Source: Candidatus Aldehydirespiratoraceae bacterium
Lineage (GTDB): Bacteria > Actinomycetota > Acidimicrobiia > Acidimicrobiales > Aldehydirespiratoraceae
Assembly: GCA_965221635.1 (NCBI GenBank)
Contig: OZ244902.1
Span: 479,957 to 543,956 of the forward strand
Reading direction: 5' to 3'
Length of the DNA: 64,000 nt
This document shows, in pieces, positions 1 to 64,000 of this stretch. Under the pieces are notes generated by a model. That model worked only from the letters and a program-made list of their open reading frames with translations. It was not told the DNA's origin and did no database searches. A program made the translations under genes and the position numbers. The number at the start of each line of letters is the position of its first letter. Within the stretch, counting starts at the first letter, position 1.

Positions 1-12
1 CGAAACCGCTGC

Positions 13-429
13 TCAGGCGAGCCTCATCCCGTAGCCGTAGCCATGGGAGTTGGTTCGCTGGTGCAGGTCTCCGTCGGGCGACGGCTCAACCATCTTGCCG
101 AGGATGATCACCCCGGTCGGGCATCGATCCACGCACAGCGCGCAACGGGTACACACGTCGTCGTCGATGGTGAAGATCACCCGGTCGTTGGGGTCGATGC
201 CGGGAAGCTCGGTGCCGACGGCCTCGTCGACGGCGTCGGGGGTGACCATGAAGATGCACTTCCACGGGCAGATGTCCACGCATCCTTCGCACATGATGCA
301 CTCGGACTGGTCTATGTGGATGAACTGCTTGGGCTTCACCGCCTGGGCCATCCATTCGGCGTCGACTTCTTGCAGCACGTAGTCGTCGCGGAACTCCGGC
401 ATCGGGGGGTTGGCATCTGTGGTGGTCAC
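13..429 (-). CDS. 4Fe-4S dicluster ferredoxin
   Basis: 138-aa ORF with two canonical cluster motifs, CIMCEGCVDICP and CTRCALCVDRCP. Its start overlaps the stop of the upstream ORF at 426-429. Confidence 0.8.
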   Translation of the reverse strand: MTTTDANPPMPEFRDDYVLQEVDAEWMAQAVKPKQFIHIDQSECIMCEGCVDICPWKCIFMVTPDAVDEAVGTELPGIDPNDRVIFTIDDDVCTRCALCVDRCPTGVIILGKMVEPSPDGDLHQRTNSHGYGYGMRLA

Positions 430-878
430 AGCTCTGCTCCCTCACGCACCAGCGGCCGCCCGAAGGTGGAAACCTCCACGGGCTTGGCCTCCTTCTTCTT
501 GCCTCGGTTCTGCCACATCATCCACAGGGCCACGTTGCCTGCGATGGCGATGCCGTAGATGGCCACCGCGATCAGGTCGCGCACCACCACGTAGGTGATC
601 GTGAAGGGGAAGCTGCCGCCTTGGGCCTGGGCCTTGAAGATCTCGCCGGGCCCCACGAAGAGCTTGTCGGATCGCCAGTTGAGCTCGTTGTCGGCCCAGG
701 TGAGCCACTGGTGTGGCACCACCCCGTAGATCCAGAACAGCAGGAAGAACACGACCATCGAGCCGAACATGGCCTCGCCCCAGGTGACGGGCGCACCCGC
801 GGGCCTGCGGTTCTTGTAGGCGACTATCGCGCCGGTGAGCACGATGGTGACCACTATGGACAAGGCGAAGGCAACCAA
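426..878 (-). CDS. integral membrane protein of unknown function, translationally coupled to the ferredoxin
   Basis: 150-aa ORF with several hydrophobic spans (FALSIVVTIVLTGAIVAY, MVVFFLLFWIYGVV, AVAIYGIAIAGNVALWMMW). It overlaps the downstream ferredoxin gene by 4 nt. No family recognised. Confidence 0.55.
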   Translation of the reverse strand: MVAFALSIVVTIVLTGAIVAYKNRRPAGAPVTWGEAMFGSMVVFFLLFWIYGVVPHQWLTWADNELNWRSDKLFVGPGEIFKAQAQGGSFPFTITYVVVRDLIAVAIYGIAIAGNVALWMMWQNRGKKKEAKPVEVSTFGRPLVREGAEL

Positions 879-1041
879 CGGATGCTCCTTGGACGACGCT
901 TACCTCTGCGGACGATGTGCCGGTGCTGCGAATCCGGAGCGAACTCCGACCGGCGGGTTGGTGGACGTTTCTGGACGGCTCGCAGTGTAATCACGGTACC
1001 GGCGCGCACACCGGTTTCGTTCAGGGTGCGACCGCGCATGC

Positions 1042-1509
1042 TCAGCGCCTGAACCTGGACGCGTAGCCGATGCGCATCGCCGGCACGAAGATCAACTCCA
1101 CCGCTTCGTACATGGCGCCCAGCATCCAGTCCAGCGCCTCGGCGGTGACCTGATCGGCGGGCATCGCCCCTGCCAGGAACACGGCGTCCTCGACGCCTAT
1201 CTCCAGCTTGAGTCCTTGCAGTTTGTGGTTGCGGCGCAGCAGGTGTTCATAGAAGCGGGCGTGGTTCTCCTCGGGCGCCGGCGTGAGGTACGTCTCGAAG
1301 CTGAGGGTTCGCTGACCGAGGGTGAGCCAGATCGTCCACACGTCCTTTTCCTCGCCACGGATCCTCACGTACCAGCGGCGCTGGTCGTCGGTGCCGCGCT
1401 CCACCGCGTCGATCACCGCGGCGCTGTCTGCTTCCTGTGCGAGCCAGGAGTCCACGAACCGCTCGCACGCGTCGAGCGTTTCGGGCGACAAAGGCTCGCC
1501 GTCAAACAT
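1042..1509 (-). CDS. YbjN-like protein (uncharacterised; chaperone/sensory-regulator fold family)
   Basis: 155-aa acidic ORF directly downstream of mshA, the same arrangement as the mycobacterial mshA/YbjN-family pair. Assigned by resemblance and synteny only. Confidence 0.5.
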   Translation of the reverse strand: MFDGEPLSPETLDACERFVDSWLAQEADSAAVIDAVERGTDDQRRWYVRIRGEEKDVWTIWLTLGQRTLSFETYLTPAPEENHARFYEHLLRRNHKLQGLKLEIGVEDAVFLAGAMPADQVTAEALDWMLGAMYEAVELIFVPAMRIGYASRFRR

Positions 1510-1702
1510 CAGCGCCGTCCCTCAACTCGGCGCTGCATGCACGGGCTTGTGGATGCAGCGCGTGCAGGGGACCGGTCGGGCGCAGCGGATCAGGGGATCC
1601 ACCAATGAACGCGACCCGTCGATGCGGGGGATCCGCCTGTGGGCGGCCGCGATTGATCCGGACATGTTTGCGAGGGCTCGAAGCACGAAGTGGGGCATTG
1701 GT

Positions 1703-2935
1703 TCAGCTTGCGGTGCAGTCCACCAGCGCGGATGCTCGGGCAGGCCTTGCCAGATCTGCGAGGGTTCGTCGCAGGCGCGCCGCAGTGGCTGACCAGGTGT
1801 ACCCCTCGGCTCTTTGCGCGCCGTGGCGGGACATGGACTCGGCCAGGTTCGCATCTTCGAGGATTGTGGAGGTCGCCTCGGCGTAGCGCCGGGGCGAGCG
1901 TTCGGGGATTCGGTAGCCGGTGAGCCCGTGTTTCACCAGGGTTCGCAGTCCTCCCACATCCGCGGCCACCACCGGGATGCCACACGCGGACGCCTCGAGG
2001 GCCACCAGGCCGAAGGACTCCGAGCGGCTCGGCACCAGGCACACGTCGGCCGCCCGGTAGTAGGTGGACAGCAGGTGGTGGGGCTGGGGAGGCACAAGCG
2101 TCACCCGCTGCTGCAGGTGGTTCGCGGCGATGGCCTGGCGGAGGCGTTCCATCTCGTTGTGTCCCTGTTCGCCGGAGGCGCCGCCCACGATCAACAGGTG
2201 TGCCCGGGGATAGTCGGCGCTGAGCGCTGCCAGGGTCTCCACCGCCACCACTGCTCCCTTGAGGGGCTGTATTCGTCCCACGAACAACAACACCGGGCCT
2301 TCCCTGATGCCGAGCGCCTGCCTGGCGCCGTGCTGCGATCCGGGCGAAAAGAACGCTCTGTCCACTCCGGGGGTGACCTTGTGGATGCGGCTCATCGGCG
2401 CCCGGTACAGCGTGGCGAGTTGCTGCGCCTCGGCGTCGGAGTTGGCGGTGATCACGTCCGAACAGGCGATCACCTCGGCTTCGGCTTTGATGCGGGCGTG
2501 AGGCTCGGGGTCGCCGGTGGCGGCCTTCACCCTGGCGAGGGTGTGAAAGGTGGACACGAGCGGCAGGTCCAGGTCGTGCTTGAGTCGGTGGCCTGCCACG
2601 CCCGACAGCCAGTAGTTGGCATGCAGCACGTCTGTGGGCCGCCGGGTGAGATGCCCGCGCACCTGATCGGCGAATTCGTCCACCACCTGCGGCAGGGCCT
2701 CCTTGGGCAGGTCGGGACTGCCGGCAGCCACGTGAACAACCTGAAAACCGGGCTCCACGTCCACCACCTCGGGCGAGCCACGATCCCAGCGTCTCACGAA
2801 CACCGTGGCGTCCACCCCGGTTTGCGCCAGCGACGAAACCAGCTCGCGCACGTACACGTTCATGCCCCCTGCGTCGCCGCGCCCCGGCAGCACCAGGGGT
2901 GATGTGTGCAGGGACAGTACTGCGACCCTGGTCAC
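1703..2935 (-). CDS. mshA: D-inositol-3-phosphate glycosyltransferase (GT4, mycothiol biosynthesis)
   Basis: The ORF runs 1703-3046. The conserved part begins at VTRVAVLSLHTSPLVLPGRGDAGGMNVYVRELV (GTG at 2935). The C-terminal ESFGLVALEASACGIPVVAADVGGL motif is typical of GT4/MshA. The Arg-rich first 37 codons are probably not translated. Confidence 0.85.
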   Translation of the reverse strand: MTRVAVLSLHTSPLVLPGRGDAGGMNVYVRELVSSLAQTGVDATVFVRRWDRGSPEVVDVEPGFQVVHVAAGSPDLPKEALPQVVDEFADQVRGHLTRRPTDVLHANYWLSGVAGHRLKHDLDLPLVSTFHTLARVKAATGDPEPHARIKAEAEVIACSDVITANSDAEAQQLATLYRAPMSRIHKVTPGVDRAFFSPGSQHGARQALGIREGPVLLFVGRIQPLKGAVVAVETLAALSADYPRAHLLIVGGASGEQGHNEMERLRQAIAANHLQQRVTLVPPQPHHLLSTYYRAADVCLVPSRSESFGLVALEASACGIPVVAADVGGLRTLVKHGLTGYRIPERSPRRYAEATSTILEDANLAESMSRHGAQRAEGYTWSATAARLRRTLADLARPARASALVDCTAS

Positions 2936-2949
2936 GGACGACCTGTCCC

Positions 2950-3195
2950 TCAGCCTCCCGACACCGGTGGCAGCACGGCGATCTCGTCGTCGTCTCCCAC
3001 CGGAGTGCTCGGTGCGGTGGGCTCGCCGTTGCACCAAACCTGACACGTCTCAAGCAGCGCCGCGAAGTCCGAGCCGTACCGCTCGCAAGCCGCCTCGAGC
3101 ACCTGGCGCACGGTGGCGCCTTGCACCGTGTCGTGGCCGCACCCTGCAGCCTCGCGAGCTGAGGCAAACAGTCTTAGTCGCGCCACCGGCCTCAC
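2950..3195 (-). CDS. MoaD/ThiS-family ubiquitin-like sulfur-carrier protein
   Basis: The ORF (2950-3297) ends in the diagnostic C-terminal Gly-Gly (...IAVLPPVSGG). VRPVARLRLFASAREAAG resembles MoaD N-termini. Start chosen at GTG 3195; ATG 3267 is an alternative. Confidence 0.6.
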   Translation of the reverse strand: MRPVARLRLFASAREAAGCGHDTVQGATVRQVLEAACERYGSDFAALLETCQVWCNGEPTAPSTPVGDDDEIAVLPPVSGG

Positions 3196-3322
3196 TTTAC
3201 CCCTGCGCACCCCTCGGCCCTGTGGTGAAGCTGCGCGAACGGTCACGACTACGGTCACCGGTGCCATGCGCCCCCAACTCGTGACCATGCGGCCCACACA
3301 TCAGCCGTCGGCGCCTCCACGG

Positions 3323-3350
3323 TTGCATCGTCGCTCCCGATGCATATGCT
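3323..3350 (+). promoter_or_regulatory. candidate sigma-70-type promoter for the 3400 gene
   Basis: TTGCAT (3323-3328), a 16-nt spacer, then TATGCT (3345-3350), inside an unusually AT-rich spacer. GGAGG lies 5 nt before the ATG at 3400. An AAGCAT...ATGCTT inverted repeat lies just downstream. Confidence 0.3.
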
Positions 3351-3399
3351 AAAGCATTCAAAAGGCATGTAATATGCTTGTATTGTAGATGGAGGTGCC

Positions 3400-4194
3400 A
3401 TGTCAACAGAACTGAATCAACATTCGGGTTTGGCCTCAAGCGCGTTCGGGGGCCACGACGAATCCAAGGGTGACGGGTTGCACGGCTTCACCGAGGACGA
3501 CATCGACGACTTTGACGGCGACTGGGAAGACAGCGCCGACGACTGGGGTGGCCTTGGCCCGACCTGTGCCGAACTGGAGGATGCCGCCAGGGCCGGGACG
3601 CTCAACTTGTTCGATCAGTGCGATCAGCCCGACCACGGCGACCCGGAGGCTTGGGTGCCGCCGGCGGCGGTGGAGCGCTACACCCTGCCGTACCGGGCGG
3701 GGGCGTTCGAGGTGCGGATCATTCGCAGCGCCCGACGGGTGAAGACCATTTCGGCGCGCCTGATCGACGGTGTGATCCAGGTGCGTGTGCCGGTGCGGAT
3801 GGCCCCTGCCGAGGAGGTTTCCGCGGCGACCGAGCTCGCTGAGCGGATAGCCCGCCGGAAGCGCTGCGACCACATTTCGCTGAAGGCGCGGGCAGAGCAG
3901 TTGGCGGCTCGCTTCGATCTGCCCACTCCCGAGTCGATCCGGTGGTCTGATCGTCAGCTTCGCAGGTGGGGTTCATGTCAGGTTTCGCGGGGCAGCATCA
4001 ACATCTCGTCGCAGCTTGCCGACGTGCCGCCCTGGGTGCTCGATCACGTGATCGTCCACGAACTGGCGCACCTGCTGGAACCCAACCACTCGCCGGCTTT
4101 CCATGCCTTGGTGAACCGCAACCCCAAGGCCGAACGAGCCGAGGGCTACCTGCGTGCCCTGGAGGACCTGAGGCACTTCCCCCCGAACACCTGA
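3400..4194 (+). CDS. YgjP/DUF45-type (M48-like) zinc metallohydrolase with acidic N-terminal extension
   Basis: 264 aa. The C-terminal half carries WGSC...INISSQLADVPPWVLDHVIVHELAHLLEPNHSPAF (HExxH, DUF45 signature). An Asp/Glu-rich N-terminus of about 80 aa is not usual for the family. Confidence 0.75.
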   Translation: MSTELNQHSGLASSAFGGHDESKGDGLHGFTEDDIDDFDGDWEDSADDWGGLGPTCAELEDAARAGTLNLFDQCDQPDHGDPEAWVPPAAVERYTLPYRAGAFEVRIIRSARRVKTISARLIDGVIQVRVPVRMAPAEEVSAATELAERIARRKRCDHISLKARAEQLAARFDLPTPESIRWSDRQLRRWGSCQVSRGSINISSQLADVPPWVLDHVIVHELAHLLEPNHSPAFHALVNRNPKAERAEGYLRALEDLRHFPPNT

Positions 4195-4245
4195 GAGTGG
4201 GTTCCAGGAGCCGTTGCGGCCCTCGGCCCTCGGTAGGGTCCGGTC

Positions 4246-4318
4246 GGGCCGCTAGCTCATCGGGTAGAGCAGGAGACTTTTAATCTCAAGGTGCCGGGTT
4301 CGAGCCCCGGGCGGCCTA
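4246..4318 (+). tRNA. tRNA-Lys (anticodon UUU)
   Basis: A 73-nt cloverleaf was folded by hand. Acceptor GGGCCGC/GCGGCCT, D-arm GCTC..GAGC, anticodon loop CTTTTAA, T-arm CCGGG-TTCGAGC-CCCGG. Confidence 0.9.
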
Positions 4319-4424
4319 CGGGGTCACACACGCCCAGCGCACCCCTCGGGGTGCGCCACGCGCACAATCACCAGGTGAGGGGTCGGCCAGGTGTAGGGTC
4401 GCATTGTGAAACTCCTCCACTTGG

Positions 4425-5441
4425 GTGCCGTTTGCGTGTCCGCGCAGGTGGCCTGTTGGCGCGGCGGTGAGCGGCGTGGTTGATTGGCCTCCCGACGACT
4501 CCAGTCACATTCCCCAGCCGGTGGCGCTTCCACCCACACGCCGCCCGGCGGGCGCCACCTGGCGGCTCGTGTTTGTGGCGTTGCTGGTGCTGATCGTGGT
4601 GCTCGTGATCGCAATTTGGAGCCTCGGTGGAGACGACGACAGCGACGATGTTGCCACCGGCACGTCCGCCGAGCCCTCGGACACCGCTGACACCGGCAGC
4701 GAATCCGCACAAGACCCATCCGGCGACACTGGCGTGGACGGTGTGGGCGGCGACCAGCCGGCTCAACTCGACGACGACACCACCGCTGCGCAACCCGAGG
4801 AGGGCACCACCACCTCCACCACGTCCACAACAACCACCACCATTGGGATCCCCACAACAACGTTCACCACGACTCTGCCCGAAGACGTTGACGACTACGG
4901 GCCGTCCACGTTGGACGACAACTCCACCGTTTCCACGGTGGGGCTCGATTCGGTTCATTTCGGCATGACCGTGCAGCAGGCCCAGGAGGCGGCCGGGTCT
5001 TTGATGGTGCCGATCGCGCCGGTGAGTGCCTGCTACCACGTGGTTCCTCACGGCGCGCCCGAGGGGATCGTGTTCCTGGTGCACTCGGGAACGATCGAAC
5101 GGGTGGACATAAACAGCGGGCCCATCACCACTCGTTCCGGCGTTGGTGTGGGCACACCAGACGAAACCGTGATCGACTTGTTCGGCGCCTCGATCGAACG
5201 CGAGGTACGGCCCGACGGCACCGTGGATTTGATCTTCGTTCCGCGGGATGCCGGGGATGCCAATTTCCGGGTGATCTTCAACGTGGCCGACGGCAGGGTG
5301 CGTGCCTTCAAGTCCGGGCGGTTGCCCTACATCCTCACCCAAACCGGATGCGAGCCGCCACCGGCCACCACAACCACCGCGGCGCCGGCGCCCGTCGAGG
5401 CCGAAACCCCTGAGGAGTCCTCAACGCCCGAGGCGTCCTGA
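4425..5441 (+). CDS. single-pass membrane-anchored hypothetical protein with Thr/Asp-rich linker
   Basis: 338 aa. It has a TM helix (WRLVFVALLVLIVVLVIAIW), a low-complexity D/T/S linker, then a globular C-terminal domain. Preferred over the antisense ORF 4368-5342, which has shadow-ORF composition. Confidence 0.55.
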   Translation: MPFACPRRWPVGAAVSGVVDWPPDDSSHIPQPVALPPTRRPAGATWRLVFVALLVLIVVLVIAIWSLGGDDDSDDVATGTSAEPSDTADTGSESAQDPSGDTGVDGVGGDQPAQLDDDTTAAQPEEGTTTSTTSTTTTTIGIPTTTFTTTLPEDVDDYGPSTLDDNSTVSTVGLDSVHFGMTVQQAQEAAGSLMVPIAPVSACYHVVPHGAPEGIVFLVHSGTIERVDINSGPITTRSGVGVGTPDETVIDLFGASIEREVRPDGTVDLIFVPRDAGDANFRVIFNVADGRVRAFKSGRLPYILTQTGCEPPPATTTTAAPAPVEAETPEESSTPEAS

Positions 5442-5614
5442 ACGCCCGAGGCCAGGGGACGTAGCCGCGCCGAGGCTTCACCGGCGCCGGTGTTGAAACT
5501 CGCACCCGCGTCCATCCCGGCGGTTCGGGCGAAGCCTTGCGTTTGCCCATGCCACATTGGTTGTTGTGGCCACTCTTGGTGGGGGGTTGCTGTGGCCACT
5601 TTTGGTGGGGCGTG

Positions 5615-6145
5615 CTAGCGGAAGGGCCCTGACACGTAGTCGGCGCAACGAATCTCGAGCGCGCCGAACCCCATTGGCGTGGCTTCGCCGGTGGAGAGAT
5701 CCAGATTCGACACGAGGCGCAGGGCCGAGGCGCGCACCACGTCGTCCTGGAGGTACAACTCGAGCGGCGCGTCAAGCTCGGACTCCACCAGGGTGCCGTC
5801 GCTGAGGCGAAGGCCGAAATAAGGCGCCCCAAGGAACGAGCGCACGTAGAGCTCCACCCGGCCCCCGTCTGTGGCAGCCGGGTCCGGGCCTCCGCCGAGC
5901 AGGAGCAACTCCGCCGCGCCAACGTCGTAGCAGGTCACGTCAACCTCGTAGGTCTGGTCGCCCACGGTGACCGTCCCGAATGATCGCGCCGACGGGTTCA
6001 GAGTTGTGGGCGACAGCGGAGACGCTTGTTCCTGTGCTTGCTCGGGCTCAAAGGCGCCGTCGTCGGTGCCCGCGCAAGCTACTCCTGCCACGGTCGCCGC
6101 GCCGAAGACCGTCACGGTGGCAAGCCGGCGGAGGTGACACTTCAT
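5615..6145 (-). CDS. secreted / lipoprotein-like hypothetical protein
   Basis: Start re-picked at ATG 6145 (MKCHLRRLATVTVFGAATVAGVACAG...), giving a signal peptide with a Cys after the hydrophobic core. The longer ORF to 6574 adds an implausible N-terminus. Confidence 0.55.
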   Translation of the reverse strand: MKCHLRRLATVTVFGAATVAGVACAGTDDGAFEPEQAQEQASPLSPTTLNPSARSFGTVTVGDQTYEVDVTCYDVGAAELLLLGGGPDPAATDGGRVELYVRSFLGAPYFGLRLSDGTLVESELDAPLELYLQDDVVRASALRLVSNLDLSTGEATPMGFGALEIRCADYVSGPFR

Positions 6146-6350
6146 CGACGCCAAAGCACCGGTGATGGTCGGCTGTGTGGAGCGGTGGGCGCGCCTGGTC
6201 ACTGCGGATGCAATGTAGAGGCGCATACTGCGGTGCTCGCGCAGGTTGGGGTGCGCCAGGTGTGGCGGCTGCAGGGCTTGCGGGCTGTTGCGTGTGCGAA
6301 TCGCCGTGAACGGCGTGAACCACCGGGCGCCACGCGGGTAGCGTTCCGGC

Positions 6351-6533
6351 GTGCCATCGCAAGCCGAGATACGCAAAAGGCGCATGAGTGCCGCCCGTGC
6401 CGCGCAAGCCACCTCCAGACCCAGGAGTGTCGGTAGCCGTGATCGGCGCAAGCGAGTGGTGCTTGGAGCGATCGCGCTGTTCCTGGTGGTGATGATGGTG
6501 GCATCGTTGGCTGTGGGCCTGATAGCGGCCTGA
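6351..6533 (+). CDS. possible small membrane protein
   Basis: 60 aa with a basic N-terminus followed by one TM (VVLGAIALFLVVMMVASLAVGLIAA). The N-terminus of the next gene has the same design. No other support. Confidence 0.35.
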   Translation: MPSQAEIRKRRMSAARAAQATSRPRSVGSRDRRKRVVLGAIALFLVVMMVASLAVGLIAA

Positions 6534-6561
6534 TGTCGAGAGCGCGAGGGACCAGAGTCTG

Positions 6562-7566
6562 ATGAGCACAGCAAAGCGGGAGCGTCAACGCCAAAACCGC
6601 AGCCTGCGAATTGCCGCCGCCGAAGCCGCCGCCAAGAAGGCCGCCACCGCCCGGCGGGTGAAGCTGATCGGCACGCTGGCGGTGATCGCGGCGTTGTTCT
6701 TGGCCGGCTTGGCGTTCTGGCAGAGCCTCAACGCCGACGATGTGGAGGTTGTCACCAGCACCGACACCGGCAGCCTCGAAGTGGACGCCGATCCCGCTGA
6801 TCTCCCAGACGATGCCGATGACCTCACCGGCGCCGACGAGCCGGAACTCGAAACCGCGAGCGGTGGGCAGTCCGCGGTGGACGGCGAAGCAGCCGAGCAA
6901 TCCGGCGACGGCGGCTCCTCCGAAGAGGTGAACGAGGTGGCCGATGTTCCCGAGGGCTGCCCTGCGCTCGACGGCAGCAGCGGCAAGGTGATCGACTTCG
7001 ACGGACCTCAGCCGCAGTGCATCGACCCGGACGCCAACTACACCGCCGTGTTCGACACCAGCGAAGGTGAGATGCGTTTCGATCTGCACACCGGCGAGGT
7101 GCCTGGAACGGTGAACAACTTTGTCACCTTGGCTCGCTGGGGTTACTACGACGACACGCTGCTGTTCCGCACCGACCCGTCGATCGACATCATCCAGGGT
7201 GGCTCACCCCACACCAACAGTCCCTCGGATCCGGGGCCTGGATACACCATCGCCGACGAACCAGAGTTCGAGTTGAGTCCCGAAAGCGGAGCACTCGTGG
7301 GGCCCTACCGCTACCAGCCCGGGCAGCTCGTGATGGCCCGCTCCGCCGGGCCCGACTCAGCCGGCGCCCAGTTCTTCATCACCACCGGCGACAAGGTTGC
7401 CCTGTTGGATTCGCAGGGCACCTACGTGGTGTTCGGAAACACCGACGAAGCCGGTCTCGGTGTTGCCCAGTCGATTATGTCCCTGCATGTGGACACCGGC
7501 AATCTCGGCGGTGCGCCGTCACGAGACGTGACCGTCCACTCGGTGACCATCGAGGAATCCGCCTAG
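6562..7566 (+). CDS. membrane-anchored cyclophilin-type peptidyl-prolyl cis-trans isomerase
   Basis: N-terminal TM, an acidic linker, then a cyclophilin core (FDLHTGEVPGTVNNFVTLARWGYYDDTLLFR ... MARSAGPDSAGAQFFITT). Confidence 0.85.
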   Translation: MSTAKRERQRQNRSLRIAAAEAAAKKAATARRVKLIGTLAVIAALFLAGLAFWQSLNADDVEVVTSTDTGSLEVDADPADLPDDADDLTGADEPELETASGGQSAVDGEAAEQSGDGGSSEEVNEVADVPEGCPALDGSSGKVIDFDGPQPQCIDPDANYTAVFDTSEGEMRFDLHTGEVPGTVNNFVTLARWGYYDDTLLFRTDPSIDIIQGGSPHTNSPSDPGPGYTIADEPEFELSPESGALVGPYRYQPGQLVMARSAGPDSAGAQFFITTGDKVALLDSQGTYVVFGNTDEAGLGVAQSIMSLHVDTGNLGGAPSRDVTVHSVTIEESA

Positions 7567-7695
7567 TCGAAGCTCCCCACCGGTTGGCCGGTCCGCTGCC
7601 AACCCGCACGAACACCGCTAGCGCCGGACCACGACCACTGCCAACGCTGGACCACGACTACTGCGAGAGCCGGACTTTCCGGCTGGTGTCGAGTG

Positions 7696-8373
7696 CTAAG
7701 CCGTGGTGGGCAGCGTTGCGGGCCTTCCCGCGAGGCGGGCCTCGATTTTGCCTCCCACCAGCTCCCATCCAGAGGCTGGGCTTGGTTGCGGGTCGCCTGC
7801 GGGCGCTCGGGTGGATCGCACCGCGGCTCCGGATTCGAGCGCCACGAACAACACATCCGGTGGAAGCATCAGGTGCAGGCGGCGACAGCGGTCTCGTGGC
7901 CAGCGTTCCCATCCGGCGGCCACGATGATGTCCGAATACAGCGCCAGGCCCACTGTGAGCGCGCCGCCTCTGTCGTCCACCATCGGGTCACACACAGCCG
8001 CGGCGGCCGCACCCGACCACACCACGGTGGCGTCGCGGTTGGTGGCATCAACAATGGCACTCAGCAGTGGCGTGGCTTTCAGGCCGCTCACCAGATGTGC
8101 GGGGGAGCCGTCGAGCACCAGCACGCCGTCGCAGTCGCTCACCGGTGCTGCCGTTGCGGGGTCGAGCGCGTCGGCTCGTCGCACTGCGCCGATCACCCGG
8201 CAATCCACTCCCAGTTCAGCGGCCCAGGTGTCGATCTTGGCGTGAAGCGCTTCGGGTCGGCTGAACGCCGAGGCCAGAGTCACCACGGCAACCCGTTCAC
8301 AACTGGCCAGCACCTGGCCCGCCGGTGTGGTCACATCGAGCTCACCGCCGCCGGCGAGCACCACCGCGCTCAT
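7696..8373 (-). CDS. peptidase S51 / class-I glutamine-amidotransferase-like protein
   Basis: Start re-picked at ATG 8373 (MSAVVLAGGGELD...), which shares one base with the upstream stop (TGATG). The VVLAGGG...VLVLDGSPAHL pattern resembles the cyanophycinase/peptidase E fold. This is weak. Confidence 0.45.
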   Translation of the reverse strand: MSAVVLAGGGELDVTTPAGQVLASCERVAVVTLASAFSRPEALHAKIDTWAAELGVDCRVIGAVRRADALDPATAAPVSDCDGVLVLDGSPAHLVSGLKATPLLSAIVDATNRDATVVWSGAAAAAVCDPMVDDRGGALTVGLALYSDIIVAAGWERWPRDRCRRLHLMLPPDVLFVALESGAAVRSTRAPAGDPQPSPASGWELVGGKIEARLAGRPATLPTTA

Positions 8374-9041
8374 CACAACCCCCCGTCGGAAGGCGTCTGC
8401 TCGGTGAGAGGGGTGGGACGCCGGGCCCGTAAATCGACCAGCCGCCTCCAGGTGACCGGCGCGCCAACCACGCTGAAGCGCGCAATGTCGGTGACAACGA
8501 GACCGTGGCTCCACAACGCCTGAACAACGTCGCGATCTGACCCCGTCGGCTTTGTGTGATCGGGCACAGGATCTGCCTTCATCAGCAACTCGCCTGCTCG
8601 TCGTAATCCGCTGCGGTCGCACCGGCTGAGACGGGTGCCCAGCGCCCGGCGCCCTCGGGATGCCACACGCCCCGCGCCGGTCACGAAGTCCCGTCCGGGC
8701 CGTGTGGGCGGCACGGCCGGTTCCACCATCAGTACCTGACCCTCTGGTGTCATCAGCTCGGAGATCGCGGTCACGAAGCGGGCCATGTCAGCCACAACAG
8801 GAGTGCGAACCACCGAGATCACGGTGTCGTAACGCTCCCCCGCGGCCGCCTGCTGCTCCAACCAGGATTCGATGCTGAGGTGTTCACCGCTGATCCAGGG
8901 AACCTCGAGCACCCGGCCCGTTGCCTTGGCCACAACACCACCGTGACGCCACTCAAGCGCCGCAGCCAACCGGGTGGGCAGGCCCGGCGGCAGGCCCGGT
9001 CGGCTGGTCACGCCCAGAGATCCTCGATCCGCCAACGCCAC
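8373..9041 (-). CDS. hypothetical protein, methyltransferase-fold-like C-terminal half
   Basis: 222 aa. YDTVISVVRTPVVADMARFVTAISELMTPEGQVLMVEP resembles the post-I region of SAM methyltransferases, but no GxGxG motif I is visible. Confidence 0.4.
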   Translation of the reverse strand: MALADRGSLGVTSRPGLPPGLPTRLAAALEWRHGGVVAKATGRVLEVPWISGEHLSIESWLEQQAAAGERYDTVISVVRTPVVADMARFVTAISELMTPEGQVLMVEPAVPPTRPGRDFVTGAGRVASRGRRALGTRLSRCDRSGLRRAGELLMKADPVPDHTKPTGSDRDVVQALWSHGLVVTDIARFSVVGAPVTWRRLVDLRARRPTPLTEQTPSDGGL

Positions 9042-9220
9042 GGCGTCAAGTTATCCCGTCAAATCCCACAATCTCAGAACCCTCCCTGCCGTCGGCCGGC
9101 CGAATCCGTTGCCCGTCCCCCGAGGTTCTTTACCCCCGCTTACCCGACCTCGCGATCCTGTGGAGGCCACGGTGACATCACCGAGGCGTCAAGAACCACC
9201 AACATCGGAAGGAACATCCA

Positions 9221-9724
9221 ATGATCAACCACAAGTCCCGCCCCCGGCGGGCAACCACCAGACGCCTGCTCCCCCGCATGGCAGCGATGCTCACCCTTGC
9301 AGGCGTTGCCCTCGGGGTGGTGGCGCTAAACCCATCGGTGGCCGCGGCCCACGACCGCGGCGACCACACCGACCAGACCCGCCTCGGGGGTTCGGAGCGT
9401 CATGCCACATTGGCCGGGTTGCTCGGCATGGAAGTTGACGACCTTCGGGAGGCTCTGAGGTCGGGGCAGACAGCAGCAGAGCTGGCCGAAGCCAACGGCG
9501 TGGAACTCCAAACCATCATCGACGCACTTGTGGCCGACATCACCGACAGGGTCAACACCGCCCTGGCCGACGGAACCATCACCAGCGACAAAGCCGGCGA
9601 CATTCTCGACAACGTCACCGAAAGAGTCACCCAGCGACTCAACGGCGAACACAGCCACACCGACGGCCACAAGTCGGGGCGCTCACATCGTGGGGCTCGT
9701 GGAGGCCACCGCGGGCTTCGCTAG
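9221..9724 (+). CDS. secreted hypothetical protein (possible Tat signal)
   Basis: 167 aa. The signal-like N-terminus RRATTRRLLPRMAAMLTLAGVALGVVAL..AAA is followed by a helical acidic domain and a His/Arg-rich tail. Confidence 0.5.
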   Translation: MINHKSRPRRATTRRLLPRMAAMLTLAGVALGVVALNPSVAAAHDRGDHTDQTRLGGSERHATLAGLLGMEVDDLREALRSGQTAAELAEANGVELQTIIDALVADITDRVNTALADGTITSDKAGDILDNVTERVTQRLNGEHSHTDGHKSGRSHRGARGGHRGLR

Positions 9725-9858
9725 GTCGGCGTGACGGCCTGAACCGGAGGCGACCACTCCCCCAACGTGCGTCGCCGGCCGGGCCGGCAAACCTCCTCCC
9801 GGTGCCGGGGTCCCTGTGGCCCCGGCACTTGCCGTTGTGGGGTCGTGATGGGTTGGGG

Positions 9859-10230
9859 CTACGCCGAGGCGCGTGGGAAGCGGTGGGCCTTGAGGTCGTC
9901 GAGGCTTGCCCATTCCAGGGTGGCGGCGTGGGTGGCTTCCAGCACCACTTGTGGGGCCATGCCGGCGTCGAGTGCCTCCGCCCACCGTGGTGCGCACAGG
10001 CACCACTGATCTCCCGGTGACAGTCCGTCGAAACCAACCTCGGGGCGTGGTGTGGACAGGTCGTTGCCCATCGAGGCCGAGAACTCGAGAAACTCGGCGG
10101 TCATCACCGCGCACACGGTGTGTACTCCGTAGTCGCCCGAGTTGGTGTTGCAGCAGCCGTCACGGAACCAGCCGGTGAGCGGGTCGAACGAGCAGGGTTG
10201 CAGATCGTCGCCGAGAACGTTCTTGGCCAC
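9859..10230 (-). CDS. DUF2237-family protein
   Basis: NVLGDDLQPCSFDPLTGWFRDGCCNT...GVHTVCAVMTAEFLEF...WCLCAPRW matches the Cys-rich DUF2237 pattern. Start placed at GTG 10230; the ORF extends to 10305. Confidence 0.7.
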   Translation of the reverse strand: MAKNVLGDDLQPCSFDPLTGWFRDGCCNTNSGDYGVHTVCAVMTAEFLEFSASMGNDLSTPRPEVGFDGLSPGDQWCLCAPRWAEALDAGMAPQVVLEATHAATLEWASLDDLKAHRFPRASA

Positions 10231-10322
10231 GTCGTCAGTATCGCACACCCGAACAGCGGCGCCGGACAACCCACACGGCGTTGCGGGACAACCCGCACGA
10301 ACCACCGATGTAGCGTTGACCG

Positions 10323-11285
10323 ATGCCTTCGGCGGCTGATCACGTGAAGCCCACCACCATCCCCCGTGACGATGCCGTGGCTTTGACTGCTTACCGGGGC
10401 GCCGACCTCACCCAACGAGAGGCGATCGAGGAGAGCCTGGAGATCGTGGAGAGTGTCCTCGAGGTGATGGAGGACGTCGAGCAGGCCGAAGCCCTGGTGC
10501 AGATGCTCTCGAAGCTGCTGCGCCCCAGGATCGAACCGTCATCTGATCCGGGATCGCCGGCGAACGGGCCGAAGGGCGCCGTGGCCGATTCGCCAGGCTC
10601 CGAGGATGGCCCGCATCAACACCACCAAGCATGTGTGTGGCAGTTCCCCGACCCTGCCGAGGCCGAGGAATCCGAGAATCTCCTGGCCGCGGGAGGCGAT
10701 CTCGAAGTTGCGACCCTGCTTCACGCCTACGAGCGCGGCCTGTATCCGATGCCGCTGCAACCCGGCGGGCTGATCGGATGGTGGTCACCCAATCCCCGTG
10801 CGATCCTGGAGGTGGGCTCTGTGGTCATGCATCGTTCGCTGCGCAAGTCGATGCGACGCCACGAGATCCGGGTGGACACCTGCTTCGACGCCGTGATGGA
10901 GGCGTGCGCCGACCCGGCACGGCCCCATGGTTGGATCGACATCCCCATGCGCGAGGCGTATTCGGAGTTGCATCAGGCCGGTCATGCCCACAGCGTGGAG
11001 GCTTGGCGCCACGGCGAACTGCAAGGCGGCCTGTACGGGGTGTGCATGGGTGGACTCTTCGCGGGCGAGTCGATGTTCCACCGGGGTCGGGACGCCTCCA
11101 AGGTGGCGTTGGCCGCGCTGGCCGAGGGCCTCAACGACGGTCATCCACGCCTGATCGACGCCCAGCAGCAAAGCGATCATCTGCGTTCGATGGGGGTCAC
11201 CACGATTGCGCGCGGCGACTACCTGCAGCGGCTTCGCCAGGTGCTCCACTCCCCCAAACCCGAGTTCCTCACCACCCGGCGGTAG
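10323..11285 (+). CDS. aat: leucyl/phenylalanyl-tRNA--protein transferase
   Basis: The C-terminal ~215 aa carry FPDP..LLAAGGDL..LLHAYERGLYPMP...WWSPNPR...GGLYGVCMGGLFAGESMF. The catalytic core could start at GTG 10635. The longer ORF adds ~104 acidic residues. Confidence 0.8.
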   Translation: MPSAADHVKPTTIPRDDAVALTAYRGADLTQREAIEESLEIVESVLEVMEDVEQAEALVQMLSKLLRPRIEPSSDPGSPANGPKGAVADSPGSEDGPHQHHQACVWQFPDPAEAEESENLLAAGGDLEVATLLHAYERGLYPMPLQPGGLIGWWSPNPRAILEVGSVVMHRSLRKSMRRHEIRVDTCFDAVMEACADPARPHGWIDIPMREAYSELHQAGHAHSVEAWRHGELQGGLYGVCMGGLFAGESMFHRGRDASKVALAALAEGLNDGHPRLIDAQQQSDHLRSMGVTTIARGDYLQRLRQVLHSPKPEFLTTRR

Positions 11286-11326
11286 GCAGCCGCCCGGAGG
11301 TCAACACAGGCCAAGGCAAACCCAGG

Positions 11327-11387
11327 CCCTGCCGGGGATCAGGCCCTGTTGGATCAGGCCCCGTAGGTCAACCCGGGCCCGGCAGGG
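11327..11387. terminator. inverted repeat between convergent aat and accE (possible bidirectional terminator)
   Basis: CCCTGCCGGG (11327-11336) is the exact reverse complement of CCCGGCAGGG (11378-11387). The 41-nt loop contains two GGATCAGGCCC direct repeats. No U-tract. Confidence 0.3.
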
Positions 11388-11627
11388 TCAGGCCCAGCCG
11401 CCGTAGCCGGGGCGGTGATGCCATGGCCGCCCCGAGTAGCGCCACCGGGTGGGTTGGGCGGGCGCCATGTCCGAGGCGTGGTCCTCGGGCCAGAGCGCCT
11501 CGTAGGCGGCCACGATTGCGGCCCGCTCCGCTTCGGTGGCCTCCGGGGTGATCGCCGCGACCCGCACCGAGGACTGCGCCGCCGCGTCGAGCGAGGTCTC
11601 GATCACCGCAGCGGCGCTCAGATTCAC
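11388..11627 (-). CDS. accE: acyl-CoA carboxylase epsilon subunit
   Basis: 79-aa Ala-rich ORF ending in ...PTRWRYSGRPWHHRPGYGGWA. It overlaps the stop of the upstream carboxyltransferase by 4 nt, which is the typical AccD5-AccE arrangement. Confidence 0.6.
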   Translation of the reverse strand: MNLSAAAVIETSLDAAAQSSVRVAAITPEATEAERAAIVAAYEALWPEDHASDMAPAQPTRWRYSGRPWHHRPGYGGWA

Positions 11628-13189
11628 AGCGGCACGTTGGCGTGTTTGCGCTGTGGGATCTCCTCACGTTTGGAGTCCAGCATGCGCAGCCCGGCCACCA
11701 CCTTGCGCCTGGTTTCGGAGGGTTCGATCACCTCGTCCACGAAACCACGCTCAGCCGCGATGTAGGGATTCGCCAGGCGCTGCGTGTAGTCCTCCACCAG
11801 TTCCTGGCGACGAGCGGCCGGGTCGTCCGCTTCGGACAGTTCGGCTCGGTGAATGATCTCCACCGCACCCTGAGGGCCCATCACCGCTATCTCGGCGGTG
11901 GGCCAGGCGTAGCACAGGTCCGAGCCCACGCCCTTTGAGTCCATCACCACGTACGCCCCGCCGTAGGCCTTGCGGGTGATCACCGAAATGCGTGGCACGG
12001 TCGCCTCGCAGTAGGCGTACAGCAGCTTGGCACCGTGGCGGATGATGCCGCCGTGTTCCTGATCCACACCTGGCAGGAAGCCGGGCACGTCCACGAAGGT
12101 CACCAACGGAACGTTGAAGGCGTCGCAGGTGCGCACGAAACGGGCGGCCTTCTCCGCGGAGTCGATGTCGAGCACCCCGGCGAGCACCATTGGTTGGTTG
12201 CCCACCATCCCCACCGTGCGACCGTCCACCCTCGCGAAACCGCACACGATGCTCGTGGCCCAATGGGCGTGATACTCGAAGAAGTCGCCGTCGTCGGCCA
12301 CTTCGGTGATCACCGCCTTCATGTCATAGGGCACGTTGGGGCTCTCGGGCAGCAACGTGTCGAGCGACTCACACAGCCGGTGCGGGTCATCGGTGGACTT
12401 GTACACGGGTGGCTGTTCGAGGTTGTTCGACGGAAGGAACGACAGCAGCGTCTTCACGTCGTCGAGGGTGTCGTGTTCGCTGTTGGCCACAAAGGTCGCC
12501 ACGCCGGACTTGGTGCTGTGGCTGGTGGCGCCGCCCAGATCCTCCAGCGACACCTCCTCGCCGGTCACGGTCTTCACCACATCGGGGCCGGTGATGAACA
12601 TGTGCGACTTCTCGCGCACCATGAAAATGAAATCGGTCATCGCCGGGCTGTACACCGCCCCACCCGCGCACGGGCCCAAAATCACCGAGATCTGCGGAAT
12701 CACGCCCGACGCGGCCACGTTGCGGAAGAAGATCCCGCCGTAGCCGTCGAGGGACACGACGCCTTCCTGGATGCGAGCCCCGGCGCCGTCATTGAGGCCG
12801 ATCATCGGCGCACCGGTGGACAACGCCAGATCCATCACCTTGTGCAGCTTCTCGGCGAACACCTCGCCCAGCGCCCCGCCCATCACCGTGAAGTCCTGGG
12901 CGAACACGAACACCTTGCGCCCGTCGATGGTGCCCCAGCCGGTGATCACACCGTCGGTGTAGGGGCGGTCGGCGAGGTTGGCGGTGTGCGCCCGGTGGCG
13001 GGCGAGCATGTCGAGTTCGTGGAAGGAGTGGTCGTCGAGCAGGTAGTCGATGCGCTCCCTTGCGAGGAGCTTCCCCTTTTGGTGCTGGCGGTTCACTGCC
13101 CGCTCGGGGCCGGCTTGTTCGGCCTGGGCCTTTCGTTGCCTCAGGTCTTCGAGTTTTTCCTGCATGGAGGGGCCGGTCACGGCCCGCAA
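11624..13189 (-). CDS. pccB: propionyl-CoA / acyl-CoA carboxylase carboxyltransferase (beta) subunit
   Basis: 521 aa, full-length carboxyltransferase. Motifs include ...GGALGEVFAEKLHKVMDLA...GPCAGGAVYSPAMTDF... and ...AYGGAYVVMDSKGVGSDLCYAWPTAEIAVMGP.... Confidence 0.9.
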   Translation of the reverse strand: MRAVTGPSMQEKLEDLRQRKAQAEQAGPERAVNRQHQKGKLLARERIDYLLDDHSFHELDMLARHRAHTANLADRPYTDGVITGWGTIDGRKVFVFAQDFTVMGGALGEVFAEKLHKVMDLALSTGAPMIGLNDGAGARIQEGVVSLDGYGGIFFRNVAASGVIPQISVILGPCAGGAVYSPAMTDFIFMVREKSHMFITGPDVVKTVTGEEVSLEDLGGATSHSTKSGVATFVANSEHDTLDDVKTLLSFLPSNNLEQPPVYKSTDDPHRLCESLDTLLPESPNVPYDMKAVITEVADDGDFFEYHAHWATSIVCGFARVDGRTVGMVGNQPMVLAGVLDIDSAEKAARFVRTCDAFNVPLVTFVDVPGFLPGVDQEHGGIIRHGAKLLYAYCEATVPRISVITRKAYGGAYVVMDSKGVGSDLCYAWPTAEIAVMGPQGAVEIIHRAELSEADDPAARRQELVEDYTQRLANPYIAAERGFVDEVIEPSETRRKVVAGLRMLDSKREEIPQRKHANVPL

Positions 13190-13404
13190 GGCTACCCGTA
13201 AGGCTTCTCCCGGGCGCTCGTGGACGTGTGCTCGCTGGGCTTTGGGGGCCCTCGCGAGCGCTCGCTCACATCAACGGATCGCGCCACTCACACCCCTGCT
13301 CACACCGGCGCAAGGCCAGACCTGGACTCTCACTCACAACGCCGACGGCGCGACTTCTACCCTCGCTCACATCGGGACGGCGCGATTTGGACCGTTGCTA
13401 ACAC

Positions 13405-13497
13405 CGGCGGGCGGGGCCTGACCGTTGGCCGTTTCCGGAACGGCTTCACTTCGTTGCAGATTGTTCCGCAAGCCGGCCAACGGCCACCCGCCCGCCT
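13405..13497. repeat. 93-nt extended-hairpin element, copy 1 (inverted relative to copy 2 at 48368-48460)
   Basis: CCGGCGGGCGGGGCC...GGCCACCCGCCCGCC forms a long imperfect palindrome. Its reverse complement matches 48368-48460 at all but 6 positions (hand alignment). Confidence 0.8.
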
Positions 13498-14169
13498 ACA
13501 CGCGCACATTGCCACCGATCCGCATCGGGCCACTGGTCGCCAGGACGGCCAAACGCTACGTCGGCACGCTTGCCCAGCGCTGAGAGCCCTGTTCGCAGTC
13601 GGCCATGTCACCAGCGGTCGACCTTTCCGCCCGGGTGGCACAAGGCTCGTGCCGGTACGCCACCGGGTGAATCAGCATGGTCACCGGAGGCTGCCGCGTG
13701 TTGTGCTGGCCCGCTGGTTTGGGAGGGACTACGGTGGTGGCGATGTTGAGGGTCTGGACGTGTCATTTGGTGGCGGGGTTGGTGTTTGTGGCTGAGTGTG
13801 TGTTGGTTTCGGCGGTTGGGGCAGATGATGGTTCGGACGATGTGGATGGTGTTGGGGTGTTGATGGCGAGCATGGTGCGGCCTTAGGCGCAGGATCCGAG
13901 CTTGGGCACGGCGATAGGTGGCGATGCGATGGTGAGACTGGAGTGGCCACCGTGGAGGGATCCAGCGTGGGACACAACTGTGTTGGGGCTTTGGTTGTGG
14001 GACCCAAGAAGGACCGGTGTGTTCCTAAGCTGAGGAGATTGATTCGTGAAGGCAGAGATGTGACTCCGTGGGAAGGTACTGCCCGGCTTAGCGAAGCCAA
14101 ATGCCGAAAGTTGTTCCCTGGTTTGACGGGATGGATTCCCGGCTGAGGGTGGAGCTGAGGAGCGTTTTC

Positions 14170-16299
14170 ATGGGGCGTGCTTGTGATTTTGAATACCGCT
14201 TTAGAGTGTACATCAGATTTGGTAAGGTTACTGTCACTGACGCTGCATATTCAATCGAGGGCCGTGAGTGGGTCGGGTGGGATTGGCGGCCTGATGTGCC
14301 GGTGAATTGGGTTGGTTCAGGGCACTTGGGAAGATTGGATCCAGGCGTGCTGGGCAAAGTGATTTTGGGACATGCGGTGCCCCGATTGGCGTTTTATGGG
14401 TTCTCGTGGATTGTGCCTCGTGAATTAAACTCGAAGGCATTGGATGTTCCGAATCTTGGGAACTTGTCGCGTACGAGTGCAGATGTGTTCATGACGTCGG
14501 ATGGGTTGGAAGCGCGGTTCAGTTTCATGCACAACCCTTGCATGCCACACCAGTCCCACGATTTCTCGATCTTGTTGGATTCTTGCCTTTCGCCGCTTCT
14601 GGAGGGTGACCCTGATGGTGCAATTGCCGAGTTGGGTCCATTTCTTGTGGCTCCATGGGGTGATCCGGAGCTGTTGGGGCATTGTGTGCTGAAGGTGTTC
14701 GAGATGGCAGGGCCACCTGTGGGTAAGGGGATGCCCGGGTCGGTGTTCGAATCGTTGCCTCCCAAAGGCCGCATAGGGATCCACAAGGCGGCGCTGAGCG
14801 GTGATCTGGGCCTTTTACCGGCACGTCCGCGACGTGTTGATCCCCCTGACAAGGAAGGGACCACGCCGTTGATGCTGGCCTCGGGTGCTGGGCACGCGCC
14901 AATGGTGAGGCGGTTGCTTGAAATGGGCGCTGATCTGCTTGTGGAGGACGGGCAGGGAAGAGCGGCGTTGCACCATGCCGCAGGGTCGGGAAGTGTTGGC
15001 GTGGTGGGGTTGCTGGTCGGAGCTCGTGCCGACGTGTCTGCGGGTGACATGGTTGGTGAGACCGCGTTGCATGTGGCTGCATCGCGAGGCGATGTGGACG
15101 TGGTTCGATGCCTCGTTGCCGCGGGCGCCGATCTCAACGCGAGTGATGCGCTGTACGGGTCGACGCCGTTGCATCGCGCTGCGCGCGGGGATCACGCCGG
15201 GGTCATCGAGGTGCTGCTGGACGCGGGGGCTGCTGTGGATGCTCGCAACGAGGCCGGTCGCACACCGTTGCATGTGGCAGCAGGATTCGCCGGCGCCGAG
15301 GCCCTCGGGGTGCTGCTGGACGCTGGTGCCGATGTGAAGGCCACCGATGATCGGTCGGAGACGGCGTTGCACCGGCCGGTGTTCTTTCAGCACATGCGCA
15401 TCATCGAAATGTTGCTCGCGCATGGCTTGGATGTGGCTGCGGCTGATGTTGAGGGCAACACTGCGCTACATGTTGCCGGGTTGATGAACCGCTCCCAAGC
15501 CGCAGAAACGTTGCTTGCCGCAGGTGCGGATCCCGAAGCGCTCAATATGGAAGGACTGACCGCGTTGGATTTGGCGATCGTCAACTATCACGTTGACACC
15601 ATCAGTTATGGCCCGGAGCACAACGCGGAGGTGGCAGATGTTCTGTTGGCCCATGGTGCAACGATCTCAGCGATGCGGATTCCCGTGTCAGACCGGCACC
15701 CGTTGTGGCCCCATCTCACCCCACGAAAGCTGCTGCGTCGAGGCACCGGTGACATCAACTACTACAGGCTGCCCGACATGCCCAAAGTCATGCGCCAAAG
15801 GCTCCCACCTCGAGGCGACGAGAATTATCCTGCTGTGTGTTACACCATCGGCGTGCCCACCCTGCTGCACGACGCCGTAGCCAAGAACCTGCGCAGAGTG
15901 GTGGAGGCTCTACTCGACAGCGGCGCATCACCAATGACTGCTTTGCGCGATTCGCGAGATGGCACTCCGCTGCACGTGGCGGTACGCACCGGCAACGTCG
16001 ACATGGCCAAACTACTGTTGGACCGAGGCGCGGACGTCAACATGACCATTGCCAACACCTCTGAACCACAAGACGACGACCACCACATGAGCCTGACTCC
16101 GCTGCTTATGGCGGCACAGGACAATAATCTCGAAATGGCGACGCTCCTGTTGAACCACGGAGCCAACGTCAACTGCCACACTGCGCGCCTCGACCATTCG
16201 CCATGGACACCAACGGAGTACGCCGAGCCCGGAACCGAACTGCACGATCTGTTGAGATCCAAAGGCGGCAAAACAGCCGAAGAACTCAACCTCAAATAA
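14170..16299 (+). CDS. ankyrin-repeat protein, paralog 1, with uncharacterised ~230-aa N-terminal domain
   Basis: Start re-picked at ATG 14170 (MGRACDF...) to match the paralog N-termini (709 aa). Repeated G.TPLH.AA..GH..VV..LL..GAD units. No signal peptide or TM. Confidence 0.85.
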   Translation: MGRACDFEYRFRVYIRFGKVTVTDAAYSIEGREWVGWDWRPDVPVNWVGSGHLGRLDPGVLGKVILGHAVPRLAFYGFSWIVPRELNSKALDVPNLGNLSRTSADVFMTSDGLEARFSFMHNPCMPHQSHDFSILLDSCLSPLLEGDPDGAIAELGPFLVAPWGDPELLGHCVLKVFEMAGPPVGKGMPGSVFESLPPKGRIGIHKAALSGDLGLLPARPRRVDPPDKEGTTPLMLASGAGHAPMVRRLLEMGADLLVEDGQGRAALHHAAGSGSVGVVGLLVGARADVSAGDMVGETALHVAASRGDVDVVRCLVAAGADLNASDALYGSTPLHRAARGDHAGVIEVLLDAGAAVDARNEAGRTPLHVAAGFAGAEALGVLLDAGADVKATDDRSETALHRPVFFQHMRIIEMLLAHGLDVAAADVEGNTALHVAGLMNRSQAAETLLAAGADPEALNMEGLTALDLAIVNYHVDTISYGPEHNAEVADVLLAHGATISAMRIPVSDRHPLWPHLTPRKLLRRGTGDINYYRLPDMPKVMRQRLPPRGDENYPAVCYTIGVPTLLHDAVAKNLRRVVEALLDSGASPMTALRDSRDGTPLHVAVRTGNVDMAKLLLDRGADVNMTIANTSEPQDDDHHMSLTPLLMAAQDNNLEMATLLLNHGANVNCHTARLDHSPWTPTEYAEPGTELHDLLRSKGGKTAEELNLK

Positions 16300-16619
16300 G
16301 TCCACCGCTTTCCTTAGAGATCGAAGTGACTCCTCTTCGGTCTGTGCGACCACCGACAGCGCTTCCCCGGCCATCACAACTTGGCACAATCCAGCTAATG
16401 ATTACCCGACACAATTGGGGATAGAGTCAAAACCCACGGAAACCCGAGAAGCAGAGAATCGGGAGATGACATGCCCTCAGCACATGCGACCAACGGCGGA
16501 TGAACCAAATGCCAGAAAATGTTCGCCGCGATGACGTGTAGCCATGTCTGGTCATGCGAAATCTATGGGGAAGCTGCGGCGGCGCGGGCGGTGAGCATGA
16601 GAATTCTGGGGTGACTCAG

Positions 16620-18788
16620 ATGGCTCGTGCCTGTGGTAGAAGGTTCAATTTTGAGATTTTCCTGCGATTTGGGAAGGCGACGATCACGGATGAGTCGTAT
16701 TCGCGAGCGGGGCGGGAGTGGATCGGGTGGGATTGGCGACCTGATGTTCCGGTAGATTCTGTTGGATCTGATGAGTTGTCTAGGTTGGATCCTGGCATGC
16801 TGGGAAAGGCAATTGTGGAGCATGCTGTTCCATGCCTGGCTCTTTCCGGGTTTGATTGGAGGGTCTGTCACGAATTGACACTGAAGGCAATGGGTGTCCC
16901 AAATTGGGTAAAACTCGAACGAACGAGCGCGAAGTTGGTCATGTGTTCAGATGGACTTGAGACGCGGTTCATTCTCTTGTGCAATCCTAGGATGCCTGGA
17001 CAGCGGTCTGATGGGTCAACGTCCATAGATTCCCGACTGTCGGTTCTCCGCGGAGTCGGTTCAGATCTCCTGGAGCGCGAGATCGGTGGTGAGGTTGCAG
17101 CGACGGATCCGTTTCTGGTGGCTCCTTGGGGTGATGCGGAAATGTTGGGGCATTGTGTCTTGAGGGTGTTCGAGTCGGCGGGGCCACCTGTGGGCAAGGG
17201 CATGCCCGGGTCGGTGTTCGAGCCGCTTCCTCCCAAGGGACGCATAGGAATGCACCGTGCCGCGCTGAGCGGTGACATGCAGTCGCTTCCCACGCGCCCA
17301 CGGCGGGTGGATCCGCCTGATGAGGATGGAATCACCCCATTGATGCTCGCCTCGGGCGCCGGGCACCTGCCCATGGTGAAGCGATTGCTTGAAATGGGCG
17401 CCGACTACACACTGGTGGATCTACAGGGGCGAACTGCGGTGCACCACGCGGCACGGTCGGGCAACGCGGAAGTGATGCAAGCAATGTTGGGTGCGGGTGC
17501 TGACGCAGCTGCAGGTGACGTGGCTGACGAGACGGCGTTGCACGTTGTAGCGGCGCGAGGTGACCTTGCCTTGGTTGAGTGTCTGGTAGGGGCTGGGGCA
17601 AATGTGGATGCGGTTGACGGGCTGTACGGGTCGACGGCGTTGCATCGCGCGGCGCGCGGCGATCACGCCGCGGTCATCGGGGCGTTGGTGGCGGCCGGAG
17701 CGTCGGTAGATGCTCGCAACGAGGCGGGTCGCACACCGTTGCAGGTCGCAGCGGGATTCGCCAGCGCCGAGGCGCTGGAGGTGCTGCTGGCCGCGGGTGC
17801 CGATGTGAACGCCACCGATGATCGCTTGGAGACGGCGTTGCACCGGCCCGTGTTCTTTCAGCACATGGGCATCATCGAGATGCTGCTTGCACATGGCGTG
17901 AATGTGGCAGCGGCTGATGTTGAGGGCAACACTGCACTGCACGTGGCCGCGTTGATGAATCGGAACAGAGCCGCGGAACGGCTGCTTGCAGTGGGTGCCC
18001 ACGTGGAGGCGTTGAACGTCGAGGGGTTGACTGCGTTGGATTTGGCGATCGTGAACTATCACCTCTCCACGATCAAGCATGGTGTGGAACGCAACGCGGA
18101 GGTGGCAGATGTGCTGTTGTCCCACGGGGCAACAGTTGCGCCGATGCGGCTTCCGGTGGCAGACCGGCACTTGTTGTGGCCCCATCTCACCCCGCGAAAG
18201 CTGTTGCGTCGAGGCACGGGGGACATCAACTACTACAAGCTTCCCGACGTGCCCAAAGCGGTGCGTCGCAAACTCCCATCGCGAAGCAGCGAGAGCTACC
18301 CGTCGGTCTGCTCCAGCGTCGGCGCGCTCTCGCTGCTGCACGACGCGGTAGCGAAGAACCTGCCCAGAGTTGTGGAGGCTCTACTGGACAGCGGCGCGTC
18401 GGCGATGACGGCCACGCGCTGCCTTGGAATCGGAACGCCGCTTCATGTGGCTGTGCGCGGTGGCAACATCGACATGGTCAAGCGGCTCTTGGGCCGGGGC
18501 GCGGATGTAAACATGATCGCCGCGAATGCGCCGCTCCCCAAATACTTCAGCGCCTACTTGACGATGACACCGCTGCACATCGCAGCCCAAGAGAAGGACT
18601 TCGACGTGATAAAGCTTCTGGTGGATCACGGCGCCGATCTCAACAAGGTAGCCATACAATCAAGCAGCGTGCCGTGGACTGCTACGGATTACGCCGAACG
18701 CGTAGAGGAGTTGTATGACTACCTGCGAGCCAACGGCGGCAAGAAAGCCGAAGAACTCAAACTACGCAGACTACCCCGCCCTCCCTAA
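16620..18788 (+). CDS. ankyrin-repeat protein, paralog 2
   Basis: Start at ATG 16620 (MARACGRRF...), 722 aa. It is collinear with paralogs 1 and 3 over its whole length. Confidence 0.85.
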   Translation: MARACGRRFNFEIFLRFGKATITDESYSRAGREWIGWDWRPDVPVDSVGSDELSRLDPGMLGKAIVEHAVPCLALSGFDWRVCHELTLKAMGVPNWVKLERTSAKLVMCSDGLETRFILLCNPRMPGQRSDGSTSIDSRLSVLRGVGSDLLEREIGGEVAATDPFLVAPWGDAEMLGHCVLRVFESAGPPVGKGMPGSVFEPLPPKGRIGMHRAALSGDMQSLPTRPRRVDPPDEDGITPLMLASGAGHLPMVKRLLEMGADYTLVDLQGRTAVHHAARSGNAEVMQAMLGAGADAAAGDVADETALHVVAARGDLALVECLVGAGANVDAVDGLYGSTALHRAARGDHAAVIGALVAAGASVDARNEAGRTPLQVAAGFASAEALEVLLAAGADVNATDDRLETALHRPVFFQHMGIIEMLLAHGVNVAAADVEGNTALHVAALMNRNRAAERLLAVGAHVEALNVEGLTALDLAIVNYHLSTIKHGVERNAEVADVLLSHGATVAPMRLPVADRHLLWPHLTPRKLLRRGTGDINYYKLPDVPKAVRRKLPSRSSESYPSVCSSVGALSLLHDAVAKNLPRVVEALLDSGASAMTATRCLGIGTPLHVAVRGGNIDMVKRLLGRGADVNMIAANAPLPKYFSAYLTMTPLHIAAQEKDFDVIKLLVDHGADLNKVAIQSSSVPWTATDYAERVEELYDYLRANGGKKAEELKLRRLPRPP

Positions 18789-18850
18789 TCCCCGGGATGG
18801 ATCTTCTCCTACATATAACCGCACCTATGGCGTTCGCCACCCACCACAAC

Positions 18851-18879
18851 TTGACACAATCCCGTTGACGAAGTAGCAT
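18851..18879 (+). promoter_or_regulatory. candidate promoter in the paralog 2-3 spacer
   Basis: TTGACA (18851-18856), a 17-nt spacer, then TAGCAT (18874-18879). It sits inside a 22-nt box conserved with the paralog 1-2 spacer (16371-16392, where the hexamer is TTGGCA). Confidence 0.35.
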
Positions 18880-19043
18880 CAGAAGATGGCACCAAGACCA
18901 CGAGACACAAGGATCCAGCATCCGCAAGTGAGAGAACACGCGAGTCTGGGTGAAAGCAACAGTGGTAGTGAAACGAATGGAGGGAGCTGGTCCTAAGCTG
19001 GTCGGTCGGCTGGCGTTGATGCTCGAATTGGAGGTTTGGTGTT

Positions 19044-21194
19044 GTGGCTCGTGGATGTGGGACGGCTTTTTCGTTTGATGTGTACTTGCGTTTTGGTGAG
19101 TTGACAGTCGGTGATGTTGCTTATGCGGAGGCGGGCAGAGAGAATTTGGGATGGGATTGGCGTCCGGAAGTGCCGGTGAATCAAACCGGTTCTAATCGAA
19201 CTACCCGACTGGATCCAGGGCTTGTGGGAAAGTTGATAGTGGGACACGCCGTTCCGCGTCCAGCCTTCACCGGGTTCGACTGGACAGTGTATGAGGACCT
19301 GGAATCGATAGCGACAGGCGCCCCAAGCCTAGGGAACCTCTACCGCACAGGGGCACGGTTGATGATGGATTCCGATGGAATCGAAGCAAGATTCAGCTTG
19401 ATTAGTGGGCCGCATTTATTGCAAAGTGCTGACAAAGCCTGCATCAACGTAGATGACCGTTTGTCGTGCTTGACGGTGTTCGATACTGATTATGAGCTGA
19501 TGGGGGAAGGTCCGTTCTTGGTTGCGCCGTGGCGTGATCCGGAGCTTCTAGGTCACTGTGTGTTGAGAGCGTTCGAGTTGGTGGGTCCTCCCTTGGGAAA
19601 GAACATGCCCGAGTCTGTGTTCATACCGTTGGCTCCGAAAGGTCGCATTGGAATGCACCGTGCTGCGCTGAGTAGCGACTTGGGGTTGTTGCCGAAACGT
19701 CCGAGTCGGGTGGATCCACCTGACCGGGAGGGTATTACGCCGCTGATGCTAGCCGCGGGGGCCGGTCATGGGTCCATGGTTCGGGCTCTGTTGGATCTTG
19801 GCGCCGACTGCGCGTCTGAAGACTCGCAATGCCGCACCGCGTTGCATCACGCTGCCACTTCGGGCAGCGTGAGCGTGGTGGAGATCTTGTTGGCCGCGGG
19901 TGCCGATGCTGGCGCGGTGGACGCTTTCGGTGAGACTGCATTGCATGTGGCGGCATCGCGTGGGGATGTTCGTGTGGTGGAGGCTTTGGTCGCTGCTTGT
20001 GCGGATGTGAATGTGAGTGACTTGCTGTATGGCTCCACACCGTTGCATCGAGCTGCGCGCGGCAATCACGGTGGTGTGATTGAGGTGTTGGCAGCTGCGG
20101 GAGCGTCCGTGGATGCCCGCAACGAAGCAGGTCGCACAGCGTTGCAGGTGGCAGCAGCATTCGCCAGCCCAGGCGCGGTGTCCGTGTTGTTGAACGCGGG
20201 CGCAAATGTGAACGCTACCGATCACCGGCTGGAGACGGCGTTGCACCGTCCGGTGTTATTTCAGCATTTGGACATCATCGCCATGTTGTTGGAGTTCGGG
20301 GTGGATGTGGGCGCGGCTGATTTTGAGGGCAACACTGCGCTGCACGTGGCCGCGTTGATGAACCGTCACAAGGCGGCAGAGTTGCTCCTTGCCGCGGACG
20401 CGGATGTGGATGCGTTCAACACTGAGGGGCTCACGGCGTTGGATTTGGCAATTGTGAATCGTCACGTCGGTACCCTCGCGTTCGGTGTGGAACACAACGC
20501 CGAAGTGGCCGATGTGTTGTTGGCTCACGGGGCCACGATTGTGCCACATCGGCTCCCGGTGGCGGACCGGCACGTGTTGTGGCCACAGCTCACCCCGCGA
20601 CGCTTGCTGCGTCGCGGCACCTCGGACATCGACTACCAACGGTTGAAGGACATCCCAACAGCGCTCCGACAGAAGCTACAGACATGGAGCAAGAACCGCA
20701 ACCATCCACCGGTATGCATCAACGTCATTGCGCGGTCTTTGATGCATGACGCCGTGGCCAAAGATCTGCCCAGAGTTGTGCAGGCCTTGCTGGACAGTGG
20801 CGCCTCTCCCATGACCTCAGTACGCGGGAATCAGATTGGCCCGCCGCTGCACGTGGCCGTGGAGACCGGCAACATCGCCATGGCGAAATTGTTGTTGGAG
20901 CGGGGCGCAAACCCGAACATGCAAACAGGCAACCAGCCCCAGCTCGAAGAAGAAATCTACCACTTCAGCCTGACACCACTGCTGTTGGCGACTCAAGCAA
21001 ACAATTCGGAGATGGTAACCCTTTTGTTGGAGTACGGCGCTGACGTAAACTGTCACACTGCACGCATAAACCAACAACCACGCACTCCCACCGACTACGC
21101 CGAGCCCGGAACTGAACTACACGAATTGCTAAGAGCAAACGGTGGCAAGACCGCCAAGGAACAAAACATAAGATGGACCCACCGCCCGTACTAA
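19044..21194 (+). CDS. ankyrin-repeat protein, paralog 3
   Basis: GTG start at 19044 (MARGCGTAF...) preceded by GGAGG at 19030-19034. 716 aa. Confidence 0.85.
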   Translation: MARGCGTAFSFDVYLRFGELTVGDVAYAEAGRENLGWDWRPEVPVNQTGSNRTTRLDPGLVGKLIVGHAVPRPAFTGFDWTVYEDLESIATGAPSLGNLYRTGARLMMDSDGIEARFSLISGPHLLQSADKACINVDDRLSCLTVFDTDYELMGEGPFLVAPWRDPELLGHCVLRAFELVGPPLGKNMPESVFIPLAPKGRIGMHRAALSSDLGLLPKRPSRVDPPDREGITPLMLAAGAGHGSMVRALLDLGADCASEDSQCRTALHHAATSGSVSVVEILLAAGADAGAVDAFGETALHVAASRGDVRVVEALVAACADVNVSDLLYGSTPLHRAARGNHGGVIEVLAAAGASVDARNEAGRTALQVAAAFASPGAVSVLLNAGANVNATDHRLETALHRPVLFQHLDIIAMLLEFGVDVGAADFEGNTALHVAALMNRHKAAELLLAADADVDAFNTEGLTALDLAIVNRHVGTLAFGVEHNAEVADVLLAHGATIVPHRLPVADRHVLWPQLTPRRLLRRGTSDIDYQRLKDIPTALRQKLQTWSKNRNHPPVCINVIARSLMHDAVAKDLPRVVQALLDSGASPMTSVRGNQIGPPLHVAVETGNIAMAKLLLERGANPNMQTGNQPQLEEEIYHFSLTPLLLATQANNSEMVTLLLEYGADVNCHTARINQQPRTPTDYAEPGTELHELLRANGGKTAKEQNIRWTHRPY

Positions 21195-21569
21195 CGCTGA
21201 GGCCACTCTTCATCTCTCTAAAGCCAACCGCTGTTCTCACTGAACCCATCTCGCCACAGGCTCAATAGCAACTGGTCTGACGACAATGGGAGTACCATTC
21301 AAGCCCAAGAATAACCCGCATCAGCAGATCAAGAGACGGCATAGCGTGAAGGCTGGTAGCGAGGTTGGGCTCAGCCAATTTGGGGAGTTGTATCCTAGGG
21401 CGGTTTGGTGGCATGGCTGCTGGTGCTTTGAATGTGTCGGGATTGAGATGAGGAGTGCGTGTGGCGCTGAGGGCTCGATTGGGGTGCCCTGGATTTTGAG
21501 AGCTGAGATTGACTGATTGTACCTTGTCGGGACTCGGCTGGTTGGGATTGGTGTCGGTTGAGGCTTGGG

Positions 21570-22742
21570 TTAGCGTTGGGGTTTGAAGGCGTTTTGCATT
21601 TCTTGGATGAACAACTTGGGTTGTTCGAAGGCTGCGAAGTGGCCGCCTCGATCTAGTTCGTTCCAGTAGTAGATGTTCGTATAGCGCTTGGCGGCCCAGC
21701 GGCGGCTGGCGCGGATTATCTCGTTGGGGAAGATGCTGCACGCTGTGGGGATGGTCACCTCGCCGTCACCGAAGTTGGCGAAACTCTCCCAGTACAGGCG
21801 AGCCGAGGACGCTCCGGTGGCGGTGAACCAGTACACGGACACGTTGTCGAGCAGTTCGTCACGGCCGAAACAGTCCTCTGGGCTGGCGCCCCGGTCGCTC
21901 CACGCCCAGAACTTCTCCAGGATCCACGCCGCCTGCCCGGCAGGTGAGTCCACCAACCCGTAGCCGAGCGTTTGGGGGCGGGTGGATTGCTGCTTGGAGT
22001 AACCCGAGTCCCACTTGTCGTAATGGCCCAGCGATTCCAGCGCGGCCACCTCCTGGGGCGTGGGATCGGCAAGCGACTCCTTGGTGGGCCCGGCCACCGG
22101 CATGTTGGTGTGAATGGCACGGCACGCACCCCTGTTTTGCATGCCGATGGTGGTGGTGACCGCCGATCCCCAGTCACCTCCCTGAGCCACGTAGCTGTCG
22201 TAGCCCAGGCGTCGCATCAACACGTCCCACATCTCCGCGATCTTCGGCACGCCCACACCCGCTGCGGTGGGTTTGGCGCTCCAGCCGTAACCGGGCAACG
22301 ACGGAATCACCAGGTGAAAGGCGTCCGATGCGGCGCCGCCATGAGCGGTGGGATCGGTGAGCGGGCCGATCACCTTTAGGAACTCCACCACCGAACCGGG
22401 CCAGCCGTGGGTGACGATCATCGGCAGAGCGTCGGCGTGGGGGGAGCGGATGTGCATGAAGTGAACGTGGAGCCCGTCGATGTTGGTGATGAAGTTGGAA
22501 TGAGCGTTCAGTTGCGCCTCGGCGCGGCGCCAGTCGTAGCCGTTGGCCCAGTAGTCACACACCTCCTGCATGTAGGCAAGCGGAATCCCCTGTGACCAGT
22601 CGTCAACGGGTTCGGCCTCGGGCCAGCGAGTGGCCGCCAGGCGTGTCCGCAAGTGCTCGATCTCGGCGTCTGGCACTGCGATCTCAAAGGGGCGGATCTC
22701 TCCGGGGTCGGTTCCTGACGGGCTTGGGGCCTTGTTGGTCAT
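21570..22742 (-). CDS. epoxide hydrolase (alpha/beta hydrolase with EH N-terminal domain)
   Basis: 390 aa. Motifs: IRPFEIAVPDAEIEHLRTRLAATRWP (EHN domain), HGWPGS oxyanion motif, GGDWGS nucleophile elbow. Confidence 0.85.
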   Translation of the reverse strand: MTNKAPSPSGTDPGEIRPFEIAVPDAEIEHLRTRLAATRWPEAEPVDDWSQGIPLAYMQEVCDYWANGYDWRRAEAQLNAHSNFITNIDGLHVHFMHIRSPHADALPMIVTHGWPGSVVEFLKVIGPLTDPTAHGGAASDAFHLVIPSLPGYGWSAKPTAAGVGVPKIAEMWDVLMRRLGYDSYVAQGGDWGSAVTTTIGMQNRGACRAIHTNMPVAGPTKESLADPTPQEVAALESLGHYDKWDSGYSKQQSTRPQTLGYGLVDSPAGQAAWILEKFWAWSDRGASPEDCFGRDELLDNVSVYWFTATGASSARLYWESFANFGDGEVTIPTACSIFPNEIIRASRRWAAKRYTNIYYWNELDRGGHFAAFEQPKLFIQEMQNAFKPQR

Positions 22743-22979
22743 GGTGTCCTCATCGTGGGTGGGTTTCGAGTGACAGGGTCAACGTGGGCTCGTTGGCGTG
22801 GGTTCTCGCTGTGATCGAAGGTGCGGGATGCGCAGACGGCTCACCGGCTGATCCTCAGGTTGAGTATCGCCCGCCTCGAACCCGTTGGCGCGCAGCCACC
22901 CGATTCCTGCAGCGCTTGCGGCGCGCCGGGAACCCGCCAGCGGGCGGACTCTAGGATTGATCGCGTGGACTTGCCGGTG

Positions 22980-24050
22980 ATGCCTCCGGTGCGGCCGATG
23001 CTGGCCAGGGCGGTGAAGTCGATCCCTTCAGGCGACATGGCCTTCGAGCCGAAATGGGACGGCTTTCGCTGCATCGTGTTTCGCGACGGCCAAGAGGTGG
23101 AGATCGCCAGTCGCAACACCAGGCCCCTGAGCCGGTACTTCCCCGAGTTGATCGCCCCGTTGAGGGCCATGTTGCCGTCCAAGGCGGTGGTGGACGGTGA
23201 GATCATCGTGAGACGAGGCGACAGCCTGGCATTCGACGACCTGCAGCAGCGAATCCACCCGGCTGCCAGCCGCATCAACCTGTTGGCCGAAGAGACCCCT
23301 GCGGAGGTGGTGCTGTTCGACGTGCTGGCGGCGGGTGACACCAACTTGATGGACGAACCCTTCGGCGAGCGCCGTGCCCGGCTGGAACAGATGGCAGGCA
23401 CTTTCGAGTGGCCGTTGCATCTGGCGCCCTCCACTTGTGACCGTGACGTTGCGGCGGACTGGTATGTGCGTTTCGAGGGTGCCGGGCTCGACGGGCTGAT
23501 CGCCAAACCCCGAGACGGCTTGTACCAGCAGGACAAGCGAGCCCAGTTCAAGCTGAAGCACACCCGCACCGCCGACGTTGTGGTGGCCGGGTATCGCCTC
23601 CACAAGGACGGCGCCGGGGTGGGTTCGCTGGTGGTGGGCCTCCACGACAACGACGGCGTGTTGCACCATTGCGGGGTGGCCACCAGCTTCACCGCCCGCC
23701 GCCGGGCCGAGCTTCTGGCCGAACTGGCCCCGCACGTGTTGCAAACCCCTGCCGAGCGCAGTGCCCACCCATGGGCCAACTGGATGGATCCCGACGCCCA
23801 CCACGGTGGTCAGGTGATGCCCGGCACCCCCAACCGCTGGTCGGCCCAGCGCGCAACCGGCGCCTGGGTGCCCATGCGCATCGAGCTGGTGGTGGAAGTG
23901 AAGTACGAGGCCATCCTCAACGGCCGCTTCCGGGGCACCACCCGCATGGTGCGCCCCCGCCCCGACCGCACCCCCGAATCCTGCCGCTTCGACCAACTCG
24001 AAGAGCCAACCCCCATGCCCCTAAGCGAAGTGCTGACAGCCCCCGGCTAA
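22980..24050 (+). CDS. stand-alone ATP-dependent DNA ligase (LigC-like)
   Basis: Motif I EPKWDGFR, VVDGEIIV, FDVLA, DGLIAKP and FKLKH are all present. Start at ATG 22980 (MPPVRPMLA) or GTG 22965; the ORF opens at 22821. Confidence 0.85.
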   Translation: MPPVRPMLARAVKSIPSGDMAFEPKWDGFRCIVFRDGQEVEIASRNTRPLSRYFPELIAPLRAMLPSKAVVDGEIIVRRGDSLAFDDLQQRIHPAASRINLLAEETPAEVVLFDVLAAGDTNLMDEPFGERRARLEQMAGTFEWPLHLAPSTCDRDVAADWYVRFEGAGLDGLIAKPRDGLYQQDKRAQFKLKHTRTADVVVAGYRLHKDGAGVGSLVVGLHDNDGVLHHCGVATSFTARRRAELLAELAPHVLQTPAERSAHPWANWMDPDAHHGGQVMPGTPNRWSAQRATGAWVPMRIELVVEVKYEAILNGRFRGTTRMVRPRPDRTPESCRFDQLEEPTPMPLSEVLTAPG

Positions 24051-24053
24051 CCG
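23943..24053 (+). repeat. direct repeat copy A (last ~111 nt of the ligase gene)
   Basis: It aligns with 30511-30622 at roughly nine positions in ten (about 11 mismatches plus one 1-nt indel by hand alignment). Similarity starts abruptly at CGCATG. Confidence 0.8.
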
Positions 24054-27000
24054 CGGCACGGCATCCGACCCTACGTCGCGCACATCACAGGTTGTGACGC
24101 TCGACCGGGGACTTGCGGCGCTTCACGGCGACGCCGTGCATCTGGTGCAGACCTGAGGGGCGCCTAGTTGGTTGGGGGGCGTTGGTTGCCGAACTCGGCG
24201 ACTGTTGCGATGCCGTCTCCGTTGGTGTCCGCACGCAACGCCGGGTACTCGGCGGAGGTGCCAAAGTCCCACGCCTGATCCCAGTGGGTGTAGATGGCGC
24301 TGTGGGCGCCGCCACCGATGAGTTCAGCGGTGGTCTTGGCGAAACCGCCTGCGCTTGTGGTGAGCCCGGTGACGGTTTGATCCCAGTAGCTGTAGATGGT
24401 GTCGCTGCTTGAGTCGGCTATGCCGACGAGCCCGCCGGTGTTCTTGTTGCCCACCACGGTTGCCCGCGAGTAGCTGTGCTGAATGCCGAAACCGTTGTTG
24501 ATCCCGGCCAGGCCGCCCACACGGTTCTTTCCCGTCACCCGACCCGCGGCGTAGCTGTCGCTGATGAGCCCACCGCTGTTATGCCCAACAAGGCCACCCA
24601 CACGACGGTCGCCGGCTATGTGACCGGTGGCGTAGCTGTGGGTGATGATGCTGTTGCTGTAGCCCACCAGACCACCCGAAACTCGCCCGGTGGCGGTGAC
24701 ATCAACGGTGCTGTAGCTGTAGGAAACGTGGTTGACGCTCTCACCGATGAGGCCCCCGATCCATCCGCCTGCGGTGATGTTGCCGGTGGAGGAAGCGTGG
24801 GCAACCACCGCCCAGCTCAGCCCGGCCAGCGCGCCGGTGTTGTAGGCACCGCCGGTGATGTCCACGTTGCCCAGATGCAACCGGTTCACCGCCGCGCCGA
24901 GTCGTAGCTCCGCGAACAAGCCCACGTAGTTCTGGTTGCGGTTGATGTGCAGGTTGCGGATCGAGTGGCCGTTGCCTTCCAGGCGGGCGTCGTAGTGGCT
25001 GATGGGTAGCCAGCCCGCGCCGTTGTTCCAGTACAGGTCGCCTGAGTCTGCTTGCCCGCTTTCGTTGGTGTCGAGGTTGATGTCGGCTGTGAGTTCGTAA
25101 CCCGTGCAGCCACTGTCGGGGCATCCCATGGCGTCGTACTGCCCGCCCTTGAACGCTTCGTAGTAGGCAGCGGCGTCACCCGAACCGGGGGTGCCTGTAC
25201 CGGCCGGGTCCCAGCGGATCGCGTTGAGCTGCGCAGGGCTGGTCACCTCGATCAGGCCGTCATCGTCGAGGTCGTGGTCGTTGGAGCGCTGCCGCCCGAA
25301 CTCCAGCCACGAGGCCTGCCCGTCGCTGTTGAAGTCCACCATCAACACGGGGTATTCCTTGGAGTTGCCGAAGTCCCACGCCGGGTTGCTCCAAGTGGCG
25401 AAAATTCCCGAGTACCCGACGGCGCCGACTTCGGTTTCGCTGTCGCCCTGCAGCCCGGTCTGGGTTTGTGCGGCGCCTCCGCCGGCGCTGGTGGTGGTGC
25501 CGGTGGTGGTGCTGTCCCAGTAGGCGTCGCTGTCCACCGATGCCGAATTCTCGGCGAGGCCCACCAAACCGCCAATGTTCGTTCCGGCAGTTACGGGCCC
25601 CGCGGCGTATCCCTCGTGAACGGTTCCGCCGCTCATGCGCCCGATCAGGCCACCCACGCTGGAGCCGCTGCCACCGGGGCCGGTCACCGAACCGAACGCG
25701 TAAGCGAACTCCATGGTGGTGGACTCGGCCAACCCGATCAGCCCGCCACCGAGATGTGACTGCCCAGACGGGGCGTTCACCGTCACGTCGGACTCGGCGT
25801 ATGAACGCGACACCTTGGCGTTGAGCGATCTGCCGATCAGGCCGCCCACGTCGTTTGTGCCGGTGACCGCGGCGTGTGAGTAGCTCTCGTTGATCTCCAC
25901 CTGCGAGTCCTTGAACGTGCCCGCCACGCCGCCGGTGGTGCCCGAGGGCGCGTTGCCAACCACGGTGCCGGTCACCCCGACACGGCTGATCGGTGCTCGA
26001 CCGGTGCCAACAAGCGCGCCCACGTCGGCCTTGTTGCCGGCCACGGTGATGTTCACATCAGCCAGAACCACGTTGCGCAGGCTCGCAGTGGGAGCGGTCT
26101 GCGCGAACAGGCCGTAAGAGTCGTCACCACCGGCGGTTTGGTTGATGAGCAAGTTGGAGATGGTGTGACCGTTGCCGTCGAAGGTGGCTCGGTACTTGGG
26201 CCCTATCGGCGCCCAGCCCTTGCCGGCGTTCCACCACACGCCGCCGTGATCGGTGGCGTCCACGTCACCGTCGCGGTCGGAGTCGAAATCAAGACTCGTG
26301 GTGAGTTCGTAACCGGTACACACCTGATCGTCGGTGAGGGTTTCGTCCTCGTTGCAACCCATGCCGGCCTCCGCTGTGGGGAACGCCGCCAGGTAGGTGG
26401 CACTGTCCGCATCGGCGACCGTGCCGTTGCCGTCGAGATCCCAGCGCAGCGCATTCAACTGGCGAAGACTGCCCACCTCGATCAGACCGTCATCATCGAG
26501 GTCGTAATCCAGAAGTGTCACCACCGTCACCGCAAACGTGGCCGTGCCGGTTTGGCCGTAGTAGTCGGTGGCCACCGCGCTCACCTCGGCGGCGCCGGCC
26601 GCCACCCCGGTGATGGTGATCACTGTTCCGGTGGTGTCCAACACGGCTGTTGCCGCCGTGGAATCCGAACTTGACACTGTGTACGTCAAGGCGCCTTGGG
26701 TGCCCACGTCGAACACCTCCGCACCGGCGGATTCAATGTGCACCGAGGCTTGCCCGGACACCGCAATCGTGTGTGCGGCGATCGGATTGGTCACCGAAGG
26801 GGCGCTGGTGTCTCGCTGGGTTCCGAACTCGGCCCAACTCGAGGCGCCGTCCCCGTCGAAGTCAGCCACCAACGCCGGATATTCGATCTCGTTGCCGAAA
26901 TGCCACGACGAGTCCGCCCAGGTGCTGTAGATCCCGGTGTAGGTGTCGGCGTTGACAGTGGCGTCGGTTTCGGACCGCAACTGCGAGGTGGTTTTGGCGG

Positions 27001-30000
27001 TTCCGCCGCCCGCGCTGGTGGCCGCAGTGGTGGCAACGGAATCCCAGTACGCGTCCGAATCCACCGTTGCGCCGCCTGAGGCGCTTCCCACGAGCCCCCC
27101 TAGATCACCCGGAAAGGCCGCGTAGTTGCCGTACTGGACCGAACCCGCCGCGAATCCCTCACGAACCTGGCCACCATCTGCTGACCCGACCAATCCACCC
27201 ACATCGGTGCTGGCATTCCACGGCGCGGACACGGCGGACTTGGAATAGCCGTACTCGATGGTTGCGCCGTTGGCGAAGCCCACAAGCCCACCCACTCGGT
27301 GCCGGCCTCCGTCGGAGTTTGTGTTCGATACCGGTCCGGTGGAGTAACTGCGAGTGAGGTTGATGCTTGATGCTCGGCCCAGCACACCGCCCACGTCGTT
27401 GCTGCCTGTCACCGCGGCGGTTGAGTAACTGTCGGCCATCGTCACCGAGAGTCCTCTCAGGATTCCCACGATGCCGCCTGTGGTGCCCTGATTGCCGGTG
27501 CCCGACACCGTCCCGGTCACACCAACACGGCTGATCGCCGCACGGGCGGTGCCGGCCAGAGCGCCCACGTCGGGCTTGTCTCCCACCACGGAAATGTCCA
27601 CGTCGGCCAAAACCAAGCCGCTTATGGCCGCGCCAACACCGATGTGTTCGAACAGGCCGAAGGACTCGTTGCCGCCTTCGGGTTCGTCGATGTACAGGTT
27701 TGAGATCGTGTGCCCGTTGCCCTTGAACGTCACGCTGTATGAGTTCGAGTCGTCACCGATCGGATCCCAGCCCTTGCCGCTGTTCCAGTAGGCCCCGGCG
27801 TGATCGGCGGCGTCCACATCCCCGTCTCCGTCACTGTCGAAGTCAAGGTCCGACATCAGTTCGTAGCCGTCACAACCGTCGGTGGGGCAGCCCATGGCAG
27901 TGATCGGGCTCGGGAATGCCGTCCGGTAAGCAGCAGCATTGCCGGCTGCATCGGCGGTGCCGTTGCCGTTGAGGTCCCAACGCATGGCATTGAGCTGAGC
28001 CAGGTCGCGAATCTCAAGCAAACCGTCGTTGTCGCCGTCGTAGTCGACGTTGGTGCTCACCGACACGTTCACGGTGGTGCTCACGCTCGCACCGTCGGCG
28101 TCAGTCGCGGTGATCACCAGCGGGCGATCTCCCGAGGCGTTCGCGATCACGTTCACCGTTGCGGTGGCCGCGTCGACTCTCGCAGAGTGATACGACTCGT
28201 GCAGGGTCGACACTGAGTAGTTGAGCGTGGTGCCGTCGGGATCGGTGAACACCGCGGCGCCGGAGGTTTCGAGAGGGATTGAACCCTGCCCGTACAAGGG
28301 AAGGCTCAGCGTGGCGACCGGGTTTGTGACGGTCGGGAATCCGTGGCCCGAAGCCACCGGGAACTCCACGAAGACGGCGCCGTGAGAATCGGTGGCCGTG
28401 ACCCGAATCGTGGCCGTGCCCTTGGCCACACCGGTGATGGTGACCGTGTCGGTGGCGCTGTTCAACGCCACGGTGGCCACCGAGGTGTCCGAAGAGGTGA
28501 CGCTGTAGGTGGGCTTGTCGTTGCTGCAGTATCCGAACACCGGGTTTGTGCCCGCCAGGGCAACCGTCGCGGTGGCGCCCACCGACACGTGCTGACCGGT
28601 GATGTCCCGGTTCTTGTGTACGCGCGTGTTGACGCGCTGGGTGCCGAACTCCGACCAAGTGGCGGCGCCGTCACCGTTGAAGTCCGCCACAATAGCGGGA
28701 TACACACAAGACGTGCCGAAATCCCATTCCGCTGTTGTCCAATCGCTGTAAATCCCCGTGTAGCCGGCAGCGGCAACGGTGGTGTTGGTGTCGATTTGCA
28801 GCTCCGAGGTGGTCTTGCCGGTGCCGCCGTCGCTGGTGGACTGACCCGTTGAGGTGGTGTCCCAATACGAGTCGGCGCTCACAACGCTGGAGTTGTCGAA
28901 CTTGTAACCCAGCAATCCGCCGACATCACCGGATGGGCCGTCGGACACCGCGCCGGTGGCGAAGGACTCGGAGATTTCCGAGAGGGTCAACTGTCCCGCC
29001 AGGCCGCCCACGTATCCGCTGGTGCTCTGAGTGACCGACACCGCACCCGTTGCATAGGACTGGATGACTTTGCTGTAGGCGTACACATCGCCGATGAGGC
29101 CGCCTACTCGGCAGAGCTTGCAGTTGCTTTCGGTGACCGCGCCGGTGGCGTAGCTGCGCTTCGCCGTGGAGTTGCGCAGTGTTCCGATCAGTCCGCCTGC
29201 GGCCACCGCGCCGTCCGAAACGTGGACGGTCACCGAGGCGGTGGAGTAACTGTCGGTGGTGGACGCGGCGTCTGCTCCGTCGGGGGTTCTTTGGTATCCG
29301 ACCAGTCCACCTGCGTGGGTCAGAGATCCGAGGGGAGGCGACAGGTTGCTCACGTTCACCGCGCCGGTGGAGTACACGGCGCGCAACTTGCCGCTGCTGT
29401 GCCCGGCCAGCGCCCCCACCTTCAGGTTGGCTCCGCTCGCGGTTATCGAAACGTCCGGCAGGCCGAGATGACGCACCTCGCCAGCAGTGCCGACCTTGGC
29501 GAACAAGCCGAGTTCGGTGAGGGAGGCTGCGTCTTGTGCGTTGATGTAGAGGTTCGAAATGGTGCGGTTGTTGCCGTCCAGGATGGCGGTGTATTCGCCG
29601 CCGATTGGCGTCCATCCCGCGCCGGAGTTCCAGTACGCGCCGTTGTGATCCGATGCGTCCACGTCGCCGTCGTTGTCCGAGTCGAAGTCCAGGTTGGCGT
29701 TGAGTTCGTAGCCGGTGCATGTGGGAGTCACCGCCTGCGAGTCACATCCCATCGCCGGCGCGGCGTTGGGGAACGCAGCGTCATAAGACGCCTGGTCCGC
29801 GGCTGCCACGGTGCCATCGCCGTCCAGATCCCAGCGCAACGCATTGAACTGCGCCAGATTGGCGATCTCTATGAGGCCGTCGTCGTCGGTGTCGTAATCG
29901 TTGGACAAGGCTTGAGCACCCAGCGGCACCGGTGTCGCGACAACAAGCAAAGCCGCCACCAACGCCATGGCCGCCGAGGCCACGGCCAGCTGCACCCACC

Positions 30001-30510
30001 AAACCCGGCATCTGGGTGGCAGACTGATTCCGATCACTTCGCGATCTACAGTGTCTCGGGCATTATCCCACATTGTTTGACCTCCACAAACAGACTGGCT
30101 GGCAACGTAGCAACGCCCTCGGCTCTTGTAAAGTCGAACGTTCTAGGGTCAGGTGTTGTGGTGGATGAGGGAGAGGTATGGTCTGATCAAAATACCAAGT
30201 AGAAGTTATTTGTCCGGATTTAGAGTGTTGCCAAGAGAACTATTGTCTTGATTAGTGATTGTTGAGTAACACTCATTTGCTTTGGCCAACAAAATCCCAG
30301 CACAAGGCGGAGAAGTCACACTAATGTTGTGTTGCAGAGATCAATAATTTGACAAGCGGATTGTGGGGACTGAGCCAATTCTGCGGGCGAGCCGAGTCTC
30401 GAGACACGCCCTGCAATCATGCAGTTTCAGGCCCACCAGGATGCCGTGCGGCAAAGAACAGTGACCGCAACCAAGAATCGGCGACGCAAACCCGAAAGAC
30501 CCTGCCATGG
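24054..30510. mobile_element. putative inserted cassette bounded by the ligase-3'-end direct repeats (no recombinase inside)
   Basis: Its content is the 1969-aa gene plus its AT-rich upstream region, bracketed by the 23943-24053 and 30511-30622 repeats. Mobility is an inference only. Confidence 0.35.
24164..30073 (-). CDS. giant secreted four-module protein (GLUG-motif beta-helix repeats, Asp-rich Ca-binding-like motifs, Ig-like domains)
   Basis: 1969 aa with an N-terminal hydrophobic signal/anchor (VQLAVASAAMALVAALLVVATPVPLGAQA). There are four copies of the module DYD.DDDGLIE...L.QLNA.RWDL.G.GT...MGC...C.GYEL...LDFDSD.DGDVDA.DH...YWN.G.GW.PIG...GNGHTISNLYI, followed by many (V/A)GGL(V/I/A)G repeats and YWD...KTT.EL...YPAL.ADFNGDG. 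Big/cadherin-like segments lie between modules. GGAGG sits 8 nt before the ATG. Confidence 0.85.
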   Translation of the reverse strand: MWDNARDTVDREVIGISLPPRCRVWWVQLAVASAAMALVAALLVVATPVPLGAQALSNDYDTDDDGLIEIANLAQFNALRWDLDGDGTVAAADQASYDAAFPNAAPAMGCDSQAVTPTCTGYELNANLDFDSDNDGDVDASDHNGAYWNSGAGWTPIGGEYTAILDGNNRTISNLYINAQDAASLTELGLFAKVGTAGEVRHLGLPDVSITASGANLKVGALAGHSSGKLRAVYSTGAVNVSNLSPPLGSLTHAGGLVGYQRTPDGADAASTTDSYSTASVTVHVSDGAVAAGGLIGTLRNSTAKRSYATGAVTESNCKLCRVGGLIGDVYAYSKVIQSYATGAVSVTQSTSGYVGGLAGQLTLSEISESFATGAVSDGPSGDVGGLLGYKFDNSSVVSADSYWDTTSTGQSTSDGGTGKTTSELQIDTNTTVAAAGYTGIYSDWTTAEWDFGTSCVYPAIVADFNGDGAATWSEFGTQRVNTRVHKNRDITGQHVSVGATATVALAGTNPVFGYCSNDKPTYSVTSSDTSVATVALNSATDTVTITGVAKGTATIRVTATDSHGAVFVEFPVASGHGFPTVTNPVATLSLPLYGQGSIPLETSGAAVFTDPDGTTLNYSVSTLHESYHSARVDAATATVNVIANASGDRPLVITATDADGASVSTTVNVSVSTNVDYDGDNDGLLEIRDLAQLNAMRWDLNGNGTADAAGNAAAYRTAFPSPITAMGCPTDGCDGYELMSDLDFDSDGDGDVDAADHAGAYWNSGKGWDPIGDDSNSYSVTFKGNGHTISNLYIDEPEGGNESFGLFEHIGVGAAISGLVLADVDISVVGDKPDVGALAGTARAAISRVGVTGTVSGTGNQGTTGGIVGILRGLSVTMADSYSTAAVTGSNDVGGVLGRASSINLTRSYSTGPVSNTNSDGGRHRVGGLVGFANGATIEYGYSKSAVSAPWNASTDVGGLVGSADGGQVREGFAAGSVQYGNYAAFPGDLGGLVGSASGGATVDSDAYWDSVATTAATSAGGGTAKTTSQLRSETDATVNADTYTGIYSTWADSSWHFGNEIEYPALVADFDGDGASSWAEFGTQRDTSAPSVTNPIAAHTIAVSGQASVHIESAGAEVFDVGTQGALTYTVSSSDSTAATAVLDTTGTVITITGVAAGAAEVSAVATDYYGQTGTATFAVTVVTLLDYDLDDDGLIEVGSLRQLNALRWDLDGNGTVADADSATYLAAFPTAEAGMGCNEDETLTDDQVCTGYELTTSLDFDSDRDGDVDATDHGGVWWNAGKGWAPIGPKYRATFDGNGHTISNLLINQTAGGDDSYGLFAQTAPTASLRNVVLADVNITVAGNKADVGALVGTGRAPISRVGVTGTVVGNAPSGTTGGVAGTFKDSQVEINESYSHAAVTGTNDVGGLIGRSLNAKVSRSYAESDVTVNAPSGQSHLGGGLIGLAESTTMEFAYAFGSVTGPGGSGSSVGGLIGRMSGGTVHEGYAAGPVTAGTNIGGLVGLAENSASVDSDAYWDSTTTGTTTSAGGGAAQTQTGLQGDSETEVGAVGYSGIFATWSNPAWDFGNSKEYPVLMVDFNSDGQASWLEFGRQRSNDHDLDDDGLIEVTSPAQLNAIRWDPAGTGTPGSGDAAAYYEAFKGGQYDAMGCPDSGCTGYELTADINLDTNESGQADSGDLYWNNGAGWLPISHYDARLEGNGHSIRNLHINRNQNYVGLFAELRLGAAVNRLHLGNVDITGGAYNTGALAGLSWAVVAHASSTGNITAGGWIGGLIGESVNHVSYSYSTVDVTATGRVSGGLVGYSNSIITHSYATGHIAGDRRVGGLVGHNSGGLISDSYAAGRVTGKNRVGGLAGINNGFGIQHSYSRATVVGNKNTGGLVGIADSSSDTIYSYWDQTVTGLTTSAGGFAKTTAELIGGGAHSAIYTHWDQAWDFGTSAEYPALRADTNGDGIATVAEFGNQRPPTN

Positions 30511-30622
30511 CGCATGATGCGCCCCCACCCGTACCGCACCCCCGAATGCTGCCGCTTCGACCAACTCGATAGAGCCAGCCCCCATGCCGCCAAGCGAAGT
30601 GCTGACAGCCTCCGGCTAAGCG
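30511..30622 (+). pseudogene. frameshifted relic of a DNA-ligase 3' end (direct repeat copy B)
   Basis: It translates RMMRPHPYRTPECCRFDQLD, against RMVRPRPDRTPESCRFDQLE in the ligase. A 1-nt insertion (cgaTagagcc) then breaks the frame. There is no ligase-like sequence upstream of 30511. Confidence 0.7.
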
Positions 30623-30646
30623 AGCCACATCGAAGGCCTGCGATAT

Positions 30647-30907
30647 CTAGGCGCGAGACTGCGATCCAAGCGGCAGATCCTCGTTGATCCCAACAACCTT
30701 GAGGTCGGGCACCCGTTCCACATCAGCCAGAGCCGACCGCACCGCCTGTGACAGCGATTCCGCCTCCCGGTCGAAACCCAGGTACTGCACGCCGTCGCGG
30801 CTGCCGAGCAGAGCGTCGTCGCAGCCGGCTTCGAACAGCGCGTCCGCCACGGCGTCCGTGTGAAGGTCGGCACCTTCCACGATCAACAGAAAATTGAACG
30901 AATCCAT
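30647..30907 (-). CDS. small acidic hypothetical protein
   Basis: 86 aa from ATG 30907 (MDSFNFLLIVEGADL...), with GGGAGG 6 nt upstream. It lies downstream of and co-oriented with the HTH-ImmA/IrrE gene. No family recognised with confidence. Confidence 0.5.
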   Translation of the reverse strand: MDSFNFLLIVEGADLHTDAVADALFEAGCDDALLGSRDGVQYLGFDREAESLSQAVRSALADVERVPDLKVVGINEDLPLGSQSRA

Positions 30908-31110
30908 CCTCAACCTCCCTCAGCCATGTGCTCGCACTCCCGAAGCGCAGCCAGCAGCCAACGCGCATGATCAGCAGGACTTCGCGGCGTAGAGGGCCAC
31001 TGACCCCTGGGTGGCGCCTCCGACACTACCCGGTGCTTTAGCCGGTCTCGAGTGTTGCGGGGTGTGTGCTTGTGGGAGTGGGAATCCCAGCCTGACCTAG
31101 GGGTGCTTGG

Positions 31111-32187
31111 CTAGGTGTTGGCGGCGCGTTGTGGCTGTGGTGGGTTCGCCACAGGTTGTAGGTGGCGGCGGGCTTGCAGGAACGGGCTGTTTGGGGTGCC
31201 TGGTGAGAACCCTGTGATGCTGTTCACCTCTTGGGGGCTGAGCCCCTGACTGAGCATTGCCTCACCGATGTTGGCTGTGAGCCTGGGGCGCTCGGGCGTG
31301 AGTTGGTCGCTCAACGGTTCCTGACGCCGCCAACCCTTTGCGCTGAAACGCTTGTAGAGGTTGGTGCGCTCACGGACCGTGATCACCTCCAGCCGGTGCG
31401 CGCGCTCGATCAGGGCCTGCATCGAGACACCCCAGTAGCGCTTCAGGTCGTGCAACTTGCCGGTGGTGAGGTTCCGCAGTTGGGAGCGAATCAGGTTGGC
31501 CGGCATCAAGAACTCCGCCGCGAAATCGGTGGCCTCGACCTCCGGGTCGTCGGGCACACCTTGGCTGTGAAGGCACAGGTGCCCGAGTTCGTGCGCCAGC
31601 GTCAGTCGACGGCGGTCCGTTGGCGCTGCAATGTTGAGCATCACCACCGGATGGGTACCGCTCCATTGGGACAAGCCGTCCACGCGCCGTGTTCCGAAAT
31701 CCGAGTCAATGATGACGCAGCCTGCAGCTTCCATCCACTCGGCCACGCTTCGAACGGGACCTTGCGGCATACGCCACTCGGCGCGCAGGATTCGCGCCGC
31801 GGTCGCGGGTTCGTATTCGAATGGATCAAGCCAAGGGAGGGTGAGATCACATCGAATGTCGATCTGTTCGCCGACCTTGTCCACATGCAGCCGGTACAGG
31901 TTCAGCTGGGCCTCCAGCCGTCGCCACGCCGAAGGCTTCGCCGTGGCGCGTCGGCGCATGTGAGCATGGGCGGCCAGCGCACCTTCAAGGCGCCTCGCAC
32001 GTCGCAGGAGATCCGCCGTGACTCCCAATTCGGTAGCGATCCGCGACAGAGCGTCATCAGAAACATCGCGCAGGTCGTTCTCGTAGCGCGACAGCGCCGC
32101 TTGGGTGATGCCCAACCGGTCGGACAGGTCCAGTTGGGTCAGCCCTCGTGCTCTGCGGGCAGTAGCGATGGCCTCGCCCAAACTCAT
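31111..32187 (-). CDS. XRE-family HTH fused to ImmA/IrrE (M78, COG2856) zinc metallopeptidase
   Basis: Start re-picked at ATG 32187 (MSLGEAIATARRARGLTQLDLSDRLGITQAALSRYENDLR is the HTH). A downstream HEXXH (LTLAHELGHLCLH) sits in ImmA/IrrE context. The 559-aa ORF to 32790 is rejected because it runs antisense through hipB. Confidence 0.8.
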   Translation of the reverse strand: MSLGEAIATARRARGLTQLDLSDRLGITQAALSRYENDLRDVSDDALSRIATELGVTADLLRRARRLEGALAAHAHMRRRATAKPSAWRRLEAQLNLYRLHVDKVGEQIDIRCDLTLPWLDPFEYEPATAARILRAEWRMPQGPVRSVAEWMEAAGCVIIDSDFGTRRVDGLSQWSGTHPVVMLNIAAPTDRRRLTLAHELGHLCLHSQGVPDDPEVEATDFAAEFLMPANLIRSQLRNLTTGKLHDLKRYWGVSMQALIERAHRLEVITVRERTNLYKRFSAKGWRRQEPLSDQLTPERPRLTANIGEAMLSQGLSPQEVNSITGFSPGTPNSPFLQARRHLQPVANPPQPQRAANT

Positions 32188-32320
32188 GGCCCAGAATAAA
32201 CCCGGCCCCGAGTAACGGTTGGCCGGGCGGCAAGGTGTCGTTGGTGCTGGTGGCGGGCCTGGACTGGCTTGCGGGTCTTGTATGGATCCGGGGCTTGCGG
32301 AGGATGCGCGGCTCAGCGAT

Positions 32321-32339
32321 CTGTGAAGTATCTTCAGAG
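32321..32339. promoter_or_regulatory. palindromic candidate operator in the divergent ImmA / hipBA control region
   Basis: CTGTGAAGTATCTTCAGAG has 8-nt arms with one mismatch around a central T; the inner arms TGAAG/CTTCA are perfect. It is followed by TAGTAT (32341-32346), only 9 nt before the hipB ATG at 32356. Confidence 0.4.
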
Positions 32340-32355
32340 ATAGTATGCTTTCGAT

Positions 32356-32682
32356 ATGAGTGGGGATCGACCTTTGTTGCCTCAGACTTTGGAGGCGGTT
32401 CGGTTGCTTGGCAGTCAGGTGGCTTTGGCTCGGCGTGAGCGGCGTTGGACACTTGCGGAGCTCGCCGAGCGGGTGGGGGTGTCGGTGGTGACGATCCGCA
32501 AGGTGGAGCGGGGAGATCCCAGCGTCGCTCTGGGCACCGCCCTGGAAGCAGCAGCGCTGGTGGGAGTCGTGCTGTTTGACCCCGACCCCACACGTCGAGC
32601 CTTGGAGGCCGAGATCGTACGGGCACGCCTGGCGTTGCTTCCTGCCACCGTGAGACCTCGCAAAGTCGATGACAACTTCTGA
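32356..32682 (+). CDS. hipB: HipB-like XRE-family antitoxin
   Basis: 108 aa with the HTH WTLAELAERVGVSVVTIRKVERGD. It overlaps the downstream hipA by 14 nt. Confidence 0.75.
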   Translation: MSGDRPLLPQTLEAVRLLGSQVALARRERRWTLAELAERVGVSVVTIRKVERGDPSVALGTALEAAALVGVVLFDPDPTRRALEAEIVRARLALLPATVRPRKVDDNF

Positions 32683-33919
32683 CCCCATCGCCGAAGCGAA
32701 CAGCGCCTTCGTGTGGGTGTGGCTGCCGGGCCACAGCGAGCCCGTGGTGGCGGGCAGGTTGGACGACCGGGGCTCGGTGGTGACCTTCACCTACGCGGCC
32801 AGCTACCTGGAATCCCCCGAGGCGATTGCGCTGTACGAACCCGAGCTGGCGCTGCGGCGTGGAGAACTGGTTCCTCGTTCGGGAGAGATGGCCGGATGCA
32901 TTGCGGATGCCGGCCCCGACGCCTGGGGGCGGCGAGTGATCGAGTATCGCCGCACCGGCGGATACGGGCAACTGTCGCCACTGGCCTATCTGCTGGAGTC
33001 CGGGTCGAATCGAATCGGCGCGCTCGACTTCCAGCGCTCGGCCACCCACTACGAACCTCGGGGCGCTGACACTGCGCCACTGAACGAGCTGGCCGAGGCA
33101 GCCGACCGGTTCGAGTCGGGTGAACCGCTCACCCCTGCGCTCGACAGGGCACTGCTGCACGGAACCTCGGTTGGCGGGGCACGCCCCAAGGCGCTTCTCA
33201 CGGACGCGGATCGCCAACTGATCGCGAAGTTCTCGTCATCGACTGATCCCTATCCGGTGGTGAAGGCCGAGTTCGTCGCTATGGAACTTGCACGCCGGGT
33301 CGGAATAGACGTTGCGCCGGTGGAACTCGTGACCGCGCTCGGCAAGGCGGTACTCCTGGTACACCGGTTCGACCGCCCAAGCGGGGGTGCTCGACGCATG
33401 ATCGTGTCCGCGCTCACGATGTTGGACGCACACGACGCCCTGGGCATCGCAGGGCGCTACTGCACCTACGTGGATCTGGCTCACCGCATCCGGGAGCGCT
33501 TCACCGATGCGGACGCCACCCTGCGCGAGTTGTTCTCACGGATCGTGTTGAACGTCCTGGTCGGAAACACAGACGACCACGCCCGCAACCACTCGGCGTT
33601 CTGGGACGGCACGAACCTGACGCTCACACCCGCCTACGACATCTGTCCCCAACTGCGCGCTGGCGGCGAGGCTGCCCAGGCAATGGCGTTCGGCCCCGAC
33701 GGTGACCGACTGAGCCAAGTGGCGCGATGTGTGACCCACGCAGGCCAATACCACCTCACAACAACCCAGGCACGCGAGATCGTCAACAGCCAAGTGGAAA
33801 CAATCCACGACCACTGGCACGAGGTGTGCGACCTGGCCGCTCTAAACAAACCTGACCGGCAACGACTGTGGGAACGGCAGTTCCTCAACCCCTACGCACT
33901 AGAAGGCCACCACCACTGA
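32669..33919 (+). CDS. hipA: HipA-family serine/threonine kinase toxin
   Basis: 416 aa. It has an N-terminal coupling domain, then GTSVGGARPKALL and the catalytic-loop motif LVGNTDDHARNHSAF. Confidence 0.85.
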   Translation: MTTSDPIAEANSAFVWVWLPGHSEPVVAGRLDDRGSVVTFTYAASYLESPEAIALYEPELALRRGELVPRSGEMAGCIADAGPDAWGRRVIEYRRTGGYGQLSPLAYLLESGSNRIGALDFQRSATHYEPRGADTAPLNELAEAADRFESGEPLTPALDRALLHGTSVGGARPKALLTDADRQLIAKFSSSTDPYPVVKAEFVAMELARRVGIDVAPVELVTALGKAVLLVHRFDRPSGGARRMIVSALTMLDAHDALGIAGRYCTYVDLAHRIRERFTDADATLRELFSRIVLNVLVGNTDDHARNHSAFWDGTNLTLTPAYDICPQLRAGGEAAQAMAFGPDGDRLSQVARCVTHAGQYHLTTTQAREIVNSQVETIHDHWHEVCDLAALNKPDRQRLWERQFLNPYALEGHHH

Positions 33920-33952
33920 TCTGAGCACCAAGGTGAATCAGTGGCCTTGCCC

Positions 33953-34120
33953 TCAACCGCCGAACTCGGTGGCATCGTCGTGTTCCTCTATTCCCGGAAG
34001 CCTCTCGAGCCCCCTGTCAAAGCCTCTTTGCTCCCGGCGCGTGCGTTCCAGGTCCTCAAGCACATCGCTGCCAGCAAGACGGACTCGACGCTCAGCCTCC
34101 ACCCCTGGCAGCATCAACAT
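33953..34120 (-). CDS. 55-aa charged ORF translationally coupled to the methyltransferase (absent from the ORF track, under 60 aa)
   Basis: Hand translation gives MLMLPGVEAERRVRLAGSDVLEDLERTRREQRGFDRGLERLPGIEEHDDATEFGG*. Its ATG (34120-34118) shares a base with the methyltransferase TGA (34122-34120). Confidence 0.35.
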   Translation of the reverse strand: MLMLPGVEAERRVRLAGSDVLEDLERTRREQRGFDRGLERLPGIEEHDDATEFGG

Positions 34121-35067
34121 CACGGGATGCGGTCTCGAACCTCTTGTCCTCGATCACGCCCGTGGTGCTCGGGGAGGGTTACGGGGGGTAGGTGGGCTAG
34201 TTGGGTGGTTAGGTTGGTGTAGTAGGGCTCGTGTGCTTCTATGCCTATTGCTTTGCGGTGGCGTTCGAGGGCTGCGAAGGCTGTTGTGCCTGATCCGATG
34301 AAGGGATCCAGCACGACGTCGCCGGGGTCGGTGAACAGGTCTATGAACCAGCCCGGCAACCACCTGGGAAAGGCGGCGCTGTGTCCCCTGTTGGCGCACT
34401 CCGTGGCGCCGTGCAGCACATTGTTGGGATACACCTTGCTGCGACCCTGCCAGTTTTGCACTCGCTTGCCGAAACCGCTGCCCACTCGCGACTCGTCTCG
34501 CTGCTGATCGGTGGCGCTGAGGTTGCTCATGCGCTGCTTGGACCAGTCACCCACAGGGATCATCACCGCGTCCTGGTTCATCTTGAACTGACGCTGCTTG
34601 TTGAACTGCAACAACCTCTCCCACGCATCCCTGAACCGGTTGGGCCACTTGCCGGGGTAGCTGTTTTTCTTGTGCCACACGAACTCCTCTGTCCACAACC
34701 ACCCCTGAGCCCTCATGGCGAGGATCAACTCCAACACGTACGTGTGACGCTCTCCGTTGACCGCCGGCTCCTTGATGTTCAACACGAACGTGCCGGACGG
34801 TTTCAGCACCCGGCGAAGCTGCCCGGCGATCGGCATGAACCAATCCACGTAGTGCTGCGGACTGACGCCGCCGTAGGAGGATGCACGCTGCTTCGCGTAG
34901 GGCGGCGACGTAACCACCAGGTCGACCGAATCGTCGGGCAACCCGGTGAGCAACTCCCGGCAGTCGCCATGGAGAATCGTTGCTTGAGGCATCAAATCTC
35001 GATCCGTCGCGTCGTTCTGTGACCATCCCCGCTGGGGAAGCTTCGAGCGAAGCTCGCCTCCGCTCAC
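34120..35067 (-). CDS. beta-class DNA methyltransferase (N4-cytosine or N6-adenine), no adjacent endonuclease
   Basis: Motif IV DLVVTSPPYA precedes motif I VLDPFIGSGTTAFAA, which is the beta permutation. The likely start is ATG 34992 (MPQATILHGDCRELL). Confidence 0.8.
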   Translation of the reverse strand: MSGGELRSKLPQRGWSQNDATDRDLMPQATILHGDCRELLTGLPDDSVDLVVTSPPYAKQRASSYGGVSPQHYVDWFMPIAGQLRRVLKPSGTFVLNIKEPAVNGERHTYVLELILAMRAQGWLWTEEFVWHKKNSYPGKWPNRFRDAWERLLQFNKQRQFKMNQDAVMIPVGDWSKQRMSNLSATDQQRDESRVGSGFGKRVQNWQGRSKVYPNNVLHGATECANRGHSAAFPRWLPGWFIDLFTDPGDVVLDPFIGSGTTAFAALERHRKAIGIEAHEPYYTNLTTQLAHLPPVTLPEHHGRDRGQEVRDRIP

Positions 35068-35161
35068 GCTATGGCATGGCTAGCGGCGGGGTGTGACAGG
35101 CGACGTGCTGTGGAGGGCCGGGGGCGTCGGCAAGGCCGTGGGCGCGGTGCCTTCGGGGGTG

Positions 35162-36025
35162 TCAGGATGGGGCTAGTTGGTGGGCTCTTGTGGCCAGGGC
35201 TCCGGCGCCTATGGCCTGGCAGAGTTGGTCGAAGCCTTGGCGGGGGCCTGTCCATTCCATTTCGTCGACCGTGGCGGACACCGGCGCTTCGAGGTCGACG
35301 GTGGCTATGTGGCGAAACAGCTTGGCGTCGTCCATGCGCTCGCGCAGCGTGTCGGCGAGGCGGGCGGCTCCTCGCACGTTCACGTCCCAGTCGTCGGACG
35401 ACGCCGGGATTCGCTCCAGGTGCGGATAGAAGCTCAACACCGCGGCCGCGGACTTGGCGCCCCAGCCGGGCAGACCCTCGAAACCGTCGGCGGAGTCGCC
35501 CACCAAACCGAGGTAGTCCGGGATCGACTCGGGCGCCACACCGAACTTGTCCACCACACCGGCGTAGTCGCAGATCACATCACGGCGACGGTCGTGCTGC
35601 ACCACCCGCCCGTCGGTGCTCACACACTGCGCCAAGTCCTTGTCGGGAGTGCAAATCACCACCTGCGACACCCGATCATCGGCCGCTGCCATCGACGCAG
35701 CCGCCGCAAGGGCGTCGTCGGCTTCGTAGCGGACTTGGGGCCACACCGCGAACCCTGCAAGCTCGAGCAGGTGCTCCACCTCGTCGAACTGGGCGCGCAG
35801 ATCCGGGTCCACGCCGCTGCCGTCCTTGTAGCCCTCGAGCAGGTCGTTGCGAAAGCTCTCGATCACGTGATCGGTGGCAATGCCGATGTGGGTGGCGCCG
35901 TCTTGCACCAGATCCAGCACCGTCTTGAGCACCCCTCTCTGGGCGCCCCGGCGAGCGTCACGGTTGTTTCGGGCGTAATGGAAGCGGAACAGCTCGTAGG
36001 TGCCGTCCACCAGGTGAACTCTCAC
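35162..36025 (-). CDS. 5'-3' exonuclease (FEN / Pol I N-terminal-domain family)
   Basis: 287 aa. It has LVDGTYELFR, YEADDALAA and the H3TH motif GDSADGFEGLPGWGAKSAAAVL. The GTG start overlaps the mce stop (GTGA). Confidence 0.8.
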   Translation of the reverse strand: MRVHLVDGTYELFRFHYARNNRDARRGAQRGVLKTVLDLVQDGATHIGIATDHVIESFRNDLLEGYKDGSGVDPDLRAQFDEVEHLLELAGFAVWPQVRYEADDALAAAASMAAADDRVSQVVICTPDKDLAQCVSTDGRVVQHDRRRDVICDYAGVVDKFGVAPESIPDYLGLVGDSADGFEGLPGWGAKSAAAVLSFYPHLERIPASSDDWDVNVRGAARLADTLRERMDDAKLFRHIATVDLEAPVSATVDEMEWTGPRQGFDQLCQAIGAGALATRAHQLAPS

Positions 36026-36438
36026 GGAGCTTCCGCCGGCTCCTGAACGAGTTCGATCAGCGTGCCGAAGGAGCCCTTGGGATGAACGAAGGCGATCGTG
36101 GTGCCCCGGCTCCCGGGACGGGGCTGCTCGTCGATGAGCTTCGCCCCCGCGGCAGCCATCGACGCCAACGCTGCCTCACAGTCGCGCACCCGGTATCCCA
36201 CGTGATGCAAGCCCTCGCCGCGCTTGTCCAGGTAGCGGGCCACGGGCGAATCCGGTCGGGTGGCGGTGATCAGCTGCACGTAGCTGTCGGCCACCGCCAG
36301 CATCGCCTCTTCCACGCCATCGCTCTCCACCACCTCACGATGAGCGACCTCCGCGTCGAACGCCTCCCGGTAGTAGTCAACAGCAGCGTCAAGATCACGA
36401 ACAGCGATGGCCACATGGTCAATCTCGGTAAGCAACAC
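36022..36438 (-). CDS. mce: methylmalonyl-CoA epimerase (VOC superfamily)
   Basis: 138 aa with IDHVAIAVRDLDAAVDYY...GEGLHHVGYRV...IAFVHPKGSFGTLIELVQ. Confidence 0.8.
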   Translation of the reverse strand: MLLTEIDHVAIAVRDLDAAVDYYREAFDAEVAHREVVESDGVEEAMLAVADSYVQLITATRPDSPVARYLDKRGEGLHHVGYRVRDCEAALASMAAAGAKLIDEQPRPGSRGTTIAFVHPKGSFGTLIELVQEPAEAP

Positions 36439-36604
36439 GCCCCCACCCTACCCAACCCCTGCCGACGCCCTCATCCCGTGAGCCCGGGAACGCCACCGCC
36501 TCCGCACCCCGGTCAACCATGAGGCGCCTGCTCGCCGATATCGATCCTCCCGCAAGCAGCTGGACAAGATCCAGCACCCGCGCGGCCGCACGACCTTGTG
36601 CTGA

Positions 36605-37342
36605 CTATGGTGACACTCCCGGTTCTGGGAGAGTCTGAATCAATGTGTCCATGCTGACACGCTCCGAACTCTCTGCTTGGTCATCCTCCATGGAGGCTCT
36701 ACCAATTAGTACAAATCGATAAACATCCGGTGCGATGTTGTGACCTGCCAGGGACCATCGAACCTCTCTTTCGGCGAACTCTTCGGAGTTCGATATGATT
36801 ACGCCAGTTTCCTCCCCTTCATTGCCGAAAAGAAATGCAACGTTCATCGCAATGCCGTCCGAGAAACACCGAAGGGCGCCGATCGGCGATATGGCCTCTG
36901 CAATTTCAGCATCTACTTCAGAGGCCAACCCGAGTTCCTCCAAGTATTGCGCGACCCCCGACCGTTGCAGGATTAGAGGATCTATATCGCTGCATGGAGA
37001 CCACACAACTGTTGACAGCACTTCCGCCAACTCTTCGGGAGTAATGCTTCCGTCTGTGGAGGGGGCAGTTGACGTGCCGCCTGGCGTTGAAACAGGGGTG
37101 GCTGACTCAGGCGTGCTTGCAGCCGGCACCGATGTCTCAGAGCCGACCTTGCTGGATGTGGGTGGATCAGACGTGGGGAGATCAGATGCTGGTGGCTCAG
37201 ACATCGATGTAGGTAATGTCGATTGCTCGGAACTGGGCGAGCCCAGGAGGACTACGCCTACCCAGATGCCGAGGCCGAGCACCAGTACGCCAAGAGCACC
37301 CGCAAGGGCCTTCAGTGATTTCTGCTTGCTGATCGCTTGCAT
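36605..37342 (-). CDS. membrane-anchored hypothetical protein on lower-GC DNA
   Basis: 245 aa. It has an N-terminal TM (LAGALGVLVLGLGIWVGVVLLG), a Ser/Thr/Pro linker and an acidic globular C-terminus. A spot GC count for 36661-36720 gives 29/60. Confidence 0.5.
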   Translation of the reverse strand: MQAISKQKSLKALAGALGVLVLGLGIWVGVVLLGSPSSEQSTLPTSMSEPPASDLPTSDPPTSSKVGSETSVPAASTPESATPVSTPGGTSTAPSTDGSITPEELAEVLSTVVWSPCSDIDPLILQRSGVAQYLEELGLASEVDAEIAEAISPIGALRCFSDGIAMNVAFLFGNEGEETGVIISNSEEFAEREVRWSLAGHNIAPDVYRFVLIGRASMEDDQAESSERVSMDTLIQTLPEPGVSP

Positions 37343-37776
37343 GGTTGGTCCTCCTTATTTTGGGGGTTGGTAGTTGGACCTTGACTAGCAGCAGCACCGC
37401 CTCAAACTATGGGCTGCTACACACAATTGGATGGGCTTGATGAGACCACCAATGATTGTATGCAATAGTGAAATCTGGACCGGGTTCCCGTGGATGCATG
37501 ACAAGAAAGCTGATCCGATCGCAGGGCTGGCATGTGCGAGCTGACACGTCCTCGGGCATGGGCACGGTCTAGTGCTTGGGCGGCCGCATTGAAACCCGCT
37601 CCTGATGCACCTTCTGCTCGCTGTTGAAGTTATCTGGTATGCGGCTGTGAGTGTGTGAGTGGCAACAATTGATATGCGCTATGTGATGTAATTTGGCCTT
37701 GACTCGGCCCCATCTGTATACCGATTATTGTTCCGGTTGTTTCAATGTTTAGTGACGCCCACCAAGGCTGAGACAA

Positions 37777-38385
37777 CTAGCTGTCGGTTACCTCTTGGCG
37801 GCCTTGTAGGGCTCGGCTTAGGGTTAGCTCGTCGGCGTACTCGAGGTCGCCGCCAACGGGTAGGCCGCTGGCGATACGCGTTACTCGCACTCCCAGCGGC
37901 TTCAGGTACTTGGTCAACAGGGCCGATGTGGCCTCACCCTCGAGGTTTGGGTTGGTGGCGATGATCACCTCGTCCACATCCTCGTCGGCCACACGGGCCA
38001 TCAACTCCTTGAGGCGTAGCTGTTCCACGCCGATGCCGTCCACCGGACTGAAAGCGCCCTGCAACACGTGATAGCGGCCCGGGAACTGACCCGTTCGCTC
38101 CACGGCAACCACGTCCTGGGCGTCCTCCACAACACACACGAACCTGGACTCCCGCTTGGGATCCACACACACCGCGCACTCCCCGCCCTGCTCAGCGAAA
38201 TTGAAGCACCTCGGACAGTACGAGATCTTTGCCTTGGCCTCCGAGATTGCCTTGGCGAGGCGCTGCGCGTCTTCGTTGGATCCCTTGAGCAGGTGGAACG
38301 CCACCCGCTGTGCCGACTTGGGCCCGATGCCCGGCAGGCGGCCCAGCTGGTCGATCAGTTCCTGAACGGCAGCCGAGTAACTCAT
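37777..38385 (-). CDS. recR: recombination protein RecR
   Basis: Start at ATG 38385 (MSYSAAVQELIDQLGRLPGIGPKSAQRVAFHLL). It has the zinc finger CPRCFNFAEQGGECAVC and a Toprim region. Confidence 0.9.
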   Translation of the reverse strand: MSYSAAVQELIDQLGRLPGIGPKSAQRVAFHLLKGSNEDAQRLAKAISEAKAKISYCPRCFNFAEQGGECAVCVDPKRESRFVCVVEDAQDVVAVERTGQFPGRYHVLQGAFSPVDGIGVEQLRLKELMARVADEDVDEVIIATNPNLEGEATSALLTKYLKPLGVRVTRIASGLPVGGDLEYADELTLSRALQGRQEVTDS

Positions 38386-38727
38386 CGCAGCTGCCCCGCA
38401 CCCAACTGGCCCGCACCCAACCCTGCAGCTCGGTTCACTCCGTGGCGAGTCCGCCGACACACCGGCGAGCCAGCCTGACCGCAGGCCGCTCCTACCAGTT
38501 CTCCTGACGTTTCCGCCATGGGTTGGGGAGCCTGACCGGCCCGTGCGAGCACCACACCCGTATGTGCGGCCCGCTGCACACAGCGCGGCTCGGACAACTG
38601 CCGCTGATGTTCGGTCCGGGCGTCACAGCTACTCCGACGGTGGCACCTCGCGGGATTGGCCCCTGCAGGTGTGTGATTGTTTGCCGCCGGCGGCGTTGGG
38701 CCCATGGGCGGCAAGTCTGCTACCGGA

Positions 38728-41004
38728 TCACTGGCGGGGCGCGGATCCGGTGAACCGCACACCGGGAAACACGTCGGCCACGGTTTGCTCCAACGTGCGC
38801 TCAACGGGCTCGGGAACCGGCGCGTGGCGCAAAACCAGATCTTGGGGTTCGGCGGACTCGGCGGTGGAGTCACCAACGGTGGCTCCAGTGTCAACGGTGC
38901 CTTCGCCGCCTTCGCCGCTTGTGGAGGAGGCTTGCGGGGATTCCTCGGCCGAATCAGTAGCACCTCCAAACGTGTACTTGTTGGCCCGTGACTTTCTGGC
39001 ACCAGATCCTGAGGCCTCGGAGATCGGCTCGTCGCTTGTGCCAACGATCTCGGTGGTGGTCGCCTGATTGGGCTCTGGTGCTTCCGAGGGCAGCACTGCG
39101 GGCTCTGCCCCTTCGCCAGTGTGGCCGGGCCGCGCTGTTTCGGAGGCCGCCTGTGCCTCTGGCCCACCGGCCTCGGCCACCAAAGTTCGCCACAGTCGCA
39201 TGAGATCGGCCTGGGAATGGTCGCCCTTGCGGCTTGAGAGCACCTGCTTGGCGCGTGCCACCACTATCTCTCGGCCCAGGCCCAAGTGCGCTTCGGCTAG
39301 CGCGACGATCTCCTTTGGCGAAGTCGGCTCCAGAGTCGCTGGGTCGACCGACCGATCCGCCCCCGGCCCCGCGGACGCATCAACAGCGTTAGACGTTGCG
39401 CCTGTGGCGGAACCATTGCCCGATCCTGAGGCCGAGTTGCCTTCGGCCGGGCCGGTCGACGAGTCGTCGGAATCGGGCGGCGTGGCTGATCCGTCCGCCG
39501 ACCTGCCCACCGACCCGCCGACCCCGTCCGCTTCGACAGACATCGAGGACGATGCTTGGCTCTTGCCATATCCGCCGGGAATGTCAGGCACCTCTCGTCT
39601 GCTCGCAGGCGCAGGCTCGCCTCCGGTGGGCTCGGCGTAGGAGACTTCGGCCGTGGCTCGCGAAGCGCGGCCCTGTTTCAAGGCGCGCCGTGCCGCCTCG
39701 GCAGGCCGCTCGCCCGAGACTGTCTTGGCCCCCGACCCGGCTTGGCCGCCATCCGAACGGCCAGCGGATCCGACCGGTGGCGGAACGGGAGGAGGCACAG
39801 GCGGAGGTGCAGGACTCGCAGTCGGGGTGGCCGGACTCGCTGTGCCCGCAGCACCCCCGGCACGCGTCGCAGCACCCGCCGGGGCTGGCAGATCCCTGAA
39901 ACTTGCAACCTGTTGCTCAAGGGCCTGCACACGCTGAGCGAGTTCGCTCACCGCGTCGGATTGGTGGGGTTGACACACCCGCACCAACGCCACCTCCAGA
40001 TCCACCCTCGGATCGGGCGCCTGGCGCATGTCCACCAACGCCCGGCCCAGGGTCTCCAAAGCCGAGGTCATAGCCGCAGGTGTCATCTCGGCGGCCAGGT
40101 TCTCGGCGCGCAGGCGATCCTTCTCGGACAGTCGCGGCGGGGCCGCGCCCATCTTCACCAGGAAGCCGTCACGCAAACCCTCCAGCGCCGCTTCGCCCAC
40201 CGTGCGAGGTGTGCGGCCACGCGCCAGTGCCTCACCGGCGGCGGCCAGCGCGGCTGCCTGATCACGCCCGGCTATCGCCGCGATCACCGCATCGGTGGAC
40301 GAGTCCAGCGGCACCACTTCCACCCCTGGCACCACACCGTCGAGAGCCGACAGCGTGTCACGCACCGATCCCGCACCCGCTGCCACCACCTGGTCGATCA
40401 CTTCGTCGCTCACGTCAAGGCCCGCGTCGGCGACAACCTCGCGCACGTGGCTGGTCATCAGATCCGCGCCGAGCAACGCCAACTCGAACACTTGGCAGCG
40501 GCTTCGGATGGTTTGGGCCACCTTGTGGGGCTCGGTGGTTGCCATCACCCAGGTGACGTGCTCGGGAGGCTCCTCGAGCGTCTTGAGCAAGGCGTTCTCG
40601 GCGCCCGGGGTGAGCATGTGAACCTCGTCGAGGAGGTACACCTTGGCCCTGCCCGGTGTGGCCAGGCCAACACGCTCCAGCAGCGACCTCATGTCGTCCA
40701 CCTTGTTGTTGGATGCGGCGTCGAGCTCGTGCAGGTCGAAAGACCGGTTCTGCTCAATCGACACGCAGGACTCGCACTCTCCGCAAGGCTCACCGTCCTC
40801 GCCGAGGTCGGTGCAGTTCAGAGCCTTGGCCAACAGCCGCGCCAGCGTGGTCTTGCCGGTGCCTCGCGGCCCGTGAAGCATGTACGCATGACCGACCGTG
40901 CCGTTGCGAACCGCCGTCTGGATGGCCTTCACCACGTGGGCCTGTCCCTTGACCTCGGCGAACCTCTTGGGCCTGTAGCGAAGATAGAGCGCCTGGTGGG
41001 CCAT
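38728..41004 (-). CDS. dnaX: DNA polymerase III subunit gamma/tau
   Basis: 758 aa. It has YRPKRFAEVKGQ, the Walker A GPRGTGKTT and the zinc module CGECESC. The C-terminal half is long, low-complexity and rich in Ala/Pro/Ser/Gly. Confidence 0.9.
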   Translation of the reverse strand: MAHQALYLRYRPKRFAEVKGQAHVVKAIQTAVRNGTVGHAYMLHGPRGTGKTTLARLLAKALNCTDLGEDGEPCGECESCVSIEQNRSFDLHELDAASNNKVDDMRSLLERVGLATPGRAKVYLLDEVHMLTPGAENALLKTLEEPPEHVTWVMATTEPHKVAQTIRSRCQVFELALLGADLMTSHVREVVADAGLDVSDEVIDQVVAAGAGSVRDTLSALDGVVPGVEVVPLDSSTDAVIAAIAGRDQAAALAAAGEALARGRTPRTVGEAALEGLRDGFLVKMGAAPPRLSEKDRLRAENLAAEMTPAAMTSALETLGRALVDMRQAPDPRVDLEVALVRVCQPHQSDAVSELAQRVQALEQQVASFRDLPAPAGAATRAGGAAGTASPATPTASPAPPPVPPPVPPPVGSAGRSDGGQAGSGAKTVSGERPAEAARRALKQGRASRATAEVSYAEPTGGEPAPASRREVPDIPGGYGKSQASSSMSVEADGVGGSVGRSADGSATPPDSDDSSTGPAEGNSASGSGNGSATGATSNAVDASAGPGADRSVDPATLEPTSPKEIVALAEAHLGLGREIVVARAKQVLSSRKGDHSQADLMRLWRTLVAEAGGPEAQAASETARPGHTGEGAEPAVLPSEAPEPNQATTTEIVGTSDEPISEASGSGARKSRANKYTFGGATDSAEESPQASSTSGEGGEGTVDTGATVGDSTAESAEPQDLVLRHAPVPEPVERTLEQTVADVFPGVRFTGSAPRQ

Positions 41005-41165
41005 GGCCGCCGACTCTAACGGGGCGCCGTGCGGCGAGCCGGAGCGAACGAAATGCGCTGGTCAAGCACCCGCAACATCACGCAACCGAGCACGCCGCCG
41101 GCGTTACCACACCGCAGGGACGGCCTCGGGAGGTGGTCGGAACCGCCGGCGCCAGGCAGCGAAAT

Positions 41166-41301
41166 CGCCCGCTCCCGGAAGTGACGACCAGGCTGTCTGC
41201 GGCACCCGAGCGGTACTGCTGAGAGCTGCTGCCTTCCGACCCTGACCCGGTTCACAGGCGCTCGTCGCACAGGACCCGGCCGTCACATCCCGAAACGGGC
41301 G
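41166..41301 (-). ncRNA. ffs: signal recognition particle RNA (small/4.5S type)
   Basis: The minus strand reads GGGUCAGGGUCGGAAGGCAGCAGC (complement of 41225-41248), the conserved domain IV motif. Flanking arms pair into a long hairpin (CGAGCG/CGCUCG, GUGACG/CGUCAC, CGCCCG/CGGGCG). It sits in the classic position just upstream of dnaX. The ends are approximate. Confidence 0.75.
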
Positions 41302-41355
41302 ATCGGCCAATCACGATACCCTGCCGCCGCGAGCCCGCGCTCAAGCGGGTGATCG

Positions 41356-41440
41356 GGAGGGTTGCCAGAGCGGCCGAATGGGCACGCTTGGAAAGCGTGT
41401 GAGGTGAGAGCCTCCGTGGGTTCAAATCCCACACCCTCCG
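41356..41440 (+). tRNA. tRNA-Ser (anticodon GGA)
   Basis: 85-nt class II tRNA. Acceptor GGAGGGT/ACCCTCC, anticodon stem-loop CACGC-TTGGAAA-GCGTG, long variable arm, T-arm GTGGG-TTCAAAT-CCCAC. Confidence 0.9.
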
Positions 41441-41551
41441 CAAAGCATCTTGAGACGTCATCAAATTTACTGTAGTTGTTCGCGCGAGGATGTGGCGTCG
41501 CGAGACATCAGCCCTGGGCGTGGCGGGGCGTCGGGTTGACCGGGGCCGCTG

Positions 41552-43219
41552 GTGATGGCGATTGGCGTGGATTGGTACGGTCGGAATGTGGGGACCGGGC
41601 CGAGCCAGCGCGGGCTGGGCCACGATGAGTGGGACGACCCGCACTACACCGGCACTTTCGGCAACGCTGATGCCGGCACTGGTGGCTACTACACGGACAC
41701 TCGCGTCGATGCCGGCGGCGACGGTGGTGGCCGAAACCAGCGCAGGCAAGGCGGATCGATGCGCACCGCCGCGGGTTTGCTTGGCGTGGTGGCGGTGTTG
41801 GTGGGTGTGGTGTGGTTTCTGGGGCGGGTGGGTTCCCCCGCGGACACCGCCGGCAGTGCGCAATCCGAGCAGGGCGACAACGGTGACGCCCGCGCAGACA
41901 ACGACTCCGCCTTGGCCGCCGGCACAAGCCCGGACAGTGCCAACGGGCAGGCAACACCCGCAGCGTCCGGCGACTCCGCCGCGTCGTCCTTGAACGTCGA
42001 CGGCTCAGGTACCACAAGCCCTGGAACCGAAACAACCGCGTCGGCGGCCCGAGCAGCACCTGTCGGCGCCGTTGTGGACACGCCCTATGGCGGTGTGCTC
42101 GCCTACCTGTCTGCGGATCGTGTGATTCTTGTGGACCTGGGGCCGCAGGGCGCAGGCGGTATAGCCGCAGTCCCCATCGAATCGTCGGGGTCGATCCTGC
42201 CCCTCGACGACTTCGTGCATCTCTTTGACGGCAAGCGCACGATCGGGGTCGGCCCGGTGCGGCCACCGAGCCCGTCACCCCAAACCGGCAACGACACACC
42301 ACCCGCGAACACCGACGGCGCGGCGGATCAACCCGAGGCGCCGTTGGCGAACCCGCTGCAGCAACTGCGGGCCTTCCTGGTGGCCTCCAGCGCACAAATG
42401 GTGCCCTCCGCGTCGCGCTGGGCGGACTTCTGGCTGATCGCCCCCGGCCCCGACGGCGAGAACAGGCTCAACGTTTGGGAGGTTGAGGGATACGCCACAC
42501 CCGGGCCGCCCGTGCCGCCCGGCGCCGAGATCACACCCACCGTGGATCCCGGTGTGGTGGTGGTGCATCCAGGCGCGGGCAGCTTCCGACCCACCCTCCA
42601 CTCGTTTGAGAAGATCAGCGACCATCGGGTGGTGGCCGCCGCACCCGGTGTGCAAATCGAGCAGCGCTGCGACGATCAACTCGTGTGCCGCCTGCTGCAG
42701 GTGAACACCGAAACCGGTGACACGCAGATGATCCCCGAGCGCTTCTACGAGGAGCCCGCGGCGATTTCGATCAGTCCCGACGGCCAGTGGCTTCTAAACG
42801 ACACCAGACCGGCACGGATCCACAACCTCGAAACGGGCCTGTGGCGCGAGATCCAACTGCAGGCGGACGGCCAGGCTCACTGGGTGCCTCCAAGCCCGGC
42901 ACTCACAGACCACTGCCAACTCGCGCAGGCAATCCAAGGTGAACAGGCAGGGTCGTTGCCCGCAACCGCAAGCAGCCCACGCGAACCCCAGGCGTTGGCC
43001 TGGATTGCGCACGGAGAAGTCTCCGAACTGCTGATTGCGTGCCTTTACCCCTCCGGCAGCGCCGACCCGGCAGACCCCACCGCGGATAACACCTCACGGG
43101 TGAATCGAACCAACCCGATACGAATTCACACGGTGGCAACCGTGGCACCGGCGGCGAACCCCGGAACGTCGTTCGCCATATTGGATTACTCCCGCATCGG
43201 AGGCCGTCCGCTGCTCTGA
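41552..43219 (+). CDS. membrane-anchored hypothetical protein
   Basis: 555 aa. It has one TM (LLGVVAVLVGVVWFLG), a low-complexity linker and a large C-terminal domain with one SPDGQWLL (PD40-like) motif. The start may be the internal MRTAAGLL. Confidence 0.5.
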   Translation: MMAIGVDWYGRNVGTGPSQRGLGHDEWDDPHYTGTFGNADAGTGGYYTDTRVDAGGDGGGRNQRRQGGSMRTAAGLLGVVAVLVGVVWFLGRVGSPADTAGSAQSEQGDNGDARADNDSALAAGTSPDSANGQATPAASGDSAASSLNVDGSGTTSPGTETTASAARAAPVGAVVDTPYGGVLAYLSADRVILVDLGPQGAGGIAAVPIESSGSILPLDDFVHLFDGKRTIGVGPVRPPSPSPQTGNDTPPANTDGAADQPEAPLANPLQQLRAFLVASSAQMVPSASRWADFWLIAPGPDGENRLNVWEVEGYATPGPPVPPGAEITPTVDPGVVVVHPGAGSFRPTLHSFEKISDHRVVAAAPGVQIEQRCDDQLVCRLLQVNTETGDTQMIPERFYEEPAAISISPDGQWLLNDTRPARIHNLETGLWREIQLQADGQAHWVPPSPALTDHCQLAQAIQGEQAGSLPATASSPREPQALAWIAHGEVSELLIACLYPSGSADPADPTADNTSRVNRTNPIRIHTVATVAPAANPGTSFAILDYSRIGGRPLL

Positions 43220-43262
43220 CGGTGGCGAATTGCCGCAGGGTTGCGGGGGTAGCGTCGCGGAC

Positions 43263-44108
43263 ATGGGTGTACAGGCCGTATGGATCGACGGCGAGATGGC
43301 GCAACCCGCCGACGGTCACCTGCGCGCCGACGATCACGGCCTCACCGTGGGCGACGGGATCTTCGAAACGCTGCTGGTGATCAACCACGACGGCCGACCT
43401 GCCGCGTTCGCCGTGGATCGTCACCTGAAACGTCTGCGCAGATCGGCTGCCGCGATGGGTTTGGACTGTGCCCGAGACGACGCCGAGATCCGCGAGGCGA
43501 TCGGGCAGTGCCTTCAGGTCGCTCCGTCGGCGGGGATCATCCGGGTGATGGTGACCAGCGGCGCCGGGCCGCTTGGATCTGGGCGTGGCGCCGGCCCGGG
43601 CTCAACGATCGTGCTGGTGGGCGACAGCCCCCCGGCCTACCAGCCCGGCACAGGTGTGGCCGTGATGGCCCACCCACGCAACGAGCGGGGAATGCTGGCC
43701 GGAGTGAAGACCACCTCATACGCCGAGAACGTTCTGGCGCTCGCCGAGGCCCGCCGTCAGGGCGCAACCGAGGCGATCTTTGTGGACACGCGAGGCTTCG
43801 TGAGCGAAGGCACAGGGTCGAACATCTTCTGGGTGGCCGACGGCGCCTTGCACACCCCTCCCCTGGACACAGGATGCCTCGCAGGCGTCACCCGCGAATT
43901 GGTGATCGATCACCTGGCGGTCACCGAGACGCACCTTCTGGGCAGCGAGCTGGAGTCGGTGCAGGAGGCCTTCCTCACCAGCACCACCAGGGCCGTTCAG
44001 TCCATCGGCAGCGTGAACGGCACACCGCTGGCCACGGTTGACGGGCCGCTCACCCAAAAGGCGGCAGCGCTGATGGCCAACCTGATGAGCCACCACATCG
44101 ATCCCTGA
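43263..44108 (+). CDS. class IV aminotransferase (branched-chain aminotransferase / aminodeoxychorismate lyase family)
   Basis: Start at ATG 43263 (MGVQAVWIDGE...). It has DHGLTVGDGIFETL and ...GVKTTSYAENVLA...EAIFVDTRGFVSEGTGSNIF. Confidence 0.75.
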   Translation: MGVQAVWIDGEMAQPADGHLRADDHGLTVGDGIFETLLVINHDGRPAAFAVDRHLKRLRRSAAAMGLDCARDDAEIREAIGQCLQVAPSAGIIRVMVTSGAGPLGSGRGAGPGSTIVLVGDSPPAYQPGTGVAVMAHPRNERGMLAGVKTTSYAENVLALAEARRQGATEAIFVDTRGFVSEGTGSNIFWVADGALHTPPLDTGCLAGVTRELVIDHLAVTETHLLGSELESVQEAFLTSTTRAVQSIGSVNGTPLATVDGPLTQKAAALMANLMSHHIDP

Positions 44109-44190
44109 CCAGCGCCCATTGAACAGGGCCCGCAAGGCGAGAACATCACTGCCGACGCTCCGCCGCCGCTACCCACCAAGACCTGCCGAC

Positions 44191-44664
44191 ATGAACGACA
44201 GCACCACTGCGCACCTCACCGACGAAGAGTTGATGGCCCCGGCGTTGGCCCAGGCTCAAGCCGCGGCACAGGGCGGGGAGGTTCCGGTAGGTGCGGCCGT
44301 GTGGCTGAACGACACGCTGCTGGCCGCCGAACACAACCAAAGAGAACGCCGAAGCGATCCCACCGCCCACGCCGAGATCCTGGCCTTGCGAAAGGCCGCC
44401 GACCACCTCGGTTCGTGGCGTCTGCGCGGCACGGTGGTGGCGGTGACGCTTGAACCGTGCCCCATGTGTGCCGGGGCCCTTCAGCAGGCCCGAGTGGCGC
44501 GGGTGATCTTCGGCGCACCCGACCCCAAGGCCGGGGCGCTCGGATCGCTGTACAACCTCGGCGCCGACCCGCGCCTCAACCACGAATTCGAGGTGACTCC
44601 GGGAGTGCGCGCCGGCGAGTGCTCCTCGGTGCTCAGCGAGTTCTTTGCCGCCCGGCGCGGCTGA
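44191..44664 (+). CDS. tadA: tRNA adenosine(34) deaminase
   Basis: HAEILALRKAA and TLEPCPMCAGAL zinc-binding motifs. Start at ATG 44191; the ORF opens at 44119. Confidence 0.85.
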   Translation: MNDSTTAHLTDEELMAPALAQAQAAAQGGEVPVGAAVWLNDTLLAAEHNQRERRSDPTAHAEILALRKAADHLGSWRLRGTVVAVTLEPCPMCAGALQQARVARVIFGAPDPKAGALGSLYNLGADPRLNHEFEVTPGVRAGECSSVLSEFFAARRG

Positions 44665-44697
44665 TCCCAAGGCGCCACGTCCGAATCCACCCGTCAC

Positions 44698-44818
44698 CGG
44701 TGAGCGCAACCCACCGCGGGTGAGCCCAGCCCGTTGTCGGTGAGTGCAACCCGTCCGCGGTGAGCACTGCCCGCCGTCGGTGAGCGCAACGCGTGCCCGG
44801 TGAGCACGTCTCATTGCG
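44698..44818 (+). repeat. six tandem ~20-nt repeats, consensus about CGGTGAGCRCAACCCGYCSG
   Basis: Units start at 44698, 44717, 44738, 44758, 44778 and 44798, each beginning CGG(G)TGAG. The array is intergenic between tadA and tRNA-Ser. Confidence 0.85.
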
Positions 44819-44878
44819 CGCTCCGAACCGGCCGGGGATGCCCCTACGACAAATTCGCCGCTCCCGCAGCCGGCGCGC

Positions 44879-44975
44879 GCACCGGCAGCGAATCCCCACC
44901 CAACACTGTGTCCCGCGCTGCTGGAGCTCTTCAGGCAGGAGGTGCGAAGGCACCGGGAGCGAATCCCTACCCAAC
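44879..44975 (+). repeat. 26-nt direct repeat pair, 71 nt apart, upstream of tRNA-Ser
   Basis: GCACCGGCAGCGAATCCCCACCCAAC (44879-44904) versus GCACCGGGAGCGAATCCCTACCCAAC (44950-44975), with 2 mismatches. Confidence 0.8.
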
Positions 44976-44990
44976 GGGTAAGCTTTTGGT

Positions 44991-45077
44991 GGAGAGTTGC
45001 CAGAGTGGACGAATGGGGCGGCCTCGAAAGCCGTTGTGGCCTCCGGGTCACCATGGGTTCGAATCCCATACTCTCCG
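44991..45077 (+). tRNA. tRNA-Ser (anticodon CGA)
   Basis: 87-nt class II tRNA. Acceptor GGAGAGT/ACTCTCC, anticodon loop CTCGAAA, long variable arm, T-arm ATGGG-TTCGAAT-CCCAT. Confidence 0.9.
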
Positions 45078-45108
45078 CCGCATCGACCGGAGCCCAAGGA
45101 GCACCGCC

Positions 45109-45771
45109 ATGACCCTGCGAATCAACGACATCGCGCCCGATTTCAGCGCCGAAACCACCGACGGCGAGATCAGCTTCCACGACTGGATCGGCGACGGTTG
45201 GGCGCTGCTGTTCTCCCATCCGAAGGACTTCACCCCGGTGTGTACCACCGAACTCGGTGCGGTGGCCGGGCTCAAGGACGAGTTCGCCGCCCGCAACTGC
45301 AAGATCATCGGCATCAGCGTGGACGGCGTGAGCGACCATCACGGCTGGTCGGCCGACATTGCCAAGGCCACCGGCAACGCCGTGAACTACCCGCTTATCG
45401 GCGACCCGCAACTGAACGTGGTGAAGCTGTACGACATGCTCCCAGCGGATGCCGGGGACACCTCCGAGGGGCGAACCCCGATGGACAACGCCACCGCCCG
45501 GTCGGTGTTCATCATCGGCCCCGACAAGCGGATCAAGGCCACGCTCACCTACCCGATGACCACCGGCCGCAACTTCGTGGAGATCCTGCGCCTGCTCGAT
45601 TCGTGCCAGCTCACGGCGCACGAACAGGTGGCAACTCCGGCGAACTGGAAGCAAGGCGAGGACGTGATCATCGTGCCGGCGGTGTCCAACGAGGCCGCAG
45701 CCGAGAAGTACCCCGACGGGTGGGACGCCCCGCTGCCCTACCTGAGAGTGGTGAAACAACCCGGCGCCTGA
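45109..45771 (+). CDS. 1-Cys (Prx6-type) peroxiredoxin
   Basis: Start at ATG 45109 with AAGGAG upstream. It has the FSHPKDFTPVCTTEL peroxidatic Cys motif. The ORF-track start at 44800 would run through the tRNA and is rejected. Confidence 0.85.
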   Translation: MTLRINDIAPDFSAETTDGEISFHDWIGDGWALLFSHPKDFTPVCTTELGAVAGLKDEFAARNCKIIGISVDGVSDHHGWSADIAKATGNAVNYPLIGDPQLNVVKLYDMLPADAGDTSEGRTPMDNATARSVFIIGPDKRIKATLTYPMTTGRNFVEILRLLDSCQLTAHEQVATPANWKQGEDVIIVPAVSNEAAAEKYPDGWDAPLPYLRVVKQPGA

Positions 45772-45849
45772 CCGGCCAGCCCGCCCGAGCCACCCCCTGC
45801 CGGCTGAACCGGGCCGGCCCGCTGAAATACCGGCTGAGTCGCCCGGCAC

Positions 45850-46458
45850 CTAGCCGGAGGCCACTCCAGCGACGGCCAGCTCCTCTAGCGCCGCAGCGGT
45901 GCTCTCCGGCGCAACTCCGGCGCAGTGATCCACCAGCACGGTGGTTGCGAACCCGGCCGCGGCGGCGTCCAGGGCCGTGGCACGCACGCAGTAGTCGGTG
46001 GCGAGCCCCACGATGTGAAGTTCGGTGACATCTCGCTGCTTTAGCCAGTCCTCAAGCGAATCGCCCTCTGAGGTGGTTGCGTCCCCGTCACCGACGGCTT
46101 CACCCACCGCACGGCCGTCGAAACCCGAATAGCTGGCGGTGTAGCGCCCCTTGGCGAACACTTCGTCGAGCGCCACTTGCAACTCGGGGTGGAATTGCGC
46201 GCCCGGTGTTCCGGCCACGCAGTGAACCGGCCAGGTGTTCACGAAGTCCGGCTCGTCTCCGGGTGCGGCGAAATGCTCCGCCGGGTCGATGTGCCAGTCC
46301 TTGCAGGCCACCACGTGGTGGTATGCGCCGCCGCCCCGGTCGAAGCCCACAAGATCAGAGATCGAACGAGCCACCGCCGTGCCACCGGTGACCGCCAGCG
46401 ACCCGCCCTCGCAAAAGTCGGATTGAACGTCCACAATCAGCAACGCCTTGCTCATCAC
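45850..46458 (-). CDS. pncA: nicotinamidase / pyrazinamidase (isochorismatase family)
   Basis: 202 aa with LLIVDVQSDFCEGGSLAV, WPVHCVAGTPGAQFHPEL and GLATDYCV. Confidence 0.8.
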   Translation of the reverse strand: MMSKALLIVDVQSDFCEGGSLAVTGGTAVARSISDLVGFDRGGGAYHHVVACKDWHIDPAEHFAAPGDEPDFVNTWPVHCVAGTPGAQFHPELQVALDEVFAKGRYTASYSGFDGRAVGEAVGDGDATTSEGDSLEDWLKQRDVTELHIVGLATDYCVRATALDAAAAGFATTVLVDHCAGVAPESTAAALEELAVAGVASG

Positions 46459-46503
46459 GGCCTCCTTTGATCGTCACCCGGCACGCCGGATCGGCCTTGC
46501 GTC

Positions 46504-46645
46504 AGGTGTGAGTCTGCATGCTTGGCCGGGCAAACGTCGCCCCGGCCGGTATGCCATCGGACTGTGCCTGCCAGAGGTGTGAGTCTGCTCTCTTGGCCAG
46601 GCAATCGTCGCCTCGGCGGGCACGGACCAGCTGTGCTTGGCCGAG
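46504..46645 (+). repeat. two diverged tandem copies of a 71-nt unit in the pncB-pncA spacer
   Basis: The units 46504-46574 and 46575-46645 both open AGGTGTGAGTCTGC..TTGGCC.GGCAA.CGTCGCC.CGGC.GG, and their tails also align. Confidence 0.75.
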
Positions 46646-46688
46646 TTGACCGTGGTCGCCTGGTCGGGGCTTCTTCGCGCCGTTCGGG

Positions 46689-48209
46689 TCAGCCGGCGAG
46701 TTCGAGGCCGAGTTGAGCGGGGGCTTCGTGCCGGTCGGCAGACCCTCCGTCTTGTGACGTTTGAGGGTAGACCAGCGGCTTCACCGGCGCCTTCCATCCC
46801 ACCCATTCGGTGGCCACCGCAGGGGTGCGCACAGGATGCGGTGTGCGGTCCTCGGGCCTGAGTCGCGCCCGGCGCTCGGCGCAACGGCTGCGAGCCTCGT
46901 GGGCAGTATCGCCATACGCCCGCTTGCCGCTCACCACGAGTGGAACCTGGGGTTGCAAGGCCCCAGGGTGGCTCACCTCGGTGCTCAATGACCCGTCGTC
47001 GGCCAGCGACAACACTTCGGACACCCAGTAGCCGTCCGCGTCGATGGTGCGATGCACCTGTTTGCGTCCACCCACCGTGGCCTTCCCCGACGAAAACTTG
47101 CCCACCTCGCGCATGGCCGTGTAATGGCGAGACGCACCGGCAGATGCCGTCGCGGGATGAGCGGGCTTCGCCGAACCACCCTGCGTGGCGGCGCCCGCGC
47201 CCGCAGCCGAAGGCAGGTCGGCGACGGCGACGAGCTTGTACACAAGTGATGCCGCGGGGTGGCCTGATCCGGTGACCAGACGGGTGCCCACCAGGTAACT
47301 GTCGATGGGCGCCCCCCGCCGTTGCAGGTCGGCGATCCGGTACTCGTCGAGATCACCGGAGGCCACGATCTTGCAGCCGCCGGCGCCCAGTTCGTTGAGC
47401 AGGGCCCTCACCTCGAGACTTCCGCTGAGCAGGTTGCCGCTGTCGATTCGCACCGCGCCAAGGTTGGGGCCCACGGCCTCCACTGCGTGACGCACCCCGG
47501 CGAGCACGTCGAAGGTGTCCACCAGGTAGGTGGACTCGACGCCGAGCGTGTCGCGCTGTGCAGCGAAAGCGGCGCGTTCGTGGTCATGCAGCAGCATGAA
47601 GGCGTGTGCGGTGGTGCCTCCGGTGGGGATCCTCCAGCGTCTTCCGGCCTCCAGGTTGGAGGTTGCGTCGAATCCGCCCACGTAAGCGGCCTTCGCGGCT
47701 GCGACCGCTGCGGAGGGATCGGTGCGACGGCTGCCGCCATCGAGCAGGGCGCTGCCGGGCGCCGCGTCTCGCATGCGCGCCGCAGCCGAGGCCACTGCGC
47801 AGTCGTGGTTGAGTATGGAGAGCACCACCGTTTCCAGCACCACACACTCGGCGAAGGTGCCCTCGATGGTGAGCACCGGCGAATACGGAAAGAACAGTTC
47901 ACCGTCGGGGTATCCGGTGATGTCGCCACCGAACCGGTAATCCCGAAGCCAGTCGGCCAACACCGGATCGGTCACAACACCGGTCGCAGTGAGGTGATCC
48001 ACAGCCGCAGCGTCAAACCGGAATCCCTCCACCGCTTCAACCACCCGATCCATCCCCGAAACCACGCCATATGCCCGGCCCTCAGGCAGTCCCCGAGCGA
48101 ACACCTCGAACACCGACCGTCGCCCAGCCACACCCGATCGCAACGCCGAAGCCACCATCGTCAGCTCATAGTGATCGGTGTGCAGGGCAAGTCCGCAGCC
48201 CAAGTCCAC
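46689..48209 (-). CDS. pncB: nicotinate phosphoribosyltransferase
   Basis: ALHTDHYELTMVASALRSG is near the N-terminus. Start placed at GTG 48209. The ORF-track N-terminus (to 48311) is Gly/Phe low-complexity. Confidence 0.8.
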   Translation of the reverse strand: MDLGCGLALHTDHYELTMVASALRSGVAGRRSVFEVFARGLPEGRAYGVVSGMDRVVEAVEGFRFDAAAVDHLTATGVVTDPVLADWLRDYRFGGDITGYPDGELFFPYSPVLTIEGTFAECVVLETVVLSILNHDCAVASAAARMRDAAPGSALLDGGSRRTDPSAAVAAAKAAYVGGFDATSNLEAGRRWRIPTGGTTAHAFMLLHDHERAAFAAQRDTLGVESTYLVDTFDVLAGVRHAVEAVGPNLGAVRIDSGNLLSGSLEVRALLNELGAGGCKIVASGDLDEYRIADLQRRGAPIDSYLVGTRLVTGSGHPAASLVYKLVAVADLPSAAGAGAATQGGSAKPAHPATASAGASRHYTAMREVGKFSSGKATVGGRKQVHRTIDADGYWVSEVLSLADDGSLSTEVSHPGALQPQVPLVVSGKRAYGDTAHEARSRCAERRARLRPEDRTPHPVRTPAVATEWVGWKAPVKPLVYPQTSQDGGSADRHEAPAQLGLELAG

Positions 48210-48367
48210 CCACCAACAATACCCACCAAACCCCCCAAAGGCCCCAAAACCACCGCGCATCCCAAAGACCAACCAACCAACCGCGCAGCCCGCGACCAAG
48301 ACCAACACCAAGTCCCCAAAGGCACCCAGGGGGCAGCAAAGCCAAGGCGGGCGGGCCAGAAAATCAA

Positions 48368-48460
48368 GGCGGGCGGGTGGCCGGTGGCCGGCTTACGGAA
48401 CAATCTGCAGCGAAGCGAAGCCGTTCCGGAACCGGCCACCGGTCAGGCCCCGCCCGCCGG
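48368..48460. repeat. 93-nt extended-hairpin element, copy 2
   Basis: GGCGGGC.GGG.GGCC.GGTGGCCGG...CGGAAC, a 21-nt loop, then GTTCCG...CCGGCCACC..GGCC..GCCCGCC. It includes an 11-bp perfect helix (48381-48391 with 48432-48442). It lies in the divergent pncB / ABC-exporter spacer. Confidence 0.8.
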
Positions 48461-48523
48461 AGTGACCAACAGCCAGACACCGAGCAAAGCAGACGAAGGC
48501 CGGGTGATTCGTAGGATGCGCAG

Positions 48524-50524
48524 ATGACCACCCCCATGCACTTGCTGCACCGGATGGGCGCCGACCACTCCAAGCTGAAGGGCAAGGCGATCACCCCGGG
48601 AACGACCCGGCGGGTGTGGGAATGCGCGCGCCCCTACCGGGCGATGATCGCCGCGTTCGTGGTGACCGTGGTGGGCGGCACGTTTCTTGGGTTGCTGCCG
48701 CCGCTGGTGATCCGCGAGATTTTCGACTCGGCCATAGCCGATGGCGACGGCGGCTACCTGAACGTGCTGTTCGGGGTGTTGGTGGCAGCCGCTCTCGGCG
48801 AGGCGGTGTTGTCGCTTGTGGGACGCCGCCTGAGTTCCGGAATCGGCGAGGGCTTGATTTTCGACCTGCGGTGCCGGTTGTTCGACCATGTGCAGCAAAT
48901 GCCGGTGGCCTTCTTCACCCATACCCAGACCGGCACGCTGGTGAGCAGGCTCAACAACGATGTGATCGGCGCGCAGCGGGCCTTCACAGGAACGCTCGGC
49001 ACTGTTGTGGGCAACGTGATCACCCTCACGGGAACGTTGATCGCCATGATCGTGCTGGAGTGGCGCCTGACGCTTCTGGCGGTGGCAGTGTTGCCGGTGT
49101 TCGTGTTGCCCGCGCAGCGAGTGGGTCGTGGCTTGCAGGCCATCACCCGTGAGGGCATGAACGTGAACGCGTCGATGAACAACACCATGACCGAGCGTTT
49201 CAACGTGGCCGGCGCGATGCTGGTGAAGCTCTTCGGGCGTCACCGTGACGAGTCCGCCAATTTCGCCGGGCGAGCCGGTCGGGTGCGCAACATCGGCGTG
49301 CGCAGCGCCATGTACGCACAGGTTTTTTTGGTGGCGCTCACCATGGTGGGAGCGGTGGGAACGGCGCTGATTTACTGGCTTGGCGGGCATTTGGCCCTCG
49401 ACGGTTCGCTGAGCGTGGGCACCTTGGTGGCGCTGGGGTTGTACACGGTGCGGATCTACGTGCCGCTGGCGAGTCTCTCGCATGCCAGGGTGGACGTGAT
49501 GACCGCTTTCGTGAGCTTCGAGCGGGTGTTCGAGGTGCTCGACACTCCCAACCCGATCGTTGACACCGCCGGAGCCAGGTCGTTGCACAAGCCCAAGGGC
49601 AGGGTGGAGTTCCGCGACGTGGCGTTCAGCTACCCGCCTGTGCTCGAGGGCGCACCCGAATCGCTTCGAGCCGAGGCCCTCAGCCGCGAAACACCCGACG
49701 CCGAGGGTTCGCGTCCACCCGCCCACACCGGCCACGGGGACAACGACACGACCGGCTCGGATCGTTCCGGCTCGGCTGCCGGTGACGCGCAAGTGGTGGA
49801 GACCTCACCAATGGTGTTGCAGGACATCAATTTCGTGGCCGAACCGGGGCAGATGGTGGCAATTGTGGGGCCGTCCGGGTCGGGGAAATCGACTTTGGTG
49901 TCGCTTGTGCCGCGCCTGTACGACGCCGGCGCCGGGCAGGTTCTGGTGGACGACGAGGACGTGCGCAACCTCACCGGTGATTCGCTGCGTTTGTCGATCG
50001 GTGTGGTCACCCAGGATCCGCATTTGTTTCACGACACTGTGGCCGCCAATTTGCGTTACGCCAAACCCGAAGCGAAGCAGTCCGAACTGGAGGCGGCGTG
50101 CCGTGCGGCTCGTATTCACCACACGATCGCTTCGCTGCCCGACGGGTATTCCACGGTTGTCGGTGAGCGCGGCTACCGCCTTTCCGGTGGCGAGAAGCAG
50201 CGACTGGCGATAGCACGAATGCTGCTGAAGGATCCGGTGATCGTGATCCTCGACGAGGCCACCTCTCATCTCGACACAGACAACGAGGCGCAGGTGCAGG
50301 AAGCGCTCGCCGAGGCGCTGCGGGGCAGGACTTCTCTGGTGATAGCGCACCGCCTGTCCACAATCACCGACGCCGACGTGATCGTGGTGCTCGACGACGG
50401 GCGCATAGTGCAGCGCGGCACCCACGAAGAGCTGCGACGAGCAGCCGGACTGTACGCAGAGTTGTACGAGGTGCTGGTGCGTGCCGAATCCGAGGCCGCC
50501 ACAAAGGAGGCGCTGGTGGGATGA
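48524..50524 (+). CDS. ABC exporter, fused permease/ATPase (MsbA-like) with a disordered insert before the NBD
   Basis: 666 aa. It has six-TM-type N-terminal half, Walker A GPSGSGKST, signature LSGGEKQR and Walker B VILDEATS. A ~60-aa Ser/Gly/Asp/Pro insert maps to about 49630-49810. Confidence 0.85.
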   Translation: MTTPMHLLHRMGADHSKLKGKAITPGTTRRVWECARPYRAMIAAFVVTVVGGTFLGLLPPLVIREIFDSAIADGDGGYLNVLFGVLVAAALGEAVLSLVGRRLSSGIGEGLIFDLRCRLFDHVQQMPVAFFTHTQTGTLVSRLNNDVIGAQRAFTGTLGTVVGNVITLTGTLIAMIVLEWRLTLLAVAVLPVFVLPAQRVGRGLQAITREGMNVNASMNNTMTERFNVAGAMLVKLFGRHRDESANFAGRAGRVRNIGVRSAMYAQVFLVALTMVGAVGTALIYWLGGHLALDGSLSVGTLVALGLYTVRIYVPLASLSHARVDVMTAFVSFERVFEVLDTPNPIVDTAGARSLHKPKGRVEFRDVAFSYPPVLEGAPESLRAEALSRETPDAEGSRPPAHTGHGDNDTTGSDRSGSAAGDAQVVETSPMVLQDINFVAEPGQMVAIVGPSGSGKSTLVSLVPRLYDAGAGQVLVDDEDVRNLTGDSLRLSIGVVTQDPHLFHDTVAANLRYAKPEAKQSELEAACRAARIHHTIASLPDGYSTVVGERGYRLSGGEKQRLAIARMLLKDPVIVILDEATSHLDTDNEAQVQEALAEALRGRTSLVIAHRLSTITDADVIVVLDDGRIVQRGTHEELRRAAGLYAELYEVLVRAESEAATKEALVG

Positions 50525-51822
50525 CCGGCGCGCAGACGCTGTCGGTGAGCCAACTGACCCAACTGGTGAACGTCGCACTCGAAGCGGTTGCGCCCGAGGG
50601 GGTGTGGGTGGCAGGTCACATTGCGTCGATCAGCAGACCCCGCACGGGCCACGTGTATTTCGAGTTGATCGACCCGGCCGAACAACCAGGCCGTAATCCC
50701 AAGGCAAAGGTGGCCGTGACGTTGTTTCGCGACATGAAACAGGACGTGAACGACGCCATCAAGCGTTACGGCAACTCCATGCGCATGAGCGAAGGGGTGC
50801 AGATCCGGATTTTCGGGCGCCTCAACTACTACGCCCCGCAGGGGCAACTGCAGATCGTGATGAGCGCCATCGACCCCGCGTACACGTTGGGCCGCATCGT
50901 GGCGGATCGCGATCTTCTGCTGAAGAAACTGGCCGACGAGGGAATCCTCCGAGCCAACAAGGCTCATCCGGTTCCGGCGGTGCCGCTTCGGGTGGGTCTG
51001 GTGACCTCGGTGGGCAGCGCTGCGCATTCCGACGTGATGCGCATTCTCGGCGACAGCTCCTACGGATTCACGGTGATGCAAGCCGACACCGCGGTTCAAG
51101 GCCCCAAGGCGCCGATGTCGGTGGTGGCGGCGATCAAAGCCGTGGCCGCTGACTGTGACGTTGTGCTGGTGGTGCGCGGAGGTGGAAGCGCAACCGATTT
51201 GGTGGCGTTCGACGACGAGGGCGTGGCGCGGGCGATTGCCTTGTGCGAACGGCCCGTGTTCACCGGCATCGGCCACGAAACCGATCACAGCGCCGGCGAC
51301 GCTGTTGCCCACACCGCCCGCCCCACACCAACCGCAGCCGCGGCGGCGGTGGTGCGGATCGTGGATGACTGGCTTCAGGGACTCGACGCCACGGGGCAGG
51401 CCATCGCCACCGAGGCAGGAAGGTCGCTGACTTCGGCCGGGAACCGTCTTGATCGCTGCGGCGCGGCCACCGCCCGGCTCGCGTTCGGGGCAGCTCAGCG
51501 GGCCGATCGTGGGGTGGAGGCTGCGGCGCGGCGTGTTGTGCGCGCCGGGATGCTCGTTGACCGTGAGGCCCGTTCTCGGTGGCGCCGGGGTGTGGCGCGT
51601 TTGTCCGCGGCGGCGGAGCTGGGGTTGCGCACGGCCGAGAACCGAGTTGCCACGGCGTCGGCCCAGACCCGGTCGCTGGATCCGGCTCGACTGTTGCGCC
51701 GGGGCTGGTCGATCACCCGTCGCCACGACGGCGCCCTGGTGAGATCGGTGGCGGATGTGTCGTCCGGTGAGCGCCTTGAGACCCAGGTCGCCGACGGCAC
51801 GATCACCGGCACAGCCGACTGA
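50521..51822 (+). CDS. xseA: exodeoxyribonuclease VII large subunit
   Basis: 433 aa. N-terminal OB fold (LSVSQLTQLVNVALE...VWVAGHIASISRPRTGHVYFEL), VVLVVRGGGSATDL, and an ATGA overlap with the ABC gene. Confidence 0.85.
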   Translation: MTGAQTLSVSQLTQLVNVALEAVAPEGVWVAGHIASISRPRTGHVYFELIDPAEQPGRNPKAKVAVTLFRDMKQDVNDAIKRYGNSMRMSEGVQIRIFGRLNYYAPQGQLQIVMSAIDPAYTLGRIVADRDLLLKKLADEGILRANKAHPVPAVPLRVGLVTSVGSAAHSDVMRILGDSSYGFTVMQADTAVQGPKAPMSVVAAIKAVAADCDVVLVVRGGGSATDLVAFDDEGVARAIALCERPVFTGIGHETDHSAGDAVAHTARPTPTAAAAAVVRIVDDWLQGLDATGQAIATEAGRSLTSAGNRLDRCGAATARLAFGAAQRADRGVEAAARRVVRAGMLVDREARSRWRRGVARLSAAAELGLRTAENRVATASAQTRSLDPARLLRRGWSITRRHDGALVRSVADVSSGERLETQVADGTITGTAD

Positions 51823-52045
51823 CCCCCGCCGCTGAATCCGGCGAACACACCCGGCGTCCGCATACTCCGGGCGAGGCAGCGGGTCGGGTTTCACCGGTAC
51901 AGTCGCCGACCAGCCATCGCCGGCGCCACCACCACCGGCGCCACCACCACCGCACGGTCACAGGTGGCCCGCAGCCCGGGCTGTTGTGACCCCGGCAAGC
52001 GGGTTGCGTGCCCACAGATCGCAACATCGAGAGATCGGGAGAACG

Positions 52046-52384
52046 GTGCTTCGCAAACAATCGCAAGAGGAATCTGCCGACGCCGACGACACTGAGGCTG
52101 CGGCGCCAAACGACGAGCAGGCTCCGGAAGCCGAATCGGATTGCTCCGCCGAGGCGCCCGTTGAGCCTTCTTCGGGTGACGATCCCGGCTACGCCGAGGC
52201 AATGGAAGAACTGGAGCAGATCCTTGCCGACCTTGAAGGTGAGGACGCCGACGTGGACGTGCTGGGAATGCGCGTGGAACGGGCTGCGCATCTCATTGAG
52301 GTTTGCCGACGGCGCATCACCGATGCCCGGATGAAGGTGGAGCAGGTGGTGATAAGGATCGATCCCGACCTGAACGCCGACTAG
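52046..52384 (+). CDS. xseB: exodeoxyribonuclease VII small subunit
   Basis: The C-terminal YAEAMEELEQILADLEGEDADVDVLGMRVERAAHLIEVCRRRITDARMKVEQV is XseB-like. Start placed at GTG 52046 with GGGAGA upstream. The ORF opens at 51986. An acidic N-terminal extension remains either way. Confidence 0.7.
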   Translation: MLRKQSQEESADADDTEAAAPNDEQAPEAESDCSAEAPVEPSSGDDPGYAEAMEELEQILADLEGEDADVDVLGMRVERAAHLIEVCRRRITDARMKVEQVVIRIDPDLNAD

Positions 52385-52546
52385 CCACACCCGTCCTCCG
52401 GGCTGAGCTTCAAATCTGAATTGTGGTACAAATTAGTTTCTTGTACTGAAGTAGCGCAAGTGTTCGCCTGTTCCGGCGACGCGGTTGTGTTGGGGCGTAG
52501 GCTGGTCTCAACCATTACCGGACTCCGAAACGAAGGGACAGGAACA

Positions 52547-52972
52547 ATGGACAGCTTTGATCTTGGAGGTTTGAACTACTGGGCGGTCCTGGTGGCCGTG
52601 GTGTTCAACCAGGTGCTCGGCGCGGCCTGGTACAGCATGTTGGCCAAGCCTTGGATGGCCGAGGTTGGCCTCTCATCAGAAGACATGGAAGCCATGAAGG
52701 GCACGCCTCGACAGTGGTATCCCTACGTGGTTGCCATTGTTGCCGCGATCGTTTTCACCATCGCTTTGGCGCTGTTGGCCCAGGGCCTGTCGGTTGACGG
52801 CTTCGGCGAGGGACTCGGCCTTGGGCTGATGGCGGCCGTCGGGTTCATTTGCACCACCAACGCCCTGAACTACTCGTTTGAGGGTCGCAGCCTGAAGCTG
52901 TTTCTCATCAACAGCGGCTACCCGTTGGTGTCCTACAGCGTGATCGGCATCCTGCTCGGCACCTGGACATAG
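52547..52972 (+). CDS. DUF1761-family membrane protein
   Basis: Start at ATG 52547 (MDSFDLGGLNYWAVLVAVVFNQVLGAAWYS...). It has four hydrophobic spans. Confidence 0.65.
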   Translation: MDSFDLGGLNYWAVLVAVVFNQVLGAAWYSMLAKPWMAEVGLSSEDMEAMKGTPRQWYPYVVAIVAAIVFTIALALLAQGLSVDGFGEGLGLGLMAAVGFICTTNALNYSFEGRSLKLFLINSGYPLVSYSVIGILLGTWT

Positions 52973-52975
52973 CAC

Positions 52976-54187
52976 TTGGCGCCCGGCTGCGCAACTGCGC
53001 TGCGGGGCACACACTGGGCGGGTCGAGGCGAGGCTGAGTATCGTCGGCTCGTGCCTCGCAGCGACCCGCCGGCCGCTCTCACCACGGTCGCTCGGCGGAT
53101 CGATTCGCTGCTTGATGGCCTGCTCGCGGCTGAGCGCGCCCGCTGGAGGCAACTTGATCCAGCGCTGGAAGAACCGCTGGACGACCTGTCACAGTTGGTG
53201 CTCTCGGGCGGCAAGCGCATCCGTCCCGCCTACTGCTACTGGGGATGGGTGATCGCCGGAGGCGCCAATTCCGACCTTGGGGGCGCGTCCGGGCACCCCG
53301 CGGGCGGGCACCTGTCGGGTGGGCAACCCGAAGCGGCCGGGAGCGAGCGGCTGGTGCTTGCGCCGGTGTGCGCAGCCGGATGCGCGCTGGAGCTGCTGCA
53401 CGCCTTCGCCTTGGTACACGACGACGTGATGGACGCCTCCCCCACCAGGCGCAACGCCCCCTCGGTGTGGGCGAAGTTCGTGGCTCGCCACCAGCAGCGC
53501 AACTGGCACGGCGAGACCCGTCGTTTCGGGGAGTCGGCGGCCGTTTTGGTGGGTGACATGGCAATGGTGCTCGCCGACCAAACCCTCGGCGCCGTGCCCG
53601 CAGAGGCTCGAGGCGTGTGGGACACGCTGCGCACCGAGCTGAACATGGGCCAGTACCTCGACGTGGCGGGAACCGCCCGGGGCGGGGTGAGCGCAGCTGA
53701 GGCCCGAACGATCATCGAGCACAAGACGGCCGGTTACACAGTGGTGCGGCCGCTGCAACTGGGCGCCGCGCTGGCGGGGCGACCCGACCTGGCCGACGCG
53801 TTGGATCGTTACGGCCGGCCCGTGGGCACCGCCTTTCAGCTTCGCGACGACGTGCTCGGCGCGTTCGGCGACCCGTCGGCCACGGGCAAACCGGTGGGTG
53901 ACGACCTTCGCGAGAACAAGCCGACTCTGCTGATGGCACTGGCGCGCAGCGCAGCCGACGAAGCGCAGCTCGCCGTTTTGGACACTTGTGGCCCGGCCAT
54001 GGACCACACCGCCATGGCCGCGGTGCAGCAGGTGATCACCGACACCGGCGCCCTGGCCGCAATCGAGACCGAAATCGACACCCTGTTGGGCAGCGCCCTC
54101 GCCGCCATCGAACACCTGCCCGAGGTGCTACACGCCCGTGAGGCGCTGGTCGATCTCGCTCGCTACGTGGCCGCAAGGCGCACCTGA
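52976..54187 (+). CDS. polyprenyl (geranylgeranyl) diphosphate synthase
   Basis: First and second Asp-rich motifs are LVHDDVMD and FQLRDDVLG. The real start may be GTG 53051. A Gly/Ser-rich insert precedes motif 1. Confidence 0.8.
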   Translation: MAPGCATALRGTHWAGRGEAEYRRLVPRSDPPAALTTVARRIDSLLDGLLAAERARWRQLDPALEEPLDDLSQLVLSGGKRIRPAYCYWGWVIAGGANSDLGGASGHPAGGHLSGGQPEAAGSERLVLAPVCAAGCALELLHAFALVHDDVMDASPTRRNAPSVWAKFVARHQQRNWHGETRRFGESAAVLVGDMAMVLADQTLGAVPAEARGVWDTLRTELNMGQYLDVAGTARGGVSAAEARTIIEHKTAGYTVVRPLQLGAALAGRPDLADALDRYGRPVGTAFQLRDDVLGAFGDPSATGKPVGDDLRENKPTLLMALARSAADEAQLAVLDTCGPAMDHTAMAAVQQVITDTGALAAIETEIDTLLGSALAAIEHLPEVLHAREALVDLARYVAARRT

Positions 54188-54362
54188 AACACCCCCCAGG
54201 CGGCGCCGCAACCACATCCCAAGGCGGCTTCAGACCCCACCGGCCACAGCCACCATCACACTCCGCGCTTCTCACTCCGCAACAGGCCCGCGCCCGCACC
54301 AATCCAAGTGACATCCGCCACAGGCAAACCGCCACATTCAGCACGGGGGGCGTCGGTAGCGT

Positions 54363-55490
54363 TTGCTGGTGCAGAGTCCGGTTCGCCTCGTTTACCTGCT
54401 GCGACCTGCGGTTGGGATTGGCATTTTGCTTGCGGTGGGCTTCGGTGTGCTCGCCTTCGTGTCCACGCCGTTCTTGTTGCCCGAGATCACCGATCACTAC
54501 GGAATCGGCCTGGGTGTGGCCTCGCTGATCGGTGTGGCGCAGTTGGGTGGTTTCGTGATCGCCACCTGGGCCGCGGGGCGTTGGTTGCAACCCCGAGAGA
54601 AGGTGTTCGTGGCCGGGGTGGGCATGGCTGCATTCGCCAATCTGGTGTCCGCTGCGCTGCCTGTCTTTGGGCTGCTGGTGGCGTTGCGATTGTTGAGCGG
54701 GCTGGCTTTGGGGCTGCTGGCTTGGTACGGCTGGGTGCAGGCATTCGGCGACTCGCGGCGCATGAGCGACGTGACCGTGTCGGGCCCCGTGGTCGGGGTT
54801 GTGGCGGCGCCCATGGTGTCCACCCTTCTCGACGCGGGCGGCCCTCGGATTGTGTTCCTGGTGCTGGCCGGGGTTTCGCTGCTGCCGTTGGTGTTCGGCT
54901 ACCGAAGCCAGGTTCGGGAACTCCCGCAGCGGGGCACGCGCAACCGCGCAATGCCCGCGGCCCGTGTGCTGCTGATCTGTTTGGGCCTGTTCACCTTGGG
55001 CGGGTCTTCGGTGTTCGTGTACGCCGTGGTGCTGGGCACCGGCGAGCCGAACTTGTCGGTGTCGATGATCGCCACCGGTTTCAGTCTCAATGCCGTGGTT
55101 GCGATCCCCGCGGCGGGATGGAAGTCGCTGCGACAGTTGCCGAGCCTGCCCATGGCCGCCACCGCAATTTGTGCGCTGTTGATGACCACCGCCGGTTCGG
55201 ACTGGTTGTTTCTCGCTGCGCTGATCGTGTGGGGGTTCTTCTTCTGGCTTGCAGTCCCCGGGGTGTTCGAGGTGCTCGCGAGCCGGTCGCGCTACCCCGA
55301 GGAGAGGGTTGGCGACGCCCAGTCCGTGATGGCAGCGGGACGTGCCGGCGGCCCGCTGCTAGGCGGCTTGCTCATCGACAGCGCAGGCGCAGTGATTCTC
55401 GGCGTGGTGGGCGCCGGTCTAATGGTGATCGCCGCCGCGGGAGTGTTCACCACCCGCAGCATCGCCAAACCCGTCGAAAGCCTCCAGTAA
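54363..55490 (+). CDS. MFS transporter
   Basis: 375 aa with about 11-12 hydrophobic spans. Preferred over the overlapping Arg-rich ORF 54308-55864. Confidence 0.65.
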   Translation: MLVQSPVRLVYLLRPAVGIGILLAVGFGVLAFVSTPFLLPEITDHYGIGLGVASLIGVAQLGGFVIATWAAGRWLQPREKVFVAGVGMAAFANLVSAALPVFGLLVALRLLSGLALGLLAWYGWVQAFGDSRRMSDVTVSGPVVGVVAAPMVSTLLDAGGPRIVFLVLAGVSLLPLVFGYRSQVRELPQRGTRNRAMPAARVLLICLGLFTLGGSSVFVYAVVLGTGEPNLSVSMIATGFSLNAVVAIPAAGWKSLRQLPSLPMAATAICALLMTTAGSDWLFLAALIVWGFFFWLAVPGVFEVLASRSRYPEERVGDAQSVMAAGRAGGPLLGGLLIDSAGAVILGVVGAGLMVIAAAGVFTTRSIAKPVESLQ

Positions 55491-55504
55491 CCCCTCCCCC
55501 GCGC

Positions 55505-55768
55505 TCAGGCCCGGCTCGGATCACCGTTCACGATGGCGGTCACCGCCCGCCGACCGAGGCCGGACACCTCGCCCAGTTGCCGAAGCGAGGCACCCGCACG
55601 GTGGGCCACTCGGATCATGTCGTCACGCAGTGCCGCTTCGCGCACCACTCGATCTGCGCTGAGCCCCACAACCGCCAGCGCGGCGCCAACCTCTCCGTCC
55701 AGGTCTCCCCGGAACTTCCCCATGGCCTCGTTGGCCACTGCAATCTCGGTTTCGGAGTAGCTCATCAT
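55505..55768 (-). CDS. small HTH-containing protein
   Basis: 87 aa from ATG 55768 (MMSYSETEIAV...). The C-terminal AGASLRQLGEVSGLGRRAVTAIV looks like a helix-turn-helix. There is an ATGA overlap with the upstream small ORF. Confidence 0.5.
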   Translation of the reverse strand: MMSYSETEIAVANEAMGKFRGDLDGEVGAALAVVGLSADRVVREAALRDDMIRVAHRAGASLRQLGEVSGLGRRAVTAIVNGDPSRA

Positions 55769-55923
55769 TCCTCCCGCAACCCGGCAGCAAGCTTGTCCCG
55801 CAAGGTCATCAGCAAAGGGATTCTCGCCGAAGCTTCCCCAACAGCCTCCGCCGCGTTCAGGTGAGCCAAGGTCATCGCCAGAAGCTCCAGTGCCTCCACC
55901 CTGTGCAACTCCAAGCGCACCAT
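55765..55923 (-). CDS. small helical hypothetical protein, coupled to the HTH protein
   Basis: 52 aa from ATG 55923 (MVRLELHRVEALELLAMTLAHLNAAEAVGEASARIPLLMTLRDKLAAGLREE). Its stop overlaps the next start. Confidence 0.4.
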   Translation of the reverse strand: MVRLELHRVEALELLAMTLAHLNAAEAVGEASARIPLLMTLRDKLAAGLREE

Positions 55924-56032
55924 ATGGCACGATCCTAACCGGCGCCGGCCCAAAATGAACCACTTGGAACGACATCAGGCGAGGAGATTCGGGGTCGGGC
56001 GGTCTCAATGAGCGAGGGCGACGTGGCAGGGT

Positions 56033-56842
56033 GTGGGAGTGATCGTGGTGGCCACCGCTTGCGATGAACTTGCCGGGGTGCGCGAGCGGATGCGTGCTCT
56101 GGGCGTGGCGTCGATCGAGGTTGTGGTTCCGGGTGGCGGCCGGCGCCTATTGATGGGCGCCGCTCCCGACCCTTTCGTCGAAGCCGAGATGGTGGTGTCG
56201 CTTCGGGCCGAGGGGGACATCGCCGTGGTGAGACCTGACGGCGGGGCTGCTCTGGTGGCTTGGCTGCGCGACACCCGCCCGGTGATTTTCGGTGATCGTC
56301 TCAGCGTTTGCCATGTGTTCGCCGAGCACGACCGCAGCGCTCTGCCTGGACTGATCGAACTGGGCCTCGGGGGATTCGGCAACGGCCACCATCCCACCAC
56401 CCGTGTGATGGTGGAGCTGCTCATGGATCGGATCAACGGTGGCGAGCGGGTGCTGGACGTTGGTTGCGGCAGCGGAATCCTCGGCCTGTGCGCGCTCAAG
56501 TTGGGCGCATCACAGGTGACAGCGGTGGACAGCAACCCGCACGCCGTAACCGCAACACGACGCAACGCGGAGCTCAACGCCATGGCCGACCACGTGCACA
56601 CCGCCGCTGATCTGCGTTGCGTCGCCGATGCCTTTGACGTGGTGTTGGCCAACGTGGCCAGGGCGGGCATAGTGGAACTCGCATCCCAACTGGTGTGCCG
56701 CGTGGCGCCCGGCGGCCTGCTCGCGGTGGGCGGCATCACACCGGCACAATGCGATCAGGTGGTGGGGTTCCTCCGCCCCATGGTGGAGATCGAAAGAAGA
56801 ACGCAGGACCAATGGACAACCCTGGCGCTCACCACACCATGA
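56033..56842 (+). CDS. prmA: ribosomal protein L11 methyltransferase-like SAM methyltransferase
   Basis: GFGNGHHPTTRVMVELL...RVLDVGCGSGILGLCALKLGASQVTAVDSNPHAV is the PrmA pattern. Confidence 0.7.
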   Translation: MGVIVVATACDELAGVRERMRALGVASIEVVVPGGGRRLLMGAAPDPFVEAEMVVSLRAEGDIAVVRPDGGAALVAWLRDTRPVIFGDRLSVCHVFAEHDRSALPGLIELGLGGFGNGHHPTTRVMVELLMDRINGGERVLDVGCGSGILGLCALKLGASQVTAVDSNPHAVTATRRNAELNAMADHVHTAADLRCVADAFDVVLANVARAGIVELASQLVCRVAPGGLLAVGGITPAQCDQVVGFLRPMVEIERRTQDQWTTLALTTP

Positions 56843-56927
56843 ACCCGGCACCAACCCCCTGGTGCACATTCGGCACCACCCCAAAGGGCACCATCACAGC
56901 GAGTCAAACACCTCCCAGGGCGTGTCG

Positions 56928-57019
56928 GGTGTCAAAAACCGACATTGAAGCCTGTCAAAAACCGGGATTCTGACCTGTCAAAAACCGGGATTCTGACCTG
57001 TCAAAAACCAGCATCCAAG
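56928..57019 (+). repeat. four tandem 23-nt repeats (CCTGTCAAAAACCGGGATTCTGA)
   Basis: Units are at 56928, 56951, 56974 and 56997. The two central units are identical and the outer ones diverge in their 3' halves. The array ends 69 nt before the DUF418 start. Confidence 0.9.
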
Positions 57020-57087
57020 GCTGCCGAGAGCTGGCCTCCATTCCCGCCGGGTTCAGTAGCGTCACACGAGAGAGGAAACGAAGTGAC

Positions 57088-58209
57088 ATGAAGTCATCTG
57101 TGGTGGCGCCGACGACGCTTGGTGATCGGATCACCAGCTTGGACACGATTCGTGGCGTGGCCGTGTTGGGAATACTCACCATGAACGCCGTGTCCTACGG
57201 GTTTGTGAACGTGGGGCCCTACTTCAACATCGACGCCTCAAGTCCGCAAAGTTGGCTGGACTGGATCATCGGCGCAACCGGCGAGATCTTCTTTGATCAG
57301 AAGTTCATGGCCTTGTTCTCCATGCTGTTCGGCGCGGGGATCGCGCTGTTCGCCGATCGGGCCGCCGCCAAGGCCAAACGTGCCACGCTGCTCAGCCTGT
57401 GGCGCAACTTGTTGCTGCTGGTGATCGGCTTGGCGCACACGGCACTGTGGGTAGGCGACGTTCTGGTGCTGTACGCGCTTTGTTCACCGGTTCTGCTTGT
57501 GCTGCGAAAGCGATCACCTCGCTTCCTGCTGGTAGCGGGCGGGCTGTTGATGCTCGTCTCACCGGTCGCAGCGATCCCGGCGCAGGCAACCATCGGCGCC
57601 GACGGCGGAGGTCTCGGCGAGTACTGGGGCATCAGCGGGGAGATGTCCGACGCGGTGGGACTGTGGATTCTCGCGGATCTCTTCGGGCGGGCCTTGGCGA
57701 TGATGCTCATCGGTGTGGCCCTCTACAGAACCGGGTTCCTGTCCGGCACCATGACCCGGCGCGCCTATCGCCGATTTGCGCTGTGGGGGGCAGGCGTGGG
57801 GTTGCTTCTCAGCGCCGGCGGATTTGCGTGGGTGGCGGGGTCGGGGTTCAGCCCCGGCGTGGCGTTGATCGGCACGATCCCGAACACCGTCGCCACCATC
57901 GCGGTGAGCCTGGGCTATGCGAGCTTGATCATCCTGTGGCACAAGCGAACCACCAGCGGCGCCCTCAACGCACGAGTGCGAGACGTGGGCCGGATGGCGC
58001 TCACCAACTACCTCACCCAAACCGTGCTCGGGGTCGTGGTGCTGCGCGGCTTGTTCGACCCCGACGACATCAGCCGAACGTGGCTGGTGGTGTTCATCGG
58101 CGCGGTCTGGGCGCTGCAGTTGTGGTGGTCGAGGGCGTGGCTTGCACGCTTCCGCTACGGCCCAGCGGAATGGACTTGGCGTCTGGCCACCTACCGTCGC
58201 ATTCCCTAA
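57088..58209 (+). CDS. DUF418 (YeiB-like) membrane protein
   Basis: 373 aa. LDTIRGVAVLGILTMNAVSYG plus multiple TM spans and the C-terminal RFRYGPAEWTWR motif. Confidence 0.75.
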   Translation: MKSSVVAPTTLGDRITSLDTIRGVAVLGILTMNAVSYGFVNVGPYFNIDASSPQSWLDWIIGATGEIFFDQKFMALFSMLFGAGIALFADRAAAKAKRATLLSLWRNLLLLVIGLAHTALWVGDVLVLYALCSPVLLVLRKRSPRFLLVAGGLLMLVSPVAAIPAQATIGADGGGLGEYWGISGEMSDAVGLWILADLFGRALAMMLIGVALYRTGFLSGTMTRRAYRRFALWGAGVGLLLSAGGFAWVAGSGFSPGVALIGTIPNTVATIAVSLGYASLIILWHKRTTSGALNARVRDVGRMALTNYLTQTVLGVVVLRGLFDPDDISRTWLVVFIGAVWALQLWWSRAWLARFRYGPAEWTWRLATYRRIP

Positions 58210-58321
58210 CCGGTGATCGCCAAGGCCCCAGAGCGAAAAAGGCTCAAGCCCCAGCCAATATCCTGCATCCCCGGACGTCAGGATCCGTTGGCGCGTGGGT
58301 CCTGGAGGCGCCCTCGGAGCG

Positions 58322-59608
58322 TTACGGCCCTAGCAGCGCCACCGGCACCACTGCAATCCCGTCTTGACGTCTGTAGGCGTACGGGCCGGTGGTGAGCACC
58401 ACAGCATCGGCGAGTTCGTCCCCGATTTCGTTGCGAAGCCAGTGGAGGTGGCGCACATCGGCGTCGTTCACCGTTTGTGACAGCTTTACTTCGACTGCAA
58501 CCACCCGACGGTCCCACCCCACGACCACAAAATCGATCTCGCGGTGACCTCCCCACGTGCGAAGGTGATTCACCGACGCCTCGCTTGACTGGGCGTAAAC
58601 GCGCAGATTCAACGCCACCAAAGACTCGAACAGAGCACCCAACAGAGTGCCGTCTCGTGGTATCTCAGGTCCAGCCGAAGCGCCCTTCATCAGTGTGTCT
58701 GCCTCGATGCGGAGCAGCGCGGCTGCCAGGGCAGGATCAGCAAGGCTGTGCTTGGGCCCTTCGGCGAGTCGGGCCAATCGATTACGGGTCGGTGTCCATG
58801 CCGGAACGGGATCGAGGACGTAGAGGCCCTCCAGGGTGTCTATGTACGGTGCCGTCGCCTTGCGGCTGGGTTTGTCTCCGTGGCCCGCGGTGGCGGCGTC
58901 ACGTATCTTCTCGTAGGACGCTGTGGTGGAGGTGGCCGCTGCGTAAGCGACAAGCCAGCGACGAAGCGCGGCGGGGTTGCGGATATTGCGACCCGACTCG
59001 GGGAAGTCCCTGTCGACAATGCGGTTGACGTAACCGGCAAGCGCAGCGCGGCGCACCTTCGGCGACACGTGTCGCAACCCTGGAAAACCACCCTTGAGGA
59101 TCTCCGAGACGTAGTCCCCCAGCCGGGCGGCTGTGTGGCCGAACACCTTGGGGCGCTCTCCGGCGAGCATGGAGGAGAGACTCACCGCAGGCGAGAGCCA
59201 CAGCTCTGTGTCTCGTCGTTCGCGCAGGCTCAGGGGCCGCATCCGCACGCTGACAATGCGGCCTGCGCCTGAGTGTGTTGGTGGCGTTGACGGAGAAGCT
59301 GACCCTGTGAGAAGGAACCGACCCGCAGACGGATCATCGTCCACGCAACGGCGGACCACATCCCAGCTGGAAGGCATTCGCTGCCACTCGTCAACCACGG
59401 TAAGCCCAGGATTTTGGTCGAGTAGCCAGGGGTCTGCTTGCAGGGCTTCGAGTTCGCCAGGATCGTCAAGTGCGAAGTAGTTGGAGCCCCGCTGGAGCGC
59501 GGTCGTTGTCTTGCCAGTGGCCCGCGGGCCCTCCAGGGAGACCGCAGGCAAGCCCGCGAGCAGTTCGTCGAGTTCGTCATCGACGACACGCCTCCAGTAT
59601 TCGCCCAT
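58322..59608 (-). CDS. AAA-family ATPase with DUF4143-type C-terminal domain
   Basis: 428 aa. Walker A GPRATGKTT and Walker B-like LTVVDEWQ. The C-terminal ...NHLRTWGGHREIDFVV... resembles the restriction-endonuclease-like DUF4143 end. Confidence 0.7.
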   Translation of the reverse strand: MGEYWRRVVDDELDELLAGLPAVSLEGPRATGKTTTALQRGSNYFALDDPGELEALQADPWLLDQNPGLTVVDEWQRMPSSWDVVRRCVDDDPSAGRFLLTGSASPSTPPTHSGAGRIVSVRMRPLSLRERRDTELWLSPAVSLSSMLAGERPKVFGHTAARLGDYVSEILKGGFPGLRHVSPKVRRAALAGYVNRIVDRDFPESGRNIRNPAALRRWLVAYAAATSTTASYEKIRDAATAGHGDKPSRKATAPYIDTLEGLYVLDPVPAWTPTRNRLARLAEGPKHSLADPALAAALLRIEADTLMKGASAGPEIPRDGTLLGALFESLVALNLRVYAQSSEASVNHLRTWGGHREIDFVVVGWDRRVVAVEVKLSQTVNDADVRHLHWLRNEIGDELADAVVLTTGPYAYRRQDGIAVVPVALLGP

Positions 59609-59650
59609 GGTCCTTCCTTCTGGTGGCCCGGTGCCCCTGTCTCAAGCCAA

Positions 59651-59765
59651 GGGTACAGCTTCGCGAGCTTCTAGGGTACAGCTTCGCGGGCTCTTAGGAT
59701 ACAACTTCGCGGACTATTAGGGTACAACTTCGCGGGCTCTTGGGGTACAACTTCGCGGGTTTGGG
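59651..59765 (+). repeat. five tandem 23-nt repeats (GGGTACAACTTCGCGGGCTCTTA consensus)
   Basis: Units are at 59651, 59674, 59697, 59720 and 59743. The array begins 43 nt upstream of the ATPase start codon at 59608. Confidence 0.9.
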
Positions 59766-59952
59766 AGTAGCGCTGATGGGATGATCATCTCCCTGCAGTC
59801 TGGGGCGACCTGAGACTCGGCTCGCTCTTGCCCGCGGCGGCCCCTGTCGGAGCCTGATATCGGGCGCCGGCTCTCGGCGCGGCAGGAGGGTGCCCCTCAG
59901 GCTTGCACCAGGCGCACGTCTTCGGTGCGACGGGGGTGTTGCCGGAGTGGGG

Positions 59953-61155
59953 TTAGCCGGCTATTGCTCTTTTTTGGCGGAGGTTGGCTATTTCTTGGGG
60001 GGTGAAGCCTGCTTCGGTGAGCACCTCATCCGTGTTCTGGCCTGGCCAGGTCGGTGAGGTTGTGGCGGCTTGGCCGGGGGTGCGGGACATGGGTGGCACT
60101 GGGGCCACCTCCACGGCATCGGGGTTGGGGGCCGGGTCGGCCGCGTCGTTGGCGGCTTGATCGGTGGCGTTCGGCAGCGGGGTGAACGTGCCTCGGGCCA
60201 GGTGGTGGGGGTGAGCGGCGGCCTCGTCGAAGGTGAGCACCGGCGCCACGCAGGCATCGGTGTGGGCCAGCAGATCGGCCCACTCGTCGCGGGTCTTCTG
60301 GGCGAACACCTCAGCCAGGCGGGCCTTGAGTTCGGGCCAGCGGGCCCGGTCGTACTGGTCGGGCAGGTCGTCGGCCTCACCGAGGCCGATCAAATCGAGC
60401 AACAGCTTGTAGAAGTGCGGCTCAATGGGCGCCACCGACAGGTACTTGCCGTCGGCGCACTCGTAGATGGAATAGAACGGCGCGCCACCGTCAAAGAGGT
60501 TCGAGCCCATCTCGTCGCTGTGCATCCCGGCAGCAGACATGCCGTAGAACACTCCCGCCAGCGACGCCACACCGTCGGTCATTGCGACGTCGATCACCTG
60601 ACCCTTCCCGCTGCGTGACGATTCCCACAACGCGCACACCACGCCGTAGGCCATGGTGAGTCCGCCACCGGCGAAGTCACCCATCACCTGAAGCAACGGC
60701 ACCGGCGGCCCACCGGCCGGGCCGATCGCCCGGATCAGCCCGGTGAGCGCCTCGTAGTTCAGCGAATGACCGGCGACTTGTGACAGTGGCCCTGTTTGAC
60801 CCCAGCCGGTGAGACGGGCATAGACGATTGCCGGGTTGACGGCCATCACCTGCTCGGGCCCCACGCCGAGCCGTTCCACCACTCCTGGCCGAAAGGCCTC
60901 CATGAACACGTGCGCCCCCTCGGCGAGACGCAGCACCGTGGCCACCCCGTCGGGATGCTTCAAATCCACCGCGATCGACCGGCGCCCGCGATCCCAGCTC
61001 GAGTACGGCCTCGGTTGCGGCGAGGCTGGCACCTTGCTGAGCCGGTCCACTCGCACCACGTCCGCGCCCATGTCGGCCAACCGCAACGACCCGTACGGCA
61101 GCGCACCCAAGCCGGCCAATTCCAACACACGCACACCCTCAAGAGGCCCAGGCAT
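59953..61155 (-). CDS. family III CoA-transferase (CaiB/BaiF; alpha-methylacyl-CoA racemase-like)
   Basis: Start re-picked at ATG 61155 (MPGPLEGVRVLELAGLGALPYGSLRLADMGADVVRVDR). A Pro/Ala-rich insert lies near the C-terminus. Confidence 0.8.
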   Translation of the reverse strand: MPGPLEGVRVLELAGLGALPYGSLRLADMGADVVRVDRLSKVPASPQPRPYSSWDRGRRSIAVDLKHPDGVATVLRLAEGAHVFMEAFRPGVVERLGVGPEQVMAVNPAIVYARLTGWGQTGPLSQVAGHSLNYEALTGLIRAIGPAGGPPVPLLQVMGDFAGGGLTMAYGVVCALWESSRSGKGQVIDVAMTDGVASLAGVFYGMSAAGMHSDEMGSNLFDGGAPFYSIYECADGKYLSVAPIEPHFYKLLLDLIGLGEADDLPDQYDRARWPELKARLAEVFAQKTRDEWADLLAHTDACVAPVLTFDEAAAHPHHLARGTFTPLPNATDQAANDAADPAPNPDAVEVAPVPPMSRTPGQAATTSPTWPGQNTDEVLTEAGFTPQEIANLRQKRAIAG

Positions 61156-61422
61156 CGACTCGCTCCTTCGTTCGTGTTCACATCGCGCCAGCGCGTTCTC
61201 GGTGGGACGCCGGCCGCGGTGAACTTGCATATCTGCCGGCCCTCGATTTCGCGCCTGATGCGGGCGCGGCTCGGCTCCAGGCTGAGTGCATCGTCGACTT
61301 CCGAGACTGACATTGGCCCACTTGTTGGTGCCGCACCGAAGCCGGTTCGGCAGGCCTGTCATGCGCCTGGCGCGCAGCCTGATGACCCAGACGCCGGCGG
61401 AGGGCCAACAGAAATCGGATCG

Positions 61423-64000
61423 CTAGGCGATGTCGAAGTACCCGAAGGTTCTTGTCAGCAGCGACGCCATCTGTGCCCTGGTGACGAACGCGAACGGGTT
61501 GAAGTTGCCGCTTCCGTCGCCGAGTGTGACTTCCAGGTACTCAAGGGCGCTCACTGCACCGTCGAACTCTGCGGGAAGTGCTTCGGACACATCGTCAAAT
61601 GATCCCGACCTCGCTATGGCATCCACGAGGACTTCACCGTTGGCGAGTTCCACCCCGGAGCGGGAAACGTGCTGCAACAAGCGAACCAGCAGCACCGCCA
61701 ACTGCGCACGCGTCACGTCTTGGTGGGGATCGAACTGGCTGTCGGAGCGGCCCTTGATCACACCGGCGCGGGCAAGTCTGTTGATCGCGTCCGCCGCTTC
61801 TGTCGGCACGTCGTCGAGATCCTCGAAGTCGACCTCGTCAGCGGGTTCGAGCACCACTGCACCGAGCGTGGCGGTGCGAGCCAAGAACACCGCCAGCTGC
61901 CACCGCGTCAGGCGCGCCCAAGGATCGAACACGTCACCCGCCCCGGATCCTTGTGTGATCCCGAAATGTTTCAAGCAGGCAATCGACACTTCGTGAGTGC
62001 CGCCTGCTTCCACATCGGAGAAGCCATGCCCGGTTTCGTCCACGGAGTCACAAGGCGATGGCGGCGGCCCGCTTGCAGCCGGGCCGGCCGGAGCCAGGAA
62101 CACTGGAAACACCGGTACCGGTGCCGGTGTCGGCACGGTCACCGAGAATGAGAGCTCGGTGAGGCCACCCTGCCCGTCGTTCGCGGTGACTGTGACGGTG
62201 ACCGTGCCGAATGCAACGGCCTCAAGGTTCAGGCTTTGCTCGGTGGCATCAATCGTGGCCGTGACCACGTCCTCGTTGCTGGAGACCACCGAGTAGGTGA
62301 GGTCGTCCTCGGGATCCGAGAACACATGTTGATCTTCCTCTTCGAGTGGGATCGCGCGACTCGATCCCCGCTGCATCGACATGCCCGGAAGGTTTCGTTC
62401 CACCACGGGCAGCTGATTCGGAACCGTCACCGTGAACTTGGCGGACACCTCCAAACCATCAGGGTCAGTGGCGAACACGGTGATGGCCACGGTGCCTCGT
62501 GCCACACCGGTGACGGTGAGCACGTTGCTTGCCGAATCAAGCTCGATGTTCGCGCTGTCGGTTGCCGGGTGCGTGATGCGATATGTGAGCGTGTCGCCGT
62601 CGGGATCCTCGAAGAGAACGTCGGTGGTGCTAGCCAGGTTGCGCGTCCAGGACTTGCCCACCTCCACGCTCACGTCACCCAAGGTGCCCTTCAACACGGG
62701 CGCCTGGTTTGCCACGGTCACGGTGAACGTGTGGGACCCGGTCTGGTTGGCGTCATCGGTGGCTGTGACCGTGATGTCCGTTGTGCCCATGGCGATTGCG
62801 GTGACGACGACCTCGGTGGTGTCGGCATCAATGGTTGCGGTTGCCTTGGTCGTGTCCGTGCTCGTCACCGAGTACGCGAGTTGCTTGCCCTCAGGGTCGA
62901 AGAACACTTCGGATCCGTCTTCCTCGAGGGCGACGCGAATGCTGTTGCCCGGTTTCACGCCCTGGTCCGAAATGGCGTTTCTCACAACAGGCACACCGTT
63001 GGTGACCGTCACTGTGAAGGTGATGGTGGCGGTTGAAGAACCAGGATCCGAGGCCGTGATCGTCACATCGGACGTGCCCTGGGCCACGCCGGTCACCTGT
63101 GCTGTCTTGCCTTCCGTGCCGATGGTCGCGGTTGCTGCCGCCTCGTTGCTTGATGCCACCGTGTAGGTGAGCGCTTCTCCGTCCGGATCGGTGAACAGGG
63201 CTTCCGTCTCGGACTCGATCGTGACTTGGGAGCTGTTGCCCGGGTCAAGCGTGAGGTCGTTCACGACGCCGGAGGCGGTTGGGCTTCTGTTGGGAACGGT
63301 CACCGTGAAGCTGGTGCCAACCGAGGCATGAGTGTCGCTGGCTCTCACCTCGATCTGAGACGCTCCCGGCGAAACAGCCTCAAGCGTGATCGATGTGCCG
63401 TCGCGGTCCAAACCGGCCTTCACAACCTCGGGCTTCGACGAGTTGACGGTGTAGGTGAGGTCGTCAAGATCCTCGTCGGTGAACACGTGAGCCCCGGCTG
63501 TTTCGAGCGGAACTGTGGTGTTCGTTCCGGTGTTGAACTGCTTGGCTGAGATGGTGTTCAGCACCTGCGGCACGCAATTGAGTGCCTGTGCGCCGAACTC
63601 TTCCGAAGTCGCCGCTCCGTTGCCGTCCACGTCCACTTCGAGAGCGGGATAGTGGCATGCCATGCTGAAACCCCAACGATCGCTGTCCCACGAGGCGTAG
63701 ATGCCGCTGTACTGATCGGCTTCCACGATCACATCGGTTGGCGTTGTCATCTCGGTGGTGGTCTTGCCGAAGCTCGCCAAACTGCCTGCGCTCTGGGCCT
63801 GACCGGACTGGTCGCGATCCCAGTATCCGTCGGTGACCGTGCCGGCATTGGCGCCGACCAAACCGCCGAGTGCCGGGTTGGCGGCAGTACCGGTGAGCGA
63901 CATCTTCGTGGCGGCGTAACTGTGCTTCACCGTGGCCTTGGCGGCGTTCTCGGCCACCAAACCCCCTAGCGTGTAGCTGCGCTGGACCTGATCGTCGGTG
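61423..64000 (-). CDS. cell-surface protein, 5'-truncated by window edge: GLUG region, six Ig/cadherin-like domains, three C-terminal SLH domains
   Basis: The frame stays open to position 64000 (upstream codons read ...SYTLGGLVAENA...). Repeated ...TYTV.SS....ATA.ID......VT.VA.GT..VTVTA.D..G units. The C-terminus has three F.D(V)...H...I..L...G(I/V)..G......F.P...VTRAQ(L/M)A..L.R motifs, the SLH signature. Confidence 0.8.
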   Translation of the reverse strand, partial: TDDQVQRSYTLGGLVAENAAKATVKHSYAATKMSLTGTAANPALGGLVGANAGTVTDGYWDRDQSGQAQSAGSLASFGKTTTEMTTPTDVIVEADQYSGIYASWDSDRWGFSMACHYPALEVDVDGNGAATSEEFGAQALNCVPQVLNTISAKQFNTGTNTTVPLETAGAHVFTDEDLDDLTYTVNSSKPEVVKAGLDRDGTSITLEAVSPGASQIEVRASDTHASVGTSFTVTVPNRSPTASGVVNDLTLDPGNSSQVTIESETEALFTDPDGEALTYTVASSNEAAATATIGTEGKTAQVTGVAQGTSDVTITASDPGSSTATITFTVTVTNGVPVVRNAISDQGVKPGNSIRVALEEDGSEVFFDPEGKQLAYSVTSTDTTKATATIDADTTEVVVTAIAMGTTDITVTATDDANQTGSHTFTVTVANQAPVLKGTLGDVSVEVGKSWTRNLASTTDVLFEDPDGDTLTYRITHPATDSANIELDSASNVLTVTGVARGTVAITVFATDPDGLEVSAKFTVTVPNQLPVVERNLPGMSMQRGSSRAIPLEEEDQHVFSDPEDDLTYSVVSSNEDVVTATIDATEQSLNLEAVAFGTVTVTVTANDGQGGLTELSFSVTVPTPAPVPVFPVFLAPAGPAASGPPPSPCDSVDETGHGFSDVEAGGTHEVSIACLKHFGITQGSGAGDVFDPWARLTRWQLAVFLARTATLGAVVLEPADEVDFEDLDDVPTEAADAINRLARAGVIKGRSDSQFDPHQDVTRAQLAVLLVRLLQHVSRSGVELANGEVLVDAIARSGSFDDVSEALPAEFDGAVSALEYLEVTLGDGSGNFNPFAFVTRAQMASLLTRTFGYFDIA

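Follow-up and report, generated by a model that had tools for sequence, protein, structure and literature searches.

The window analysed here, a 64-kb stretch of DNA, carries a hairpin repeat of 94 nt in two copies that lie in mutually inverted orientation. We propose, as a reading to which we give about an even chance, that it is a lineage-specific palindromic dispersed repeat residing in tolerant spacers, whose complementarity is kept through its own propagation. The feature is real and statistically non-trivial, and it most probably represents an ordinary kind of element in a little-studied lineage. An earlier sequence-only reading of the same DNA had left the choice between a REP/MITE-like element, a structured regulatory RNA and a protein-binding cruciform. 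The first of these fits best, whereas the second is weakened by the lack of an Rfam family, the absence of the hairpin from orthologous sites and its position upstream of the inferred promoters; the third is neither supported nor excluded.

The two copies and their boundaries

The reverse complement of 13404-13497 aligns without gaps to 48367-48460 and differs from it at six of the 94 columns (18, 29, 44, 50, 66 and 73), which corresponds to ~94% identity. Two inverted copies with six differences had been described before, with the reverse complement of 13405-13497 set against 48368-48460; the copies and the exact count of differences stand, but the register has to be moved by one nucleotide, the reverse complement of 13405-13497 corresponding to 48367-48459. 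A gapless extension of the alignment reaches 104 nt at 91% identity (13394-13497 and 48367-48470). The 3' tails that follow the hairpin match at nine of 14 positions (64%), with random identity farther out, and the 5' edge is sharp, with 13-27% identity in the preceding 15-41 nt. The size of the unit is 94-108 nt, from the hairpin alone to the hairpin with its 3' tail, and its end sequence is GGCGGGCGGGTGGCC. Between the copies, the hairpin is better conserved than the tail (94% vs 64%), and the loop is identical at 19 of 21 positions. The flanks read GCGTGT and TGTTAG on the two sides of copy 1, AAATCA and AGTGAC on those of copy 2, and no target-site duplication of 2-10 bp, in the form of a direct repeat common to both copies, was found at any plausible boundary.

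Table 1. Coordinates of the hairpin element, neighbouring features and repeats of relatives, and the parts of the hairpin
Feature	Position	Strand	Size	Sequence	Remark
Hairpin element, copy 1	13404..13497	-		AGGCGGGCGGGTGGCC... (forward reading)	covariance model 130.7 bits
Hairpin element, copy 2	48367..48460	+ (forward)			covariance model 131.4 bits
3' tail, copy 1	13390..13403	-		TGTTAGCAACGGTC	
3' tail, copy 2	48461..48474	+		AGTGACCAACAGCC	
Solo direct copy of the terminal 10-mer GGCGGGCGGG	48346..48355	+		AAGGCGGGCGGG	ends 12 nt before the first copy-2 GGCGGGCGGG arm (48368)
-10-like box, pccB	13189..13194	-		TAGCCT	8 nt before pccB GTG at 13180
-10-like box, pncB	48216..48221	-		TATTGT	6 nt upstream of an in-frame GTG (48209-48207) that leads into the conserved pncB N-terminus LHTDHYELTM
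-10-like box, ABC exporter	48512..48517	+		TAGGAT	6 nt upstream of the ATG (48524) of the ABC exporter
Repeat of relatives, L002	11414-15735			GGCCCGAGCGGCCCGTGAGCG[A/C]AGCGAAC	
Repeat of relatives, L034	2390-6120			GGCCCGAGCGGCCCGTGAGCG[A/C]AGCGAAC	
Repeat of relatives, L032	9934-9976			GGCCCGAGCGGCCCGTGAGCG[A/C]AGCGAAC	
Hairpin: outer stem			10 bp	GGCGGGCGGG/CCCGCCCGCC	
Hairpin: bulge on 3' arm			3 nt	GGC	
Hairpin: inner helix			13 bp	UGG/UCA and CCGKTGGCCG/CGGCCAMCGG	included in the helix
Hairpin: small internal loop				CUUR/GAAM	
Hairpin: upper stem			6 bp	CGGAAC/GUUCCG	
Hairpin: apical region			21 nt	AAUCUGCARCGAAGYGAAGCC	

The terminal 10-mer GGCGGGCGGG occurs five times in the 64-kb window against ~1 expected, and all five matches are at the two elements, namely the four hairpin arms and a solo direct copy beside copy 2; the latter is compatible with a template-switch scar and with a half-site alike. 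It can be hypothesised that the second copy was made once, through non-reciprocal copying (for instance by ectopic gene conversion, template switching or repair), from a sequence with neither function nor mobility, and that hairpin-templated correction within a strand, in place of selection, keeps the palindrome symmetrical. Two copies are known, no target-site duplication or transposase accompanies them, and the partial direct duplication of the terminal 12-mer beside copy 2 is a scar of the type left by template switching; local tandem repeats in many intergenic regions of the genome also point to slippage-prone spacers. However, 35 kb separate the copies, which are sharply bounded and point in opposite directions. 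The six differences between them, of which four are coordinated in pairs, would need time and constraint or repeated arm-to-arm correction, and the similarity left in the tails may reflect a defined unit or a preferred target. We hold a one-off event to be rather doubtful. The copies were also considered as the two ends of a single 35-kb mobile or invertible segment. This was rejected: the 35 kb between them is collinear with the closest relative (s50.ptg000052c) and carries dnaX, recR, the SRP RNA and two tRNA-Ser genes, and the copies are therefore taken as independent insertions.

Fold and pattern of substitutions

Each copy, read on either strand, folds into one long hairpin of ~33 bp, the parts of which are listed in Table 1. 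Folded as RNA, both copies on both strands reach -59 to -68 kcal/mol (z = -5.4 to -6.5), with a small difference of 1-3 kcal/mol between strands; folded as DNA, they reach -33 to -41 kcal/mol (z = -5 to -7), and none of 200 shuffles was equally stable in either setting. In a sliding scan of the 64 kb on the two strands, the two elements provide the top four 100-nt windows for GC-corrected stability. The next most stable fold, at -63 to -64 kcal/mol, is formed by GGCGGGTCGAGGCGAGGC/GCCTCGCAGCGACCCGCC at 52971-53080, at the 5' end of a polyprenyl synthetase gene. Stable local folds are also present in a low-GC intergenic region at 30074-31110 (36-42% in 100-nt windows; for example 30181-30320), whose neighbours are a gene for a GLUG-repeat protein of 1969 aa (24164-30073, minus strand) and an HTH/Peptidase_M78 gene, with a HipA-like kinase gene at 32669-33919.

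The six differences break none of the stem pairs, and all 31 main-stem pairs are standard in both copies. At columns 18/73, T:A in copy 1 corresponds to G:C in copy 2 (G48384:C48439), which is a compensatory change. Columns 44/50 are able to pair as well, A with T in copy 1 and G with C in copy 2, closing an apical C-GAA-G mini-hairpin that reads GCGAAGC in copy 2 and ACGAAGT, with pairing kept, in copy 1. The change of A to C at column 66 gives copy 2 an extra pair (G25:C66), and column 29 is the sole difference that is unpaired in both copies. The copy-2 heptamer fits the GCGNAGC motif, which is described as an extraordinarily stable DNA mini-hairpin (PMC13037366). With the DNA parameters of ViennaRNA, no mini-hairpin is predicted in copy 1, and in the RNAalifold consensus column 50 pairs instead with G41, with a G:C to G.U change (G41:Y50); the predicted apical fold is ambiguous between this pair and 44:50.

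A simulation with six random substitutions gave a probability of 0.012 that all 30 shared pairs are spared, and one of 0.0025 that they are spared and at least one compensatory pair arises; for only two sequences, the shuffle control built into the pair-counting tool carries no information. Complementarity is preserved beyond chance, as far as two sequences can show. The sequence-only reading is borne out in that both copies make the same long hairpin and that G48384:C48439 corresponds to a T:A pair of copy 1, and the substitution pattern and simulation agree, within the limit of two sequences, with its view that structure is kept and the palindrome is not a chance one. Its placing of the other four differences in the loop or bulges is true of column 29 and needs revision for columns 44 and 50, which can pair, and for column 66, which adds a pair to copy 2.

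Genomic setting, putative promoters and relatives

A spacer of 910 nt separates pccB (minus strand) from the nearest of three ankyrin-repeat paralogues, which is divergent from it. Copy 1 is located in this spacer, ~600 nt from the ankyrin gene and 210 nt upstream of the -10-like box of pccB. The neighbours of copy 2 are pncB (minus strand) and an ABC exporter (plus strand), whose -10-like boxes are 146 nt and 52 nt away, respectively; this arrangement of genes is kept in all five relatives fetched. The -10-like hexamers near the starts of pccB, pncB and the ABC exporter (Table 1) fit actinobacterial -10 boxes that drive leaderless mRNAs. Those of pccB and of the ABC exporter, two of the three, are conserved across genera: TAGGCT stands 6-9 nt ahead of the ABC-exporter start codon in five relatives (L031-L035), and GTAGCCTT, at 8 nt from the GTG of pccB, does not vary between the window and three relatives, whereas the sequence upstream of it is unalignable. 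In L001, L002 and L003 the pccB -10-like box is found ~25 nt before the pccB ATG. These observations suggest that the pccB, pncB and ABC-exporter mRNAs are leaderless and that leaderless transcription is the rule there. Because the boxes precede the start codons by 6-8 nt, both hairpins would be upstream of the promoters, the positions of which we infer from these boxes, and outside the 5' UTRs. The earlier statement that the copies sit in 5' regions of minus-strand genes is correct by position, but they are probably not within the transcripts.

This arrangement bears on the proposal that the element is a structured RNA, either a stand-alone small or antisense RNA or one made from an upstream promoter, which could serve as an RNase III substrate, a stabiliser or an attenuator, with pccB and the ABC exporter as targets of the forward strand or pncB and the ankyrin gene as targets of the reverse strand. 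Such a role would be in keeping with the very stable RNA fold, with the preserved pairing, including a G.U pair (column 14:77) restricted to the forward strand and the G:C to G.U change at G41:Y50 of the RNAalifold consensus, with a forward orientation that is sense to pccB at copy 1 and to the ABC exporter at copy 2, and with the occurrence of UUGAUUUUCU after copy 2 on the reverse strand. However, no Rfam family rises above noise at the hairpins, the homology begins exactly at the hairpin base and therefore includes no common promoter, and the -10-like boxes 6-8 nt before the starts imply leaderless mRNAs that lack the hairpin. The copies have no U-tract in common, no terminator-like site is called at the hairpins, the element is missing from the orthologous loci, and the two strands differ by only 1-3 kcal/mol. 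We consider a structured RNA unlikely. Specifically, a cis-regulatory element of the 5' UTR disagrees with a location outside the inferred transcripts and with the lack of any match to the covariance model in 87 kb of orthologous DNA. The candidate role of an intrinsic terminator, in which a U-tract follows a GC-rich hairpin where a transcription unit ends, was rejected as well, both copies being between divergent genes without a common T-run or U-tract.

The closest source-named homologues of PccB and the ABC exporter come from MAGs labelled Acidimicrobiales, Acidimicrobiaceae or Acidimicrobiia, and in the next closest genome the protein identity is 88% for PccB and 76% for the ABC exporter. 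The hairpin is absent from the orthologous pncB/ABC-exporter spacer in five relatives and from the region upstream of pccB in three, and an energy scan of the relatives' loci detected no comparable long hairpin. The pncB/ABC-exporter spacer varies in length from ~70 nt (L035) to ~330 nt (the window) and contains different lineage-specific short repeats in each genome. A conserved operator in this spacer was considered from the words GCCCGCCC and TCAGGCCC in L031 and GAGCGAAGCGAAC in L032 and rejected except as a lead, since the words do not recur throughout the five relatives and in L035 the spacer measures only ~70 nt. Another array, GTGAGCGTT with a 20-nt period, is present at 17482-17550 of L003 and absent from the window.

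A host element acting at the level of DNA, as a cruciform or as the binding site of a protein that recognises the arms or the apical mini-hairpin, would tune or insulate the two divergent promoters under negative supercoiling. The element is a long inverted repeat with a relatively AT-rich centre, sited where divergent transcription accumulates negative supercoils, and both copies are between divergent genes and upstream of -10-like boxes. Both strands fold almost equally as DNA (z = -5 to -7), the changes related to pairing are all strand-symmetric (T:A/G:C, A:T/G:C and G.A/G:C), the GCGAAGC of copy 2 is the stable mini-hairpin motif mentioned above, with pairing kept in copy 1, and the loop and arms are better conserved than the 3' tail. 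Against this, the same promoters lack the element in relatives, in a spacer of down to ~70 nt; pccB, pncB, the ABC exporter and the ankyrin gene have no obvious regulatory logic in common; two sites in divergent spacers are statistically not unusual; the copy-1 mini-hairpin is not predicted with the ViennaRNA DNA parameters; and a 21-nt spacer between arms disfavours cruciform extrusion. A DNA-level role for the host is, in our view, improbable. A more specific form of it, which we regard as quite improbable, is a host-selected, non-selfish cruciform or single-strand hairpin with a GCGAAGC-type cap, located between back-to-back leaderless promoters, that absorbs the negative supercoils arising from transcription or recruits a structure-specific protein; purifying selection on its sequence and pairing would explain the 94% conservation of the hairpin against ~64% for the tail, as well as two compensatory pairs among six differences.

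Several other sequence features surround the copies. The three tandem ankyrin-repeat paralogues at 14101-21500, of ~730 aa each and 70-84% nucleotide identity, have a GC content of 59%, against ~66% in the flanks and elsewhere, and in relatives the position upstream of pccB is taken by Wadjet-like genes (L001) or an AAA_21 ATPase (L003); this stretch looks like a variable island. The interval 48220-48345, between the pncB -10-like box and copy 2, is C/A-rich on the plus strand, with (CCAA)n-like runs, and G/T-rich on the pncB-sense strand, and a comparable C/A-rich stretch is found 5' of copy 1, on the copy's own strand, at 13700-14010. GTGAG[CT] boxes cluster at two places only in the window. 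The first cluster (13269-13370, minus strand), between copy 1 and the pccB -10-like box, consists of five boxes at spacings of 33, 34, 12 and 22 nt, approximately multiples of 11; the second (44689-44807, plus strand), between tadA and tRNA-Ser(CGA), consists of six boxes with an exact 20-nt period and the unit CCCGNNNNCGGTGAGCRCAA, which the hairpin 3' tails GGTGTTAGCAAC and GGAGTGACCAAC resemble. These boxes could be phased, putative protein-binding sites. Intergenic tandem arrays with units of 23-26 nt, all of different sequence, are present at 5559-5610, 7607-7675, 56930-57009 and 59650-59759, with units such as TGTCAAAAACCGGGATTCTGACC (x3.5) and AGGGTACAACTTCGCGGGCTCTT (x4.8).

Further copies, origin and comparison with known systems

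No third copy was found in the 64-kb window by blastn with word size 7, by a pattern allowing three mismatches or by the covariance model R1 with filters off, for which the next best match in the window after the two copies had E = 0.14. The sequence-only reading had proposed a search of relatives by blastn and covariance model and a scan of Rfam. The former, with R1 run without filters, returned no element in 87 kb of orthologous DNA. In the latter, only the SRP RNA and tRNAs of the window pass the gathering threshold of Rfam 15, and no family is assigned to either hairpin; in E-value mode on 13150-14150, the best match at the hairpin is a miRNA model with E = 6.6. Collections were scanned with exact sub-patterns, which copies diverged at those positions would escape. 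The 27-mer of the 5' arm had no match among GTDB representatives, where an inner 3'-arm pattern had four chance matches; a 19-mer of the loop gave 20 chance matches in JGI metagenomes, all in unrelated contexts; and patterns of the loop, of both ends and of the 3' end gave nothing in IMG/VR, or chance matches inside coding sequence. Neither PLSDB nor phage genomes contained a significant match in sensitive blastn searches. With Pfam, no transposase, RAYT or IS was detected in the window genes scanned, which include all those between and beside the copies, and no MITE family described for Acidimicrobiia was found in the literature.

Two further candidates were rejected. The only open reading frames that cross the hairpins (13357-13641, minus strand; 48178-48465, plus strand) have a shared frame through them but are non-homologous outside, and in this frame all but one of the six differences alter the amino acid, which excludes a protein-coding repeat. 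Integron attC sites possess R''/R' core sites (RYYYAAC ... GTTRRRY) at the hairpin base and accompany cassettes and an integrase; the stem bases here are GGCGGGC/GCCCGCC, without core sites, and the window has no integrase gene.

We therefore return to the palindromic dispersed repeat of the MITE/REP kind. In this model, a short non-coding unit, composed of the ~94-nt hairpin and a short 3' tail, would have been inserted by copying into two or more unrelated intergenic spacers of an uncultured Acidimicrobiia chromosome, with opposite orientations at the two sites seen. Each of these sites would be an untranscribed stretch that separates two back-to-back promoters, probably leaderless ones, and may tolerate additional DNA. 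The near-perfect arms of ~33 bp would constitute the recognition structure of the mobilising or copying machinery, either as terminal inverted repeats bound by a transposase or as a single-stranded DNA hairpin recognised by an enzyme of the HUH/Y1 type. Propagation would continue only in lineages of the element with complementary arms, and it is proposed that the differences are for this reason compensatory or at unpaired positions. The model is consistent with 94% identical copies that have unrelated flanks, a sharp 5' edge and opposite orientations, with arms that resemble terminal inverted repeats and retain 31 of 31 main-stem pairs, and with a non-coding sequence that is absent from orthologous spacers and would be outside the neighbouring mRNAs. 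Against it, two copies are known, from 64 kb of a 3.59-Mb genome, target-site duplications are lacking, no transposase was detected among the window genes scanned and the exact sub-pattern and blastn searches of collections turned up no relatives of the element; in addition, the good conservation of the loop (19/21) and the excess of hairpin over tail conservation (94% vs 64%) fit a host function equally.

If the element is MITE/REP-like, it would be one of the earliest palindromic dispersed elements recorded from Acidimicrobiia. Its value would then lie mainly in marking genome plasticity, in offering a target for strain typing and a pointer to its transposase, and in cautioning annotators against calling ORFs or regulatory RNAs across it. 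If selection were instead acting on it as a DNA or RNA structure of divergent leaderless promoters, it would be a new type of cis-element in a poorly studied actinobacterial class, a reading that two copies and the lack of relatives do not favour.

Some MITEs are one imperfect palindrome from end to end, as are the Correia elements of Neisseria, the enterobacterial ERIC/IRU and the pneumococcal RUP. The element resembles them in its size of ~100 nt, its non-coding and intergenic nature and the folding of the whole unit through long terminal inverted repeats, as well as in its occurrence in either orientation, its species specificity and its absence from the orthologous sites of relatives. It is unlike MITEs in that no target-site duplication is visible, no parent IS or transposase was identified in the window genes scanned, no sequence similarity was found in the collections searched, and only two copies are seen. 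MITEs are defined by terminal inverted repeats of at least 10-15 bp, a length of 50-800 bp, the lack of a transposase or coding capacity, a target-site duplication of 2-10 bp, dispersed copies and the ends of a cognate IS (PMC11602168). Inverted repeats are present here in the 31 intact main-stem pairs and the size is small and non-coding (94-108 nt); a target-site duplication is missing, and the dispersed copies amount to two in 64 kb, with no weaker ones.

REP sequences are palindromes of 20-40 bp tagged by a conserved GTAG or CGTC, associated with RAYT/TIRYT transposases of the IS200/IS605 type and mostly found between convergent or co-directional genes (PMC3733652). A high copy number is a further mark of REP/RAYT systems. 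Like them, the element is a GC-rich imperfect palindrome; its asymmetric bulges are conserved, and so is a short tail on one side. REPs are not expected to duplicate their target, and the hairpin would, as in their case, be recognised as single-stranded DNA. The element differs from them in its length (94 nt vs 20-40 bp), its location between divergent genes and the lack of a RAYT gene among the window genes scanned; a GTAG abuts copy 1, whereas copy 2 has CAAG, so the tag is not common to both.

The closest comparison within the clade is with a dispersed and often tandem repeat of the relatives, GGCCCGAGCGGCCCGTGAGCG[A/C]AGCGAAC(AAGAGCGGGCAAAC), with 12 copies in three small loci (Table 1) and none in the 64-kb window. 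It differs from the element in having no long hairpin and units of ~44 nt that are often in tandem, with nothing alignable beyond an 11-mer. It has the word AGCGAAGCGAA in common with the copy-2 loop, and its GTGAGC core resembles the hairpin 3' tail. The two are alike in belonging to the same clade and in occupying the same type of location, including the very same pncB/ABC-exporter spacer. That the relatives own a dispersed family of this kind implies that a fast turnover of lineage-specific intergenic repeats is typical of the clade.

What the first reader, a model, noticed from the sequence alone, without database searches (positions are those of the whole stretch)
23943..30622. ~111-nt direct repeats (ligase 3' end and a frameshifted copy) bracket the giant-protein gene: signature of site-specific insertion
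The last ~111 nt of the DNA-ligase gene (23943-24053, including its stop codon) recur at 30511-30622 with about 90 percent identity by hand alignment. A 1-nt insertion destroys the reading frame of the second copy. Similarity begins abruptly at CGCATG in both copies, and nothing ligase-like lies upstream of 30511. Between the copies there is only the 1969-aa gene, in opposite orientation, with its AT-rich upstream region. This is the geometry left when an element integrates into the 3' end of a gene and supplies a replacement end, as in attL/attR-type duplication. Here the target is a protein-coding ligase gene rather than a tRNA, and no integrase is present in or next to the segment. Either the recombinase was lost or acted in trans, or the real element continues to about 35.1 kb (ImmA/IrrE-HTH, hipBA, methyltransferase).
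Basis: partly seen in the sequence, partly recalled or inferred. Interest (0 to 1): 0.7.

Follow-up and report, generated by a model that had tools for sequence, protein, structure and literature searches.

The report
Decayed ligase-end duplicate marks insertion scar
A 117-base copy of the end of a DNA-ligase gene, now broken by mutations, marks the far edge of an old 6.5-kb insertion carrying one giant surface-protein gene; it is a real but fairly ordinary scar, with no recombinase and no sign of current mobility.

Summary
Window 23943-24059 (the last 108 nt of the ligase gene plus about 9 nt) recurs at 30511-30628. The match is 105 of 118 columns, with one inserted T at 30570, and there are only two copies in 64 kb. 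Between them lie only the 1969-aa GLUG-motif gene and 437 nt of 50% GC upstream DNA.

Six outgroup ligases polarise the differences. At least 6 of 9 coding changes arose in the distal copy, at conserved residues. Both copies share lineage-specific states, so the distal copy is a decaying duplicate of this genome's own ligase end, not a paralog remnant.

In five syntenic relatives the ligase is followed directly by a 5'-3' exonuclease gene, in one case with a methyltransferase between. The block 24.05-34.12 kb is therefore lineage-specific: the giant gene, the repeat, and a toxin-antitoxin/defence islet.

No recombinase is encoded anywhere in the window. There is no third repeat copy, and none of 66 other ligase loci carries such a duplicate.

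The geometry is that of a single-crossover insertion. Whether an integrase (since lost) or homology-anchored recombination made it cannot be settled. I lean slightly towards the latter. Interest is low.

The parts
22980..24050 (+). ATP-dependent DNA ligase (LigC-like, 356 aa), intact; the target gene
   Evidence: Pfam DNA_ligase_A_M and DNA_ligase_A_C. It is 100% identical to database protein P0001 of 356 aa. It aligns full length with 29 orthologs and keeps the invariant KWDG motif and the other invariant columns.
23943..24059 (+). Repeat copy A: the last 35 codons plus stop of the ligase and about 9 nt beyond; the functional copy
   Evidence: It carries the outgroup (ancestral) state at 6 or more of the 9 coding sites that differ from copy B.
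24051..24163 (.). 113-nt spacer between the convergent stops of the ligase and the giant gene
   Evidence: Sequence read. It has no homology to the post-ligase DNA of six relatives and is unique in the window.
24164..30073 (-). 1969-aa secreted or surface protein with GLUG motifs, an N-terminal signal/TM segment, EF-hand/dockerin-like DxDxDG motifs and three roughly 510-600-aa internal repeats; the only gene between the repeat copies
   Evidence: Pfam Glug; internal repeats; N-terminus. GC3 is 0.80, like the neighbouring genes. A 75% paralog P0123 exists in the same genome, and a 75% homolog P0122 sits elsewhere with unrelated flanks.
30074..30510 (.). 437-nt low-GC (about 50%) upstream region of the giant gene; no ORF, no Pfam hit, no Rfam hit
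   Evidence: No arm-type repeated motifs are shared with the other inner flank.
30511..30628 (+). Repeat copy B: non-coding, decaying duplicate of the ligase 3' end (frameshifting T at 30570; former stop at 30617-30619)
   Evidence: Changes derived in copy B hit conserved residues: V to M, R to H, D to Y, S to C and L to P. The differences are 2 synonymous and 7 non-synonymous, which equals the neutral expectation of 0.74 non-synonymous.
30647..30913 (-). 88-aa ORF matching defence candidate PDC-M06B; first gene of the toxin-antitoxin/defence islet beyond copy B
   Evidence: PADLOC hit at 1.1e-15; GC3 0.76; no Pfam hit.
31111..32187 (-). XRE-HTH plus ImmA/IrrE (M78) metallopeptidase, RmrA-like (358 aa as called in the source genome)
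   Evidence: Pfam; PADLOC RmrA at 7e-51; P0241 at 100% identity. Its homologs sit at unrelated loci in L090 and L091.
32356..33919 (+). hipB-like HTH (32356-32682) and HipA kinase (32669-33919) toxin-antitoxin pair
   Evidence: Pfam HTH_3, HipA_C and Couple_hipA.
34120..35067 (-). N6/N4 DNA methyltransferase; probably ancestral at this position, so it marks the end of the lineage-specific block
   Evidence: Pfam. A 74%-identical gene lies between the ligase and the exonuclease in L005.
35162..36025 (-). 5'-3' exonuclease; the conserved right-hand neighbour of the ligase in relatives
   Evidence: Pfam. Synteny in L001, L002, L004, L005 and L006 at 72-77% amino-acid identity.

Best explanation
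The repeat is the scar of one old insertion event. It is not a working mobile element.

A DNA segment carrying the ligase 3' end, the convergent giant GLUG-repeat gene and that gene's 437-nt upstream region entered the chromosome through the ligase gene. I think the most likely route is recombination anchored in ligase homology, with DNA from a sister strain that had different content at this variable spot. Two forms are possible:
- RecA-type single-crossover integration of a circular molecule.
- Homology-facilitated illegitimate recombination of a linear fragment, with homologous exchange in or upstream of the ligase and an illegitimate joint at 30510/30511.

Either form leaves a complete ligase followed by the incoming cargo. 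The resident last 108 nt of the ligase, plus a few bases, are pushed 6.57 kb downstream, next to the resident downstream genes (orf88, HTH-M78, HipBA).

The displaced copy was nearly identical when the event happened. It has since drifted neutrally to 12 substitutions and 1 indel.

Shown here:
- the duplication itself;
- its polarity of decay;
- the intact ligase;
- the absence of the whole 24.05-34.12 kb block from the orthologous site of relatives;
- the absence of any recombinase gene or third repeat.

Inferred: the single-crossover or one-sided-homology mechanism, and the origin from a sister strain.
For: - **The repeat is real and unique.** There are only two copies in the window.
- **Both copies share states found in no outgroup.** These are W to P in the near-invariant VRWRPDR motif, CAA at codon 18, L-E-E-P, and ACA at codon 32. 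The duplicate therefore comes from this lineage's own ligase. At least 6 of the 9 coding differences are derived in copy B at conserved sites, so the copies were about 97% or more identical at the event.
- **The substitution spectrum is neutral.** It is 7 non-synonymous to 2 synonymous, against an expected non-synonymous fraction of 0.74. This differs from the e14/icd att duplication, which shows 2 non-synonymous to 9 synonymous (Fisher p = 0.02).
- **The repeat ends within about 9 nt of the stop codon.** That is the boundary between a conserved core gene and a variable spot, where homology between two strains with different cargo would stop.
- **Copy B separates two unrelated cargo modules.** On one side is the giant gene, on the other the toxin-antitoxin/defence islet. 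All of this DNA is missing between ligase and exonuclease in L001, L002, L004 and L006, and between ligase and methyltransferase in L005.
- **No recombinase is encoded.** None is found in the 64 kb or in six frames of 30060-31115. Only 550 nt inside the bracket is non-coding.
- **No sign of a dedicated attachment site.** None of 66 other ligase loci carries a duplicated ligase end. No attP-like copy turned up in IMG/VR.
- **The giant gene looks native.** It has host-like GC3 of 0.80 and belongs to a family with several paralogs in the same genome.
- **Precedent.** Displaced 3' ends left by homology-facilitated illegitimate recombination are described for Vibrio cholerae T6SS arrays and for Rhs loci (PMC5361080).
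Against: - Homology-facilitated illegitimate recombination is rare compared with ordinary homologous recombination (PMC5361080).
- No microhomology is evident at the 30510/30511 joint when it is compared with the sequence upstream of copy A.
- No genome was found in which the giant gene sits next to the ligase without a repeat, which is the postulated donor arrangement. The nearest ligase in any database is only 73% identical, so this test has no power.
- Natural competence, or any other DNA-uptake route, is unknown for this uncultured Acidimicrobiia lineage.
- Across bacteria generally, islands bracketed by a duplicated gene 3' end are usually made by integrases, and integrase-less derivatives (CIMEs) are common (PMC7563491).
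Confidence: 0.4

Rival explanations
1. Site-specific integration. On this view a small integrative element, whose attP carried the ligase 3' end, was inserted by a tyrosine or serine integrase into the ligase gene. The integrase and any other element genes were later deleted, or always acted in trans. This would leave a CIME-like unit of one cargo gene between attL (copy A) and a decaying attR (copy B). The islet at 30.6-34.1 kb could be an older element in tandem (accretion).
For: - The geometry is the classical one: the target gene's 3' end is restored including its stop codon, and direct repeats bracket the insert.
- The repeat length of 117 nt is of the same order as the e14/icd duplication, which is 165 nt at 92.8% identity.
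- The insert is absent from the orthologous site in five relatives.
- CIMEs of 1.2-13 kb that carry only cargo genes are common derivatives of ICEs and IMEs, and they occur at the 3' ends of protein-coding genes (PMC7563491).
- An HTH-ImmA/IrrE gene lies just beyond copy B. Genes of this type regulate some integrative elements; this is from my own knowledge of ICEBs1 ImmR/ImmA.
- A second giant-gene locus, L094, is also bracketed by a 106-nt direct repeat.
Against: - No recombinase gene or fragment is present in the bracket, next to it, or anywhere in the 64 kb.
- Only 550 nt of non-coding DNA lies inside the bracket.
- No third repeat exists to close a tandem array.
- The methyltransferase at the supposed far end is ancestral in L005.
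- No other occupied or duplicated ligase 3' end was found in 66 loci.
- No attP-like copy was found in viral contigs.
- No arm-type repeats are present in the inner flanks.
- The cargo is a host-like gene with paralogs in the same genome.
- The L094 repeat has an unrelated sequence, so one integrase specificity cannot explain both loci.
Confidence: 0.33
2. Tandem duplication followed by partial deletion. On this view the giant gene was already native downstream of the ligase. A tandem duplication ran from ligase codon 321 to a point upstream of the giant gene, and the second giant copy was then deleted. Only the second ligase 3' fragment remained.
For: - Tandem duplications are the most frequent bacterial rearrangement (established knowledge).
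- The two copies were near-identical at origin.
- Giant genes of this family do occur in tandem, as in L003 and L098.
- The window also has a three-gene tandem array of ankyrin genes.
Against: - It needs two events.
- The deletion would have to start by coincidence within about 9 nt of the ligase stop codon, out of roughly 6.5 kb of possible positions.
- No trace of a second giant copy remains beyond 30628.
Confidence: 0.1
3. Capture of DNA at a widely staggered double-strand break. On this view two nicks about 117 nt apart were filled in after end-joining, producing a 117-bp target-site duplication around captured DNA.
For: - No recombinase and no terminal inverted repeats are needed.
- Direct repeats with unrelated sequences at two giant-gene loci (the window and L094) would fit a target-derived duplication.
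Against: - I know of no described bacterial mechanism that gives target duplications of about 100 nt; known transposition duplications are 2-15 bp (my own knowledge).
- The coincidence of the duplication's end with the gene's end would be unexplained.
- Three of the five testable giant-gene loci lack such repeats.
Confidence: 0.05
4. Copy B is the remnant of a second, full-length ligase paralog that decayed.
For: ATP-dependent ligases are often multi-copy in Actinobacteria (my own knowledge).
Against: - Nothing ligase-like lies upstream of 30511 at the DNA or protein level; the similarity starts abruptly against 50% GC non-coding DNA.
- Copy B shares the resident gene's lineage-specific substitutions, down to synonymous codon choices.
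- No relative has a second ligase at this locus.
Confidence: 0.03
5. The repeat is a chance similarity or an assembly artefact.
For: None.
Against: - The E-value is 1.5e-36 within the window.
- The copies differ by 11%, so they cannot be a collapsed or mis-joined identical repeat.
- The database proteins of the source contig (3.59 Mb) match the window's genes on both sides at 100% identity.
Confidence: 0.01

Closest known systems
Cryptic prophage e14 (and phage 21) integrated in the icd gene of E. coli K-12, with the icdC pseudogene as the displaced 3' end
   Same: A protein-coding gene is the target and its 3' end is duplicated. The proximal copy completes the gene. The distal copy is a non-functional fragment on the far side of the insert. 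In MG1655 the repeat is 165 nt at 92.8% identity without indels.
   Different: - e14 carries intE and xisE and many phage genes between the repeats. Here there is one cellular-type gene and no recombinase.
- The e14 differences are 9 synonymous to 2 conservative changes, meaning two functional alleles. Here they are 2 synonymous to 7 non-synonymous plus a frameshift, almost all derived in the distal copy.
CIMEs (cis-mobilizable elements): decayed ICE or IME derivatives that keep att sites but no recombination or transfer genes, at the 3' ends of fda, rpsI, rpmG and rplL in streptococci (PMC7563491)
   Same: Cargo bracketed by direct repeats at the 3' end of a protein-coding gene, with no integrase. 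The size of 6.45 kb falls within the reported 1.2-13 kb.
   Different: - CIMEs are recognised by sharing att sites with known ICEs or IMEs, usually found in tandem with one. No related autonomous element or shared att site was found here.
- One repeat copy here is already degraded by 11% plus an indel.
Displacement of 3' ends by homology-facilitated illegitimate recombination: orphan immunity arrays in V. cholerae T6SS clusters and C-terminal displacement in Rhs loci (PMC5361080 and references therein)
   Same: Incoming DNA is anchored in a conserved upstream gene. It brings a new 3' end plus cargo and shifts the resident 3' end and its downstream genes further along. No integrase is involved.
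   Different: - In those systems the new and old 3' ends encode different toxin domains, and repeated rounds of displacement build arrays. Here the two ends were near-identical and the event happened once.
- The mechanism is inferred there too, not demonstrated.
Actinomycete integrative elements (pSAM2, SLP1 and other AICEs) with long att identity segments
   Same: The host is also an actinobacterium, and the att identity blocks are tens to about 110 bp long, covering a gene's 3' end (from my own knowledge; not tested here).
   Different: Those elements target tRNA genes and encode int, xis and replication/transfer genes. None of these is present here.

Membership tests
Integrase-mediated integrative element (prophage, ICE, IME or genomic island) with attL/attR | Direct repeats bracket the insert, and one repeat is the 3' end of the target gene, which stays intact | tested here: met
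   The ligase is full length and keeps the invariant residues.
Integrase-mediated integrative element (prophage, ICE, IME or genomic island) with attL/attR | A tyrosine or serine recombinase is encoded inside or next to the bracketed segment | tested here: not met
   Pfam on all codon-biased ORFs of the 64 kb and on six frames of 30060-31115 found no recombinase domain.
Integrase-mediated integrative element (prophage, ICE, IME or genomic island) with attL/attR | The insert is absent from the orthologous site of related genomes (empty site) | tested here: met
   L001, L002, L004 and L006 have ligase followed by exonuclease. L005 has ligase, methyltransferase, exonuclease. These relatives share only 71-73% ligase identity, so the exact empty junction cannot be read.
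Integrase-mediated integrative element (prophage, ICE, IME or genomic island) with attL/attR | The same attachment site is used recurrently, or an attP copy exists on a free or related element | tested here: not met
   None of 66 ligase loci with 500 nt or more downstream has a second ligase end. No relevant hit in IMG/VR; the single 20-nt match is chance.
Integrase-mediated integrative element (prophage, ICE, IME or genomic island) with attL/attR | Excision to a circle, leaving a restored attB | not testable with these tools
   This needs read data from the source sample or an experiment.
CIME (decayed integrative element that retains its att sites) | Lacks all recombination and transfer genes but keeps both att sites | tested here: inconclusive
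   No such genes are present. Both repeat copies are present, but copy B has 12 substitutions and 1 indel, so whether it could still act as an att site is unknown.
CIME (decayed integrative element that retains its att sites) | Derives from, or shares att sites with, an identifiable ICE or IME | tested here: not met
   No related element was found.
Homology-facilitated illegitimate recombination scar (3'-end displacement) | One end of the new DNA lies in a conserved anchor gene, and the resident 3' end is shifted downstream and stays attached to the resident downstream genes | tested here: inconclusive
   The geometry fits. However, the DNA after copy B shows no detectable homology to the post-ligase DNA of relatives, and nor does the DNA after copy A.
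Homology-facilitated illegitimate recombination scar (3'-end displacement) | Short microhomology at the illegitimate joint | tested here: inconclusive
   None is evident between ...GCCATGG|CGCATG at copy B and ...CACCACC|CGCATG at copy A. The donor sequence beyond the joint is unknown.
Homology-facilitated illegitimate recombination scar (3'-end displacement) | A donor-type arrangement (ligase next to the giant gene, no repeat) exists in a related strain | not testable with these tools
   The nearest ligase in 5.8 billion proteins is 73% identical. The source genome could not be retrieved.
Transposon or IS insertion with target-site duplication | A transposase, terminal inverted repeats and a short duplication of 2-15 bp | tested here: not met
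   The duplication is 117 bp. No inverted repeat pairs the insert ends. No transposase domain was found.
Pseudogene remnant of a second ligase paralog | Further ligase-derived sequence upstream of the fragment, and divergence typical of paralogs | tested here: not met
   Nothing ligase-like lies upstream. Copy B shares the lineage-specific substitutions of the resident gene.

The most novel reading that the evidence does not exclude
Giant GLUG-repeat surface-protein genes of these Acidimicrobiia may move as single-gene cassettes, without a recombinase of their own. On this reading they insert convergently behind a resident gene and leave direct repeats of about 105-118 nt derived from the target.

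Two of the five testable loci show the same architecture with unrelated repeat sequences:
- Window: repeat, 437 nt, giant gene, 105 nt, repeat.
- L094: repeat, 542 nt, giant gene, 251 nt, repeat.

This would imply either a trans-acting system with flexible target choice or an insertion process that produces unusually long target duplications.
Probability: 0.06. Interest if true: 0.6.

Novelty: new member of a known kind. Interest (0 to 1): 0.2.

Why it matters
The importance is modest.

The locus is a clean, datable example of how a variable spot behind a core gene gathers cargo. The core region here runs ligase, exonuclease, recR, dnaX. The cargo is a giant surface protein plus a toxin-antitoxin/defence islet, in an uncultured and probably host-associated Acidimicrobiia lineage.

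It also shows that a duplicated gene 3' end alone does not prove integrase action. Polarising the differences with outgroups, and comparing the ratio of synonymous to non-synonymous changes with a true att duplication (e14/icd), separates decay of an identical duplicate from two diverged functional alleles.

If the parallel in L094 turns out to be more than coincidence, it would point to a way in which giant adhesin-like genes spread among symbiont genomes.

Tried and rejected
- **Third repeat copy.** A copy that would close a larger or tandem element near 34.1, 35.1 or 36.4-37.8 kb was sought. Smith-Waterman scores were within the shuffled range. A 14-nt inverted match at 35222-35235 lies inside the conserved exonuclease gene and is not colinear, so it is chance.
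- **Integrase remnants.** Six-frame Pfam on 30060-31115 gave nothing. All other ORFs gave nothing.
- **The source genome.** The 100% proteins P0001 and P0123 are not on record in the contig index, so the paralog's flanks and the rest of the genome could not be examined.
- **Close relatives for an exact empty site.** None exists. The best ligase match is 73%, the best giant-gene match 75%, and the best HTH-M78 match 73%.
- **Ligase 3' end as a recurrent hotspot.** I surveyed 88 loci, of which 66 had 500 nt or more downstream and 24 had 3 kb or more. None carries a duplicate.
- **attP in viral contigs.** There were no ligase-fragment hits. One 20-nt exact match in IMG/VR is chance.
- **Which flank is ancestral.** Neither the DNA after copy A nor the DNA after copy B aligns with the post-ligase DNA of six relatives.
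- **Arm-type or shared motifs in the inner flanks.** Not above shuffles.
- **Promoter and terminator scan.** Not above shuffles.
- **RNA families.** There were no Rfam hits in 29900-31150.
- **Flanks of the 75% giant homolog in L003.** Homology stops at the coding sequence.
- **A mobile module of HTH-M78 plus copy B.** Homologs of the HTH-M78 gene sit at unrelated loci with a different partner gene and no ligase fragment.
- **Nature of the L094 repeat.** There was no Pfam or Rfam hit and no codon bias.

Full report
**1. The observation**

The pair is real. MAFFT, the repeat finder and blastn agree on the same coordinates:
- Copy A is 23943-24059. It covers the last 35 codons and the TAA stop of the ligase, plus about 9 nt.
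- Copy B is 30511-30628.
- They match at 105 of 118 columns, with 12 substitutions and one extra T at 30570 in copy B. The E-value in the window against itself is 1.5e-36.

It is one of only two dispersed repeats of about 100 nt in the 64 kb. Similarity begins abruptly at CGCATG. The whole ligase, as DNA or protein, finds nothing else in the window. There is no third copy.

Between the copies lie three things: a 113-nt spacer, the 1969-aa ORF on the minus strand, and 437 nt of about 50% GC DNA. The ORFs that overlap copy B have no codon-position GC bias and no domain hit.

**2. The genes**

| Coordinates | Strand | Gene |
|---|---|---|
| 21570-22742 | - | epoxide hydrolase |
| 22980-24050 | + | LigC-like ATP-dependent ligase, 356 aa, intact |
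| 24164-30073 | - | secreted GLUG-motif giant protein |
| 30647-30913 | - | 88-aa ORF like defence candidate PDC-M06B |
| 31111-32187 | - | XRE-HTH plus ImmA/IrrE peptidase, RmrA-like |
| 32356-33919 | + | hipB-like gene and hipA |
| 34120-35067 | - | N6/N4 methyltransferase |
| 35162 onward | - | 5'-3' exonuclease, glyoxalase, a 1.3-kb low-GC insert, recR, dnaX, SRP RNA, tRNA-Ser |

No integrase, recombinase or transposase domain occurs in any codon-biased ORF of the window. None occurs in six frames of 30060-31115 either.

**3. Relatives**

The ligase's best match outside its own genome is 73% identical, among 5.8 billion proteins. The lineage therefore has no close sequenced relative. The source contig (3.59 Mb) could not be retrieved.

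Five syntenic Acidimicrobiia loci were obtained.
- In L001, L002, L004 and L006 the order is hydrolase, ligase, exonuclease, glyoxalase, recR, dnaX. Only 120-580 nt separate the ligase from the exonuclease.
- In L005 a methyltransferase lies between ligase and exonuclease. It is 74% identical to the window's methyltransferase, the same level as the flanking core genes.

The methyltransferase is therefore probably ancestral, and the lineage-specific block is 24051-34119. Copy B lies in the middle of that block. It separates the giant gene from the toxin-antitoxin/defence islet.

**4. What copy B is**

I aligned the last 36 codons of copy A, of frame-corrected copy B, and of six outgroup ligases.
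- Both copies share states seen in no outgroup: CCC (Pro) in place of the near-invariant Trp of VRWRPDR, CAA at codon 18, CTC-GAA-GAG-CCA, and ACA at codon 32. Copy B therefore derives from this lineage's own gene and not from a paralog or a distant donor.
- Of the nine coding differences, at least six are derived in copy B. Five of these change residues that are conserved in all or nearly all orthologs: V to M, R to H, D to Y, S to C and L to P. At most three are derived in copy A.
- The split of 7 non-synonymous to 2 synonymous equals the neutral expectation of 0.74 non-synonymous.

As a yardstick I measured the textbook case in E. coli K-12. The last 165 nt of icd and the icdC pseudogene flank prophage e14. 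They are 92.8% identical with no indel, they differ by 9 synonymous and 2 conservative changes, and intE and xisE lie between them. The two spectra differ (Fisher p = 0.02).

The e14 repeat therefore records two functional alleles, one carried by the phage and one by the host. The ligase repeat records neutral decay of a copy that was nearly identical when it was made.

**5. Mechanism**

Three facts constrain it.
- The ligase is intact and the duplicate is on the far side of the insert. This is the product of a single reciprocal exchange within the last roughly 117 bp, or of an exchange anchored in the ligase with an illegitimate joint at 30510/30511.
- The repeat ends within about 9 nt of the stop codon, at the border between core gene and variable spot. 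A dedicated attP that carries just the gene's end would explain this. So would homology between two strains that differ in what follows the ligase. A tandem duplication followed by a deletion would explain it only by coincidence.
- There is no recombinase. Only 550 nt inside the bracket is non-coding. No arm-type repeats were found. There is no third repeat. No other ligase locus among 66 carries a duplicated end. No attP-like copy was found in viral contigs. The cargo is a host-like gene (GC3 0.80) whose family has several paralogs in the same genome.

I therefore rank the explanations as follows:
- Homology-anchored insertion from a sister strain: 0.40. This means either RecA-mediated integration of a circle or homology-facilitated illegitimate recombination. 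A comparable mechanism was proposed for displaced 3' ends in V. cholerae T6SS arrays and Rhs loci (PMC5361080).
- An integrase-made insertion that later lost its recombination genes, which would be CIME-like (PMC7563491): 0.33.
- Tandem duplication plus deletion: 0.10.
- Capture at a staggered break: 0.05.
- Paralog remnant: 0.03.
- Artefact: 0.01.

The duplication, its polarity, and the absence of both recombinase and relatives' insert are shown. The enzyme that made the joint is inferred and remains open.

**6. A parallel worth recording**

I looked at the flanks of other members of the giant-gene family.
- **L094/L095:** this is a different 3.37-Mb Acidimicrobiia genome, with paralog P0133 of 2718 aa. 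The only long-range repeat in the 20-kb locus is a direct pair of 106 nt at 81% identity, and it brackets the giant gene (repeat, 542 nt, gene, 251 nt, repeat). The window shows the same arrangement (repeat, 437 nt, gene, 105 nt, repeat). The sequence is unrelated to the ligase repeat. It has no domain, RNA-family or codon signal, and that locus also lacks an integrase.
- **L096 and L098:** no such repeat.
- **L093:** flanked by arrays of inverted repeats instead.
- **L003:** has too little flank to test.

Two of five is suggestive but not a pattern. I carry it as the novel reading, at about 6%.

**7. Verdict**

The finding is a genuine molecular fossil of an insertion into the 3' end of a protein-coding gene. 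It belongs to a known kind of feature, namely displaced 3' ends at integration or recombination hot spots. Protein-coding targets are well known (icd, fda, rpsI, rpmG), so the target itself is not novel.

Its attL/attR interpretation is possible but unsupported beyond the geometry. Its alternative boundary at 35.1 kb should be 34.12 kb, and that boundary does not define a single repeat-bounded element. Interest is 0.2.

Noticed in passing
L094:5355-5458 and L094:14409-14514 (identical in L095): A 106-nt direct repeat at 81% identity brackets another giant GLUG-family gene (P0133, 2718 aa) in a different Acidimicrobiia genome. The geometry is the same as in the window, and the sequence is unrelated to the ligase repeat. 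It contains the hairpin GCTGCA-TTCC-TGCAGC. There is no Pfam or Rfam hit and no integrase in that locus.
   Followed up: partly
window 13394-13497 (+) and 48367-48470 (-): A 104-nt inverted pair at 91% identity, both copies intergenic. The unit starts GGCGGGCGGGGCC and ends GGCCACCCGCCCGCC, so it has terminal inverted repeats and could fold as a long hairpin. It looks like a MITE/REP-type element or a structured RNA. One copy sits at the edge of the ankyrin gene array.
   Followed up: partly
window 14101-21194: Three tandem paralogous ankyrin-repeat genes (14101-16299, about 16.6-18.8 kb, and 19044-21194) at 70-73% nucleotide identity, with low-GC 5' regions. The block at 13.2-21.5 kb is replaced by other genes in L005. 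Ankyrin arrays suggest a host-associated lifestyle, such as that of a sponge symbiont; this is inference.
   Followed up: partly
window 36439-37776: A second lineage-specific insert, between the glyoxalase gene and recR, absent from L001, L002, L004 and L006. Its GC is about 0.55. It holds one 245-aa ORF (36605-37342, minus strand) with no Pfam or PADLOC hit and weak codon bias.
   Followed up: partly
window 23955-23957 and 30523-30525: The near-invariant Trp of the ligase C-terminal motif VRWRPDR (Trp in 90% or more of 30 orthologs) is Pro in this genome, in both repeat copies. The change therefore predates the duplication. Its effect on ligase function is unknown.
   Followed up: no
L093:331-5881 and L093:12865-15090: Giant paralog P0140 is flanked on both sides by arrays of roughly 180-250-nt repeats in inverted orientation (65-93% identity). 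These partly overlap called genes that have no Pfam hit.
   Followed up: no
L094:15093-15542: A 149-aa aminotransferase fragment: the C-terminal third, including the PLP-lysine motif SKxxxLxGxRxGY, with its 5' two-thirds missing. It lies next to the giant gene and is another rearrangement scar in a giant-gene neighbourhood.
   Followed up: no
window 31111-32790 compared with L090:9363-11041 and L091:413-2352: In relatives the HTH-M78 (RmrA-like) gene is preceded by an overlapping gene of about 210 aa, possibly the toxin partner. That gene has no homolog in the window. Here the gene is instead flanked by the PDC-M06B-like orf88 and by a divergent hipBA pair. The 559-aa ORF in the mechanical ORF list is an over-extension of the 358-aa gene.
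   Followed up: partly
window 46504-46549 and 46575-46620: A 46-nt repeat at 85% identity, with copies 71 nt apart start to start, in the intergenic region between the isochorismatase and NAPRTase genes.
   Followed up: no
window 61423-63960: An 845-aa minus-strand ORF with Ig-like domains (Big_9, He_PIG, Big_2) and C-terminal SLH domains. This is a second large cell-surface protein gene. It may belong to the same expanded surface-protein repertoire as paralogs P0124 and P0126.
   Followed up: no

Follow-up and report, generated by a model that had tools for sequence, protein, structure and literature searches.

Among the systems closest to the genes described here, RosmerTA comprises anti-phage toxin-antitoxin systems (Millman et al. 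2022 preprint, 10.1101/2022.05.11.491447; Ernits et al. 2023, PMC10440598). For antitoxins with an ImmA domain, cleavage of an HTH has been proposed as the mode of action, and the gene order of ImmA/Rosmer pairs is variable, with the toxin first in 58% (PMC10440598). PDC-M06 is a phage-defence candidate of PADLOC (Payne et al. 2024 preprint, bioRxiv 10.1101/2024.01.29.577857). Further points of comparison are the HipBA pairs, the type II restriction-modification (RM) systems with M.PvuII-like methyltransferases, and the ImmR/ImmA anti-repressor module of ICEBs1. ImmR represents the natural substrate type of ImmA. Relatives of all these lie together in about 4.5 kb of chromosome (30626-35161; Table 1) of an Aldehydirespiratoraceae-like member of the Acidimicrobiales, within the 64,000-nucleotide stretch of DNA analysed here (the window). 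The block is fairly ordinary, consisting of one intact hipBA pair and three leftover antidote genes without their toxic partners, and is not a five-gene system; the five open reading frames counted in the preliminary description are all there, and the 55-aa one among them does not stand up as a gene. We propose, with a probability of roughly 0.75, that the site is a recombination hot spot which collected addiction-type modules independently of each other, one of them still intact, the other three cut down to a harmless antidote half.

Table 1. Features of the block and of its ligase-side edge (window coordinates).
Feature	Coordinates	Strand	Evidence
Duplicated 3' end of ATP-dependent DNA ligase gene	30507..30625	+	Direct repeat and alignment, ~90% identical to 23943-24060
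86-aa acidic protein, short-form PDC-M06B	30647..30907	-	PADLOC PDC-M06B, E 1.1e-15
PDC-M06A 3' remnant, about 29 codons ('WPSTPRSPADHARWLLAALRECEH')	30910..30996	-	Local HMM
XRE-HTH + ImmA/IrrE (M78) fusion, RmrA type, 358 aa	31111..32187	-	Pfam; PADLOC RmrA, E 1.8e-51
Divergent intergenic region	32188..32355	.	Read from sequence and alignment of hipB upstream regions
hipB, 108-aa HTH antitoxin	32356..32682	+	HTH_3, HTH_31; couple_hipB TIGR03070 below cutoff
hipA, 416-aa HipA-family Ser/Thr kinase toxin	32669..33919	+	HipA_C, E 2e-46; Couple_hipA
55/56-aa ORFan	33953..34123	-	Overlaps methylase stop (GTGA)
Solitary beta-class DNA methyltransferase, 290 aa	34120..34992	-	N6_N4_Mtase, E 4e-41

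The block is part of an 11.1-kb insertion between a 5'-3' exonuclease gene and an ATP-dependent DNA ligase gene (DNA_ligase_A_M and DNA_ligase_A_C domains), two convergent core genes whose junction is variable across species. A search with the exonuclease gave 80 loci of related species, and both genes are in reach in 65 of them; the exonucleases of these relatives share only 63-76% identity with the one here, and the comparison is one between species rather than between strains. The gap between the two genes measures 0-216 bp in 35 of the 65 related Acidimicrobiales species, against 11.1 kb here, and does not exceed 540 bp in 40 of them, and hipBA, the RmrA-like gene and the 86-aa gene were found at this site in none of the 80 loci. 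The same junction repeatedly bears methylases elsewhere (L021, L025, L042, L061, L087 and L076), with two methylases and the remnant of an SfiI-like restriction endonuclease in L025. On the ligase side, the duplicated ligase 3' end marks the block's older edge, core genes resume from 35162 onward, and no Rfam family was found in 23500-37800. The placement given in the preliminary description, between a ligase repeat at 30.6 kb and core genes at 35.2 kb, is borne out, and its view of the block as accessory and non-housekeeping is supported; the region is not syntenic in all relatives, and its genes occur independently elsewhere.

The same description took the block for the regulatory or defence end of a degraded integrative element, that is, the regulatory/immunity end of a prophage or integrative-conjugative element that had integrated at the 3' end of the ligase gene and then decayed. 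The repeated ligase 3' end does resemble an att duplication, PDC-M06 is present in 30 IMG/VR contigs, and the methylase family is found in phages and small plasmids. However, this sole direct repeat brackets the neighbouring GLUG-protein segment (24061-30506), outside the block, and the interval 24051-35161 is free of integrase, excisionase, phage structural and conjugation genes and of tRNAs. Neither a recombinase nor a flanking att-like repeat was found for the block, the nearest tRNAs lie at 4246 and 41356, the GC content is like that of the flanks, and the nearest relatives of each module occur in different contexts. We therefore regard such an origin as unlikely.

The hipBA pair is the complete member of the set. 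The stop of hipB and the start of hipA overlap by 14 nt, and the pair is divergent from the HTH-ImmA gene, with 168 bp between them, in agreement with the earlier account of a divergent hipB-hipA pair with overlapping genes. All the HipA motifs are present (the P-loop-like SVGGARPK, the catalytic loop GNTDDHARNHS, and PAYD), and in the alignment to HipT/HipA structures the latter two match GNEDMHLKNFS and PAYD of HipT (8ezr). Among 80 loci with HipA relatives, hipB stands directly upstream of hipA in 74, which are all of the loci with room for it, the upstream sequence being shorter than 160 bp in each of the other six. The hipB-proximal ~40 bp of the intergenic region are AT-rich and contain an imperfect palindrome, ATCTGTGAAG-TAT-CTTCAGAGAT (32319-32341), and a similar element, AGAxAGTAT..TTTCGATATG, is located upstream of hipB in relatives. 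In the alignment of hipB upstream regions, similarity is confined to the ~40 bp nearest hipB (from about 32315), with no alignable similarity to relatives beyond them. This AT-rich palindromic region is likely to be the putative promoter/operator of hipBA, and the pair itself is, as far as its sequence indicates, an intact and self-contained type II toxin-antitoxin pair.

The 358-aa fusion on the other side of the intergenic region has the composition previously described, with HTH_3 at residues 7-61 (E 7e-14), Peptidase_M78 at residues 153-263 (E 2e-19) and an intact HELGH motif. It matches 14 PADLOC RmrA models, and the best PDB match of its HTH is ICEBs1 ImmR (7t8i). The family has more than 1000 homologues and is unusually conserved: members from Acidimicrobiia share 57-73% identity with those of Streptomyces, Lentzea and others. 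Sixteen loci with such relatives were fetched, representing about five distinct genomic settings. In L173, L172, L211/212, L204-206 and L209 a homologous upstream gene of 206-216 aa (the ~205-aa family) overlaps the start codon of the RmrA-like gene, and in L207, L208 (where it is called at 117 aa), L210, L170/171 and L213-215 this partner is frameshifted, truncated or absent. Neither the PADLOC RmrT models nor the Pfam families match this partner family. In the window, where the upstream neighbour is the divergent hipB, it could not be detected anywhere. The ~205-aa partner would be the toxic half of the module, and the gene studied here appears to be a full-length solo RmrA-like antitoxin without that usual partner, the presumed toxin.

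The shared 168-bp region could allow regulatory cross-talk between the RmrA-like gene and hipBA, and the preliminary description offered, as the second of two readings, a small defence island combining a persistence kinase, a protease-controlled switch and an epigenetic mark. In such an island the ImmA-type protease would sense infection and cleave an HTH protein such as HipB, the freed HipA kinase would cause abortive infection, and the methylase would mark self DNA. The divergent arrangement over a common region, the proximity of the fusion's HTH to the natural ImmA substrate type, the HTH cleavage proposed for ImmA-domain antitoxins and the lineage L115/L168, in which an ImmA-like gene stands by itself some 1.6 kb upstream of hipB, all speak for this. 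Against it, the methylase and the PDC-M06B (86-aa) gene are absent from all 80 HipA-relative loci, where a distant ImmA-like (M78) gene lies nearby in that one lineage only; hipA, the methylase and the 86-aa gene are each found in 0 of the 16 RmrA-like loci; and the RmrA-like family has a conserved partner gene of its own. The gene set does not travel together, and we consider a combined system very unlikely.

The 86-aa gene, preceded by GGGAGG-N6-ATG, was correctly described as encoding an acidic protein downstream of the HTH-ImmA gene (pI 4.05, against 11.2 for the A protein of PDC-M06). Its product aligns to positions 3-78 of the 174 in the PDC-M06B model, has 75 homologues with an invariant EAGCDD...FDREA motif, and is predicted to adopt a ferredoxin-like b-a-b-b-a-b fold (AF2 pLDDT 86.7), for which a fold search of the PDB gave no significant match. 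An HMM built from five PDC-M06A proteins matches the ORF at 30910-31110 with E 2e-6, and the DNA is 87% identical to the intact PDC-M06A gene of L009, beginning only at 30993; the 5' two-thirds of the gene are missing here and its last ~29 codons are left. Intact A partners score as PDC-M06A with E 1e-18 to 5e-27, and in L009, as in 14 of the 30 viral (IMG/VR) loci, the A gene is located directly upstream of B. The 86-aa protein would be the antitoxin-like half of a PDC-M06 module. Many short-form PDC-M06B relatives stand alone, however: L001-L008 lack a recognisable A gene, as do about half of the viral loci, and a solo B may therefore serve some purpose by itself and not be a remnant.

These findings also bear on the pairing of the HTH-ImmA gene with the 86-aa gene that had been implied, according to which the two would form a RosmerTA-like pair with the antitoxin first. 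The two genes share a strand and are separated by 197 bp, and the variable gene order of ImmA/Rosmer pairs would accommodate such an arrangement. However, the 86-aa protein is PDC-M06B, part of a separate two-gene module whose partner is PDC-M06A, and the remnant of that partner lies between the two genes; its acidity is antitoxin-like; relatives of the 86-aa protein have an ImmA neighbour in 0 of 39 loci; and relatives of the ImmA gene use the upstream 205-aa partner. This pairing is scarcely credible.

The methyltransferase, for which the start at 34992 is that of the gene caller on record (an alternative GTG lies at 35067), runs in the same direction as the exonuclease gene upstream of it. 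As had been noted, its TSPPY (motif IV) precedes FIGSGTT (motif I) and no endonuclease gene adjoins it: the 170 bp upstream and 200 bp downstream contain no restriction gene and no similarity to PmeII-family or SfiI-like restriction endonucleases. Its best solved relative is M.PvuII (1boo; E 1.7e-29, residues 6-257 of 290), and by homology and the SPPY motif it is most likely N4-cytosine specific. It is 73% identical to its L025 homologue, which lies at this same exonuclease-ligase junction, and 63-68% identical to plasmid methylases, the range being 63-66% for those of RM pairs. On each of the plasmids NZ_CP030758 and OW849041 the methylase stop is overlapped by the following gene, a PmeII-family restriction endonuclease by annotation in the former and a hypothetical protein in the latter; the window has no sequence of this kind. 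GGCCN5GGCC occurs 9 times, against 5 +/- 2 expected, a count that is uninformative about methylation of a motif. The family is also truly solitary in phage (Salmonella phage SE2 and a K. oxytoca phage-plasmid), and this copy may therefore never have had an endonuclease. The 55-aa ORF lies where the plasmid homologues begin their restriction gene, and its coupling to the methyltransferase stop was correctly described. Its standing as a gene did not survive: among 1,835,955,588 representative proteins its sole match is itself, no fetched locus holds a homologue, it has no detectable similarity to PmeII-family restriction endonucleases, and its GC3 is 0.65 against 0.74-0.83 in neighbouring genes. 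It is probably not a functional conserved gene.

The closest relatives differ from module to module, and lie in differing contexts. In the mechanism we propose, the block is the older part of the insertion at the variable exonuclease-ligase junction, where four unrelated addiction-type modules would have arrived independently. In hipBA, HipB would repress and neutralise, and freed HipA kinase would arrest growth, as suggested by the family. The second module would have kept its RmrA-like antitoxin and lost the ~205-aa presumed toxin; the third would have kept PDC-M06B, its basic PDC-M06A being truncated; and the fourth would have kept the M.PvuII-like methyltransferase, the overlapping restriction gene being absent. 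Each decayed module would thus retain its protective half, with the potentially lethal half gone. Such a pattern would be expected of decaying addiction modules, in which loss of the toxin or endonuclease should be tolerated and loss of the antidote should not. The analysis shows what the genes are, that the block is accessory, that its modules are independent and that partners are missing; for the RmrA-like and PDC-M06 modules we infer which half would be toxic, as we do the order of events and present-day activity.

Compared with known systems, the 86-aa protein covers the N-terminal half of the PDC-M06B model, and unlike the long PDC-M06B proteins (146-188 aa) it is a short form without the C-terminal HTH-like domain; intact A+B pairs occur elsewhere, in a paralogous locus and prophage contigs, whereas the A component is truncated here. 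The methyltransferase resembles M.PvuII and the beta-class N4-cytosine methyltransferases of type II RM systems in its motif order and near-full-length alignment to 1boo, and departs from those systems in having no adjoining restriction gene. The fusion protein shares with the RosmerTA (RmrT/RmrA) antitoxin an N-terminal XRE-HTH and an ImmA/IrrE zinc peptidase with HEXXH, and its relatives have a toxin-first overlapping partner as in RosmerTA; in the window, however, no toxin (RmrT) gene is adjacent, and the downstream gene belongs to PDC-M06. It also combines an M78 peptidase with an ImmR-like HTH as in the ICEBs1 ImmR/ImmA module, although both domains are fused in one protein here and no integrase or element genes are adjacent. 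The hipBA pair, known here from sequence, is only distantly similar to the solved HipBA proteins (E about 1e-6 to PDB chains), and its HipB, of 108 aa, differs in carrying a C-terminal extension. In its organisation it nevertheless resembles E. coli HipA/HipB and Legionella HipT (8ezr, 7vkb), with an HTH antitoxin gene overlapping a downstream HipA_C kinase gene, an N-terminal Couple_hipA domain, and a catalytic loop, GNTDDHARN, and PAYD that align to those of the solved kinases.

We propose, at a probability of about 0.75, that the block at 30626-35161 is a hot spot which gathered separate addiction-type modules. The window has a high GC content (~0.65), and its closest relatives among the GTDB species representatives are Acidimicrobiales, Aldehydirespiratoraceae and Microthrix-type MAGs. 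ORF reading recovered every ORF named in the preliminary description in its place. The hipB and hipA genes overlap by 14 nt, and the methylase start on record in the protein collection is 34992, with an alternative GTG at 35067. Pfam gave no match for either small ORF (86 or 55 aa), no Rfam family was found in 23500-37800, and a promoter and terminator scan returned nothing exceeding shuffled expectation. One flank of the block consists of the core genes for a 5'-3' exonuclease, a glyoxalase-fold protein, RecR and DnaX, and the other of genes for a 1969-aa GLUG-repeat protein, an ATP-dependent DNA ligase and an epoxide hydrolase.

ORFs of the block, and the partner/HTH-ImmA module in other fetched loci (L-numbers)
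Feature	Sequence	Position	Strand	Remarks
86-aa ORF	window	30647-30907	-	GGGAGG Shine-Dalgarno
HTH-ImmA 358-aa ORF	window	31111-32187	-	Pfam HTH_3 + Peptidase_M78
hipB	window	32356-32682	+	Pfam HTH_3/HTH_31
hipA	window	32669-33919	+	Pfam HipA_C (2e-46) + Couple_hipA
55/56-aa ORF	window	33953-34123	-	overlaps methyltransferase stop
Methyltransferase	window	34120-34992	-	Pfam N6_N4_Mtase (4e-41)
Partner + HTH-ImmA module	L173	4363-6041		
Partner + HTH-ImmA module	L172	4381-6044		
Partner + HTH-ImmA module	L211	2354-4044		
Partner + HTH-ImmA module	L204	2375-4053		

The exonuclease was used as a probe to collect 80 loci from related species (63-76% identity), which keep the order DnaX, RecR, glyoxalase, exonuclease, followed by a ligase gene in convergent orientation and then the epoxide hydrolase. 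Of these loci, 65 extend over both exonuclease and ligase. The gap between the two is at most 216 bp in 35 of the 65 and at most 540 bp in 40, and the widest outside the window is 6.1 kb; at 11.1 kb (24051-35161), the junction in the window confirms that the block is accessory. At this site, hipBA and the genes for the HTH-ImmA and 86-aa proteins are missing from all 80 loci. Filled junctions elsewhere carry lineage-specific metabolic genes (HD_3, RraA-like, thiolase, two-component genes), and several hold DNA methylases: N6_N4_Mtase genes in L021, L042, L061 and L087, and a 923-aa N6_Mtase protein in L076. In L025 (11054-13565), a truncated SfiI-like endonuclease ORF lies between two N6_N4 methylases, one of them 73% identical to that of the window; this cluster is a decaying restriction-modification (RM) system. 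The recurrence of methylases at filled junctions, including the L025 copy, indicates that the junction is a variable site where modification genes have been acquired repeatedly.

A direct repeat of the final ~118 bp of the ligase gene (23943-24060) lies at 30507-30625 with ~90% identity; it bears out the "ligase-repeat boundary" described previously and shows that insertion of the GLUG segment (24061-30506) between ligase and block came at a later stage. No recombinase was found in this segment, whose later arrival seems to have restored the 3' end of the ligase gene. The 6.4 kb bracketed by the repeats hold a single gene, that of the GLUG-repeat surface-type protein, and a 430-bp leader with a GC content of 0.50. 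The block itself had been regarded as possibly the regulatory or defence end of a degraded integrative element; decay of such an element is an unlikely origin, as no recombinase, element genes or flanking repeats were found for the block.

Other repeats and insertions were observed in the window. A dispersed intergenic repeat of ~100 nt forms an inverted pair (13394-13497 and 48367-48470; 35 kb apart, 91% complementary) and is present at 16112-16208 of L009, another contig of a related genome. At 14101-21194, three paralogous genes for proteins of 732, 744 and 716 aa stand in tandem at spacings of 2471 and 2403 bp; their repeats are of the ankyrin type, judging by the unit 'GTPLHVAVRTGNVDMAKLLLDRGADVN'. 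A 1.3-kb stretch of lower GC (~0.55; 36439-37776) separates the glyoxalase-fold gene from recR and contains an ORF of 245 aa, rich in Ser/Thr/Pro, which starts with a hydrophobic N-terminal segment and has no match in Pfam; since the glyoxalase-fold gene and recR are only 40-100 bp apart in most relatives, this is another small insertion. Tandem repeats occur at 59650-59764 (about five 23-nt units) and at 44690-44816 (about six 20-nt units), the latter shortly upstream of tRNA-Ser (44991-45079).

Within the block, hipBA is the only complete system whose membership of its family held. The catalytic loop and the Mg-binding motif of HipA are kept in alignments to solved HipT and HipA structures, and hipBA is intact and presumably works as other HipBA systems do. 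Going by family membership, HipB would repress the operon and neutralise HipA, and free HipA would phosphorylate its target, so that growth stops. We compared 80 metagenome loci with HipA relatives at 49-75% identity, and hipB lies directly upstream in 74 of them, the remaining six having less than 160 bp of upstream sequence. An AT-rich element upstream of hipB is common to the hipBA loci (the window copy contains an imperfect palindrome, 32319-32341), and similarity among them ends a few tens of bp upstream of hipB. The methylase and the 86-aa gene are absent from all 80 loci, and a screen of every ORF of at least 110 aa with an HExxH motif yielded a single genuine M78 gene, in the lineage L115/L168, about 1.6 kb from hipB. 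In L092 and L093, the nearest relatives of this hipBA, a 347/363-aa ORF with HExxH points away from hipB; considered as an ImmA fusion, it proved to be a spurious antisense frame. The five elements had been read as one compact toxin-antitoxin/modification cluster; these counts contradict a combined system, and a single integrated kinase/protease/methylase system is very improbable because its genes do not co-occur in relatives.

The 358-aa HTH-ImmA protein matches 14 PADLOC models of RmrA (E down to 1.8e-51). RmrA is the RosmerTA antitoxin, an ImmA protease, frequently with an HTH at its N terminus, whose partners are toxins of various kinds (PMC10440598; 10.1101/2022.05.11.491447). The family is large and unusually conserved: more than 1000 matches, almost all 346-350 aa long, show 57-73% identity and range from Acidimicrobiia to Streptomyces, Lentzea and Nonomuraea. 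In relatives, a homologous gene of 206-216 aa lies upstream of the HTH-ImmA gene with a 1-4-nt overlap; this partner has 42-52% identity between lineages and no match in Pfam or PADLOC. It is intact, for example, in L173, L172 (Lentzea), L211/212 (S. rimosus), L204-206 and L209; the HTH-ImmA protein of the module has ~347 aa. The partner is frameshifted in L207 and L210, called at just 117 aa in L208, a fused stump in L170/171 and missing from L213-215. A similarity search found no trace of it in the window, where divergent hipBA takes its expected position, and RosmerTA membership therefore fails for want of the partner gene. The HTH-ImmA protein of the window is complete and keeps HELGH, its sole addition being a 12-aa tail. 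DNA similarity to L173 ends at 31252; the last 47 residues were considered as foreign, an idea dismissed by a protein alignment that reaches residue 346 of 358. The two-gene module is a candidate for an uncharacterised RosmerTA-like subtype, and as a by-product this very conserved actinobacterial ~205-aa/HTH-ImmA module, with its often pseudogenised first gene, may help toxin-antitoxin and defence specialists.

The 86-aa protein matches PDC-M06B (E 1e-15), one half of a PADLOC candidate pair; the PDC set comprises 145 candidate systems, defined as embedded in BREX, DISARM or type I RM loci (10.1101/2024.01.29.577857). EAGCDD and FDREA motifs are invariant in its family, which is present in 30 IMG/VR contigs (GC 0.35-0.72) as short forms of 75-115 aa and long forms of 149-188 aa with a C-terminal HTH-like domain. 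A basic protein of 75-103 aa, PDC-M06A (E 1e-18 to 5e-27), is encoded directly upstream in 14 of the viral loci and in L009. Its gene in the window is reduced to the last ~29 codons (30910-30996), a stump which the A-family HMM still matches (E 2e-6) and whose DNA similarity to L009 begins at 30993; PDC-M06 membership thus fails, as an intact A partner is missing. L009, a contig of a related MAG, holds a second pair (9750-10356), in which the A gene is intact; its B protein has 95% identity to the window copy and is placed by a cluster record on the same 3.59-Mb contig as that copy. Sequence common to L009 and window 30551-30993 measures 443 bp at 87% identity and takes in a stretch resembling the ligase 3' end, and this indicates that pair and flank were duplicated within the genome. 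The AlphaFold model of the 86-aa protein is confident (pLDDT 86.7) and has a plain ferredoxin-like b-a-b-b-a-b fold, for which a PDB search gave no significant match. The isoelectric points (4.05 for acidic B versus 11.2 for basic A), together with the DNA-binding domain of the long B forms, suggest that PDC-M06B is the antitoxin-like half. Taking the ImmA gene and the 86-aa gene as a Rosmer-like pair is extremely unlikely to be correct, since the 86-aa protein is PDC-M06, the PDC-M06A stump separates the two genes, and relatives of the ImmA gene have another partner. As a further by-product of possible use to the same specialists, PDC-M06 emerges as a two-gene system encoding a small basic protein and an acidic EAGCDD-domain protein (with or without HTH), common in prophage contigs.

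The best solved relative of the methylase is M.PvuII (N4-cytosine; E 1.7e-29, residues 6-257 of 290), whose TSPPF aligns with its TSPPY. Methylases encoded by plasmids of 5.6-6.5 kb in Acinetobacter, Klebsiella, Aeromonas and Photobacterium share 63-68% identity with the window methylase, which indicates that the gene family has moved horizontally across phyla; members are also found alone in phages. On plasmids NZ_CP030758 and OW849041, the downstream gene overlaps the methylase stop and is annotated as a PmeII-family restriction endonuclease in the former and as a hypothetical protein in the latter. In the window, 200 bp separate the methylase stop from that of hipA and contain just the 55-aa ORF; they show no detectable similarity to the plasmid endonucleases, and type II RM membership fails because the restriction partner is missing. 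The 55-aa ORF, previously counted as a gene, found only itself among 1.84 billion representative proteins and no homologue in the fetched loci, and its GC3 is below that of the real neighbouring genes; its status as a gene is unsupported. As a 5' stump of a restriction gene it was likewise rejected, being unlike both PmeII-family endonucleases and the L025 SfiI-like remnant.

In the proposed hot spot, the methylase, the ImmA-type antitoxin and the acidic PDC-M06B are probably what is left of three modules, each reduced to its protective half. Retention of antidotes and loss of toxic halves would be expected under selection, because loss of a toxin or endonuclease is tolerated, whereas losing the antidote first is lethal. 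The survivors might act through orphan methylation, as a transcription factor, or in cross-protection against the intact second PDC-M06A copy. There is a slim chance, taken jointly, that the antidotes are a working anti-addiction set or that the RmrA-like protease has been rewired to cleave HipB; in the former, protease-repressor, PDC-M06B and methylase would shield the host against elements or phages with matching toxins or endonucleases, and in the latter, HipB cleavage would make hipBA an infection-triggered kinase switch. The outcome is mostly a clean annotation result, in which a plausible "compact defence cluster" turns out to be independent modules that are neighbours by chance at a hot spot. 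It also illustrates neatly how addiction modules decay in nature, antidotes being retained and toxic partners lost three times within 4.5 kb, and its modest interest lies in this clear pattern and in two poorly known partner families in related loci. The components are all of known or catalogued kinds, i.e. HipBA, an RmrA-type antitoxin, an M.PvuII-like beta-class methylase and PADLOC PDC-M06, and nothing among them is categorically new.
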